Shown: positions 1-64,000 of the stretch, piece by piece
How the letters are laid out: each line of letters starts with the position of its first letter
How positions within the stretch are numbered: the first letter of the stretch is position 1
Source: Lobosporangium transversale
Taxonomy: Eukaryota
Assembly: GCF_002105155.1 (NCBI RefSeq)
Contig: NW_019028981.1
Location: 1,116,001 to 1,180,000 of the forward strand
Direction: 5' to 3'
Length of the DNA: 64,000 bases
The notes under the pieces: generated by a model
Databases searched by the model: none
What the model was told of the DNA's origin: nothing
Seen by the model: only the letters and a program-made list of their open reading frames with translations
Translations under genes and position numbers: made by a program

Positions 1-1
1 A

Positions 2-1291
2 TCAACACATAAAATTCAGTTCCAATCTATCCGATCTTTAATCTTCCGCGGCAAGATCATCATCCCAGAGCTGCTTGAATACCTTCCCAACCTTGAGAAT
101 TTAGCATTAGAGGAAGCTCCACAAGAATCAAAGGAATCAAGGATGATGGAACATGCTGACCATCAGAAACCCGCACAATCATTACAACCATTCGCAATCT
201 CAGAACTGGGTAACATGATATCAAAGTATTGTCCCCACATCTGTCGCCTTGTCCTAAATGAACCCTCGCTTCAGACAAACTGCCGATGGGCATCACATGT
301 ATCACTACTCCTGCGTGCAATTCCTCAGTTGCTTCACTTTGTGGCTGCAACGCAGTTAGTGATCCAGAATCAGGACATTATGGAGGCCTTGCTTCACTTC
401 CATGGAGAGCATCTTCAGTCCTTCCTTGTTCTGGATGAATCCATGAGCCCAGATGATGGATTTTATTCATCTCAGCAACAACAGCAGCCGCAGCATGACT
501 CCTCCTTTTCCTCCGAGAGTGGCTTTTACCATCATCCACTCCACAATGACTCCTATGGCCATGGTCAATATCATCAATGGGTTCGACTTCGTCAACTTTA
601 CCTTCAAGTATTGGAAACATGCCCTAACCTGCAGGTATCGGACTGCAAGATCCCATTGCCCTTGCGCGACGTCATTGCCTCCATCCCGAATTGGGCATGT
701 CGATACAACCTTGCGGTTTTACGGCTTGAATTCTCTGAACTGAGTGGTCCAGGAGTGATGGAGATGGATAGTGAGGAAGAAGCTGTCATGGAGATGTTCA
801 TCAAAAGCTTGTTTCTTCAGTCACGAAGAGTTGACCCCTCTTCTTCTTCTGCATCTTCTACATACACATCTGACCCTGCTACATCCGCATCCGCACCCGA
901 GTCTGGATTGTCAACAAAACTCTCGTCGACTCCTACTTCTGATTTTTTCGAAGTAACAGTCCCTTCCGAGACATACCTAACTCCAACCTCTACCGCTTTC
1001 ACTGCCACGAATTCTGCTAACGCATCTTTAGGCGATATTGATGCCTCTACCAGTGGAAACCCGGATGAAACGAATTCATTCCGCTGGCAGCAACAGCAAC
1101 AACTTGCCAAGGCAACGGCGTTTCTGTCGACATGTGCTAACTATTATCAAGTAGAAACGACTGGAATATTAATGGCACTCCAATTCTTAGTGGAGCACCA
1201 ACTGTCGATAATGCCTAGTCTGGATCATTTCTTTCTTGGGAGCAAAATGTTTCGACTCCCTCGAAGAAATATAGCGCCTTGCGTTGCGTGA
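2..1291 (+). CDS. 5'-truncated hypothetical protein, probably the LRR/F-box-like class common in early-diverging fungi
   Basis: Frame is open from base 2 to TGA at 1291. LRR-like spacing in LLEYLPNLENLAL, VLETCPNLQV and WACRYNLAVLRLEF; C-terminal LSIMPSLDHFFLG. Confidence 0.55.
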   Translation, partial: STHKIQFQSIRSLIFRGKIIIPELLEYLPNLENLALEEAPQESKESRMMEHADHQKPAQSLQPFAISELGNMISKYCPHICRLVLNEPSLQTNCRWASHVSLLLRAIPQLLHFVAATQLVIQNQDIMEALLHFHGEHLQSFLVLDESMSPDDGFYSSQQQQQPQHDSSFSSESGFYHHPLHNDSYGHGQYHQWVRLRQLYLQVLETCPNLQVSDCKIPLPLRDVIASIPNWACRYNLAVLRLEFSELSGPGVMEMDSEEEAVMEMFIKSLFLQSRRVDPSSSSASSTYTSDPATSASAPESGLSTKLSSTPTSDFFEVTVPSETYLTPTSTAFTATNSANASLGDIDASTSGNPDETNSFRWQQQQQLAKATAFLSTCANYYQVETTGILMALQFLVEHQLSIMPSLDHFFLGSKMFRLPRRNIAPCVA

Positions 1292-2507
1292 ACTTTTTCA
1301 TCATCATTTAATATGCTTAGATGTATCATATATTATATTATATTATATTATATTATATATATATACATAGTTCTCTTTTTCGCTATTTTTTTTTTTCTTA
1401 AACCTGACTAAAGAATCATTTATGATTAAAAGATCTATAAAACCAATAGTGGGATCATTTCGACGTAGTTGTTGTTCTTGAATTTCAGCATTCAGAGTTG
1501 GAATAACTAGTTTTTTACAACGCTCTTTGTTCGAAAAATAAAATAACTCGCTATCTGACAAAGTGTTGCATTTCCGTTGTTCTTCTTGAAATATCCTTTC
1601 GAGAGCGTTCAGAGAGTCTAAGGAGCATTAGATAGTTGCATGTGGTGCAAAGTGTGGCTTTTTGGTCTCCCTTGAAAAAAAAAAAAAAAAAAAAAAAAAA
1701 GTAAGGGTCGCGTGGCCCTAGGGATTTGTTTCTTAGAGCTGCAGAAGAAAATGAGGAATGGGATCCACCGCTCCATGTGACACCCCTTGTAAAATATAGG
1801 AAATATCCACACCTTATAGTGTCAGGCAACATATGAATAATGCTCCTTTATGTACCCTAAACTGCCCCACCTTGCTTAATGTACAATGGTGGTGCGCATT
1901 ACAGAAAAAGTAAAGAAGAGAATGAATAATATACGATAACCACGCTGAATGGAATCGAATATAAACCCTAATCTTGGTGCTGCAACCAACTAAGATAGAG
2001 CTATATCAATAACATCATGACACAGCGCAATAGAAATGCAAGCGGAGTATTGAAAAAACCAAAGAAAAAAGAAAAAAGAAAAGAGCAGCCACAGATCTTC
2101 CAAAAAAGCGATAAAGGAACTATATGGACAGCAGGCAAGAGTTACAATGAAGTCCGTGCCTATGCAATATTATTTAATCAACTTCTGGCATCAATATGCT
2201 CTGTCCACATAGCCCCCCCTCTAAGGAAGAGAACGCGACGCGTCGAGAATAAGAAATAAGGGTCTTTTAAAGAGTAGAAAGGGTCAAATTACACCTCCAT
2301 CTTTCTTTGTCTTCTCTTTCTCGCCAGAAGGACCATCACTCTTCTTTGTATCAAGAACTATCTCCATATAAACTTCAGTAAGTGCATGCAAAAAGCCAAA
2401 CCACTCTTCACTCCTTTCTTCTTCATCGCAGCTTCTTATTCTCTTTTCCTTATTACGTACATTCATTTCTCTTCGCATCTCTGCTAGAGAACAAAATAAA
2501 AAAAAAA

Positions 2508-5500
2508 ATGGACAACATAACGCGCCAGGAAGCATCGAAGTCTCATGAGCATGTTTTACGTGTCTCACCCAACGTACATTACAAGTCTAAAGCCCCTGTA
2601 GTGCCTTCACGGGCCGAAAGTAGATCTATAGTCAGTGATAGTCAGCCTTCAAGTCCCGTCCCCACAGAAAGCGCTGAATCTAGTAGTAGTAGTAGTAGTA
2701 GTAGTAGTAGCGGTCGCAGCCACAGTGATCAGTCTCATCGAAACAGAAAAACTCATACGACTCAAGATCCTGGAGATGATTTTGAGGGAGAATCTGATGG
2801 TATCGATGACGACGACGAACAAGACCATGATTATCATCCTCAAGCGGATAGGCCATCTACTTCCAGCCATCAGCGTCAAAATACTCACTCGACCCCTCGT
2901 CGCCGAGGCCGTAATGCCCAAGCTTCCCTGACTAGAGGGAAACGGCAGTGCCCAGGGCCTACGGGCCAGACCGGTCAGGACCCTGAGCCTGGCGCCAATA
3001 ACAATAACAACAATAGCAGCAATAACATTAATGATAACCAAACCGAAACAATCCCTAACCATAATGGAGATGGAGAGGACTCGGGTGAATCGGATCAAGA
3101 GCCTACAGACAACGATGACATCGCGGATTATCGCAACATATCTTTTGTGGATCCAGATGACCTAGGGGTACTACCCTACGTACCGCGCACCGCTGAATCC
3201 ATCTATGGCCCTCAACTCATAGAAGAGGACTATACCCCCCACCACGTCTTGGTCCGGAAGACCATTAATCAGCTCTACACTAGCCTCAGGGAGTTGAACA
3301 ACTCCTTCGTACCTATAAACGCCCAAAGCCAAGTGACGAATGTTCAGCAATTGGTCAATCGTCTAATCCAGGACCATTTGCCCCATTTCTGGCAATACCG
3401 AGAAGAACTATTCTATGCCTTGATGATGGTACGAGAGGATATGAAAAAGGAGAAAGACATTCTGAACAACAAATACAATAACGCCGATGCTGTAGATATT
3501 GATATTAATGGACACAGTACCAATAAGCGTCCACATGGGTCAGCTATCCTGACGACCTGTGTAGAATGCGGCTTCAAGTTCCATAAGGAGCTGCTGTATG
3601 ATTGTCCCGCGACAGTAAGGCATGGCCAACGCCGAGCCCGACAGGAAAAGCTTCAGAATGGTCTGGCAACCAAGGGTAAAAGGGGCCCATGGCGGAAACG
3701 AGAGACAATTCGCGCAGTAGAATTGTTCCGTCTTAGAATTGATCCAAGCCAACGCGAAGGGGTCTTTGGAGCAACTGAAAATACATATTTTAGTCCCGAC
3801 GACATTGACAACGCTTTGAACAACAATCGCAGGGACAAGAAATACGATGGTAATTTGGATTACATTGGGATTAAGGAAGAGGGTCATGGTATGCTTGCAC
3901 GAGCCAAGAAATCGGACCAGGACAGTGAACTGGATTACAGTGCCCATATTAAACAAGAAAATATAGGGTCTATTACTCATAGTAGCCAAAATATAGTCCC
4001 AAGAGTTGGGAGTCAGCCACAAAAGAGGGGAAAAGGAAAGGGGAAAGAAAAGGCATCTGAGACTGTAGAGAACGAGATCGGGGAAGAATCTGATGACGAC
4101 GAAGATCCGCATGACCACATGATGGAGTATGAATACTGCTCTCCAAGCACGAAACTTCATCTTGGCTGGGAGGTTGTATTAGGCCATGACCATTCCAAGA
4201 TCCCATGCGCCTCTCCAGCTAGTTCATCGTCACCTCTGTACCCCTACTACCCAGCCAGGTCTTTGATGGCTGCCTTTGCTCACATACTGCCTCACAATAT
4301 CGAATTGACTCAAAACCAACTCAGAAAGCTATTTAGCTATTTTGTCTGGCATCCATGGTTTGATTGTGACCTTCAGGCGATAACCATTCGAAGGGCTTAT
4401 AGAGAGCTGTGGCCGTTGTTCTTAATTCGTGATGAAGATGAGCTAGGGACTATACCACCATCCTACAACGTTGTCAAGCGTAGTCATCAGGTAGCATTTG
4501 ATGCTGCGGTTGGCATTGAGGAGGCCTCTCAAACCAAGCGGCAAAGACCAGAGGCTGAAGGGGTGGACCACCCACTTTGCCCTGCTCCATCAGGAACTTG
4601 GGCTACATCATCCTCGATGCAACCATCTCCATGGCGCCTACAAGCAATGCCTAACGAAAGTGAAGATGAGAAGAAGAAGCGTGAACAAGGAGAGGAAAAG
4701 AAAGGAAAGCGGGCCTTGATAAGGCGCAAAAGGCTTCTATCATTGGAACAGCGGTTTACCACTTCGTTGAATAATGGCCTGAAATTCCACGGCATCACCT
4801 GTGAGAGTCGTGACCCGCCGGAGCAACAACGATTACGTCGTGATACACAGGCAAAGGCCTATGGATGGATCTTAGGTCCATCTCCATGGCTTGATACAGA
4901 GGGTCGGATTATCGTTAGTGGCAAGCCAAAGAAAGACCAAGAAATCCTGAAGAAGAACCACAAAGAGTTCTATTACGAGATCCGATCCAGCACTATAGAT
5001 AAGAGCCTTGCGCCTGAACTGCATAATAGGGCTTTTACACAGCCGTGGAGGCCAGACTCGCTAGCACATTTAACAAGGAATCTTCGTAGATTGTCTAAAA
5101 GAGCACAGGATAGACGAGAGCTGTCTCTATTCGTCGTCCCGGAGTACATGCAGACCACAAGGATTAAGGCAGAGAAAATATCTGAGACTAGGATCAAGAA
5201 GAGATCCCAGGATCAAGATGATCCTGATGTTCACAAGCGGAGGAAAAAGAATAGCAAAACTAATCGAGGTGCCAGCGCTTTAACAGGGCTCAGTAATAGT
5301 GAAGTTTCCATAAGCGGGACCGAGAGGAAACAACATAGGAATCAGAAAAGCAGCTCTGGAGGAACTCTGGATCCGGAGAGAACCATATCCACAGCAGAAA
5401 CCTCTATGTATGATCTACCGAGCCCACAAGATAATGGGGCGTCTTTCTACGGTCATGACCTCACTAACCGCTCCCTTTCCTCCTCTCCCGGTGTACATTC

Positions 5501-6560
5501 TTCATCCTCAGGCTACACTGGATTGGTGCAGCGATCCTCATTGATGATTTCATCGCTCGGAGGGCAGATGTATGTCCCTAGCCTAGCTCAAAATCATGGT
5601 CACATGCATGAGCATGAGCAGGGCCCAGGACTAAACCAAGTAGACCAAGCAGGAGGCCTCCGAGATGCGCTACTCGAGCTAACTAGGTCTCATAACGCGC
5701 CATCAGCTATTGCCACAACGCCGGTGACTATGCCGCAAATGGCGATGCCCTTGTATTCTGAATCAACCCTCCTCACAAACTACCCCATCCTTCAGCCGAC
5801 TTATCCCAATCGCCAGCCAGTGTACCCCTTCCCATTGACTACACTGCCTGCAATCAACGCGAACGCCACCCAAAGCACAACTATGCGCGCGTCTCAAGGA
5901 TACTCTTTCCCCAATCTACAAGCTCTTGGCATGACCCCTACCCTGAATATTTATGGGATTAACAACAGTAGCGGCAGCAATGACGCTAATAGCAACGGCG
6001 ATAACAGTAACAGCAATAATGGCAACGGCGGTATTGGTAGTAGTCACCACAGTGATGCATTCTATACCAACCCGGCATGGGCGAACGAGGATATAATGGC
6101 CCAATATATCAATTTAGACCCAGAAGATCTTGATGGTTTTACATGCGGAGCTTGGAGTCCACTCCAACCCACCTTGATCATGAAATCACAAGCAGTATCC
6201 CCATCATTTTCATTGCTATCGGAACCCCTGGTAGCTCACACCCAAGGCATTGCAACAAATCCTCAATCAATGGTAGTGTTGCCAACTATCCAAAATGATG
6301 CCCATAGCCCAACATTAAGCGATGGCTCTCTAAGCAGTGTAGCATCACGATATGTAAACAATCATATCACAACCACAATAACTAAATCAGTTGTACCTGT
6401 CGGCAATACTGTGACTAACATGGAGTCTAATTCTAAATTCACTGCGACAGAGGAGGAGGAGCTTCGGGTAATGGATGAGTTCTTGCAGTCGCTTCACCTA
6501 CACGCTTCCTATCACAATAATACTGAGGAGGACTCGGATCATCATCAATGGGCGTTGTGA
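2508..6560 (+). CDS. Large intronless hypothetical protein (~1350 aa) with low-complexity ends and basic NLS-like patches
   Basis: Uninterrupted ORF with first ATG at 2508 after an A-tract; poly-Ser and poly-Asn runs, one CxxC (CVECG), KRRKK-type clusters. No family recognised. Confidence 0.7.
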   Translation: MDNITRQEASKSHEHVLRVSPNVHYKSKAPVVPSRAESRSIVSDSQPSSPVPTESAESSSSSSSSSSSGRSHSDQSHRNRKTHTTQDPGDDFEGESDGIDDDDEQDHDYHPQADRPSTSSHQRQNTHSTPRRRGRNAQASLTRGKRQCPGPTGQTGQDPEPGANNNNNNSSNNINDNQTETIPNHNGDGEDSGESDQEPTDNDDIADYRNISFVDPDDLGVLPYVPRTAESIYGPQLIEEDYTPHHVLVRKTINQLYTSLRELNNSFVPINAQSQVTNVQQLVNRLIQDHLPHFWQYREELFYALMMVREDMKKEKDILNNKYNNADAVDIDINGHSTNKRPHGSAILTTCVECGFKFHKELLYDCPATVRHGQRRARQEKLQNGLATKGKRGPWRKRETIRAVELFRLRIDPSQREGVFGATENTYFSPDDIDNALNNNRRDKKYDGNLDYIGIKEEGHGMLARAKKSDQDSELDYSAHIKQENIGSITHSSQNIVPRVGSQPQKRGKGKGKEKASETVENEIGEESDDDEDPHDHMMEYEYCSPSTKLHLGWEVVLGHDHSKIPCASPASSSSPLYPYYPARSLMAAFAHILPHNIELTQNQLRKLFSYFVWHPWFDCDLQAITIRRAYRELWPLFLIRDEDELGTIPPSYNVVKRSHQVAFDAAVGIEEASQTKRQRPEAEGVDHPLCPAPSGTWATSSSMQPSPWRLQAMPNESEDEKKKREQGEEKKGKRALIRRKRLLSLEQRFTTSLNNGLKFHGITCESRDPPEQQRLRRDTQAKAYGWILGPSPWLDTEGRIIVSGKPKKDQEILKKNHKEFYYEIRSSTIDKSLAPELHNRAFTQPWRPDSLAHLTRNLRRLSKRAQDRRELSLFVVPEYMQTTRIKAEKISETRIKKRSQDQDDPDVHKRRKKNSKTNRGASALTGLSNSEVSISGTERKQHRNQKSSSGGTLDPERTISTAETSMYDLPSPQDNGASFYGHDLTNRSLSSSPGVHSSSSGYTGLVQRSSLMISSLGGQMYVPSLAQNHGHMHEHEQGPGLNQVDQAGGLRDALLELTRSHNAPSAIATTPVTMPQMAMPLYSESTLLTNYPILQPTYPNRQPVYPFPLTTLPAINANATQSTTMRASQGYSFPNLQALGMTPTLNIYGINNSSGSNDANSNGDNSNSNNGNGGIGSSHHSDAFYTNPAWANEDIMAQYINLDPEDLDGFTCGAWSPLQPTLIMKSQAVSPSFSLLSEPLVAHTQGIATNPQSMVVLPTIQNDAHSPTLSDGSLSSVASRYVNNHITTTITKSVVPVGNTVTNMESNSKFTATEEEELRVMDEFLQSLHLHASYHNNTEEDSDHHQWAL
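2681..2710 (+). repeat. (AGT)n microsatellite encoding poly-Ser
   Basis: tagtagtagt... run within the ORF. Confidence 0.9.
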
Positions 6561-7976
6561 AATATCCAAATGCAATGTCCTTTACTTCAAATGCAATCAA
6601 TATCCACACAAGCGCATGCATATTGACATACACCTTCTTTAGGAAGAAATAGAATAAAATATTTGCTGCACACAAACATTCCAATAAATCTGTACCTTTG
6701 TTTTTTTAGACAAAACGGCAAACAATCATTTAAAAGAGCAGACTCGAAAGTTCCTGAGCGGAAGATGAATCCATGTATCTTGGAATAAACATGTATATAT
6801 ACATATATATATATATTTATATAATATATTTGTATATATATAATATATATTATATATATATGTATAAAATTATATTTAGGGTGATCTGCAATTAAAAAAG
6901 CTGATGTTTTTTGAGTATGGGGTCTTTGAGAGACAACTCAAAAAAAGAGGAAGCTCAACATGTGGGAAGCATTTGTCTTAAGGAAGCAAATTGAGGGAAT
7001 TTGAGGAACGTTGGCCCACACGTGGCATGTGGCATGGTTCGAAGAGCCATCACCATCTTGTTTTCAGAATTTCAGATATTGGCTTGAAAGAGCAACCAAC
7101 ATCGCTGCTTGAACTTTGAATATTCACTTTGATTCTGTTACTGTCTATTGTAATCTTATTGCGTTGTTGTTGAATAATTACCTCTTTCTCTCTCTGTTTG
7201 GCTTGATCAGGTCGTCACCGTTGTACACAGCAAATCTATACACTGAAACAGAGAATCTACGTATATCGTATTTGAACAGATAACTCAATCCATCTCATCA
7301 TTGCGCACACAGTAATAGATAGAGTCCTCTCTTCAATATATGTATCTAAAGTTATCCTCTATCTATCCATCTATCTACATCTTTGTTCTCCATTATCTTT
7401 CCAGGTGAGGCATATCGCCCGTATATATGTATGAAATAACGTGTTTGCTCAATATCCTCTTGATTAATCTGGTATTTTCTAAAAAAAGAAAAGAACGTCT
7501 GAAGAGAGGTGAGCTATGGCGTTATTGAGTGTGAATAGACGAGAAGTCTACATGTATATTTACAAGTATGTCTGCATGTCAATGAGTAAATAACTAGGAA
7601 TATTATAGATATAACTTTTTTTAATACGATGTTCGAACATGTATCCTTCTGTGTATAAAAACTCTTTCCATGCGAGGCGTGCGTTTTATTTTATTATGAC
7701 AATAAGTAAATACAAATATTTTTATATATCAATTGACATATTGCGGATCTTGCAACAAGCGCTTCAATATTCTTTTTTCCCCTCAAATGCATTTCTCCTT
7801 TGCTGCTTCCTATCATTTAAAGGAAATATTGGCCTGTCTACATTGAGCAAAAGAGCAGCTTGAATCGGGCCAAATTAAAACGTGGCAAGAGACCAAAACT
7901 ATTGGTAAGGATATCATAACACACATATTGATGGACTGGCTTTGTAGCCGATTGTACCACAGAGAAAGAGGGTATG

Positions 7977-8009
<33 letters not shown>

Positions 8010-9730
8010 AACAAAATGCATGCATCGATCGACGTAAAAAAGAGAAAAGATGTAAAAGAAAAAATAATGAGGTGATTGACTGTTCAGGACAAGGGCTCAT
8101 TTTTTTTGACACCACCACAATCAAGCAATGAGTTGTAAGCTGCAATGCTTTGTCATAAACCTCGCCTTTGTCTGGCGCAATTATTAAGTCGGTTATGACG
8201 AATCTGCCCACAAAGCTGCGCACATGGGCATATTCAATACGCATTGCATGCCACGAGGGAGTTGTTTACATGAACACTGAGTAAAAAAGCTAAGAACAGG
8301 TGTTTAAACAAAGATGCTAGAGGATATAGAGGGGAAAAAAGTCAAGATAAGGCACATTTCTAGGCTACCCTTCCTAGGCCATCCAGAGAAGAGTAAGTTG
8401 GGGTATTTGAACCCAGATAGAACCGGATACCCAAGCCGTATCGGCGAAGACTGAGGAGGGACACAGTGATACAGGTTGTTTATTAGACTAGCAGCAGAGT
8501 GGAGAGCGTTAATAAAGAAGCTGGGAACACAAGAAAAGGGACCATCGTATACACTCCTGTACATCTCATGTAAGGGACAGACAGGGAAGAAATGGTGCAA
8601 GACATTATTGTTTTGGTGAACCATGATATAAAAATCATGCGGCATATGTGTATGTATCCATTTGTTTACAGGCGGCACATTAAAATGTTCAACTTAGCCA
8701 AGTTGACAAGAATTCATTGACCATGATTTATATACCGCTATTGATGTTTATGCGGTTCCATAAGAGCGTTACCCCTCTTCTCTCTAAAAAACGATCTTCA
8801 CTCTCTTCCCCCACCCTCTTCTTCTTTCACTCGATCGCTCCTTCTACTTCTCTTCTCAATCCTCTTCCTTTCAAATCAGCAACATCAACAACGACAGTCA
8901 TAGACTCATATAACTCCTACTCTGTTGCTTTTTAGCAATCTCATTGACTTGTCTTGAATTACTTAATCACACCTTTACACACCCATTGTCTTTCACTTAA
9001 TACTTTGCATCTACTCTCGTGCTCATTATTCTGACCCTTTTGCCCCTCGCGCTTTGATTATCGACATCTGCACCCTTCCTTGCGCTTTCACGCCCACTGC
9101 TGTTTCAATTGCAAAGAAAGATATCCCTTGTGGCCAAACTGTATACCAATCCGTAAGAAATACATCCTTGAAGGTTTCTTGCTACCAAAAAAAGATGCCA
9201 TAGATCAAATCGGTCGCACTACTCCTTCATATTGCCATACATACCTCTGCGCGAGAATCATACACTAGCATCTATACATAGCTCTTTTTTTGTGTTCATA
9301 TCGTCCAGGCAAGAGAGGCGATAAGAGGGTGTGTTTAGTGTTTTTACTTTGCTTGTATATAAACAGCTTAGTCGATGTCCTACTTGTTGTGCCTGATTTT
9401 TTTGTGTTTCCAAGTTGGTACAGCCGGATGGTGTGATTTATCGAACCAAACCATGCCAAGGATTGCAGCGTTAATTGTCTGTGTGTCAATTAAATTATGG
9501 AATTGCATGTCCTATGCCATGCCAACTGAGGAGCCCTGCTTTCCTTCTTACTCTATATTACATACATTTCATCCTCTCTGATGGTACCCTACAAGGTCCA
9601 CGTTGCGTGTTGGTGCCTCCACCATGGCCCTCATTCTAAACATGCAAAAGCGATGCATTCTCTCATTCCTCTCTTTAACGATGTGAATGCATTCCGCTCT
9701 CTTATGGAAATAACCATCCTGTTGTATTAC

Positions 9731-9763
<33 letters not shown>

Positions 9764-10296
9764 ATAAACGAGGAATGGACATCGCTTGTAGATCCTTCTC
9801 CTTACTTTTGACATTAATATATTTCTATTATACTTCTTAATATGCGACCTATGCCTTTCAAAAAAAAAAAAAAAAAAAAAGGGCAAGCACTTTCTCTTTC
9901 TAGTCATTTCATACTCTTCTATGCCCCATTCAGGGTCCAAACTTGCCCTCGTGTTACAATTGCTACGTTTTTACAAATTATTGTGGAATGAGGGTGTGCG
10001 CAGATGAAGAGCAATTTGCCTCTCTTTTTGATGAATCTCATTTTGACAGTTACACCAACCATCAACATCCTTAACCCACCTATCCTCATCCACTATCCAA
10101 GCAAGGAGTTTACATGGCACCAGAGTGGTGTCCATCCACTTGACACCCTCTCCCCTCTTCTTGTTCATCTATTTCATGATCGGGATCCTAACCCAGGTCT
10201 TTTTTTTTTTTTTCACCTCGATATTCCTTCTCACTCTAGTCTTTCTAACACTTGCTCATGATCCCACCTGTACAGCAGAGCTCAAGCATCCTTTCC

Positions 10297-13200
10297 ATGT
10301 CGCAATATCAACTACAGACCACCAACCTTAACTACAAGTCAACTACATCAATATCATCAGGGGCAAACATGGACCATCATAATAAATCCCACTCGGGGAT
10401 GAAAGGTTTTTCATTTTTCAAAGGCCATCATCAACACAATAATGAAACTTCCTCCCCACTTGACCACAACAGTAGCATTCCTAGCCAAAAAGGCTCGAAA
10501 CAGTCCAGCAAAAACAAACCAAGTAAACATGATCACACACCTCTTCCTTCTTCACACATTGACAGCGAAAACCATCACCTTAATCCCATGAGCAGTCGAT
10601 ATCACCATGCGCATACACATACACAACGGGCCCAAACAGACAAATCAGGTGTTGCCTCCTTTAAAGCCATTTTTCAATGCCAAAGCAATCGATTTGATGA
10701 GCGGATCATACTGGAGGAATGGCTGCAAAAGCGTTCATCTTCATTGCAACTTGTTTGGAAGCGACGATGGTGTGTTCTACGCGATGGGTGCTTTTATTAC
10801 TATCGGTCAAATGTAATGTTCATCTACTTTTCGTCCTTGCTTTCCATTAGTCTTTTGGTGTACCAACCGTGATAAAAAAACAAGAATCTTCAAACTTATA
10901 TACATAATTGACACAAACTTTAGACGGACACAAAGCCCCTAGGTGTGTTGCACTTAGCCGACTATTCAATCCTTTCATACGGGCACGAGGTATCTAGGAA
11001 GTCCAAATTCGTTTTCCGACTTTCATCTGTAGAACCCATGCCGAACGAAAATCAACATCATTTGTTCCATGCTGAAACAGCTCAGGCTCTGGATCTTTGG
11101 CTGGATGCGATCCAGGGACATATCAATCATGCCTTGGCACATCTAAACGGTGATTTCCTAAACCCATTGGGCATGGAATCAACCTGGGGGCTACCAGGGC
11201 CAGGGAAGAGGAGTGATAGCATGTGCTCATTATTGCAGCACCCACCAGAAGAGCAAGAGCAAGAGCGAAACATTATTGACGAAGTCCTAGAGCGTCTACA
11301 GCTCGAAGATCCAACCCTGTCGGATATAAACGACCCTTCTACATTAATTATGCCAGTCCAGGAGCATCCATCGAGCCCATCCTATCCTGCTAGCCAACAC
11401 CTATTGCAGAGGTCGTTTCAAGAAATGCAACTTAGCTTTGACGACAACCTCGATGGCTGGGGTCCATTTTCAACACCATCACTGACGAATCGACTGAATA
11501 TTGATACCAATTGTGGCGTCAACAATCTCAGTTCAAGCAGCACGTCCCTCAGTGTTGATCATCCGCTACTGGTATATGACGCCAAACAAAGTATAGGCTT
11601 ACCATTGTCCCCACAAAGAAGTCCAATTGCAACCCATAACGAGGATCGCATCCACAGCAGTGACGTCCCAACCAGCCATTCGGGAAGCTATACTCAAAGT
11701 AAAGCTTCCAGTTACACTGATTCCCCTCCTGCACATTCGAGTTTCTCGGAGATTGGCATCCTCACTGGAAACAGCGGTACTATTAGTAGTAGTAGCAAGA
11801 TGGTAACTATTATCACTTCTAAAAAAGGCTTAGCACCTTATCACCCAATTACTGATTCATACCATCAGGGAGGGGGGGAGGTGAGGGCCCAGATGGACCG
11901 CGGAAACCAAGGTCAAGGTGGACGCCATCCGACGTCGCCTTCATTCTCAGAAGAGCAATCCTCGTGCCAATACAGCAACAGCAGCATTGGCACTCCTCAA
12001 AGTCCACTAATCTGCCCTTATCGAATAAACGGGCAAGGGCAGTCGATACTATTAGAGATTGGTAAGTTCCCGCCGCTCCTTTTGCAGCCAACCAACAGCT
12101 AGCCGTACAGGTAGATTGCTAACACCTACGGGCCCTTTTCTGTTTTTGTTTTCAGGCGGCATTCCGCCATCAAGCAGCAACCCTGGCTCACCACTCGGAT
12201 CACCAAGGCTGTCATACATGAAATCTACCCCAAGTAGCCGTGACAATACTATCGCTACACCATCCCGAATACCGTTTTCCATGGCCATTGAGGCGGACAC
12301 TACTCCATCTCATAAACGTACCCAAAGTGAGGCATCTTCAGTATCTATTTCCACGATTGATTCGATCACAGGTGATATGGACGCAACTAACGACGCCAGG
12401 ATCAGCGAAACGGTTTCCGAGATTGGATATGCTAAACCAACCATACACCATGATCAGAAGAAGAGCAGCAACGGAAGTAACGACAATCATGCCCAAAGCA
12501 GTAACTGCTCTCTGACTAACCATATTGATGGTAGGGAAATAAGCACTAGTAGGAGCTATTGTACGGATAATGATTACGACGACCTATGTTACCTTCCATC
12601 AGTTGATGAGGAAGGCAATTCGCCCACGGCAGCATCAGTACTAGCATCAGCGAACCCAAAGAAGGCAAAGAAGCTGTGGTCAGTATACGGTGGAAGTGGA
12701 AGTGAATCAAGGAAAGCAGAGAAAGCCAGTAATGGCAGTAAGAGGGCCGTAAGCCAGGCTCTGGATGCAGACAACCCGATGCTCAAAAATCTAGTCCTCA
12801 TTTCACCACCTTCCAAAAAATCTTCTCCTAGCAGGAAAAGCGATAATGGCAAGAAACACAATAAGGTATTCTCCAAGTCCATGACCTGTCTGCCCAATGA
12901 ACCTACATCGATGGGTCATTATTCCGTGGATACAAGGCCGACTGGCGCGGGTCCTCACTCTGCTGCGCCGTCGTCCTTAGCATCATCTCCAAGGGCCCTG
13001 GCCTCAAGGGCACGCTCACCCTCAGTCTCCATTCTAGATGAGGCTTATCAATTAGCAAGCATTGATTATTCACAGAAGCGTGTCATTTTAATGCATCGAC
13101 AAAATGGGAGTGCTAGCGCTGACCCCTCTGCTGCATTTGAATCATCATTCATTCAACAGTCGGGCCAAAAGCTGCCAATACCTTACCAGGGACAAAGGCA

Positions 13201-14356
13201 GCAGCAGCATGGTCTGCAATTCAGGCCGTCGAGGGCATCGACCGCACCTATACATACAATCAAGAACGATTGGGGGACACATGTTCAAGACCAAAGATTC
13301 TATTCACAACCACAGCGATGTATTGCCCCTGCACTTATTCGACAACAACATCATTCTCAGCCTGCCCAAGTCACTGGAGATGCGAATGGAGCTATATTAC
13401 GACATATCATAGCTCCTGATGAACTTGCGTTAGCCATTGATCTGGAAATGGAGGAGAGTAGGCGGAAGCAGGAAATAGAGCGATTAGGAAAGCTTCAGGA
13501 GCAGGAGCAACAGAAATGCAACGACCAAGAATCCAAGCTGATTGAGTCAGAGCTATTACCGTCTGGATCCCAAGATACAACCGCAAGTATTATAGCCTCC
13601 ACTACTATCGCAGCCGATGATACTATTGTGAGTGATGTCATATCGCTGAATTCGCTCACCATCCTGGCTGCAACGAATTCAGAGCTACCGCCAACCTCCA
13701 CGGCCGTAGCGGAGCCAATTAGTGGCAACTGTGACCTTATCCTGGCAGCTGTACGCCCACTGGGCCAATTGAACGACGTTGGGAAGTCGGATGTACCATC
13801 TCCATTATCGCGATCCCTTCCACCCCCGAAACGCAGCCTTCGTCGCCAGCCATCCATAATAACAGGTCCCGAAGGCTCCGCGCAACCATCGCTGCACAGA
13901 GCAACTATGGTATCACAAGCTTCACAAGCCTCACGAGTATCATATATTTCAATGCCAAAATTAGATGCGTCTTTATTAGAAGACGAGTCTTTCCATATTT
14001 TTGAAGATGGACCAACTGAAACCACGACCATAACGAGGAGAGATGATCACATGGCAATACTGGAATTCGCAAAAGGTGATAATGCCGGCGATGGGCCTGA
14101 AGACTTAATGGCAATTGAAGCCTCGGTTGCTACGGCTATGACGGATAGTGCTACCACTACTTTGATGGATTCAATTACAACTCTAGCCATGAATAGAAAT
14201 GAACTAAGTCGAGATGGATCTTCTGCAGCATTATCTCCTGTATCTCCTGTGTCCCCTGCATCCCTGGTATCAATAGATTCCCCTCCCATATTACCAAGGC
14301 GATCTCCCTTCCGTGGCATTGTAGCAACGAACACAAGTCCTGTCAGCTCATTGTAG
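10297..14356 (+). CDS. PH-domain protein with long disordered C-terminus; introns 10813-10923 and 12062-12155; start uncertain (10258, 10297 or 10369)
   Basis: Spliced reading gives ILEEWLQKRSSSLQLVWKRRWCVLRDGCFYYYRSN|TDTKPLGVLHLADY...FHAETAQALDLWLDAIQ, a typical PH signature. GT-AG introns join three ORFs in frame. Confidence 0.85.
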
Positions 14357-17118
14357 TACAATCAGTTTTCATGCTCTGTTTCCTAGATGTATAATACACA
14401 ATAACAAATAACTGTTCTCTTCCTTTACAGACAACCGAAAATAAACAGAGTTCCACAGTTGCTTGCAATTGATATCCACATATCCATTACATAGGAGCGT
14501 AGCAGGTGAGGTGCCTTCTGGCTGTGTTTATTAGAGCAAATCCACCGGGGTTAGATCTTAGATAAAAATAATAATTTAGGACAGCTGTAGCAGCTCACGA
14601 TAGATTTTTTGAAAGCAACACCGCAAGAGATCGGGTCATTCTTAAAAAATTAAACGGCATTTTGCTGTCTGGCCCCATTTCAATCGTATCACATCAAAGA
14701 TCAATATTACATGGGCACTACCTTTTAACTCTGGGGTGTGGTCTCATTCTCCTTATCCTTGAGGTAGATATTCTCCTCAATGTTTCTAGTAGATCTTAAG
14801 ACCAACTTTATAGTTTTTTCTTGTCTATGGTTGATACTGTATTTACATATTTTGCCTACTTTGAACCCATTGGTCTGCCAACTTTCATGTAATTAACGAG
14901 TCGCTGAGCAGAAGGGGACAGAGCGGGAAATTGAAAGCCAGAAAATGTTTTTCATCCGGTGATAAAAAATAATGAGGTTCAACACTGCAAAAGTGGCGCC
15001 GTTGTGCAACAAATGAATTTTCCCACTGATCCATGTGCAAAAGATCATGCAAAGCTTCAAACCCAAAATGTTCCAGACGCCCCTGGTCTATTTTATTCCT
15101 CCTTCCCAGTTTTGTTAGAATATGGCTATGCCTGTTGTCGGTTGAGAATCGGAAGCATAGACTTAAAAAAAAAAAAAAAGAGAGACGTTTCAATGTGGCG
15201 CTCCATACAACAATCTAAATACAGGGGGGGTGATAAAGCTTTCCGTTATTGTATCCTTTCAGTCAGTATCAAGTCTCTAGGTGCCCAAAACGCGTGCTTT
15301 TCTCATATAGACGCGTGTGCAATCATACTAGAAAGCACCCACCAAATCTTTGAAAAGAAAATAATGTGAGTGATGGAGGAAAGTAGATGAGATTATAAAA
15401 AAAAATAAAAAAAAAAAATAGCATGTCGGCGATTTGATATTGACCGATAACGGGAAGCTGACACATGTTCTGCAGTGAGCGTCATGCACGCGTGTGCTTG
15501 TGTGTCCAAACTATGAAGGTAAAGGAAGGCTCTTCGTTTAAGGAAGGGAAAAGGAGGAATGAGGGGGAAGGAGAAAAATAAGGGAGCGAAGGGGAAATAT
15601 GACGGTGATCGGATCGCATCCTTGGCAGCCTGACTTCGAAAAACAATAAAATGAAGTGTGGCCATCCAGGAGTTGAGTGCAGCGCGTATAAGCCAAAAGG
15701 GTGCACGTATGGACACAAGTTATTTTTCTATTAGTGAAGTCTACGACCTTTTTCGAGGGGGTGGGATCAATATATAAGATAGAGCCTAGAACTAAGAATG
15801 ACTTGGTGTACCTCTTCAGCGTTGAAAGCTTTGTCATCCTGACAAGAAAGAGACAGTAAAAAAAAACTGACTTAACAATGACAGAAGCGAGTGGAAGGCT
15901 CTTTTCATCTTTTCTTACATCCCTTCCTCTAAGAAACATTCCCAGACAAGAACTGGAAAGTGGATTTGGATATGTGGGTATTAAGAAGGGGATTTAGAAG
16001 CCAAAGGTGCTGCTTCAAACAAACAAAAAAAAAAGGAGGAATGAGAAGATACAAACCATTTTTGCCCCTCGATACAAGAGTTAAGAAACTATTGGGATGC
16101 ATGGTGTGTTTGAAATGAGGGCTGTGATGAAGGAGTGAAATGTTGAGGATTTGTGCACCAATAACATGTAAAAGAGAGCAGGGGGTTGCCTATACTAGCG
16201 AGAGTGGTTCTTCCTTTCTGTACGCTCATATTCATGTAGTCATTGAATAGCAGCATCGGCGCATCCTCTAAAAGTAAGGCTTTACGTTGGAATAACGCAA
16301 AAGAAGGAGGATGCCGAAAAAGAAGTAATCCTCGCACAGACCCTGTACACAAACAATGTATGGATGAATGGATAAGTGTATAAACAATCCTCCTTACTCA
16401 TGTTCTTGGCCCCATGAACAATCTCATTTTGATCTGCCTTGATCATTCGTTTTTTGTTGCATGAGGATCTCATTGTCGTTATTGAGCATTGTTACTTTAT
16501 TTTATTTAACCTTTGTGTCCTTGTCCAGACGTGAATTTAATATTTTGCCGCGTTTAGTGCAAATTTTCTCCATCTACACGTTGCTCACGTGCATAAATTG
16601 ATCTCAATCCCATCATTCTTTACTGTAATAATGTGTCTTTGAGCACATCAATTCGTTAATCCGTTATTGTATTACTATTGTTTGCTTCGCCTAAACCCAT
16701 CCAGGAAAAGGAAACAACGTGTTCTGTTCTGCGCTTCGACCTAAGATATGGTTATTTTTTAATTTACTTCACTTGTAAATATTACATCTGTTCTCAATCA
16801 GCACCATTAGTCTAGCCCCTCTTCTCCCTCCTTCCTTCAAATGAAGCGGGCTCAGTACAGTTGCTTGCTACTTTTGCTACTTCTACTTTACTACATTTTG
16901 TTTTGCTTACTTTGTTCTCACGAAGACAAAGAAAACCCGCTTACTTCATTTCTCTGCTTCTCCTTTCTTTGGTTCATTCTCCCACTTTTTCCCCTAACTG
17001 TTGCCTTCATTCACTCTTTCGGTTACTTCCTCTTCCCTCTGCCCTTCCTTCCTACGCTCAACCGCGCCCAATTTACCGAGCTGCATCTCCGCAGCGACGC
17101 TATGCCATCACAAACATC

Positions 17119-18981
17119 ATGCCGCCTGTGTTTCTTCGGGTTTTAAATTTTCTTCCTTTCAGTCAAAGAAACACCTCCTTCCAACGGACTAGCGGCAGCG
17201 CATTCACCTCAGCTCCGGCCCCAGTCTCAGCCTCCGCCTTGGTCCAGCCTCCAGCACTACAATCCACACGAAATGAACGGGTTCTATCCTCAGCACCATG
17301 CTCATCCCCACTCCCTTCCACTAGCAACGGCAGTAAAAAGAAAAGTCCATGGTCAAGGCGGAGCTCAAAAAAGCCTACACCACATCGTGAGCAACAACCA
17401 TCACAGCCAAATAAAAATGGACACCCTAAACTAGCCTCAATATCGTCGCTAAAACTGTATATCAGCAGAGCGTTTTCCCCTACGCGCCGCGCGTCGCAAT
17501 CTACACCCATGGAACCATTGCACGATGGCTATATCACAGCGCCAACAGTACCAACAATAGCGTCACTCCCAATTCAGATACATCAGAAGAAAGCTTACGC
17601 TTCAGTACCAAATAATATCATTGATACTATTGTCTGCTGCAATCGGTCTTCTTCGGACGATGTTGACCTAGGGGGTGTCATCATTAAAACTAGTCGCGCG
17701 AACACGACGCCCGGGCAGTGGCAGGAGCAAGTTGACGCCTCGCCTTTATTATCCACATCGCCTCCCTCTCCCACATCCTGTTACGTATTAGAGCCCCCAT
17801 CACACCTACCTTTGGTCTCGACGCATTCAAACATCGCCGATTGCCACAGTGATAACAAAAATAACAATAAAAGCAATGCGCAATGGTTACTAACTGGATC
17901 CGTTGACACCCTTGAGCAACTGCAGCAACGCACTGAACATCTCGAACAACACGAGCGTGACGAACACAAGCACAGACATGAACACAAGAACAGCTGCTAC
18001 CTTCAGGGTGATCAGAAACCCCGTCAACCGCATGAACATGAGACGAAAGAACCGCTTGTTATGGGTCCAGCGCCGAGGCCCGCATTGTTGGGTTGCACAA
18101 GGGTAGCAGAAGACGGCGGAAGCAGTGATACAATTCATGCGGGTACAGAAGCAATTACCACAACAACACCTGTATCAACAGTATCACCAGAATTAACGTT
18201 ACTTCGGCATTCGGCTTTTCAAGCATCATATGGAATACAAGGCGATGGTGGGGAGGGAGAAGTGAAAGAAGAAAGGAAAAAAGATGTAGGGGGGGGAGAA
18301 GAAGAAGGGCAAGAGATGAATGGAAAAGACATAAACAAACGAGATGAACACAACCCGCGTCACCACCACTATGCTGAGTGCTCCAAAGATAAACAAGAGC
18401 AGTACAACGGTCAGCAGTATCAACAATTTGATAACAGGGGTGACCAACTGAGAAGGATGGATGATACTAGAATAGTACAAGACAAAAAGAAAAAGGCGTA
18501 CGGTGTCCATTTCTCCAACTCTCACTATGTATTTGATTCTACCTTTTTGCCTCCCGTTTCACTTTTGCCACCATTACAAACCCCCTCTTTCTCTACTGCC
18601 AACATGCCAACAGCACATGAGTGTTTTCCGCAGTCAGATTTAAACGAGATAGGACCACGGCAAACCAATGGAAGCAAAAAATGCAGCGGTGTCGAAGAGG
18701 TCAGGGAAACCAAAGAGACCAAAGAGATCAAAGAGATCAAAGGGATCAAAGAGAGCAAGAATATTGATCTTTTGAAGAAAGATCCAACAACTCGCTTCCA
18801 GATTCTTGAAAAACTTGGATCCGGGTACGTCCTCTTAGCTGTCAGTTTCCATGCATCAAAAGTAGACACACCAAACGGCACTACACATTCTTACTCTATT
18901 CATCGCATGCTTTCTTCTTAAAATTACTTTAATCATTCCTTGTACACTCTCGAGACTGTTTCCTGCTTCTTATCATCTAAC

Positions 18982-19015
<34 letters not shown>

Positions 19016-21166
19016 ACCCCAAAATGCAATGCAAATATGCAAGACAAAAAACCTCCGAATTTTTTGTTAATGCTCCCATCTTATTAACACCTTTTTACGG
19101 TTTTTATTCGTGTTCATGTGTGCGCACCCCTTTTAAATATTTGACCTCTTTTGTTAAAAAAATAGCTCAAGTGGATCCTCAATCTTCAAGGCATTGGACA
19201 GATTAGATGGAATGAAACCGGTAGCTCTCAAGAAGATTCCATTATTGACCTTGAGTGACAGCTTAGAAAGTAACGTTCCTGCTCAAGCAGATGTTGATGC
19301 TTTTATTAACAGTATTGCGTATCATAACGAGGATTGGGGACAAGGTGGCGACGAAGTAGTAAGGGAAGAATACATAACTGATGATGGCGGTGATAACAGC
19401 AAGAGTAAAATAAGGCAAGAAGGAACAAGATGTTTGGACAGACAGCCGTCAAACAACTGGCCAATATCATCAATGATAGCTTCAAAAATCGCAAGAAAAA
19501 AGGGTTATAATCAGGTCATGAAGTGTCAGGACTGTTTTCTCATTGGTAGTGAGTTATGGGTAAGCAATATTTTTTTTCTAGCCTAGTGTAGAAATGGTAT
19601 CACCATGATAGAAAAGTCGATCCACTCGGAAACTGGGTTAAAAAGAAGGATGTGAGAAAGAGAGGCAGAGTTGGTTTGTTTGTTTGTTTGCATCAACACG
19701 CCATCTTTATATCATCAGTCATTGCTCTTAAGTTTGACCATGAAAGCTTTTATTTTTTTGGCCTTATTATTTAGCTACTATTGGAATTTTGTGCCGGAGG
19801 ATCAGTTGCTGACCTCATTCGACTCTCAGATGGGCCTTTAACAGAGTCCGAGATCGGCTGGATCATGAGCCAGGTTCTTCAAGGGCTTACATTCCTGCAT
19901 AGCAAGGACCATGTTCATGGTGACATCAAAGCTGGGTATTTTTTTTTTTTTTTTTTTTTTTTTTGGAAGGCTTCTTTGATAAAATCCTAATTTCATTCCT
20001 TAAATCTCTTCCATTCTTCTTCTTCAGTAACATTCTACTTACAATGGATGGTCAGGTCAAACTTGGCGGCTCTGGCACAGTCTTGAATCATAAAGAAGGT
20101 GCAGGGGAGCGTAAGCGCCGTCGACGATCATTGGCCATGACCGAGTTCCCAGTAAGCTGGCTAGCACCTGAGCTCAACAACTCTGCAGTCTGTTGTCCTT
20201 CAGTAATCTCTGGGACAAGGGTCAAGAATTGCCCATTAGGACATGACAACACAAACAATAATACTGAAAACCCAAACAGCTCATCGTGGACACCAAGAGC
20301 AAGCACAGAGACAGATATCTGGGCTTTAGGGATTGCTTGCATTGAGCTCTCACAAGGCCGTCCACCTAGGCCAGAAATGTTACTCCTGGCAATGCTCGAT
20401 GAACAAAAACCTGTGAGTCATCAACAAATAGCGTTATCGTCACCCGCATTTGATATCGTTGATAGGCTTGGTGGGATTAAATTTGGTGGGATAGGATTGG
20501 AGTCAGGATCAAGGACTCCAGGATGGGAGAGCCTACAGTCCACTGCATCCTCTGCAAATGAATCACTTGGCGCAGTAGGGTTGGGGATGTCGGAGGAGAT
20601 GCGGTCGTTTATTGCAAAGTGCTTGACTCCAGACCCCAGGACCCGGCCTAACGTGTATGATCTGCTTCAGGTAAAAAAAAATGACTGGCCTCCTTCCAAA
20701 ATTTGATACAGATGCGAATGGCCCTATCTGGTCGCTGTTGTCTAATGAAAAATCTGCTTTCCTCCAGGATCCATTCATTATCCAAAACCAGGGAGGAAGT
20801 GCAGAACTGGTGGAGAGGATCCAACAGATGATGGAATTCGTGAACCAGTGCGCGTCTATCTCTTCAGAAATGCCGCTGCATCTCCATAACCAGCATCAAT
20901 CTCTACCTCTTCATGCTTCATCATCGTTACTACCAACAGTAGGCTCTTCCGCATCAGCCGCGGCAAACTCAACTTCGGCTCTGACATTGTCACTCAGTAA
21001 GGCATCATTGATGATCGATATGGACCTGGATGAGGCTAGTATCGGACCATGGCTCATTCCCATGGTCCGACCACGTGTTGATTCTGTCTATGACGCATCC
21101 AGTTTCTTTGACCAGTCTGGGTTGCCCATAGCCCCACCCGAGCCAAGCACGGCGAATCATAGTACG

Positions 21167-21197
<31 letters not shown>

Positions 21198-21612
21198 ATG
21201 GTGATCATTTTTTTCTTATGTATTCTGTATTTTTTAAATTTTTCTAGTATCACATTGGAAACATCAACGGGTCAGTCATCCTGTTGTAAAACAAGCCCTG
21301 ATGTGTGATCAAGCTGGGTACATGATCTTTCGTCATTCGCGTTCACCATCCTTGGCGACTATTGTAGAGAGTCACTTGGAGGATGATAGCTGTAGCTGCA
21401 ACAGCACCAGCATTAAGGACTTTGAGTGTAATACCACTAACAGCAGTGGTAATAGTAGCTATAATAGTAATAATGGCACAGGTCTTCATCGCATAGGCTC
21501 GGATGATCTGAAGATCGATTACGGTGACAATGGGAGTATTGGGCCATTAGATAGTGATGATAACCTTTCAAGCGCAAGCTATCATGATGTGCATAATTGG
21601 ATTGTTACATGA
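17119..21612 (+). CDS. Ste20/GCK-like kinase-fold protein, probable pseudokinase; introns 18825-19165, 19560-19774, 19936-20027, 20671-20767, 21162-21247
   Basis: DPTTRFQILEKLGSG|SSGSSIFKA, VALKK, ELW|LLLEFCAGGSVADLI, HGDIKAG|NILLTMDGQVKLGGSG, WLAPE, DIWALGIACIELSQGRPP, FIAKCLTPDPRTRP. Confidence 0.85.
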
Positions 21613-22873
21613 ACATAAAAAAATTAATAAATAAATAGTTGAAGAGGTTTAAAACTGCGTAGTAATGTTATTAACAGTGCAATTGATGTATTAACCAAAT
21701 TCATGTGAATATTAATCCTGTGTACATAATGTGTTTTCTGTAGGGCTAGGTTTAGGTCCATGTCTGAGAGTAAACTTGTTGGGTTTCCGAAGGGGCGAAG
21801 ATCAACCTTTAGCCTGGTGGTTAAGTTCAAGATGACTTGCAGAATGGAATCCATCAAGGATTCATTTATACCAAGCAAGCCCATCCCGATCCTCCGAGAT
21901 CAAATTAAGGAGGTATTCCCCGGCAGGTTGGTCAAGTAGAAAGCACTGACTTCATGATTCAGCAAAGCAAGCAGACCACAATTACTCTCTGGTGTGGACC
22001 ACTAAAATGATAAAAAAAGGAGCTTTGGAAATCTCTTTATGACAATGTTATTAATATTATGAACAAAGGCTCCCTTATGCTACAACATGCAAAGAGCTTG
22101 CATACCTTGTCTCAAACTAATAAAAAAATGGAAGATTCGAAGAATGTAAAAAACAAAATTTTTTTTAATTGCATAGCCCGATGTAGAATTACTTTGCTCT
22201 TCACATTTTCGCAGTATGCTCAAATGCCTCACTTCTATTTCTGTCTTTCTTTTCCTAATTTTCTGGGGCTACAAAAAAAAAAAAAAAAAAAAAAAAAAAA
22301 GCGTTTTGTGGCATCAAGAGATCGATTGCGAACTGTACAGGCTGAGCAAACAAAAGAAGTCGACTTTTGAAAGCATGTGTGGCTAATTGCTAGTGTGTAA
22401 CACACACAAAGAGAGAGGAAAAGCTTCACATGTGGTATATATTTATATGTATATAAATAACAGCAACTATTGTTATTCTCTTTGTGTCTCTGTGGCGTTG
22501 CGGCCAAAATGGGTTCTATTTTTTCTAAATAGAAATTTCCGCGGAATCCCAAAAGTCCATTATTAATGAATTGTAATGATGCTATTAGTCATAATTCAAT
22601 AGGTGGTAAAAAAAATAATAATCGATTAATGAATAATTGTTTGCACGTACTGTTCAGAATGCTCTCAATGAACACAATTATATTACAAAGTATATAGATG
22701 TACATATATTAAATTGAACGGAAAACTTGCTTTTATCCAAGCAATCATGCACGACATTTTTCCTTTCCTACGTTCATTGTCGTCGTATTTTAGACGTCAA
22801 AATAAAAAACCGTTTTAAAAGAAATTTTTTTTGATAATTTTTCTTCTTTTCTTCGTACCAATTTCATCTTCAT

Positions 22874-22961
22874 CACACTCCTCTAACTGTCTTCCATAAC
22901 CTTTCACCACACTCCTCCAACTATCTTTACATAACCCTTCACCACACTCGCCTCCCAACTA
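22874..22961 (+). repeat. Imperfect tandem repeat, ~34-35 bp unit x 2.5, in the 5' leader of the EF-hand gene
   Basis: CACACTC(C)...AACT... units start at 22874, 22908 and 22943. Confidence 0.7.
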
Positions 22962-22970
22962 CCCACCATA

Positions 22971-23890
22971 ATGGCAAGTCTCCTTGGTTTAATTTCTCAC
23001 AATGATTCATAATTCCTTGCTTTGTTGACCACGAAACTAACTTTGCTTCTTTCTTGATTCAAACATGGTCCACATACACATACGCATCTATATGGACACA
23101 TCTTTAGACTAGAGCTGACTTTACTGAATCTCAAATTGTGAACATCAAGATGCAGTTCAAGAGCATGGACAAGGATGGTGATGGCTCCATTACTGAGGGT
23201 GAATTCTTGGATGCCCTCAAGAGCTCTAACCGCAACCCTGACGAATACGATCTTCAGGCATTTTTCAATCGTGCAGACAAAAATCGAGATGGTCGCATCA
23301 CTTTCAACGAGTTCTTGGACGCCTGCCATGAATTGGGTCTAGGTCGCGATTGCGACCCCACAGGCCAACCAACTAAGAAGTCTCAAAAAGAGATCGATGC
23401 CATCTTCAAAGCGTTTGATTTAGATGGCAACGGGTACATCTCTCCTCAAGAGCTCAAGCAGGTCATGGCCAAACAAGGTGATTATCTGTCCAAGGAAGAG
23501 ATCAAGGAGATGATTGACGCTGCGGACACTAACAGGTAATGATGAATAAATAAGTAACTAAAAAAAAAAAAAAAAAAAAAAAAAAAGATGGATGAGTGAT
23601 GACTGAAGCAACATGACTGGGCAGGTTTTTTTTAAAAAAAGTGCGACAGGTGATGAGCCATTTAATCATGCACTGACAACCTCTTTTTGTCATTGATTGT
23701 AAAAATTTTTTTAGGGACGGCCAAATCGACCGTGAAGTAAGTCTAGATTCTCCTCAATGTCTCAATAGCTCAATAGCTCAATCGCTCAATAGCTTGCTCC
23801 AATTCTGTGTTTCCCACTAATCCAGTTGACATGTCTTTTTCTCGTCTTTTCCTCTCTCTCATTTATTAGGAATTTGCAAGGATGGTGTAG
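22971..23890 (+). CDS. Calmodulin-like 4-EF-hand Ca2+-binding protein; exons 22971-22973, 23108-23535, 23715-23736, 23870-23890
   Basis: EF loops DKDGDGSITEGE, DKNRDGRITFNE, DLDGNGYISPQE and DTNR|DGQIDRE|E. The first intron is GC-AG, directly after the ATG. Too divergent to be canonical calmodulin. Confidence 0.85.
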
Positions 23891-24284
23891 ATATTACGCA
23901 GCTCCTTCTTAACGGAATACCACCGCAGCTAATACGAATTGCAAATTTAGTCCTTTCAATTTCTTGAATAATCAGTTTTGTACAACATTTTCAAAAAGAA
24001 AAAATTATACCAGCAACTTGTGCACAACTCGATCTATACTCCAATGCTCTTGCTCGATGTTCCTTTAATTGTTATTTTGCATTTACGGCATTTAATATCT
24101 TTATCAAAACACTCTCATCGCTATCTTGCCAGTCTTCATTATGTCCTTGTTGTGGATTGTGGTCAGAAAAAGACTATTATTTTCGGGTATACAGACATTC
24201 ATGAGAGTAAAAATAAATAAATAACAAAAGGGTTATATAATATCAATGCCATAAAATTGTCTAACTGTCTGAGGGAATGTACTA

Positions 24285-25688
24285 CTAATACAGATCGAGT
24301 CGCCGGAACACTGCCCTGACTTGCTCCATGAACACAAAGGTGAAAATCGTGTGTGGGCTAAAGTCACAGCCAAAGAACATAAGAAAATCAAACCAATAAA
24401 ACTAATTGTTAATATTTGTTGTACAGAAAAAGAGCAGATTGCTAATCAAGAGTGCATGTGCGGTGAACTCTTTGGGTAAATAATAAACCTCTTTGATCAG
24501 CCGCCTCCCTCATTCACCCGAAGCTTCCTGTCTTTCATCTTTAACCGGTAAACTTACCCGATGCGAAGATAGTGGGCTGTGAACCCCTTGTAAAGAGCTC
24601 GGACTCCCTCCGCCTTGACCGTCTTGACAGCGCAATCAAGCGGGCTCTTATATAACATGCCTCCTCTCCCAGTAATGGGATCTGGTGCTTGATTATACAT
24701 TCTGGTCGAGATAATGTCAAATGGATTCATGACAATGCACAAGAAGAACCCAGAGATTAAACTACTGAGTGCATGGCAAAGCGCTCCATTCTCTAATCCA
24801 GCGACCGCAATCATGTTTTGCTTGACCACATCATATAAAGGTAATTGAACGGATGAGCCCACGCCGGTCCTCATCATCGAAGCATCCACACCTCTGTATA
24901 AACCTCGGAAGCCCTCAGACTTGTAAACGTGCCTTAATCCATCGAATGTATGTTTGTAGTAGTGCTGATGTCCAACTCGAGAGGCCTCATGGGATGAATA
25001 GGATTGTAACCGAGTTTTGACCAAAAAAAGCGGCGATGCCAGCACAGCAGAGAGTACGCCGCCCGTTCCGCCAGCTGCAATGTTGACCACATTGTTATTT
25101 TTGGCAGGATCTGTACCCAACAATTGATGAATTGAATGCTTGATGGGATCATACAACCCCAGCCGAGTTCCATTCATCATGATTTGGTACATGTATGCAC
25201 ATCCCAACCCACGCTGTAATCCTCGGATACCCTCATATTTTGCAATATGAACGAATGCCTGAGCAAAGTTGGTGTAGATCTTAGTTGTTCCTGGTGCCTG
25301 ACGCATCAACTCTCCTTGTAATTGAAGTCTTGTTTTGATTACCTAGCAATAATGAAATATGTATTTATGTGGAGTCAAGTAGACAAGTCCGACAAAAATA
25401 GAGCAATACAAGTGGGCAGAGGTTGTTTGTCAGTGCCTTTTCTTCCTCTTGAACAAAAAAGTAAACATCAAATATGGGGAACAATATAACTATTAGTACC
25501 TCGGCAGGATTGGTGATAGTAACAGCACCGCAGGCAGCGATACCTCCGGCAAGGAAGCCATAGAGGGCAGAGGGTTTTTTGATAGTTGTGTTTGTAGCTG
25601 TTGTGAGAGCGGTGCTGGTGGGGAGAGGCACAGCCTGAGTAGGGACAGCCATAGAAACGGAAGGAGAGCGTAATGTTGAGTTTGACAT
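24285..25688 (-). CDS. OAC1: Mitochondrial oxaloacetate/sulfate carrier (SLC25 family); exons 25688-25500, 25342-24558, 24357-24285
   Basis: GGIAACGAVTITNPAE|VIKTRLQLQGE, EGIRGLQRGLGCAYMYQIMMNGTRLGLYDP, SPLFLVKTRLQSYS, NPFDIISTRMYNQ, KGFTAHYLRIG|PHTIFTFVFMEQ. Confidence 0.9.
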
Positions 25689-25871
25689 GTAGACTGATCG
25701 GATGATGTTAAATTTTCAATGTCAATGTTGAAATGAGTCAACGAAAGGAAAATGACAAAGTGGAGCCCACAAGAAGGACTGTATTCCTTAAGATAAATAA
25801 AAGAAATAGAGAAATCCTTGAGCGGAGACAGAAAAGGAAAAGGAAAAGAAAAAGAAAGCAGAAACAGAAAT

Positions 25872-25973
25872 AGGAACAGGAACAGGAACAGGAACAGGAA
25901 CAAGAACAAGAACAAGAACAAGAACAAGAACAAGAACAAGAACAAGAACAAGAACAAGAACAGGAACAAGAAC
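25872..25973 (+). repeat. (AGGAAC/AAGAAC)n hexamer microsatellite upstream of OAC1
   Basis: About 17 hexamer units. It generates the spurious FLFLFL and VLVLVL ORFs. Confidence 0.95.
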
Positions 25974-27403
25974 AGGAAGGAAAAGAAATAAAGAATGGAT
26001 AATGGAGCTTGAAGAGTCAACAAAGTCATCTTTAATTGTATGAAATGACATTTAAGTCTGTGCAAAAATGTTTTTTACCACGGGCAATTATAGTTTGGAT
26101 GGTTTGGTTTCCTATGCTCATGTGTGTCATCACAATAGGTACATAAAATCACATGACGCATTACAACGGATATAAAATAAAGATTGACTGCTGATTTACA
26201 AAAAAATTAATAAGTCTAACGCAACAGCAATGACCAGACATTGGCCATTTAAGCGTGGATAAATGTAAAGGCATGAATACAAATGTATATACATGTATCT
26301 ATATACATTCTTTTCCTAAACTTTGAGGCAGTTCGATCGACAAGTAGCAAAGGAGATATATAAGCAACTATATTTCTCACCATGTTATCAGTTTACGCAC
26401 AAGATTTTCAGGCGTTGGAGAAAAAAGCACAAATGCGTACTACACATACATGTACCTTGATCTGAAGCTGAGATGACGATGCGGTCGATAACTGGAAGTG
26501 TTGTACATATTTTTTCTTATGTGTAATACATGTTTTGGCCCTTGTTTCATTGAATCTCCTTGACATTTCTGTCTAAAGAGTTAATGGCAAAGAGGATTAG
26601 GCGAGGGGTCAAATAGACGGATGAGGAGACAAAGGTGTACAAGTGTCCATTTAAAATAAGAAAGAAGGGGGGACCACATCATTTTAAGCACCTCCGTCTG
26701 CTCACTTGCCTCACTCTGTCTTCTTGTGGTTCTGCTATATTGGTATACCGCAACAGTAACCATTACAAGACCGGATTAAAAAAGAACAAAAAAGAGAGCA
26801 GTATGCAGACAGCCCGTCCGTTCGCATAGTTCAACATCTGACCCAACTTGTGTGGATGTGTTTGATTTACCTCGATAAATAAATAAACTGGTAAGCGGAT
26901 ACCCCTGTTGCCCCTTGTAGAACATAGCATTCCTCCTCTTGAGGAAGATACACATCGTATATTATGTGAAGCGTGTTTACAGTATATATATATATATTAT
27001 ATATATGTATATTCATATATATTTCCTTTTGCCTTGCGTTCTTAGTCCGACATTTATATGTATAAATATTCTTTCCTTGGAGTATTTATATCTTTTTTTT
27101 TCGATCCTTTTTTTGCGTCTTGTCTCGTACCCTTATTATATATAGCACTCTCATCTCATCACCCCTAGTCACATACAGTAGACACGTACCGTCCCCATCC
27201 CATCGTCATCCTCATCCTCGCTTCTTTTTTCTTTTCTTTTACAACAAGTAGCCGTCTGAATATCACAAGCTCTCCAGTCTTTCAATCCCTCTAACTCCTC
27301 TGCACAGCTACTCCCTTCTCCTTCTTCCCCTTTAATCACCCTCTCTTCCACTCTCCTCAGATCTATTTCTCTTCCACCTCTTATTTATTTATTTCCTTTT
27401 TTT

Positions 27404-27435
<32 letters not shown>

Positions 27436-27512
27436 TTTTTTTTTTTTTTTTTTTTTTGAAATCCAGAGATAAACAAATATCTAAAACCCACCTACACCAA
27501 ATACAACATACC

Positions 27513-28742
27513 ATGGATCCTGCCCCACCAAGTGCAGGTTCACCGACAGAGACTTCTCCTCAACCCTCTTCACCACCAACAGAGCCTCCAGTAACGACCG
27601 AACCCCCAAAGCCCCCTACCACATCCAACCCTCCTTCACCTCCAGTCACAACCGATAATCCTTCACCTTCTGAACCATCACCTGAAAAACCAGTGCCAAG
27701 CGAAAACCCCAATCCTAACCCGAATCCCAACCCCAATCCTAATCCCAATCCTAATCCTAATCCTAATCCAAACCCCAATCCTGATCCTAATCCTAACCCT
27801 GGACCTCCACCATCACAGCCCTCAAGCGGTGGAGGAGGAGGGAATGGTGATAATACGACCAGAGGTAGTAAGAACCCTCCTAAGACGAGTGCTAGCAGTG
27901 TAATAGCGCCCAGTCCTGGAAGCAATAATGGAGGCAATACCGATGGAGGGAGGAACAACAGCGGTACAGTCGATGATAAAAATAGCTCAAAGTCATCGGT
28001 GATCGGTCCCCTGATTGGAGGTATTGCTGGAGTTCTTGTGCTTGCACTCATAGTTGGCATCTTTGTCATGCGGTATCGGAAGAAGAACAAGGCTAGAAAG
28101 CGTCGGCTCGACATCTTACTGGATTCGCATGGGCAAGGTCATGATCAAGTTCAGGCTTTAGGACTAGGAGGTGGACCCTCAAATGCTACTGGTAAACCAA
28201 GGCCTAGCTCTGCTCATAGCTCTGTTGCAAGGCCATCGACACATTTGGAGATGAGTGGTACTGGAGCCGCTATTGGAGCGGGACCAATTGCCGGCGCTAT
28301 GCACCTTGCGAACGATGGATACGACATCTACGACTATAACCATCAAGGCTATCCACCCAATAATATGCCATATAATGGTTATCAGGACCAGTATGAACAA
28401 TATGACCTTTATGATCCATACTATCAACAACCTATGCCTCCTACGCAAGCTCCAGGCGGAGGAATGGAAGCCGGAGGGGCCCAGTTGCCGGCCGTTGGCT
28501 ATTATCCAGATTCAACAGTAGCATATCAGCAGCCTGCTCACGGACCGGGGTCTCCATCCATGACACATTCCTCGAGCGCATCGCCACCAAAATCATACCC
28601 TCATCCTCCTCCACCACAACAACCGATTTCAGCGAGTGAGACATACGAGCCGTTCAATAAGATCGAGACTGGAGATTACACCAACAGCCAATCGCCTGCA
28701 CGTAATCCACAGACAATTACAGGGGATCAAGGCAAGATGTAA
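27513..28742 (+). CDS. Single-pass membrane protein with Pro/Ser/Thr-rich N-terminus, (NP)n repeat and Tyr/Pro-rich tail
   Basis: TM segment VIGPLIGGIAGVLVLALIVGIFVM followed by the basic stop-transfer RYRKKNKARKRR; C-terminal SPARNPQ; ATG at 27513. Confidence 0.8.
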   Translation: MDPAPPSAGSPTETSPQPSSPPTEPPVTTEPPKPPTTSNPPSPPVTTDNPSPSEPSPEKPVPSENPNPNPNPNPNPNPNPNPNPNPNPNPDPNPNPGPPPSQPSSGGGGGNGDNTTRGSKNPPKTSASSVIAPSPGSNNGGNTDGGRNNSGTVDDKNSSKSSVIGPLIGGIAGVLVLALIVGIFVMRYRKKNKARKRRLDILLDSHGQGHDQVQALGLGGGPSNATGKPRPSSAHSSVARPSTHLEMSGTGAAIGAGPIAGAMHLANDGYDIYDYNHQGYPPNNMPYNGYQDQYEQYDLYDPYYQQPMPPTQAPGGGMEAGGAQLPAVGYYPDSTVAYQQPAHGPGSPSMTHSSSASPPKSYPHPPPPQQPISASETYEPFNKIETGDYTNSQSPARNPQTITGDQGKM

Positions 28743-29644
28743 TTGCTCTGAGATCACCATCTAACTAGTTTGGCATGAAGAATAAAAAAAAATAAAAAAA
28801 AAAAAAAAATGTGGCCGTGGGTCATCTTGCACACTATTTTCCCCTTAGTGCTTGTTTTTTGTCATAATGATGCAGGTAGACAAGTTAACCTCTAATGGTG
28901 TCACGAAACAAAAAAGATGTAGATCAAGGCAAAGACCCCAAAATAGGCTCTTAAGCAAGGTTTTCAAGGTTTTAATGTTTTATATCATTTCAGCATCATC
29001 TTATTACCCTTGCACAGAAAATCATTTGAACGCTCTGTAAAATCGGACCACATGCACAAACACAAAAATTAAGGAAAATTCCTTGGAGGATGATGGTATA
29101 GACCTAATATTTCTCCTAGCTCTTTATACCATATTTTTAATAAGCAGTATTGGATTAAAATAATACAAAAGCATCGTCTAGACTTTTCTTCCCTTACCAT
29201 AGTGATGACAATGAGTGCTGGTCGAACTTTAGACAGAAGCTAGTTGATTAAGAGATTTATTTTTGAGACTTGTTAGTCCTGGCCTGGGGAAAAGGGTACG
29301 CACGGTTAACTGACATCGCTTGAATACAGATACTTGGATTACCAGAAATGTCATGTTGTTTAACGTTGATTTTGCTGATGAAAAACCCCTTTTATTGAAT
29401 CAATGGATCAGATACAAATGGGAATCCTTTTAATCTTTGCAAAGACTAACTTCTGGTCGTCCTTTATTTAGAATATAAAGGGTCACTTTTTCATTCAGAA
29501 CGCGTCGATTGCCAAGTAATTTGGTCAATTTAAGGGCCTAAAACAGAAGTATCCCGCCTTATGTGTAATTTGCGGGATACTCTGGAGCAGGATCTTACGA
29601 GCTATAAGACCGAAAGGGACGAGGAAATACAAACCACACAACCT

Positions 29645-29683
<39 letters not shown>

Positions 29684-30910
29684 AACTTTAACCACGAGTT
29701 TAACATTTGTATGGTTTTATGATAGGACGTTCGTCCGATAATGCTGGCCATTGTTGAAGAAATAATTCAGAAAAGATTGCTATTGAACTTTTCGATGATA
29801 AATTAACATTTTTCTTGGTACACCCCTACGACGATTTTTTTATTTTTTTTTACCTCCTCTTTCATTTTTATCTCTCTTCACCTCTTAACTTGTATGTCAA
29901 CCATCCTGTCCATGTTCCCACTCCGATAGCAAGATAAAAGAAACAAAAAATACAAAAAAATGGAATTTCAAAAATATTTCTATAGGCTGGATAACAGCTC
30001 TCCTGGGTTTATCGAGTTCAACGAAACAGTCTTTGAAATGTCTGTATGCTATCGAGCACCTGGACATAGTCCATTCGCGACTCATGACAGAGACAAAGGC
30101 ATGGAAAAACGATTTCTTGCATTGCACTGGCGATTGTTGTTCCTTGGTATCACGTGTCCATTTCCCGTCTTTTTAGGGGACCCACACGGGATCGATTCGT
30201 GGTGTCGTCGTGAACAGTGTCCTATTCAAGTTTCTAATGAGATTCAGCTTGCATAGTAACATATCTAGACTGAGTAGTAAATATCTGCATTAATGTTCAC
30301 TATAACTACTTTTTTACAAAGGACGACCATCACGGAGATATTCGGCCGATACCATTATCCTGACCAGCGATACTATACTATCTCTATATGCAGACTTCGG
30401 AACATCATCGCGCACTTGGATTCGATTCAGAGAGTCAATAGCGACCTAGTATATATAAACAATGTCTTGATCTTTTGTATATGTGTTTGTGTTTGTGCAG
30501 GGTTGCACCATTGTACTAATATCTCGGATAATTTTACAATAGGATATCCTCTCAACAATGTTGGCTATTGCTGAGAAACGTATCAATCTTAAAACCGGTT
30601 TCCTCCAGGTTTAGGTTTCACTTTTTATTTTACATGTGTCCCAATTAATACTTGTGTTCATTGTGCTACATCATTTGGTTCGTGTATGCAAATGTGTTCC
30701 GGCCATCCTCATGTCCATGTGGCACAAGTTTTTAGTCGCCGCCCAAAGGCAAAAGTGGAGTACTTGTATACAATTGCTCATTCTCATCTCAAAAGAACAA
30801 TTTCATTTCATTCACTACCTTTTCATACCTTCTCATTCCTTGTTTTCATTCAACTTTATTCGCTTGTCATTCATCATCTTATCCTACACTGTTGAAAAAC
30901 ACCGGACTCC

Positions 30911-32787
30911 ATGGCATCTCCAGCATCTCCTCTATCCCCACCAAAAGTACTTATTGTTGGTGCAGGTGTCGCAGGCTTGTTGCTAGGAGCTTTGCTTGAG
31001 CGTGCCAAGATCCCCTATGTCATCTTCGAACGAGCAGCGACTGTAAAACCGCTAGGTAAAGAAGAAGAAAAAAAAAAACAACGTTCACCGGAACATTCAA
31101 CGTTTATTTTGAACCCCTTTCTGCGTGTGCAGTCACTAAAGCTATTTGAACCAAAAAAAAATAGGCGCCATCATGTCAGTCAATGCAAGTATCCTCCCCG
31201 TATTCGAACAAATTGGAATCTATGATGATTTGATGAAGTTCAGCTACACAACGGATGGGATGTACATCTATGACGAGAACCTGAATTTGATTCGCCACAA
31301 CAGTAATGAGGGTGTCAAAGAAGCGTATGTTATATGAAGCGATAATTGAGGATGTATAATATATTGAATAAGAACGAGCGCATTGGAGTCAAGCATATGA
31401 TTTTGTTAATTCTTCATCCTAACCTTTTTCATTTCATTATATCTATAGAATCGGCTATGGTCCCCTCGTCTTCTCTCGGCCCAAATTTTATGACCTCCTT
31501 CTCGCTCAGATCCCAACAGATAAGATTCATTTCAACAAAAAGGTTGTTTCGATCGAACATGGTGAAGAAATCGAAAAAAATCCATTCGGTTCCCATGTCA
31601 AGATTGTTTGTGCTGACAACACATCCTATGAAGGCGATATCCTCGTAGGCGCGGATGGGACTTATTCTGCAGTTCGCCAAAGCCTTTACAAGGACTTGCG
31701 GGAGAAAAACTTGTTACCAAAGAATGATATGCAAGCTTTGAAGATCGGATATCTCACCATGGTTGGCACCACAGACCCATTAGATGTCAATACTTACCCA
31801 GAACTTAAGGATGATTTCTCACACTTTCATTTTGTGATTGGAAATGGAAAACCTCACACCGTAATGCTTCTTTATTTGCATTTTTATCTGGAGATGACAT
31901 GAAGGCGGTCTAATTTTAGTTCCCTAATCCCAGTATTAAAAACTTGTATCTTTTTTTTTTTCCCCGTATTAACTGATCTTCCAGTGGCACACATTCACGG
32001 TTCCAGAGAACAAGATGTGCTGGGGAGTCCAGGTTCAATTGACAAAGGATGCTGGATCTGAGGACAAATCAGCTCGAGATGAGGCCGAATGGGGACCTCA
32101 GGGCACAGAGGCAATGATCAAAGAGGTTCGTGATTTTACAACTCCTTATGGTCCATTGGGTAAAATCATTGATGCTACTCCAAGAGAACGGATTTCCAAG
32201 GTTTATCTCGAAGAAAAACTATTCGATACTTGGCACTACGGTCGCACTGTGCTTATTGGTGATGGTAATAAAAAAAAAAAGAAAAGAAAAGATAAATATT
32301 AAAATATGTAATTTAATGTAATTTAATGTATTAGGAAAGATGCGAATTCTGAGATCTCTAAAACTCACCTATTTGAGCTTTTTTTTTTTTTTCAGCTGCC
32401 CATAAGATGTCGCCTAGTCAGGGTCAAGGTGCTGTGAATGCTCTAGAAGATGCAGTGATTCTTGCCAACTGCCTTTATGATATTGCAGAGACACCCACAT
32501 ATCAAAACATTACCGAAGCCTTTAAGGAATACAAGGAACAGCGCTTTCCCCATGTTAAATTTCATTTCCAGGACAGCGCCATGAAGGCTCGTCTTGTCTT
32601 TGGCCAGACATGGTCCGATCAACTGTTGAGAAAAATCTTTGTTGGATATATGCCACAATATGTTCGACTCAATGAAATCATAAAAGCCGGTACCTATAAG
32701 CCCCAATGCCTGTTCTTACCCTTGGCACCTAAACGTGGTACAAAAGACCCTCTCCCTCAAAAGCCTCTCAAGAGGAAGCTCCTATAA
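30911..32787 (+). CDS. FAD-dependent monooxygenase (flavoprotein aromatic hydroxylase type), multi-exon
   Basis: KVLIVGAGVAGL (GxGxxG), ILVGADGTYSAVRQ (DG motif), GRTVLIGD|AAHKMSPSQGQGAVNALEDAVILAN (GD motif); GT-AG introns between ORF pieces. Confidence 0.9.
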
Positions 32788-33262
32788 AAGCCTGCAGCCA
32801 GCTCTTCTAGGCAAGAAATTGAAGTGAAATAAACCAAAGCAAATATAAAAAGTATGTCTTCGCTTCGGTAAATATTGTCTGATAAGTAAAAATGGCTAAT
32901 CTAAAGGCGACTCCTACTGCCAAGTCCTAGCGGAGCTAAACAAACGAGATGCGAAAGTTTTACAGGTAAAACAAGGAATGGAGGCCAAATAACGCTAAAC
33001 AGATTGCCAGGAAAACCATGAGGGTGTTGACAGCTACCAAAGAGAGTCTTCAAAGTTGCATCTATTTCTTGTTTACTGTAAAAACTCTCGTATCTCGCTC
33101 ACTGAGAACAATCTTGTGTTGATGAGAAGCACCGGAGTTATTGTTGAACTTGTTGACATCCAACAAAAAAAGGTTCACCACTGTAGATCAATGTCCTTTT
33201 TGATCATGATATCCAACTACAATCCAGTGACAGAAACGGCTAGAGACGCATCAACGTATTTA

Positions 33263-33591
33263 TGCGATCCTAATACTTCCTGTCTATTGACGTTTTTATT
33301 GAGAGAAAGCCCACCAATTAAAGGCGGATTTTGTTTGAAAGACTGAATAATAACCCCCCGCAAATAACTTCATTGTTTGGCAGCCCAGTTGCCACCCAAG
33401 TGTGAAGTTAAGTGGCTGTTCCAAAAAATAGGCTGCCAAATAATGGCAAAATTACCACATGTATTAAGTATGGGCTGCCAATAATATTTGGCACCTGGGT
33501 TGCAAAAACAAAAAAATCGTAGCAAAGGGTGGTTTCGATCCACCGACCTCTGGGTTATGAGCCCAGCGCTCTTCCTCTGGGCGACTTTGCT
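33263..33591 (+). repeat. 329-bp unit (tRNA-iMet plus 257-bp 3' trailer), copy 1
   Basis: Identical by eye to 54015-54343, same orientation. Confidence 0.9.
33520..33591 (-). tRNA. Initiator tRNA-Met (CAT), copy 1
   Basis: Minus strand AGCAAAGTCGCCCAGAGGAAGAGCGCTGGGCTCATAACCCAGAGGTCGGTGGATCGAAACCACCCTTTGCTA: A1-T72 pair, CAT anticodon, ATCGAAA T-loop typical of eukaryotic initiators, followed by a T7 terminator. Confidence 0.95.
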
Positions 33592-33606
33592 TTTCACGAT
33601 ATTTTG

Positions 33607-33981
33607 TGAAAAAATCACTGTCTTAAGAACCGGGGGGTTATACTGAGATGCCCTTAAAAACCGCAACGAGACGCAAATACATAGAACACACTGAAGTGTT
33701 GTACCAAGATAAAGGTCTTTATTAGTTTATGATACATATAATACTATACAAGTAACTAGTGCTGAGATCAATGAGGTTGCATACCTGAAGTGTTGTACCA
33801 AGATAAAGGTAAGGAACACTTCAGGGACGGAGAGTCCACTATTTATTATAGCGGGGAGGATCGGGTGGCTGAGCTCACGTCCAGGCAGGACGGGGTGACC
33901 ACTATAGGTATACCTCTGGTCCTACCTACCATGACGTCACTTGTTATAGGACGTGAGCTTAAGTTGCCTCGATTTAGGACA
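33607..33981 (-). mobile_element. Solo LTR-like element (375 bp), copy 1, TSD TTTG
   Basis: TG...CA ends; reverse complement of 54352-54726; TTTG at 33603-33606 and 33982-33985; 15 nt from the tRNA 5' end. Confidence 0.85.
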
Positions 33982-34115
33982 TTTGTCGTAGAGCATCTAC
34001 TAGTGATCTCTGGAAACTAGTAGGTAATGATGAAAAATGAAGAATTGGGCAAGAGCCTCGTGGTTTTGGGATACGATAGTGATCCTAAGTAATGCTTTGA
34101 ATGATTTTGAGGATG

Positions 34116-34239
34116 CTGCAAAAGGGCATCGATAATAAGAAGAGAGATCTTTAATAACTGCTAATTTTCTGAGAATTCATAATGAGAATAATGAAGATAA
34201 ACTCACCTGCAAAAGGGCATCGATAATAAGAAGTGAGAT
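34116..34239 (+). repeat. 33-bp direct repeat pair
   Basis: CTGCAAAAGGGCATCGATAATAAGAAG(A/T)GAGAT at 34116-34148 and 34207-34239. Confidence 0.85.
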
Positions 34240-34898
34240 GCCGTTTTTGCAGTGAAGGAAAAAGCTACTTAAATACTATTTAAAAATGGTAGAAAATAGG
34301 ATGATAGGAAATAAATAAATTGAAAGGAAATACATATTTAGGTAATGAATAGGCGTCATTTACGACAATTTTGCCTGAGTTAGAAAGCTATTTATTACCT
34401 TAATATTATGCCGTGCGGTATGTTAAGGGGTATATCTAATTTTTAGGACCTACCCTGTCCCTCTCTCAAGTTAGCTGGATTGTATACATATCAACCTGTG
34501 GTCCTCTATCGTTAAGAAGAAATAGCTGGATGCTATGCATCACAACTCGCTTTTCAAGTTGGGAATTTTTTTTTCTGATTCCACCAAAGTTTCTTTGTGA
34601 CCCTGCGAAACAAAAATTATTTTTTACGTTGTGGTTGTGGTGTTCATATACCTGGCGAAGTAGCGTATGTTAGTGCATGGCTCTTTGAGTTGTGGAAATA
34701 CCCTTTAGAGAGTAGATGAAAGAGTAAAAGCAGAGTTCTTTGTGCATCTCTGGAAGTGGTTCTCTTCACTAGTAAAGTCTTTTCTAAGGGTGATATAAAA
34801 TTGGAATGGTATCAGCGCTCCTCGCCTTCCCAACCGTCCTCCAACTTTGCTCACTATCTACTATCAACTGTAAATAAAAAAAAAAGCTTCAGCTTGCG

Positions 34899-37098
34899 AT
34901 GACATCCAAGTTACTGTCCTCTTTTCGGAGTACTGTCTGCTCAATATCCAGGACCTATTTAGCCTTCAGGAGCAAGCCAATCTCTTTGTATCCACCTCAG
35001 AGACCTTTAAGTGTCCCATACCCTTTTGCCCCCCAATGGGGCATGCCATCTTTATATTTATCCAGAACGAGCTCATATACTCAGAGCTTCAGTTTTACAA
35101 CATCTAAGATTACCTTGATATCAGGAACAACATACTCTCCTCATTTCTGTCTTCGAGCCCAAAATATGCTTGTCTCAGCCTCGCCTAGTAGACTAGTAGT
35201 AGTAGAGCCTATCCTCGCCCCTGCTTCTGTCCACAGCCGCTACTTTCACAGATGTCTGTCGCGCTCATTTCACAGCTCCGTCCGGTCTAATTTCTCTGCT
35301 CAGTCTGTACCTGAAGCACTCACGCTCTTCAAGACCGCTGAAGGCGCTAATGCCTTGATTGCTCTCAGCATGGCGTCCTCTACATTGTATTTCCTGCCTT
35401 ACAAGAAGTGGTTCCAAAAGAGTACTTGGTCACGCCGTCTGTTCGTGTCTTTCCCTATCTTCCTTATAATACTTCTGCTTGTGGTCGTCGTTGAGAGGGC
35501 TCCAAACACAGGCCGATGGCGTTTTTTCCTAACTTACTCACAGGGCTCCCAAGAAGGGGGGAAGGAGCAGAAGAATGAGAACAACGAAGAAAAATACAAG
35601 GAAAAATGGGATGAGGATGGAAAAAAAAGTGAGGAGAAGTTGCAGGAGGAAGCTTTCAATGCTGCCTTTGGAGACCAACTTATTAAGGATCCGAATGATG
35701 AGCGTGTTAAACTAGTGGAGCATATATTCAAAAACTTGGTGGAAGGCGCAATCCATGAAGACGGAGTCACGCTCAAGTCATTTCTGTGTGACCTCAGGGA
35801 AATCGAGGCCCCTAAGGGCTACGAGAGAGCTGGCTCAGCAAAGGTAGAGTGTTGTGAATACAATGGCGAGAATAACACGAAAACCATCATCATTACTAGT
35901 GATGGAAGTAGCCCTGACCTTGCCGATCCTAAATCGGACACTATTACAGAACCGGAAGGTAGACATCAGAAGAAGCCAAGGGATGCAATACGTATCAACG
36001 TCTCAAAAGACGGTGAGCCCAATGCAGTAACCCTGCCTAATAGAAGAATTATCGTCTATGATGGGTTGCTGAAAATGGTTAATTACAATGAAGACCTTGT
36101 CGCTGCTGTAATAGCACATGAACTTGCTCATGTGATCCAGGACCATATCCAAGAGAGCAAGGGACAGCAGACACTTTCCCATATCCTCAGTAGTAAGTCA
36201 TTGCATCCAGCTTTGGCACTGTACTTCTTTAAGATACTGTACCGGTCCTAACTTATACTACCTTTCTTTGGTCACTTTCTTATTTGCTGTTGTAACTTAA
36301 GTGGGCGTCTTTGGAGTAATATGGGCCAAGCTCAAGTGTTTAGGGCCTTTTGCTACCAACCTGGTGGGCAATCTACTTCCAACGGCATTCAATAGCGCCT
36401 TAATAGCCAACCATTGGCGTCAAGGAATTGAACGCGAGGCTGATATGGTTGCACTTAGGATCATGGCCTGTGCGGGTTATGACCCTATCCATCTTGCTCG
36501 CTTCTTTGATATCCTCGCCCGGCTTGAAGAGTACAAACTCTTGCAATACTCGGAGCAAGAAGGGCTGTTCTATCCATCAAGAGACTGGAGGGTTGCGACA
36601 AGACACATGGCATTCCCTGTATCTATCAATGCTGATGCCATGTCTGATGGTCGGATTGCATTGCCAACCGATGGATTATGGCAGCCTGATTGTTTCCCTA
36701 TAATAGGCTTTGGCGACCTTCACGAAAGACTTTGGGACCATTCTTCTTTCTCACCCTCCGCTTGGGATTCTATCGCAGCCGCAGTAATTCAAGAGGGCGT
36801 AGAGCACAAGGATTTCAGTTTGTTTTTATCGACATCCTCCCTCTCGATGGAGGAACAGAACAAAGTCCTCAAGGAACACGCAGAGTCGCGTTGGTGGGAG
36901 AGCACCCATCCTGGCCCTCGGAATCGACAGCAATATCTTACTAAGGCCATGTATGATGTCCGTGAAAAGTTTAGAAAATCTGAAAAGTTGCGTGTGGCGC
37001 CCATCATGCGCTTCTTTTCCAAGGAATGGGACCAAAGGCAGAAGCATATCATTGCCGCCATGAGTATAGACTGCAAAAGGGAGGAGAACAGGGATTGA
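34899..37098 (+). CDS. OMA1-like mitochondrial M48 zinc metallopeptidase; intron 36193-36301
   Basis: Presequence-like N-terminus, TM segment, ERAPNTGRWRF, PNAVTLPNRRIIVYDGLL, VIAHELAH (HEXXH), EREADMVALRIMACAGYDP, STHP. Confidence 0.85.
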
Positions 37099-37415
37099 CC
37101 AAGAAATGAAAGTACTTAGGCTTGAGACTCGAATAGCAACGGCATCAAAGTTTATGCTTCAATAAATCATCAATAACAAGTAAAATATACCTAGTCTTCT
37201 ACGAATCCTGAGAACACATAAATACGTGTATATGAGCACTTTGGCTTTGGGACATGGTTAACATGATTAACGATTAACATGCTTAATCAAAAAGGAAAAA
37301 CATGCACAGATGTATGTGAAATGTATTGTTTTAATAGTTTGTAGGAAAAAAAAAAAAAAAAAAAAAAAACGATTCATACTAATTCTAAGTAAATGCTTCT
37401 TCTTTCATCTTTTTT

Positions 37416-38805
37416 CTACTCCTTCATGACATAGGGGTCGGCACCTCCAGTCTTAGCAACTAACTCTCTTGGCATAGCCTCCACTAATTTGGGGTCGACG
37501 GTGGGGAAGGGGAGGGGTAAGGTATCAGCAGGCGCAATCTTATTACCGCGCTTCTTGACTGCGTCTCGAACCTTGACAAACTGGTCGTCGACGCCAGGTA
37601 CACTGCCCTTGACATAAATCAAGTTCAAAGCGTTATCGATTTTCATGACCTTGAGCGATTGGACTGTAGCCTGGTCTCCTCCCATGCGTCCAGCCATTTT
37701 CTTCCCCTTGAAAACCTTGCCGGGATCTTTACGCTGACCAACCGAACCCAACGATCTGTGTGTGAGAGAGGTACCATGCGATGCTGGTTGACCCCCAAAA
37801 CCATGTCTCTTCATGGCTCCCTGGAATCCCTTGCCAATACTGCCATGTTAATTATTAATATATATTTTCATCCAATTCAATCCAGTCCGGTCAATCCAAT
37901 CCAGAGTTAGTCGATTCCACACAAGAGCACAAGGGTAGGCAACATCAAGATGGGCATGATTAATACTTTGAAGAAATAAAGGATGGATATAGCTGCAACA
38001 TCCTGTTGATGGGACAGACTTACGTTGGTGCTGAGCAGTCAACATACTGACCAGGAACAAAGTGTGAAGCAACAAGCTCAGTGCCGACAGGTAGAACAGC
38101 ATCGGGGGTAACATGAAATTCAAACAGTTTGCGCTTTGGCTCGACACCTGCCTTCTGGAAATGGCCCAAGTTAGGCTTGTTGACGTTCTTTTCTGAGCGA
38201 TCTGAGCATCCAATCTGCAAAGCTGTATATCCATGTGTTTCCTCATTCAACACCTGAACAACTTGGCAATCCTCAATCTAATATAAGTGTATTGTAACAC
38301 CTCAGAACGAGGAGACAGAAAGTCAGTTTGGTGGCGCTGGTGAGGTACTTTCCTTTATCCAAGCAAGCAGTAATATGGCTATTATAGAGACATGAAAAAA
38401 GAGAAAGCCCATATGGATTTTCTACTTCCTCCTGCTTTTATTATATCCACCGTACCTGAAGGACAGTAACGGGTATCCGAACACCCCATTCATCCCACAT
38501 GGCGGTCATGCCCTTCTTCCTTGCAATAACTCCCGCTCTTAATGAATTATCTAGAATTAATTTGAAAATATGACAAAGAATTATTAACTGATTCAAGATT
38601 TCAATGCATTCATCCCTTTACTCTCTTTCAAGAGCTTTTTTCAAAGGGATCATTCCAGTTTGTGTGGGGTCGATGTTGAACGATTGGTTTAAACATAATT
38701 TCCCTTACGAGTCCATGTGGCGGGTTGTGCGGCTGCGGTGACAAGTGGGCGGCATTGTGCGCGAAGGCTAAGGCTAATTCGAACAGAGGAAAGGAGTGAG
38801 GCCAT
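37416..38805 (-). CDS. Mitochondrial ribosomal protein uL3m, 4 exons
   Basis: [93 protein letters not shown]. Confidence 0.92.
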
Positions 38806-39217
38806 TATCTATTTTCTTTTTTCGGTTGTGTTGAATGAATGGAAGAAGCTCAACAGACGGACGGGTCTTGCGCTTGATTCGGCATAAACAAATTCAAGGC
38901 TAAGCCACACACCAGATCAAGCACGTACCTGACTGACCTAAAGGTGATACTTTTTATCTTTAATTGCAGCAATAGCAAACAGAGTAGGGTTGGCAGGACA
39001 TTGACCCATTTCAAGAGAGTAAGCTGTTAAGTAGTTATCTCGCCTTTGTTCATAATGTTGCTTGCATGGTTGATAGCAACCAAACCCTTGTGACTGCTGA
39101 GCAGATCAATCGCGCAGTTGGATGTCAAACGCTATTTGACTGCTTAACTGTTATTACTATTTTACAAGATTCCCTTCATCCACATTTCCTTTCCATTACA
39201 TTCAAATAATAAAGAAA
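38806..39217. promoter_or_regulatory. Probable bidirectional promoter between uL3m and the ketoacyl synthase
   Basis: Head-to-head ATGs 412 bp apart; no specific motif identified. Confidence 0.45.
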
Positions 39218-40838
39218 ATGTCCCTCCATGCTCGACGAGTCGTCGTTACTGGGCTTGGCCTTGTCACTCCACTTGGCATTGGTGTCCAACAGACATGGTC
39301 CAGACTCATTGCATCAGAATGTGGAGTTGTCTCTTTAAAAGACTTGCCTTCAGCCCATGCTTCTCTCCCTGGTTTTGATACATTACCTTCTCAGGTTGGA
39401 GCTGTCGTAAGACGTGGAGGCGGACAGGACCTTGGAGGATTTGACTCTACAGAATGGCTAGACCGAGGGGTAAAAAAAAAAGTTTTTTATTTCAGTAGCA
39501 ACAATCGCAATCATGTTCGACTATTTCTGATTTAATCTGTGCTTTTTATCACATTTTACTCAATATAACGTAGGATGAGAAGCGGATGGCAATGTTCACT
39601 CAGTATGCGATCGCTGCAGCAAAGATGGCGATCAAGGACGCAAATTGGGAAGAGATTACTGAGGATCAAAAGGAGCGCACAGGAGTTTGTCTTGGATCCG
39701 GAATTGGGAGCCTCGACGACATGGCGAACACAACTCTGTCCTATGCTGAAAGCGTAAGACTTTTTCTATGTAAATGTCTAGATTTATCTTTTCTTTTAGA
39801 AAGCCGACCAACTTTTTTTATATATACTCCTCTTTACAGGGATATCGCAAGATGAGCCCCATGTTCGTACCCAAGATTCTGATCAATATGGCAGCCGGCC
39901 ACTTGACTATGAAGTTTGGTTACAAGGGTCCAAATCACGCAGTCTCCACCGCTTGTACTACAGGGGCCCATTCTCTCGGCGATGCGATGCGCTTTATTCA
40001 GTACGGTGACGCGGATGTCATGGTTGCCGGTGGATCTGAGGCCTGTATTCATCCTATAGCAGTCGCTGGCTTTGCAAAAGCCAAATCTTTAGCGACCAGA
40101 TACAACGACGCGCCTCAAGAAGCCTCCAGACCTTTTGATCGCGATCGTGATGGCTTTGTCATTGGTGAAGGCGCTGGCGTCGTTGTCTTGGAGGAATATG
40201 AGCATGCTCGGAAACGAGGTGCTCCCATCTATGCAGAATTGAAAGGATATGGACTCTCAGGTATAAATGAAACACCTCTTATTGCACTCTCTTTCTCGTT
40301 AAGATCTGTTGATTTTACTCCGTGAGTACTCATATCCGCATTTACGTGTTAATTTTGTTAAGGTGATGCTCATCATATGACAGCACCACCTGAGAATGGC
40401 ACAGGAGCCGCAATGGCGATGCGCAGAGCCTTGAAGGCTGCACGGTTAACACCTGCAGATGTCGGATATGTAAATGCTCATGCAACATCAACTCATCAGG
40501 GCGACATTGCAGAGAACCGTGCCATCAAGGCTGTCTTCGATGGTCATCACAACTCCATTGCTGTTTCGTCTACGAAGGGCGCTGTGGGTCATCTTCTCGG
40601 TGCTGCGGGTGCTGTTGAAGCTATTTTCACTATCCTTGCTGTTAAAAACGATATCCTGCCTCCGACATTAAATCTCCATAACTTTGACGATAATGGCGAG
40701 TTTACATTGAACTACGTCCCACGAAAAGCCCAAGAAAAAGTTTTGAGTGCTGCTCTGACAAACTCTTTTGGATTTGGAGGCACAAACGCGTCTCTGTGTT
40801 TTGCCAAAGTCAAAGAGAGTAGTGAGCGACGTAGCTAA
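39218..40838 (+). CDS. CEM1: Mitochondrial 3-oxoacyl-[ACP] synthase (FabF/OXSM type), 4 exons
   Basis: [30 protein letters not shown] (catalytic Cys), [55 protein letters not shown]. Confidence 0.93.
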
Positions 40839-41078
40839 TATATAGGTCTAATAAAAAAAAACACACACGCGCATTACTTCATTAGCGATGGATGTTGAAT
40901 TTATGTAATTTATTCTAATAAAAAAGAGAAGGAAAATAAGGAATAGAAAGCATCAAACAGTGCAAAAAAGAAAAATAAGTAAATAAAAAGAAATCGTATT
41001 CTTTTCTTTGTGCGTATAATGTCATCATCCTCATTCATGGTCATCGTTCATTCCGTCCTCCAGCAATAGGTTAACCTT

Positions 41079-42898
41079 TTAACGATCGACCTCTCCGAAC
41101 ACAATATCCATGGTTCCAATCATGGTGACGACATCGGGAATGAAGTGACCCTTGGCCATAAAGTCCAATCCAGCCAAGTGGGCGAAACCAGGGGCACGAA
41201 TCTTGCAGCGGTAAGGACGGTTACTTCCATCGGAAACAAGATGGACACCTAAAAAGTAATAGTTGGTATTAAAATAAATTAAAATTGAAGTTGAGAGATA
41301 GCTAAATGAAAGGTAGAGCCTTAAAAGCGATATTACAACGCAAATCTACGTACCAAACTCTCCCTTGGGCGCTTCGACGACGGTGTAGGTTTCACCAGGG
41401 GGAACAGAGTAGCCCTCGGAGTAGAGTTTGAAATGATGAATCAAGGCCTCCATGTTCTCCTTCATGTGAGCACGGCGAGGGGGCGAGATCTTGAGATCAT
41501 CAACACGGACGGGGCCAGGAGGCATGTCATTGATGCACTGGTGAATGATGCGGAGAGATTGACGCATCTCCTCCATACGGCATAGATAACGATCAAAGCA
41601 ATCGCCCTTGGAGCCGACAGGAACATCAAAATCAACAAGGTCGTAAGCATCATAGGGTTGAACCTTACGCAGATCCCAGTTGACACCTGATCCACGCAAC
41701 ATCACACCGGAGAACCCCCAATCAAGAGCCTCCTTCGCAGTAACACGGCCCACATCGACTGTACGTCCCTGCCAGATACGGTTTCCAGTGATCAATTCCT
41801 CAGCCTCATTCATACGGTCTCCAAATTGGTCAGCCCAGACATGAATATCTTCGAGCAATCCCTTGGGGATATCAAGAGAGACACCACCGGGGCGAATATA
41901 GGCAGCATGCATACGAGCACCTGAAACACGCTCGTAAAATTCGATCAGCTTCTCACGTTCCTCAAACATCCACAAGAAAGGGGTCAGAGCTCCGACGTCC
42001 ATGATGTGAGACATGACTGACATGCAGTGGTTCATAATACGGGTGATCTCTGCAAACATAGTACGGATATATTTGGCACGAATTGGTACTTCAATATTAA
42101 GAAGCTTCTCGACGGCTAAAGAGTATGCCTGCTCATTGACCATCATGGAACAGTAATCGAGACGATCAAACTGTCAAAAAAAAAAAAAAAAAAAAAAGTA
42201 TTCAAGCATCGTTGTGAAGTCGGTCCAGAAAGTGTACAGAATTATGTATATATTTTTCCCCCATGGTATCCCGAGCGGTTCCATTTCATTCGAAAAAGAC
42301 AATGTTGGATAAAAAAACAAAAAGCTATTGTCAGTTCACATCTAGTTTCACTATCATTTACAGATCAAATTATAAAATAAAATAAAAAAAAAAAAAAAAA
42401 AGTATTGCATTTTTGACCGGTTCTAAAAAAGAAACTTACGTAAGGAAGGGCTTGAAGATATGTCTTGTACTCGATCAACTTTTCAGTACCACGATGCAAC
42501 AATCCAACATGAGGATCGCATCGGAGGATCTCCTCTCCTTCCAACTCCAAAATCAAACGCAATACTCCGTGAGCTGCAGGATGTTGAGGTCCAAAGTTGA
42601 CAGTGAAATGACGTGAGGTAACATCGACACCGTCATCAATCTCATCCTCTGTGATGGTTGTACCCGCGCCAAGAGGAGCAGTTGCACCATATAGATCGCG
42701 GTCGAAATGACGATGGTGGTGTGAGTCACCTGCAGCGGTCTCCGTGGACATGCACTTTGCAAACTGCAACCTGCTACTGCGAGCAAGAAGAGAAGGCGAT
42801 GCCATGTTGAAATATGTCGAAGGGCGAGAAACATTAGCAGCGGTCCTGCTCAACAGTGTTGCCGAACGGCGTGATAAAAGGCGAGCAACAGAAGCCAT
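41079..42898 (-). CDS. NDUFS2: NADH:ubiquinone oxidoreductase 49 kDa subunit, 3 exons
   Basis: [72 protein letters not shown]-terminal [13 protein letters not shown]. Confidence 0.97.
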
Positions 42899-43105
42899 GT
42901 TTGTGTCGTAAAATAATCAAATAATCCACTGATCCTGAAGTTGGGTTGGTAATTGATGTAGAAAAAAGAAAAAAAGAACACAATAACAAAATACCGCAGC
43001 AAGACAAGCTTGAGCAGATAAAAAGGATGGAGAGAGAAGAAATAAAGGAGAGGTGAGAGGTGAGAGGTGAGATGGATGTATTTTGTGCTTCGATTGATGT
43101 GAAAT

Positions 43106-43138
<33 letters not shown>

Positions 43139-43278
43139 CTCACTCCAAATCACCGAGCTCCGAGAAATGGCGACGGAAAAATAATTCGAGACAGGCTCAA
43201 ACTACGTATTAGAAATCATTATAATGCTTTTATTATGCTTTTGAATTTATGTACAGTGTGAAATGACAATGTTTTTCT

Positions 43279-45032
43279 TTACAGGCGACCAGGCCCATAC
43301 ATTGTTTGTTCATAACTGGGCGGTATTTGGGGCATCATTATATTGCTATTTCTAGACGGCAATCCAGGTGGACTGACCGATCGTGGCCGTGGAAATCCGC
43401 CTGGGATCTTCCCTACCGTTGGCGAAGATGATCGTGGATACATCATTCCTTGACCGGGATATGAAGAGCTCGAGGATTGACCATAGTTGACACTCTGCTT
43501 ATGACCGGCCAAAGGGTTGGCTCTGTACATGCTATAGTTGTCAGACAAAGGCCGAGATTGGGGCAGTGGAGGCGAAGGGTTCGAGGTAGCGGTTTCTGTG
43601 GAGCCGGGGGTAAAGGTATTAGAACAAGGAAAGGCGCCAGGGAATGCGCCAGGCAGTGTTGCTGTGGAGGTAGTTGTAGCAGGAGATCCGGCGGGCGATG
43701 AATGTGATGACTGTGGTGGCTGCGGTAAGGGCCGCGATGAGTTCCGAGATTGCTGCATCATCGGCTGAGGTAATGGTCGCATTTGTATTTGAGATTGCGG
43801 CGGGTACCCGCCCCCAGTGGTTATACTATTAGATGGATACAAATTGGAGGTTGCGAATGGATATACTGGTGGAAGATATCCTGTTCCATTAGGTGGTGAG
43901 ACTTGGTTATTGATGACAGGCTGCGGCTGTGGCTGTGGCTGTACAGGTGGATAGAGGTTGGTGATGCTGTTGTTCAAAGGTCGATAAGCATCATTGACGT
44001 TATTGATATTGTTGTTAATGGGCATGAACGGCGGTGGTACTTGTTGTGGTGGATATGTATTATTCTGAGGCGGATACCCTGTATTAAAGGCATTGTTGCC
44101 AAGTTGAGGTGGGTATCCATTGACGGCATTATATTGAGGCGTTGGATATACCCCATGGAGATTGACGGTTGGACGGGGTGGGTATCCGCCTCCATGGATG
44201 TTATTAACATCGCTTGCGGCGACATTCATATGAGGCGGGTACCCAGCCGGATAAGCACCTTGAGGGAAAAATGGTTGACCAGCGCTCAGGTTAGGGTGTC
44301 CAGGAAAGTCATTCATAGACATATAAGGACTCGCGCTGTATGAATTGTAGGGGTTTTGACCCACAGGGGATATACGGCCCCCTAAAGTTGGGGGTGCCCC
44401 TGCGGATGTAGAATTGACGTAAGGATAACCTCCTGCATAGGCGGTTGGCTCTGTGGCAACGGGGGGTTTGTAGACGAGTTCCGAGTCCTCCGTTGCGGTA
44501 GTTGTTACTGAAGATACTGATGTTGTTGACTCTACAGAAGGTGAGTGGTCTGAAGTTCCATGAGGAGATGGATGAATAGGGCGACGCAGCGGTGTGCCGG
44601 CGGGGATTGGTGTACTAGGGGCACGGTTCATCTTGTGGAGAGGATGTTTAGGATCCTAAAAAGAAAAAAAGTCATAGCGTACACAGATCGTCAGCCGTTT
44701 GGTAATACATCATCTAGTAAAATACTTTAATATTCCCATGCGGGAGGAAGACGGAATGGGAAACAAGAAGATCGGGAAGATTGATCATCCATGTCACAGA
44801 CAAAGCAACGACATCATGATTTCGCGTATTTTCAACCATTTTGAGAATAATCCCGCTGCGTGTGTTTCTTCATGATGCAAAAGCACTCTCCTGGGATACT
44901 TACATGAGAGTAGTAGGTCAGCTGTAGCATGAGTTCACCTGCTTCACGACCTTTATAATGCAGCTCGAACCAATCTATTAATACGTAAACAGGGGGAAAA
45001 AGGGGAAGGGACATTCAGTCAGGTCTGATGCA

Positions 45033-45063
<31 letters not shown>

Positions 45064-45899
45064 CTGTTGCAACATGGGCCATGCAGGACCAGATAAGTGT
45101 GTGCATCCAGCCAATTCTATTCAACTCGGAGTAAACCACATTCAATACCCGCAGTTGGGTAAAGACGCTGAAGCATAACTGCAGGTGTAATTTGGCATCA
45201 TTCGACTAACCCTTTTTAACACATACCATCATGTTCGCCATATTCCAGAACCTTTGCCAGATTGATAACACAGTCGCCAATGAGCTCATTCTTCTGATGA
45301 TCCTCATCTAAACATGTTACATACAGCGATGTTGCATCCTTGGCATCACTTTCATACATTGGTATTTTGATCTAGTCAAAGACAACATCAAAGAGAACAA
45401 AAAGCAAATATATTCTGTGAGTGGTCTTTTGCCGCTGACTATTACTATTTGTCCTCTTCACACCACTTTCTTCGCGATGTTGACAAACAAACAAAAGTGT
45501 TACCTGGTCATCCTTCCATCGAGGCCGCTGTCCACCCCGAACATCAGTGGTGCTTCTTCTGCATTGATTACCAAGCTTGAACAGAATGAATGGGCTTTGT
45601 TTTCCAAATCGTTCCCGGTTAGGCAGGTCACGTCCTTGTATAGGAATAATGATCAATTCGCCTAATTGTGTTTGTTGTGCACGAAAACAAAAAGAGTTGA
45701 GTTATACGGTACGAAGTATAGGTGAAAGGTGCATGATTCTTGAAAAAAATAAAAAATAAAATAAAACTAATAGGATAAATGTTCCTGAAGAAAGAAAGGA
45801 AAAAGCCATACCGATTGGAGTTTTACCCTCATCAGGGTCAACCAAAGGCTCTGGTAATGGTTTATTGACGTGGTGACGACCACCAAATAGTTTACGCAT
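43279..45899 (-). CDS. C2-domain protein with Pro/Tyr-rich C-terminus, about 5 exons
   Basis: Spliced GELIIIPIQGRDLPNRERFGKQSPF...VRGGQRPRWKDDQ|IKIPMY...CLDEDHQKNELIGDCVINLAKVLEYGEHD|DWFELHYKGREAGELMLQLTYY, followed by a 450-aa YPP-rich exon. Confidence 0.8.
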
Positions 45900-46548
45900 G
45901 TGTATGGTAGATGTATTGTATGCTTTGTATTTTGATATGAAATAGGTGTGGTTGAAATAGAATGGAGGATGAAAGAGTGAAAGAGGACGAAGACAGAAAA
46001 CAAGATTATGTGGATGCTGTGCCTGTTGAAAAAGCTGTTTATTCTCGCTGTTTAAAATGGGGATAAAATCAAAAGAAGACAGAGAGAGGAATCTGTTACC
46101 TTTTTATATTTTTATACATGTTGCACCAGCTGACATTCTCCTCGCCATGACCACATACAGCATTGTTACATCTGTGTTTACAAACAAAGAAAAATAAAAT
46201 AAAAAAATGCTCCGCCTCAAACAATTTCTTGTTTTCTTGGCTCGACCGAACGGAAAAGCCCTGTGTTTATTGCTGTTCACTGAGCCCAAGTGGACTCATC
46301 AAAAGAAAGTTATAAAAATGTGATGTGCGTCATTTTTCTGAAAAAGAGTGGCTGAGAGGATTACCGCTATCATTCTTGATCACATGTTGCAACCATAGCT
46401 CTGCTTCCCCACTTCTGTTTAAATGGAGCAAAATAAAAATAGAAACTTCTCTCTCTCTTTTTTTTTAACGCTCCATGAAGGAAAGAAAGCAGGTTTATTT
46501 TACTAGAAGGCACAATTGTACAAATCAACCCTCATCTAGGACTTTTTC

Positions 46549-49500
46549 TTAGAACAGACCCACAACGTTGCCTGTTTCAAAATCAATATCAACATCGTAG
46601 AAGCATGGACGAGTAGGAAGACCAGGCATAGTTTGCATCGCTCCACAAAGTGGGTACAAGAACCCTGCTCCAACCGATGCACGGATATCGCGAATAGGTA
46701 TCTTAAATCCTACAGGTCGATTCTTCAACTTGGGGTCGTGTGATAACGACAAATGCGTCTTGGCCATACAGATGGGTAAATTACCAAAGCCCTAGATTGT
46801 TCAAGTTAAAAAAAAGCAATCGTTGATGAGTAACAAACCAGCATTGAATATCGATAGCTCCTCGCGTCTCGCGTAATATATTATTACCTGACGAGTGTAG
46901 GTTGCAATCTTCTCCTTGGCCAAGTCTGAAAGTTCAATACCATCAGCTCCATACATCTCCTTTGAGATTGTTTCGATCTTGGATGCGATATCCGACTCCA
47001 GTGAGTACAGATACTTGAAATTAATTGGTTTACTGCATGCCTGGATCACCGCCTGTCCCAGTTCCACGGCACCCAAACCGCCCTTTGCCCAGTTCTCACA
47101 CGCAACAGCATTATCTGCTCCTGCCTCCAAAGCAATCTTACGGATCAACGCCATCTCTGCATCTGTGTCGGATGTGAACTTGTTGATGGCTACCACTACT
47201 GGTACTCCAAATTTCTTGGCGTTCTCAATATGCTTCTTCAAATTATCACATCCTGATTCCAACAGTTCCAAGTTCTCACTGTTGTAAACCTCAGGTAGGG
47301 GCTTGCCAGGTGTGACCTCGGGTCCACCTCCGTGCATCTTGAGCGCCTTGACTGTTGCGACAAGGACAGCACAATCGGGAACCAATCCGCTAGTGCGGCA
47401 CTTGATATCAAAGAATTTCTCCATGCCAATATCAGCACCAAATCCAGCCTCTGTGACAACATAGCCCATCATCTCCTCATTCTCGCCAGGCTCGATACCA
47501 GCCAGTTTGAGTGCAATGCGGTCAGCGATGATGGAGGAATTGCCATGTGCAATGTTGGCGAAGGGTCCAGCATGGACAAACATCGGTGTTCCCTCCAATG
47601 TCTGCATCACATTGGGCTTAATGGCGTCCTTCATTAGCACAGTCAAAGCGCCACCAATGCCAATATCATCAGCAGTGACTGGCTCACCAGCTTTGCTGCT
47701 AGCAACCACCATCTTTCCAAGACTAATGAGAAGAGGGTTGTAAAAGAAGGTTGAATATATGGTAATATATGGTATTAAAGGCCAACACTACTAAGCACCA
47801 CGAACAAACCGAGTCTTGTTCAAACTCAAAGGCTAGAACACTTACCGTTCACGCATATCCTTAAGGTCAGTGCTGAGGGCAAGAACTGCCATAACTTCAG
47901 AAGCGACTGCAATATCGAATCCAGTCATACGTTCATGACCAGCCTCGGTGTCATTACGTCCAATCTCAATTCTACGCAAGAAGCGATCATTGGTATCCAT
48001 GACACGTTGCCAAGTAATCGTTTCAGGATCAATATCTAGACGAACGAAACGAGATACTTCTTCAGGTGTCAATTCTGCAGGATCTGTTTTATTGATGCCC
48101 AAACGCTGGAGGCGACCCAGCATCACGGCCGCAAAAACTTTCTTGCCCTTCTTAGTGGGGCAAAGGCGACTGAAAAGCGCTTTATCTGACTGGGTCTTCT
48201 CATGGAATATGCGCGCGTCGATGGCTGCAGCAAGCAAATTATTGGCAGCGGTCACCGCATGAATATCTCCTGTCAAATGTAAGTTGAACTCATCCATAGG
48301 AATCACTTGGGAGTATCCGCCTCCTGCAGCTCCACCCTTGATTCCAAATGTAGGGCCCTGCGACGGCTGACGGACACATCCAAAAGCAATCTTGTCCAAA
48401 TGAGCACCTAATGCCTGAACCAAACCAACAGTAGTCGTTGACTTGCCCTCACCCAAGGGAGTAGGTGTAATTCCTGTGACGACAACATAGCGACCATTCT
48501 TACGGTGTGATAGACGCTCCAAAATATCCAAGCTGACCTTGGCCTTGTACTCTCCATAGAGCTCAAGCTAATATGTTGGGTGCATGAATGTAAAAATAAA
48601 AATAAAATAACAGTAAGATCAGTCCTCCATTTCACAGTTGTTCCACTGACAATGCTATTAGACCTTTGCTCGTTTCTCAAGTACCTCGCAAGGCAAAATC
48701 CCCAGTTCATCGGCAATGAATTTGATAGGTTTAGGCTTCTGAGCCAAGGCAATGTCGATGTCGTTAGGGACGGGGTCCAAGAGCTGCAATGGTAGAGGGT
48801 TAATGGTGCGGTGACGACCTTCATTCAGGAAACGGACAGCTGAAAGATAGGTATTCTGCATCAACATGGCCACAGTCATGGGACCAACACCACCAGGGAC
48901 AGGGGTAATATGACCGGCGCGCTGCGATGCAGTAGCATATTCCACATCTCCAACCCAACGGATTCCAGCCTTCTTTGTAGAGTCTAGTTTTTGAGTAGGA
49001 AAAGACGTTAGTAAATTTCTTCATGAGATACTAAAAGAAAGTGAGATCTTGTTTGTCAATGTATGACAAGAGAAAGTTACGTTATATGCACTACCTTCAA
49101 CAGCATTAGTTCCGACATCAATAACCACGGCTCCTTCCTTGATCCACTCGCCCTTAATGAATCCAGCACTTCCGATGGCAACAACAAGAATATCGGCAGT
49201 CTTAACAATCTCGGGTAGATTCATGGTCTTAGAGTGGCACAATGTGACTGTGCAGTTATTCTTGGTCAACAGGCTAAACACAGGAGTTCCCTAGGTATAA
49301 TATAAATATATACCGATGCCACCAATGTTTTAATGCCGTTGCTACTTCTGCTACCATGATTTTTAATGCTTCCATGGGTATTTAAGGGCGTCTTTGGATG
49401 GCTAAGAATAATAGTAATAAAGGACAAAACTGGGCAACTTACAACAATATCACTGCGACCAACGACAACAGCTTTCTTGCCAGCCATGACCACATCAGTT

Positions 49501-50066
49501 GACTTGATGAGTTCAATGACGCCCTTGGGAGTACATGGAACAAATGCAGGCTCTGAGGCGCGCTTAGAAAGGTGGCCGATGTTGATTGCATGGAAACTAA
49601 TAATGATTTTGGAAGCGATGTATATGAAAATAAAAAAGTTACTTGCTGAGTCGACTACAATGGATCTGACTATCCAGCCAATAAAAAGAAAGAATGATAT
49701 GAACATACCCGTCAACATCCTTCTTAGGATCAATTGCCTCTGTGACGATTCTGTCATCCAAGTGATCAGGAAGAGGGAGCTGAACGAGAATTCCATGTAC
49801 TTTAGGGTCATTATTCAAGGCTTGAACTCTAGACAACAACTCGTACTGAGTGATGGTTGCAGGTAAGTGGAAAAGCTCAAAATCCATGCCAGCCTATATT
49901 TTTTCAGAAGGAATGGCATAAGTAATTAATCTTCTTATACAACCGATGGTAATAAATACTTCCGTCTGTCTTGTTTAAAGTATGTGAAACCGGTCCTGAT
50001 TTGTGTATCCTTCTTCTGCCAACTTCAGAAAAGAAAAAAAAAGAGTGGGGAACCGATGCGGAGATT

Positions 50067-50099
<33 letters not shown>

Positions 50100-50883
50100 C
50101 ATTCTGCTGGAGCGGAACAAGGCTTTGGTTATTTTTTGCTAATCGGATTTTACCTCCTTGGCCGCCTTCTTCTTCATATTGACATAGACGCTCGAATCCT
50201 CGCGTTCTCCAACTTGAATGATAGAAAGCTTTGGACTGAAACTTGGAGCTGTCTTGCGCACTTCCTCAATTTGAGACTTGATGTCGTTGCGTAGTTTTCT
50301 ATACCATTTTTAGATATTTATTTTGCACAAAGCGTGAGAAAGATGTTTTTAATGACTTTGAATCCTCCTATGAGCGCACGATACATCAATTGAAAGCGTC
50401 CAAACTCTTTCTCAGGAAAAGAGGGACTCATGCAAAAGAAACTTACTGGGCAATGGCCTTTCCGTCAATAATCTTGGCCATATTGAACGAACTGCGAGTG
50501 TTTAAAGCAAGGGTGGAGGTGTGCAAAGAATAAGGATGAAAATTAGAATGCCGGGGTAAGGAGCGAAGCGTGAGGAGGGTCTTGTAACCGAGGGGTCCTG
50601 AACGCGGTAAGGTGGAAAAGATGGGTCGAGAGAAGAGACTGAGAGTATGTGAAGAAGAAGAGGAAGGATAAGAGTGATGTAAAGAAGAGAAACGAGAAGT
50701 GGGGGACGATTTAAAGCAGTAGGTGAACAGAGAATGTGAGAGCCTTATTTGGGCAGGGACAGGCGTGACACGGCGGGAAAGATTCAATGCACTAGAGAGT
50801 GTGAGCACGAAGGATGGATGCAGACACGAATGCTGATGCGAAGAGGCATGAATGGTTCGATCGAGTGTCGACAGGACCTTCAT
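46549..50883 (-). CDS. Trifunctional C1-tetrahydrofolate synthase (MIS1/ADE3 type), multi-exon, with long N-terminal extension
   Basis: [111 protein letters not shown]. Confidence 0.96.
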
Positions 50884-52644
50884 TCAAACAGACTAATGAG
50901 TAAGAATGGAGCGTCTATCGCTCCCACGCTCAACTTTCTAAACGACAAAAAGGGGGGACATTCGGGTAAAAATGTCGCGAGTCATAACAAGAAGTCATGA
51001 TCACGGGCAATGTGATTTTATGGGAACGTTGAACAGCTTTTTTTTGCGCCCACGAGAAGAATATCCAATCAAAGTAAAGTAATGCTTCCGCTACTCATTA
51101 TAGCGTGGGAGACTAATTGAAAAGGGAGATGATTTGTATGAGCACCACGTTAATTTCAATTTTATTGTATCCAAAACATGCCGATATAATTGGGGTTCAG
51201 CCCCTTGATCAACGGTAACAAGGCCACGCTTTGGAATAAAAAGTTGATAGATTGATAAACGGTAGATCTTCCTCTCTTTCATTCAGTATGCATCCTACAA
51301 GATGTGTTCAAGTGTCCAGTTAAACGTAGAGTTATCACCAGAAATTACTTCCTTGAAAAATTAAACTATTCTATGTTATTTTATTTTACTTTATTTTATT
51401 TCCTATCCTTTTTTTACGTGATATAAACATACACAACGTGTTCTACTCATTCTTGGTGCAACTGTAAGCAACTGTAAGCACCTGCTTACGCCTAGTCTCG
51501 CCTTTGGTTGTGAAATATAGCAGGATCGTAATAAGTAATGAGAACGAAAGAAAAATATATTCATCCCCAAACTCCTTCAATTGATTGCCAATATTACCTA
51601 TGGATTTGCTCAGCGACCATTACCCTCAATAAATATCTCCTTTGTGGATCGAGGTTCACCTGCAACTATTGGTATGACCCCTTTGCATTGTTGCAAAGGA
51701 CCATTCTCCTTTAGTTTCTTTTCAAACCCTCAAAGAGCTACCCCCATGATTCTGCCGCTGTGCACTCAGGTCTAGTCTCCTTCTTATAGCCTCCATTTTG
51801 CTGGAATGAAGCCTGTTACTTAGTAAGGACAAATAACAAGGCTAAAAATGTATGAGGGGTATAGCTAGCGCCTCTATATCCATCTACTAAAGCTCCAAGT
51901 AACCCCCCTCTTCTGCTCCGTGGAGAGTGGAAGTTTCAGCTTCCCTATTTGAGGAAAATAGAGTAATAGAGTATTGTTTATTTGGTTGTTCTTATGTTTC
52001 AGCAACCTTGATATAGCTTCAGCACTCTTTGATTACTCAAGCGCACAGGCACGTCGGTTTGGGCCCTAGGATGTTTTCTGGAAAAGGATAGGAGGATAAA
52101 GAAGAGGTAAAGCTAACTACAACGCTGTCCGACAGAGTTAAACCATGACCTACTATATACCTAAATATCCTGTTTCTCTCTAGGTCATGCCCTGTTTTTA
52201 CGTTGTCGGCCATGTTAATCTCATCGAATTTCCAGTGATGAAAATAAAGATAGATTACTTTCTCTGTTGAAAACAGGTATAAACCATGTATTACTTGGCT
52301 ATATGGCTTTGAATCCCATACTCATTCACTAGTCGATTACTATGACTACTATTCACACTGGCTTTAGCAACAAAAACATCAGTGAACGATTCCAGGAACT
52401 ATTCATGTCCAGAAAGCGATACATATTCACAATTTTTTTTATCAGATTATTAAATTGCTGCCACCGATACCTTCCATCCCTCCACGTACGAGGAAGGCAA
52501 GCCTCTGCTGGTCAAGACTGGACTTCACCATGTTTGAAAGCTTAATTCAGTCTTCTTCACGCTCCTTTCGCGAAGCGCCGGGGAATTTGCCTTAAAAATC
52601 ACGAGTCAATGTTCCCTTTTCGTCTTTGTCACTACAACCAGTTG

Positions 52645-52668
52645 TGAGAGAGAGAGAGAGAGTAGAGA
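52645..52668 (+). repeat. (GA)n microsatellite
   Basis: gagagagagagagagag run. Confidence 0.8.
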
Positions 52669-54014
52669 GTAATCGAAAAGCAATAACTCTCTTTGTCCAG
52701 CGCTACGTTGCAGTTGATCCAATATCCTTTCCCCCGCGCAAAGATGATATGATATATGTCCAGTTTCCTTTCACTGTAATAGCGACGTATTAAAAGATCG
52801 GCACATCAATACAGTACGTCAATAGCATCTATGCATTCAGCCTGTAGTTATGATCGCAGGTTGACTTTGGACAATGCATATGAATTAATTATAGCAACGG
52901 CCATGGTGCCAAAGCCTTATCTTCCACGCATGTGCATTCTTTGTAAATTTCCACATTTTTTAGTGGTGGAGTTGCGTTGCACCATCACTGGAAATAAAAG
53001 ATGTCAACTTAATTATGTATTTGATCTCGTCGTTGGACGATTCTAGCTAATAGACGCGTTTATCACAAATGCAAGAGCATGCTAGATTTTTGTCTCAATG
53101 CAAGGATGAAGTTATTTGCACGGGCCTGTACACACCTTATTTACACTGCTCCCCACGTGCAAATAAAAAAAACTATTTGTACGATGTTTTTATGGACATA
53201 TCGATATTCTTGGTGCTATAGATAAAGTCACTCATTTCAAACCCAATTGGCCTCGCTCCATCCGGAGCCGCTAGCAGGGGCCGAAGCGCAACTTATTCAA
53301 GCGGATTTTACGCTACCTGACGAATGCTAATAGTAGTTCTGTGATGAGTACAGCAGGGCATAGTATGTGACCAATCTAGACAACTATTTCTGAATTAGTG
53401 TTGCAAAAACTTGATAAAACCAGTGGAACGCAGCATAGACAAACTCAAAGTCCATTGAGTCTTCAGAAAATATGTATTTCTCAATTTGAAACCAGTCGTG
53501 GTAAATATGCGCAAGTTACATAGCAAGAAAAAAAGATTTCCTGTAGGGAAGCTCGGCTGGGTCGCGAAAAATAACAATTATCGGATATTCTGAACTCATT
53601 TTCTCAAGAGGCAGTGTATAAAGTATTGAAAATAGAGTCCATATCGTTAGTAATAGCCTAGGCGAGTGATCCCTGCTTTAAGCTCTGCTTCTCAAGGCTC
53701 TAGCACAATAATCCATACAGCCATCAAATGACATGGTTTTGCTATTTCTATGGTTATAGTAATGTATACAGGTACTGCTCCATGGATCCTGCATAGATTC
53801 TTTTAAGAGTTACTATAAATAGAAGATGACAAGTTCCATTTGTCGTTCATTCTACAGGAGCCATTCATGCTTAAAGTCAAGTTTGTCACAATATTTGGCA
53901 CAGTCTTGATTAACACTGAACGGACTGTTATATCTCATCTCCTCTTCTGCACATTGGATATAGCAACATGTAATAAGCATTTGGTGCTCGAAGGAAGAAC
54001 AACAGTTTACAATG

Positions 54015-54343
54015 TGCGATCCTAATACTTCCTGTCTATTGACGTTTTTATTGAGAGAAAGCCCACCAATTAAAGGCGGATTTTGTTTGAAAGACTGAAT
54101 AATAACCCCCCGCAAATAACTTCATTGTTTGGCAGCCCAGTTGCCACCCAAGTGTGAAGTTAAGTGGCTGTTCCAAAAAATAGGCTGCCAAATAATGGCA
54201 AAATTACCACATGTATTAAGTATGGGCTGCCAATAATATTTGGCACCTGGGTTGCAAAAACAAAAAAATCGTAGCAAAGGGTGGTTTCGATCCACCGACC
54301 TCTGGGTTATGAGCCCAGCGCTCTTCCTCTGGGCGACTTTGCT
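54015..54343 (+). repeat. 329-bp unit (tRNA-iMet plus 257-bp 3' trailer), copy 2
   Basis: Identical by eye to 33263-33591. Confidence 0.9.
54272..54343 (-). tRNA. Initiator tRNA-Met (CAT), copy 2
   Basis: Same 72-nt sequence as 33520-33591, with T7 terminator. Confidence 0.95.
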
Positions 54344-54351
54344 GTCTGTTA

Positions 54352-54726
54352 TGTCCTAAATCGAGGCAACTTAAGCTCACGTCCTATAACAAGTGACGTC
54401 ATGGTAGGTAGGACCAGAGGTATACCTATAGTGGTCACCCCGTCCTGCCTGGACGTGAGCTCAGCCACCCGATCCTCCCCGCTATAATAAATAGTGGACT
54501 CTCCGTCCCTGAAGTGTTCCTTACCTTTATCTTGGTACAACACTTCAGGTATGCAACCTCATTGATCTCAGCACTAGTTACTTGTATAGTATTATATGTA
54601 TCATAAACTAATAAAGACCTTTATCTTGGTACAACACTTCAGTGTGTTCTATGTATTTGCGTCTCGTTGCGGTTTTTAAGGGCATCTCAGTATAACCCCC
54701 CGGTTCTTAAGACAGTGATTTTTTCA
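54352..54726 (+). mobile_element. Solo LTR-like element (375 bp), copy 2, TSD GTTA
   Basis: Begins TGTCCTAA and ends TTAAGACAGTGATTTTTTCA; TATA-like TATAATAAATA at ~54483 and AATAAA at ~54610; GTTA at 54348-54351 and 54727-54730; 8 nt from the tRNA 5' end. Confidence 0.85.
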
Positions 54727-54863
54727 GTTATTTATGTTTGATTACCTTAAATACAACACCTTTATCCATAATAGCACTTATATAAGTGCTTCCATAAATG
54801 CAAGACGAGTGGACGAATTTAAAAAAAAAAAAAAATCAAGACGGACGAGCTCTTGGCTTAGCC

Positions 54864-54941
54864 GCCTAATGGCTGAGTAGTATACTCCTCAGGGCACCCC
54901 CTGTCTAGGCCAAGGGCCGGGTTTGAGTCCTGGTTAAGGCA
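54864..54941 (+). ncRNA. Degenerate tRNA-like sequence (possibly Asp-derived), likely a SINE head
   Basis: A-box-like TGGCTGAGTAG, T-arm CCGGG-TTTGAGT-CCTGG (B-box GGTTtGAGTCC), acceptor-like GCCTAA/TTAAGGC-A. Loop CTGTCTA has a broken stem. Confidence 0.5.
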
Positions 54942-55542
54942 CATAAAGTGAAGCAAACATGTGCCAGGTCAGGGATTTGCTTGAGTTTTTACACTTTCTC
55001 TCCGAGACAGCCTAGTGTTCTCCGCTAAGGCTAAGATCGTGGGTGCACTACCCTAAGTCGCCTGGCTGGCCACACGTCTTAGCTATATATTCCACCCCCC
55101 GGCCGAACCAGCGGTACATCTGGCAGCACATCCCCATCTATCCACTTGACTAGGACAGCGATGATCACAAAGTTTGAAGGAGTCCAAAGTAGAAATTTCA
55201 GACCAATCCCGCAAGATTTGGGTCCACATGCCAGTGGATTTGATCGAATAGAAAAAAATTAAAAGTCGTCCTTAGCTAGAGTCGGCACGCCAGCCTCCGC
55301 GGCTTTTCACGGGCGCAACAGGCCACATCGGAAGGATGGACTTCGAGTACCGATCACGGTGTACTTGGCAGAGAAAAACATGGATACGAATTGGCTCTTC
55401 ACAGCCATACCGTGCGAACTTTGAGAGTTTCGCTTGTTTCATAGTTGAGGGCGATATCATTACTTTAGAGCGAGATTATGAAATAAAATTCCTCACCTCT
55501 GTGGGTTCTTGTTAACACGAAAAAAAAAAAAAAAAAAAAAAA
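54865..55542 (+). mobile_element. Candidate tRNA-derived SINE with poly(A) tail and 20-bp TSD
   Basis: tRNA-like head, A23 tail at 55520-55542, flanking direct repeats ACGAGCTCTTGGCTTAGCCG (54845-54864) and ACGAGTCCTTGGCTTAGCCG (55542-55561), 18/20 identical. Confidence 0.55.
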
Positions 55543-58500
55543 CGAGTCCTTGGCTTAGCCGTAAAGCTTCCAGATTAACAACTGAAGGCTATTGATTGAA
55601 TTCCTGGCGGGGAGCAAGTTCACTACACTAAAATTGAGGCAATATCTCGAGGAAGTCGAGCGATAGGGCCTGCTCCATGGTCTAGAGGTGATGACCCTCT
55701 CGGAATGCCGCACGGAACGACCCTGAAAGAACGGCCGAACGCTAGACGAAGCAGACATTGATCCTCACCATCTACGCTAGTTTTATAGTTCACACACACA
55801 CGATGTTGTCCCTGCTCAGAAATGCGCGATGGAGAAAGACCCTTAGTGGCTAAAAATGTCAGAGGCATCTAGAATAAAAAAAATCTATATATGCATGATA
55901 TCCTGGATAAGGGCTTTCCAAGGAAACATGGCTAGACTTATGGTGACTGTAAAGCGACCCTCTCCGGAGGACGGGTCATCAAGTATATTCATTCTGAACT
56001 AGATAATTTTTCAGTTTTATAGTACTGTTCATTTAGAGACAAATTGTTTAAAAAAAACCATATGCATGCATGACATCTTCTTTTAATGCAGATTACATGA
56101 CCCTATGATATTGTTTTTTGCTGTTGTGGATTTTAAAGAAATGGCTAAACACCATGGCCTCAATAGAGCTAACGTCTAAATAAATCCTACATGACTTTGT
56201 GGGTTCTCGTTATCAAAAAATAAAAAAATAAAAAAAATAACATTATGGTCTCAAACCAGTCGTCGTCGGCTTCAGAGGCCTAGATTATGCCTTTGTTTAA
56301 TCAGTAATACGATACGGAAAGTAAGCTCAAAAGATAGTGCATATCATCAGTTGTTTGTAGAACACTTTATCCCTTCGTCCGTAAGAAGGACAAATTTCCC
56401 ATTACAAATGGGCTTGAAATCCAGCAATCCATGGGCATTGCCTCGGAATTTTATTTCGACGTCGAAATAAATGACCGAAAACTAAACTGTCATGGAGCTA
56501 TCCAGGCTTCTTTATTTGTGCAAATAAAAAAACTCATGAAGACTTTCGTATGACCCTAGCATCCGCTTGAGGGCCCATTGTATCGTTTATTTATTGATTG
56601 GTATAATATAGCAGTGATAATATTCGCCGCCGTAGTATTGACTTGAAAGGAGGGCAATCTGAGTTGATTCATCCTACCGCACCATGGAGCTTGACTAACT
56701 TGATCTTTTCCTGTACAACTGCGAGACTTGATTTGTCACATCATTTGCTCCCTCGTCTTCTTGCGTTCCCTTGATATACCTGGGTTGGTAAACACTGCTA
56801 ATAGAGTTTGGGTCTGTTGAAACTAGAGGGAACCACACCAACGTATCATATCCAAGGTGATACATATATCTATGTTGGAGTGAATGGTGAAATGCCTGTG
56901 TGATTCAGATGTAATGAACATTTACGGCGAGAGGATGTGAGCGATTATGAGAGCAAGAAATAAAAAGTTTGTATCCCTTTTTAAGTCCTTGGCAACAGAG
57001 CATGGGTAGCAGCTGTGATCACAAGTTGATTTTGGTGAGTCCGCATAACGATGGTCAAGGCTCTATCTTCCATGCACGGCATGTGCATTATTATTGTTTC
57101 CAGACCTAGGCACCAACCATGGGAGGTATTTTTTTTTCTGGGAGTTCTTTGTGTTAAACAGCCAGACAGAAAGCTTAAAAGACATACAAGCACATCAACG
57201 GTGGAAAAAAATGTATATGAGCAAACAGTTGCTGTGCTTCTTTGTTGTCTGCACATACCTTCTTGCATCACGAGGGGGTTTTTTTTTGCAAATCTTGTTT
57301 CCTTTTTTGTTCATCAATCACTCTCAGTTGTGTGTACGAACATGCACCAGGCTATTGAATAAACAGCTGAGGCGTCTCTTTGGTTCCTATACATGTAGAA
57401 ACACATTTTGCATCGCGGCGTTTTTTTTTTTTTTTTTGTTTTCTAGGCAATTCCAAAATACAAGCGTTTTCCAATGGAGCCTCTAGAAGAAATATTTAAA
57501 CTTTATTTTGGCGGCCACTCCACAATCATAACAATCCCTAGGAAAGAAACTCAAACGCGTCGGTATAATCTCGCTTCTATTATTGTAATTTCGTATATCT
57601 TGTTGATATCTGTAATTCTATATGCATATATTTTGGCGATTGGTATCAACTATCAAATTCACACATACATACACACCAAACGACCGCCAAAAACCACCAC
57701 TCTCGCTTCTGCTCTCCCTTCATCCACAAGACGCTGTACAATATCACCATTAACAAGGCACCATCCAGTGAGAGAGGGTAGTTAGATAGCTTTTACTCCA
57801 AGCAATAAGCGCATGCAACTACATCACTCCTATCTCCGCCATTGATGCCGGAACCTGAGAGCCAACGATTATCTCTGCTTTAACGCAAAAGTACTGGAGC
57901 TGTTGGAGCAAAGAGCGACATCTGAACCCATTCTCTGATAAAAAAGAAGAAAGAAGAAAAAAAAGATTTTTTTTCTTTTGTTGTTACCTTTGACAAGGAT
58001 GTAATCACCTGTTTCAAAACTAGTTCATACACACCGAGTCAAATCTGTCAACGTATTTACTACCCCTGTTCAAAATTATAAAATTTTTTTTATTCATTAA
58101 ATTCCTCACAAAGCAAGGGCCAATGCAAAAAGAAACTGAAAAAAAATTGTATAGCAAAGGATCGACATCAACACTGTATGCTTTATACGGAAATGCTCAC
58201 TTTGGTATCTCAATGCTATCGTTTCCAATCTGCCGTTCATATGAGAGCTTGTATTTATTTGTCGATCTCTACTATTGACTTGGACAAAACCCCAATCCAA
58301 ACAAAAGGAACTGAATAAAGATTGATGTGGCCTGTGAAGCAAAGGATCGATACCAAAACTATATGAGATAATGTTAATATTCATCATCAATTTAGGATAT
58401 AAAAAGAGATCATTGTCTTCCTCCTCTCCCGCTCGTTCACTCCAAAGTCTCATCCCTTTTACCACTGCCACTTGTTCCTGTATCTTTTCACCAATCTTCT

Positions 58501-58657
58501 CTGCCTGAACGTTTTATTCTTTATCTATTCACTTTGGATCTTTAAACCATAAAAAACTCATCCATTTATACCTTTGTCGCTCTTTTTATTCTTTTTCATT
58601 TCTTTTCATCACCACCATTTTCCCCTTTTTTCTTTCTCTTTCGCTTAGATATCGACC

Positions 58658-59677
58658 ATGGGACTGAGGTCCTTCTTCAAACTGGTTGCGGATCGTAGGG
58701 TTTTACCTTCGGAAACTGACGTGGGCACTTTCTTGGCGGCAAATCCTGACCATTCTGTTCATGTAGATCTCCTCGGTATGTTCTATTACGACATCCACCG
58801 TAGAGTCGTCCATACAAAGATGAAAAACAAATCCGCCATTGATGTAGGAAGGTCCCTGGCTCTCGAGATAAAGGGTCTTTTCAAAACAGAAAATCTGACT
58901 ATCACATTGATTGGTGACCTTGTACTGAGAAAGAAAAAGCAAGAACAGAACGACAAGCCATAAGATAAAAAAATATGGACGCTTTGGAGAACGATATGAA
59001 CACCTTCGAGAGAAACTCTCGGACCGAAGTTTGAACTCGTCCTCAAGTCATGAGGCGCATCCAGAAGGGCCTTCGAGAAGTCCACACCCTGAGCGTCCAG
59101 GACAAGAATCAGCTGGCAACAGGCCTTGCCTCTGTCTTCGATGTCTGTCTGTGTGCATATGAAGCGAACCCATGCATAGGGTGCCATAATGAGGAGAATG
59201 ATAGGACGGTGATGTCCCAAGACTTTGATTTTTTTTGCATACGAACGAGTCTGCATCCTAGTGCGACCTCTTCCACACCGTAGACGAAAGTTTGAGGTTT
59301 ACGGCGTGAACAGCGTTATTCAAGCACTAAACCTACCATCACACGAACATCTGGTGTTATTCTGTGCCATCGCGGGCAATGATTACTCAAGGAACCCCGA
59401 GACGTTGGGCTCGATTAATAATCTTCGATTAGTTCGAAAGGTTGCGTGGAACAAGAGCTACAATAAAATGCTTCAAGATTATCTTAGGGAAGCTAGTAAG
59501 ATGTTGGGAAGGAACGCAGCCTCTGAAGAAGGCCATTTCAGAGTAGCTCTCCGCGTTTTTACTTCCGGCTATCAAACGTCGGCCCAAGCGTTACCATCGA
59601 ACAATGAGTTCGATAACTTCAAGCAGCGTCTACTCAATGGAAGGGGTCTTCGCCATAGAATGGCTCAGCAAAGGTGA
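58658..59677 (+). pseudogene. FEN1/XPG-like PIN nuclease region (frameshifted) at the 5' end of a Fanzor-like gene
   Basis: MGLRSFFKLV...HVDLLG (XPG-N-like), EKEKARTERQAIR (helical-arch-like, shifted frame), CAYEANPCIG (EAD-like, 59161), VMSQDFDFFAY (DxD, 59221-59229), FCAIAGNDYSRNPETLG (H3TH GNDY, 59375). Confidence 0.7.
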
Positions 59678-59756
59678 ACGCAGCGCCGCAGAACGTAAGA
59701 AAGCTCAAGCTATAGTTTTGGCCTTGAAACCAGACGTCCCCTATACTAATCGTTAG

Positions 59757-61973
59757 TCCCTTTCTTGGATAGTGTAGAGACGCACCATCATTCTATATAG
59801 CGGAAGGGTCACATAGAAACCAGTTCCGGCCCATCTTTTCTGACAAGGCGAGCATATTGAATGGGCGCACAGTTGATATCAGTAACTGCCGTCAGCACGA
59901 TAGGCCGGGCCTTAAGCATCCACCGCGTCGGAAAAAGACAAAAAAGAAGCAACAGAAAAAACAAAAGCGGAAGCACAAAGGCAAGAAGCCCCACAGGGTT
60001 AAAAAAGAAGGTGAACCAATTAGGAACTTGAAGGATGCTACGAAGGTTGATTACAGCTACAGTAGTAAGCACCTTATCAAGGCCTTAACAACTGAGTCCC
60101 TCAAGGCTTCCATGGGCAAGGAAAGGCAGACTGGACGCAGAAGAAAGGGATAATATTGCAAGCCAGATCCGAGGGGCAGTTGTTATCCTCAACCGACTAC
60201 GCCGCTATGCATACTGGGCGATTGCCTTGGACATTGAGAGGATCATGCGGCTACCAGGGGCAGCAAGGTCGAGGAAAAAGGCACTGGACGAGGTCTTGGA
60301 TAGCACTGACTATTCCTTCCGTCCCGCCACCCTTCTTTTAAGTGATCAAGGTGGCCCCAATTCAGCTTACGCGAGGGCAAAAAAACAAGGAAGGGCCGTA
60401 GAAACGCCCCACTATCTCCTCGCTTATGAACATTTCAAGGCCACCACTGAACTTTCTCCAATAAAGGAAATAGACATCACATTGGGGGACGTACAAGGCT
60501 TTGATCCCAAAAAGACCTCGTTTCCAAGAGCGACAGAGCTACTAATGGGCCAAGTACAGCCATCATTAAGGCAGCACTACAGGAACGCAATGGTATAACC
60601 TTGTGTAGGGTATTTTCATGCATATTCTGCAATCAAATGCTCTCTATTCAGACTCTTCTTTTTTTCTAATTTCGATGTCGAGAAAACTAACGAAGACATG
60701 GGCGATATTGAGTTTTTTTTGCGGGAGAACAAAGAAGTGGAAAATGCTTAGGCTTCCCTACGTCTCCCTGGTCACTCAAATATGTGTATCTGTCTGAGCA
60801 CGCCCTAGTTGGCATCCTCTGGGCGAACGAAGATACCAAGCAGCTGCTGGAGCGTATTCTGCCTCTCAACAATCCTTCCAAGACTGCAATGTTTGAATGT
60901 GTACAGGGAACAAAAGGGTTTTTGATACAGGCTCTCTTTTGTGACATTGGAGGTGATGGATATCGAGACAAAGTATCTCTACAGTCACAAGACAAAGAAA
61001 TAACTCAAAGGAGCGATTTCTACTAACGGTCTTGTTCTGAATCTACTTGCCTATGACACAACCCAGACGAAGAGACAGCGGCAGTCTGACGTAGATGAAG
61101 AAGACCCCAGTCAGGAATTGGGGCTTTCCCAAGGATTCCTTGACACGACGTGTTCAAAGGCAGCTGCTGAAGGCCTGACAGATGAAGGCTAAGTAAACAT
61201 AAACTGGAGGAGGAGCTCCAAACTGCTTGAAAACGTTGAGCTCACATTCAACGAACCAGGGCGATGCCCATCCGCAAGCACCACAACTATCGTCGGATGC
61301 GATCCTGGTATTGTTAATGCCCTTACGTTTTCCTCGCTGGACCCCCACAACTCTAATTTGCGGCAAACGGTAAAGGTGAGAAGCAGGTTCTTGTACCTTC
61401 CCGTCCTCCGCTTCAATCACCTACTGAACAAAAGAGGTGTGAAAAAGGAATGATTGAGGTTGCGAGCGCCATCCCTGTATTTGGAAGGGATACGTACAAT
61501 GGGTGCTTCCAAAGGATGAGCGAGGAGTCCCAGACACAGACAGAATCAAAGAAGTTGGATGTGCTTCAAGAGTTCTACGAGTCCAGATGGTACCCTATAA
61601 AGAGACACCTTGTCACACAGGTATGACTTTTTTTAAAAAAATAAGAAAATCTGGAAAGCCATAGAACCCTTGCTGATAAACGACTGTCATTTGAAACGCT
61701 TAGGTCAAAGCACGAGGACACTTCGCTGTAGGGGTGCACGAATTTAACACCAATGCCCGCTGTCCCCGATCCCTCTGTGATAGCTTTTTGGAAGCGCTGT
61801 ACCCTCGCTCTAAATATTGCCGTGCATGTGAGGTATTCTTCAGCCGTGACGCAGTAGGAGCGGAAAACATCGCAAGAATCGGTCTTGCTCAAATTGAGAG
61901 GCAAGAGAGCCCTGCAAAGTACAAACCCCCGGAAGAGTCGCCTGCTCCGGCTGCAAAGCGCGCACGACGCTAG
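59757..61973 (+). pseudogene. Fanzor/TnpB-like RuvC-zinc-finger nuclease region with stops, frameshifts and a deletion; intron 61621-61703
   Basis: ISTNGLVLNLLAY (TDG-like strand, ~61016-61054), RuvC-I TTIVGCDPG (Asp 61301), RuvC-II FAVGVHEFNT (Glu 61740), CPRSLC...CRAC zinc finger, RuvC-III SRDAVGAENI (Asp 61848), C-terminal PAAKRARR. Confidence 0.8.
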
Positions 61974-62242
61974 ACACAAGCATTTGGGTGCCGACAACCC
62001 ACAAAGAATTTGTAAGTTCTGCATATTTCCGTCTCTGTATCCTTCTACCTAATCTTTTGCCTCTGAATTCCTGGACTAACTTTAAAAACCTTACAGATCA
62101 ACAGATAGAACTGATTGGTCTTCGTTTTAATAGTGCTGTTCGATTAGGGATAATTTGTAGTTATAACACTGCATCTTTCTAATAAGAAACAAATTTTATT
62201 GATTTCCTCTGCTATTTTTACTTTCTATATCAGCAAGATGTT

Positions 62243-63880
62243 TCATGATGTAGTTTGTAGAGAAGGCATGGTTTCAAGTCTAGCGAGATCCTTGATATGG
62301 GTTACAGTCTTGCCTCTTTCCTCTAACGTTGATGATGTTGATGATGAAGCTACAGCGGTGACAACAGTAGCAGATTCAGCTCCATTTCCTGATAATGCTG
62401 TTGTTGGTGACAATAATGAGGTCGATGATAATGATAACCCCTCAGCCACATTAGCAGCAGCTTCATGAATTCTTCGGATCTTCGTTGTATGTCCAATACC
62501 GAGCTGTGGCAACCCTTTGTTCAGACCTTCAAGGAGAAGACATGCTTTACAAAGTTCATTGGAAGAAATATATCCACACCGTGTACAATTTGTCATAGTC
62601 GGCAGCTTTGTTGATTCATTAGCCTGTACCGAAGCTGAAAGCGCTTCGCCTGAATGGATAATGTCTAAGTGCAGAATAATAGTAATAATAATAAAAAGCT
62701 TGTTAGAATCTCGGAAAAAATAATAAAATTGGAAATAATAATAATAAAAAAAAAACGACGCTTACCAACGATAGCAGTACGACGGATGGCCTCCAATTCC
62801 TTCAAAAACACACGGGCATAGCCACGATAGGCATTGGGTGAGTAAATGCACTCTGTTGAGAAATAATCCAGTTTTTTAAAGTAGGCATACATGACAATCT
62901 CCTTTTCATATGTGTATTTGAATGGCTTTGAGCGTAGGATTTTAGAAGTTTCAATGCCAGAAGCATCATCAGATGTGTCATTAGTAATGATAGATGTGCA
63001 CCGTTGGAGACGCGGCAGATCACCTCGAAGAACTAACGGGTAAAATTGAATATAATTGATGCATCTACGGTTAATCTCTGAAAGTCTCATATGGAAAGTA
63101 TATATATATATATATATATAGAGGCCGAGACCATAGTGCACTTACTGTTCATCAAGACAGTCTCGGCAATATCGTCTGCATTGTGGCCAGTGACGATATG
63201 GTCCACGTTGAGCATAATGGCGCCGCGATCCAATGCTTGACGACGGAATACTCCGCAGAATGTGCAGTTGTTCTTACGCCCAATCTCTTTGACAATATCA
63301 TCCATGCTCCATCCATAGAGATCTTTATAGCTGATTATCAAAAGGGGGATCTGATACTGGTCTCTATTCCTTTTGACAGTTTCCAGTGAATCGTCTCTGT
63401 ATCCAGTAATTCCTTCGTCTATTGATAGTAGTACTAGATCCAAGCCATAGTTGTATCGATCATTCAAAAGCTTCATGACATATGCCAGGACCGTGGAGTC
63501 TATCGTATGTGAGATAATGAAATGAGTATTTTTTTTGCCTTTTTAATTTGTAGCAAGCAAAAAAATTTTCTAAATAAAAATAGGCATGAGTTATTACCTT
63601 TGCCACCACTTGCACCGATAGCTACTCTGTCACCTTTTTTGAAGAGTTTGTTGTCGACAATGGTATTATGGATTTCTGTCTCGAAAACATGGTAGAAACA
63701 TTCTTTGCAGAGTTGCTGACCTGTCTTTGGTCGTTTGAGGATAGCTCGGACAGACTGACAGAGATTGCAAGGATTCCTGAGAGGTTTAGTCCCCTTTGAT
63801 GATTTCACTCCTACTTCAGGCTGTGTCTGTGTATGTTGGTGTGCATGTACGGTTGTATCGGCAGTGTTGGTGAGATGCAT
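62243..63880 (-). CDS. NCS6: Cytoplasmic tRNA 2-thiolation protein 1 (CTU1), multi-exon
   Basis: [40 protein letters not shown] (PP-loop), [82 protein letters not shown]. Confidence 0.95.
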
Positions 63881-64000
63881 TCTGGTCAGTATAGAATGGG
63901 TGGTGAGTCTTTTTTTTTTGTGTTCAAGATTGCAGATCAGTTTGCCTCGTTACTTTTTTTATCAAGAAAATTAATGGTCACATGCATTCCCATCAATTTG

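Follow-up and report, generated by a model that had tools for sequence, protein, structure and literature searches.

Homing endonucleases cut the element-free allele, which is then repaired by copying the element back through homologous recombination, while engineered Cas or Fanzor–exonuclease fusions tether a guided cutter to an end-processing nuclease. A similar cut-then-copy mechanism by homologous recombination has been described for TnpB and suggested for Fanzors, whose biological role is called unknown in the paper that characterized them (Saito et al. 2023, PMC10432273). The Fanzor1 proteins, among them SpuFz1 of Spizellomyces punctatus, GtFz1 and PpFz1, carry a C-terminal motif, D-X(125-275)-[TS][TS]-XX-C4 zinc finger-X(5-50)-RD (Bao and Jurka 2013, PMC3627910). 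Their RuvC-II is also rearranged: Gly or Pro takes the canonical position, and an alternative Glu lies about 45 residues further on, as described in PMC10530073. The locus examined here lies in a 64,000-nt window of a Lobosporangium transversale contig, where a multi-copy repeat of about 5.9 kb (56242..62107, approximately 56.2–62.1 kb, + strand, delimited by contig depth and joints) carries a broken gene. Our preferred reading, which we consider about evenly balanced, is that this is a dead copy of a multi-copy repeat whose intact gene is predicted to encode a FEN1/Exo1-type nuclease–Fanzor1 chain, which would make a guided cut and trim the ends so that the element is copied in. It would share with TnpB of IS200/IS605, and with homing endonucleases, the proposed logic of cutting the element-free allele and being copied back by homologous recombination; it differs from both in being eukaryotic and intron-bearing, with no TnpA found and with an end-processing nuclease of its own. 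Compared with the engineered cutter–exonuclease fusions, this family's version is natural and old, and its activity is only predicted.

Codon positions read from the sequence place the start of the broken gene, MGLRSFFK, at 58658 on the + strand, followed on the same strand by HVDLLG (Asp at 58766), EAN (59161-59169), SQDFD (59215-59229) and the H3TH motif GNDY (59375-59386). A Lys-rich stretch at about 59920-60010 separates this head from the Fanzor parts, in which we find the TNG strand (61022), IVGCDPG with the RuvC-I Asp (61301), GVHEFNT with its Glu (61740), the four zinc-finger Cys (61761, 61776, 61818 and 61827) and RDAVGAENI with its Asp (61848), before the stop codon at 61971-61973. 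All the motifs that the first-pass annotation had named, from an XPG-N-like start to RDxxGAxNI, are thus present on that strand and in the order it gave, and the window copy still has the three RuvC acidic residues (D, E and D at 61301, 61740 and 61848). The gene includes three intron-like segments. Exon 1 (58658..59694, +) encodes, by motifs and profile matches, a FEN1/Exo1/XPG-type 5' nuclease (PIN-like) domain with H3TH, and is followed by predicted intron 1 (59695..59777, +; GTAAG...CTAAT...TAG, phase 2, from splice signals and frame). Exon 2 (59778..60592, +) holds a conserved FYxAxGSxxNQFRP motif, a Lys/Arg-rich linker that is likely disordered and possibly contains a nuclear localisation signal, and the start of the Fanzor body. 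Predicted intron 2 (60593..60665, +) is placed by a donor at 60593 and a gap against the relative P0007, its right edge being approximate because the acceptor is decayed in the window copy. Exon 3 (60666..61620, +) continues the body through the TNG strand and the RuvC-I Asp, and predicted intron 3 (61621..61703, +) is drawn from splice signals and from an intron at the same position in two further loci, L003 and L004, both of which also have an intron after the same motif as window intron 2. Exon 4 (61704..61973, +), with the alternative RuvC-II Glu, the C4 zinc finger, the RuvC-III Arg-Asp and the stop, is 49% identical to residues 1069-1143 of the relative P0157. Pfam matched only the last of 10 broken pieces of the gene (Cas12f1-like_TNB, PF07282, E 3.6e-4, below the cut-off), with no XPG family in any of the 10, and likewise gave little for P0007. 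A tblastn search with P0007, a model of 998 aa taken from a different Mortierellaceae species, nevertheless matches the locus in colinear order (E 7e-130 within the window), which is more than chance.

That the head is of FEN1/XPG type, as first proposed, is supported by profile matches, predicted fold and conserved active-site residues. The head family profile matches FEN1 (E 1.5e-16), a profile of 18 long members over positions 1-290 matches FEN1/Rad2/Exo1 (best E 2.7e-12), and paralog P0002 matches Rad2 (E 1.2e-5). Viral XPG/FEN1 models match as well, at E 1e-9, and a head derived from viral FEN1-like genes is one possible origin. In the predicted structure of P0157, the head (model residues 2-309) aligns with Exo1 at Z 21.4 (rmsd 3.5, 281 aligned) and with FEN1 at Z 20.8 (rmsd 3.2, 273 aligned); as to subfamily, the sequence profile favours FEN1, and structure ties Exo1 and FEN1. 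Seven acidic ligands (80/82, 107/109, 112/125, 124/125, 125/128, 124/128 and 123/125 rows having the residue) and the gateway Lys and Arg (109/111 each) are each kept in 90-99% of such rows, figures inflated by a homologue set gathered with a head-domain query. These we take to be the corresponding FEN1 residues, the equivalence being set by motif. Modelling gives the head as the PIN-like core of the FEN1/Exo1 fold with a helical arch and H3TH/H2TH, and predicts that it is a nuclease. It has the fold, the seven acidic residues, the gateway Lys and Arg and the H3TH motif of FEN1, Exo1, XPG-Rad2 and GEN1, but is only 14-18% identical to them, sits in a dispersed repeat and is fused to a RuvC nuclease. 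Nothing sets resection apart from other uses of a 5' nuclease.

The C-terminal half had been read as a Fanzor-type RuvC nuclease, and here too profile, fold and a rearranged catalytic site agree. Positions 832-1002 of the 18-member profile match SpuFz1 (E 2.6e-7). A Foldseek search with the whole P0157 chain as query, not the body alone, returned SpuFz1, GtFz1 and PpFz1 at ranks 1-7 (E 5e-11 to 3e-8, TM by target 0.40-0.56, best rmsd 8.5), with FEN1 and Exo1 next; the model has a mean pLDDT of 77.6, falling below 50 for residues 413-473, in keeping with a disordered linker. The Fanzor1 structures are the best structural matches of the body, and the D...zinc finger...RD motif is shared: P0157 has the motif of Bao and Jurka, with D903, TS before C1088, C1093/C1107/C1110 and RD at 1116-1117. 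Among rows having the residue, the RuvC-I D is kept in 27/27, the canonical-site Gly in 20/21, the alternative Glu in 12/15 and the RuvC-III D in 12/13. The relatives share the Gly at the canonical RuvC-II site, with the alternative Glu 37 residues on, as against the roughly 45 described in PMC10530073. Relatives are already in the literature as FZ1: the supplementary table of Saito et al. so labels P0118 and P0056 (two of six accessions found, and neither of two more) as well as ORZ22893.1, by eye a paralog of the C-terminal part of the window locus, and our placement on the Fz1 branch follows from this look-up and not from a tree of our own. On these models the body is Fanzor1-like, and RNA-guided, TAM-dependent cleavage is only predicted. 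To the Fanzor1 plan the fusion adds an N-terminal 5' nuclease domain of about 300 aa and a basic linker.

Behind the stop lies a 134-nt non-coding tail (61974..62107, +) common to the copies and shared to 62107, a candidate omega-RNA site; at that point, 134 nt downstream of the stop, the copies share a sharp right end, which corresponds to where the omega-RNA lies in SpuFz1. Within the tail are a hairpin of 5 bp at 61985-62001 and, at 62012-62096, a segment resembling an intron. The tail's folding does not surpass that of shuffled sequences (z +1.0, 173/200 as good), and splicing of the intron-like part would leave 49 nt, shorter than the 75-nt scaffold of SpuFz1. Rfam gave no match in the tail and no family in 53000-62400 except one tRNA, and no guide RNA was identified for the window element. 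A joint at 61985>62063 in run X5 was rejected as splicing: a DNA run shows it too, and letters intervene between its two ends. A tail so short and with so little structure may point to an unusual maturation of the RNA, which would favour a head that acts on RNA or RNA:DNA hybrids, trimming the 5' end of the omega-RNA or clearing the R-loop after cutting. FEN1/Exo1-family members do act on RNA flaps and hybrids, and Rad27 and R-loops are reportedly the topic of one published study. We nevertheless judge this alternative unlikely, as the head's fold agrees best with Exo1 and FEN1 in their DNA-bound structures (Z 20-21) and less well with XRN2 (Z 15.8), and as the studied Fanzors and TnpBs mature their RNA without such a domain (PMC10530073).

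The right end of the repeat is at 62107, with single-copy contigs beginning at 62078 and three contigs diverging behind 62107; the left end is bracketed to about 56160-56450, depth climbing from the 56057-56273 bin. Summed contig depth, which is not a copy number, is 3252-14409 in the repeat versus 124 past its right end in run X1, and 137-584 versus 10.6 in run X2. Joints at 56610>57782, 57525>59096 and 58046>60575 link the upstream part to the gene, the last of them marking internally deleted derivatives. The repeat is dispersed over several contigs, and the rest of the 64-kb window has no second copy of the gene. Like Fanzor1 elements, which lack a transposase of their own, it is multi-copy and has a conserved tail after the stop. 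Spu-1, however, has 30-nt inverted repeats, and none is clear in the window element. We found no significant terminal inverted repeat and no target duplication tied to both repeat ends: the best gapped inverted match (56244-56358 with 61994-62093, the left end being only bracketed) is equalled by 10/300 shuffles and 21/526 background windows, and a second candidate at 56109-56138 by 40/1230. Terminal-repeat candidates at 58256, 56195, 56109 and 56244 were dropped as not significant or inside the repeat.

The first-pass annotation saw no transposase nearby, and Pfam detected none in or beside the repeat, with no family at E 0.1 in six read-through frames of 56200-58657 and six of 51500-56200, a search that could miss a decayed, heavily frameshifted remnant. 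Its premise that Fanzors travel beside a separate transposase is not supported: Saito et al. (PMC10432273) found none within the elements of SpuFz1, and three further Fanzors had no clear link to one, which makes the absence here ordinary. Nor does that absence show that the head replaces a transposase, by acting on flaps or on intermediates of strand invasion and so letting the fusion insert the element at new sites unaided. A dispersed repeat with internally deleted derivatives, no clear terminal repeats and no Pfam family in the 12 read-through frames of 51500-58657 would suit such a head, but we know of no FEN1/Exo1 enzyme that joins strands, these being enzymes that cut. A decayed transposase could also have escaped Pfam, and Fanzors without a local one are common (PMC10432273), so that this idea seems improbable to us.

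Gene models from across Mortierellaceae, each a single chain of about 1000-1360 aa, are colinear with the window gene, most long relatives being automatic gene models. To the complete P0157 the window gene is 33% identical over 992 aligned positions. In Mortierella sp. GBAus27b, P0157, P0158 and P0008 are 98% identical, a sign of recent spread. Fanzors are given as 400-700 aa in PMC10432273. An ancestral single gene of about 1000 aa had been postulated; the relatives bear this out, with an estimate of about 1000-1180 aa, and the PIN and RuvC parts are not always unlinked in intact homologues, since models carry both in one chain. All head and RuvC catalytic residues occur in one chain in 5 of the 28 long rows listed (P0157, P0050, P0076, P0088 and P0118). 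Candidates in a smut fungus and in Salpingoeca may represent independent fusions. The distances of head and body are correlated across 17 members (rho 0.59, 0/2000 permutations as high), and both trees recover a seven-row group and the P0076/P0088 pair: the two halves co-diverge. With intron 1 removed, the nuclease exon continues in frame into the Fanzor part, and locus L002, by its sequence, has an intron that matches it in position and phase. If intron 1 is retained, an in-frame TAA ends a head-only product of about 345 aa. No read or contig splices intron 1 among the 15 of 55 joints listed; run X5, RNA only by guess, shows splicing of two introns in the adjacent gene, and it has contigs that fall on the repeat, but most of the aligned records are less than 95% alike, and the intron 1 splice is absent among the joints listed.

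Could head and Fanzor be two products of one element, made from two genes or through intron retention, whose fusion is mostly the work of gene-prediction software? The stop that lies in frame at the donor of intron 1, in the window as in L002, would allow it, as would many head-only records of about 340-350 aa; of the 120 head-bearing rows, 96 have no Fanzor half in the alignment, most of them short or partial and one (P0009) a misplaced Fanzor fragment. Yet splicing restores the frame in both loci, no separate start for the Fanzor part is evident downstream of intron 1, the other 24 rows run on through the Fanzor half, and, of 24 further rows of at least 400 aa (P0009 set aside), 16 run on into its start. 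P0076 and P0088, moreover, have both halves on contigs of 4.5 and 4.0 kb, probably as unspliced open frames, judging from the records and not from their DNA. We therefore give the two-product reading little credence. A host-kept cut-and-degrade system against invading or repeated DNA, in place of a self-copying device, is just as poorly favoured: cutting with 5' degradation would yield large deletions, and both catalytic sets are conserved over ten genera, but many dispersed, decaying, internally deleted copies are more in keeping with a selfish element than with a gene that the host maintains, and no guide array lies near the window copy.

Returning to the nuclease–Fanzor1 chain, its starting point, seen in the sequence, is the multi-copy repeat with its broken gene colinear with single-chain Mortierellaceae models. 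Profiles and predicted folds make the product a FEN1/Exo1-family head on a Fanzor1-like body with both catalytic sets kept, and splice signals indicate that it is very probably one spliced, flexibly linked chain. By analogy with studied Fanzor1s, an omega-RNA from the right end of the element, with flanking DNA as guide, likely directs the cut at element-free alleles. Resection by the tethered 5' nuclease would then leave single-stranded 3' tails at the break, tilting repair towards homologous recombination with the copy that bears the element as donor, for a homing-like retention and spread. New sites would probably be reached through a transposase in trans or ectopic recombination. A tentative and somewhat doubtful extension is that a fungal family-wide Fanzor1 lineage, with its own catalytically intact FEN1/Exo1-type nuclease and lacking a transposase, spreads as a natural gene drive that is RNA-guided and self-resecting, a single protein both cutting the element-free allele and preparing the ends for copying. 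A fused second nuclease kept on Fanzor1 across ten genera offers a route to testing the role of Fanzors. If the head resects, it would be a natural counterpart of the cutter-plus-exonuclease fusions that engineers built to steer repair, and would support a homing-like model in eukaryotes. In the literature searched, partly by titles and abstract openings, we found no natural fusion of Fanzor or TnpB with XPG, flap endonuclease, PIN or exonuclease, and in the passages searched of Saito et al. (PMC10432273) no discussion of the head domain of the FZ1 relatives. We found no relatives in viral contigs, and a metagenome search gave five partial loci, none with the whole gene. ESM Atlas returned one cluster of unnamed function; 67% of its 58 members carry PF07282, and XPG is not among the families shown.

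The window copy itself (58658-61973) is a pseudogene, and the earlier description of it as dead, with the bridge-helix region deleted, is accurate. Alignment to relatives reveals five premature stops (ending at 58917, 58968, 59034 and 59677 in exon 1 and at 61192 in exon 3) and about seven frameshifts, among them those near 58900 and 59233 in exon 1, 60120 in exon 2, and 60740, 61003 and 61420 in exon 3. A deletion near 61595, in exon 3, removes the bridge helix and the RuvC-II strand with its canonical Gly, about 42 residues against P0007 or 60 against P0157 as read from the alignments; contigs from other copies have extra sequence before 61595. The copy also has NT where the Fanzor1 motif has TS, with the D, four Cys and RD kept. 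The EAN that had been listed as a head motif is present but is a private change of this copy: all covering contigs of runs X1, X2 and X5 read EAD (59167 A>G), as do P0002-P0005, and the window copy thus has Asn at one of the seven head metal-ligand positions. Though this copy is dead, complete-looking members are available in P0157, P0050, P0118, P0076 and P0088.

On the plus strand at 58658-61973, the window carries a dead copy, set in a dispersed repeat, of a fusion that couples a FEN1/Exo1-type nuclease to a Fanzor1; the fusion is real, old and family-wide. The first-pass annotation had proposed that a FEN1/XPG-type head and a Fanzor body form a single gene, and the family bears this out. 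An HMMER search against cluster representatives returned 387 proteins at an E-value of 0.001 or better (the best 150 of the 387 were listed), and 25 named members among 30 checked span nine genera, or ten with Lobosporangium, a member of the Mortierellaceae. The alignment kept 133 of 164 proteins; short fragments and near-duplicates were dropped, together with the model of the window copy itself and an unrelated repeat protein. Half of the head is covered in 120 rows, and 24 of these also run through the Fanzor half. Of the remaining 96, 71 are shorter than 400 aa. One of the 25 longer rows is a wrongly placed Fanzor fragment, and the sequence extends into the first part of the Fanzor side in 16 of the other 24. 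When long relatives of the paralog P0002 were sought, the one match was P0007 (998 aa, Mortierella sp. GBA43), which is colinear with the locus.

The join of head and Fanzor is a predicted phase-2 intron (59695-59777, plus strand) with splice signals, whose removal restores the frame; a second locus with a related gene has an intron at the same place and in the same phase. If retained, this intron introduces an in-frame stop and yields a head-only product of about 345 aa, which may explain the many records of that length. In the metagenomic relatives P0076 and P0088 the two halves share a single contig, of 4503 and 4013 bases respectively, and the genes are probably unspliced open frames. The alternative, that head and Fanzor are separate products, has to be set against the 24 rows spanning both halves and the frame restored by splicing, and we consider it highly probable that the two form one chain. 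One member, P0167, is 2367 aa long and clusters with P0152.

At its N-terminus, a profile built from 18 long members matches FEN1, Rad2, Exo1 and XPG; at its C-terminus it matches SpuFz1, the Fanzor1 of Spizellomyces punctatus. The predicted model of a complete relative, P0157 (1184 aa, mean pLDDT 77.6, pTM 0.60, linker disordered), retrieves Fanzor1 structures first and FEN1/Exo1 next, its residues 2-309 matching Exo1 with a Z of 21.4. Both the FEN1/XPG-type head and the Fanzor-type RuvC of the first reading are supported. The head's gateway Lys and Arg and all seven of its acidic residues, which we paired with FEN1 residues by motif, are each kept in 90-99% of rows having a residue, a conservation favoured by the gathering of the protein set with a head query. 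The RuvC triad of the family has the Fanzor arrangement. Head and body distances correlate across 17 members (rho 0.59; none of 2000 permutations as high), and the head and body trees, the latter a quick search without bootstrap, share a seven-row group and the metagenomic pair. Such co-divergence is expected from shared ancestry alone; it indicates an old fusion inherited as a unit and does not imply that the halves cooperate. P0076 and P0088 form a divergent pair with both catalytic sets and only one of the four zinc-finger cysteines; the pair was not found in viral contigs.

In a six-frame reading, all of the motifs originally listed recur in the same order on the plus strand, scattered across all three reading frames. 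Frameshift-aware alignment of the predicted exons with two relatives gives about seven frameshifts and five premature stop codons, which end at 58917, 58968, 59034, 59677 and 61192. The suspected loss of the bridge-helix region is also real: some 42-60 residues are gone near 61595, including the RuvC-II strand, and contigs of other copies have extra sequence there, one loose end of which looks by eye like the missing motif. The EAN motif of this copy reads EAD in the others. With these lesions the window copy is unable to make a working protein, as had been supposed.

A gene model of L. transversale matches the window at 99% identity, and five paralogous models lie on contigs of other lengths. 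Summed contig depth over 57000-62207 is 3252-14409 in sequencing run X1 versus 124 in most bins beyond, and 137-584 in run X2 versus 10.6; this is a multi-copy repeat, the summed depth not being a copy number. We place the right end at position 62107, which is 134 nt beyond the stop, since single-copy contigs start at 62078 and three contigs cease to match beyond 62107. The left end is near 56160-56450, and joints in other copies connect the gene with the upstream part. Neither terminal inverted repeats nor a target duplication could be established when they were looked for. One joint in run X1 (58046>60575) comes from a derivative of the repeat with an internal deletion, which lacks the head exon; its contig depth is 791 versus 124 for single-copy sequence, and it resembles non-autonomous derivatives.

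The sequences themselves are already catalogued as Fanzor1, and the literature searched, as far as it was accessible, holds no description of the head nuclease. The table of Saito et al. (2023; PMC10432273) labels P0118 and P0056 as FZ1; under the same label it includes a protein of 1128 aa annotated "Rad2 nuclease" and one of 265 aa from L. transversale, the latter by eye a paralog of the locus. Among the 18 of 20 motif occurrences listed, 17 are Mortierellaceae FZ1 rows with N-termini recognizable by eye as head-like and one is an FZ2 row; the main text mentions no XPG, FEN1 or PIN domain. Row 1947 of supplementary file 3, EGD78173.1 of Salpingoeca rosetta (1534 aa, FZ2), has by eye a flap-nuclease-like N-terminus and may, judging from its sequence, be an independent fusion of such a head to Fanzor2. 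The hit table of Yoon et al. (2023; PMC10711439) includes a 1186-aa head-bearing protein, and XPG, PIN and FEN1 go unmentioned in the accessible part of that paper; the accessible supplement of Jiang et al. (2023; PMC10530073) gave no match. No second nuclease was found described in the accessible parts of these three papers, of Altae-Tran et al. (2023; PMC10691335) or of Bao and Jurka (2013; PMC3627910), and no publication on a natural fusion was found in a search that excluded subscription journals, figures and bioRxiv supplements.

The architecture, its conservation, the multi-copy state and the decay of the window copy are observed, and a resection-and-copy mechanism could account for the fusion: an omega-RNA from the right end of the repeat would guide cutting of element-free alleles, and the tethered head would resect the 5' ends, favouring copying by homologous recombination. 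We judge the chances of this mechanism to be evenly balanced. The 134-nt tail (61974-62107), the candidate omega-RNA site, folds no better than its shuffles. It contains a predicted intron-like segment (62012-62096), whose donor, branch point and acceptor are strong and which stops 11 nt short of the right end of the repeat; if spliced, this segment would reshape any omega-RNA. Rival readings are that the head processes RNA, that the fusion serves host defence, or that the head substitutes for a transposase. For the last, the first-pass annotation had pointed to the missing transposase, and indeed no Pfam family was found in the 2.4 kb preceding the start codon (six read-through frames) or in read-through frames of 51500-56200; the argument is nevertheless weak because, in the accessible text, Saito et al. 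(PMC10432273) saw no transposase inside the Spu-1 elements and could not clearly associate one with three other Fanzors.

Other repeats lie to the left of the locus. A high-copy, A-tailed, SINE-like repeat occupies about 54900-55543, with a depth of up to 11442 in the presumed-RNA run X5, and the Fanzor repeat has at its left edge a short remnant (56163-56241), likewise A-tailed, that resembles the 3' end of the SINE-like repeat; neither matched Rfam or Pfam. At 54271-54642, a minus-strand tRNA-Met adjoins a high-copy repeat of about 300 nt, which contains a perfect 26-nt direct repeat (54523, 54617) and may be a solo LTR with tRNA genes as its target. On the other side, a spliced minus-strand PP-loop gene (62243-63949, PF01171), likely the tRNA thiolation gene CTU1, ends some 135 nt beyond the right end of the repeat, and run X5 splices two of the gene's introns. 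Differences in run X8 over 57000-63500 are nearly all C>T (85 places) and G>A (69), as in a bisulfite library, and this run could reveal the methylation status of the repeat.
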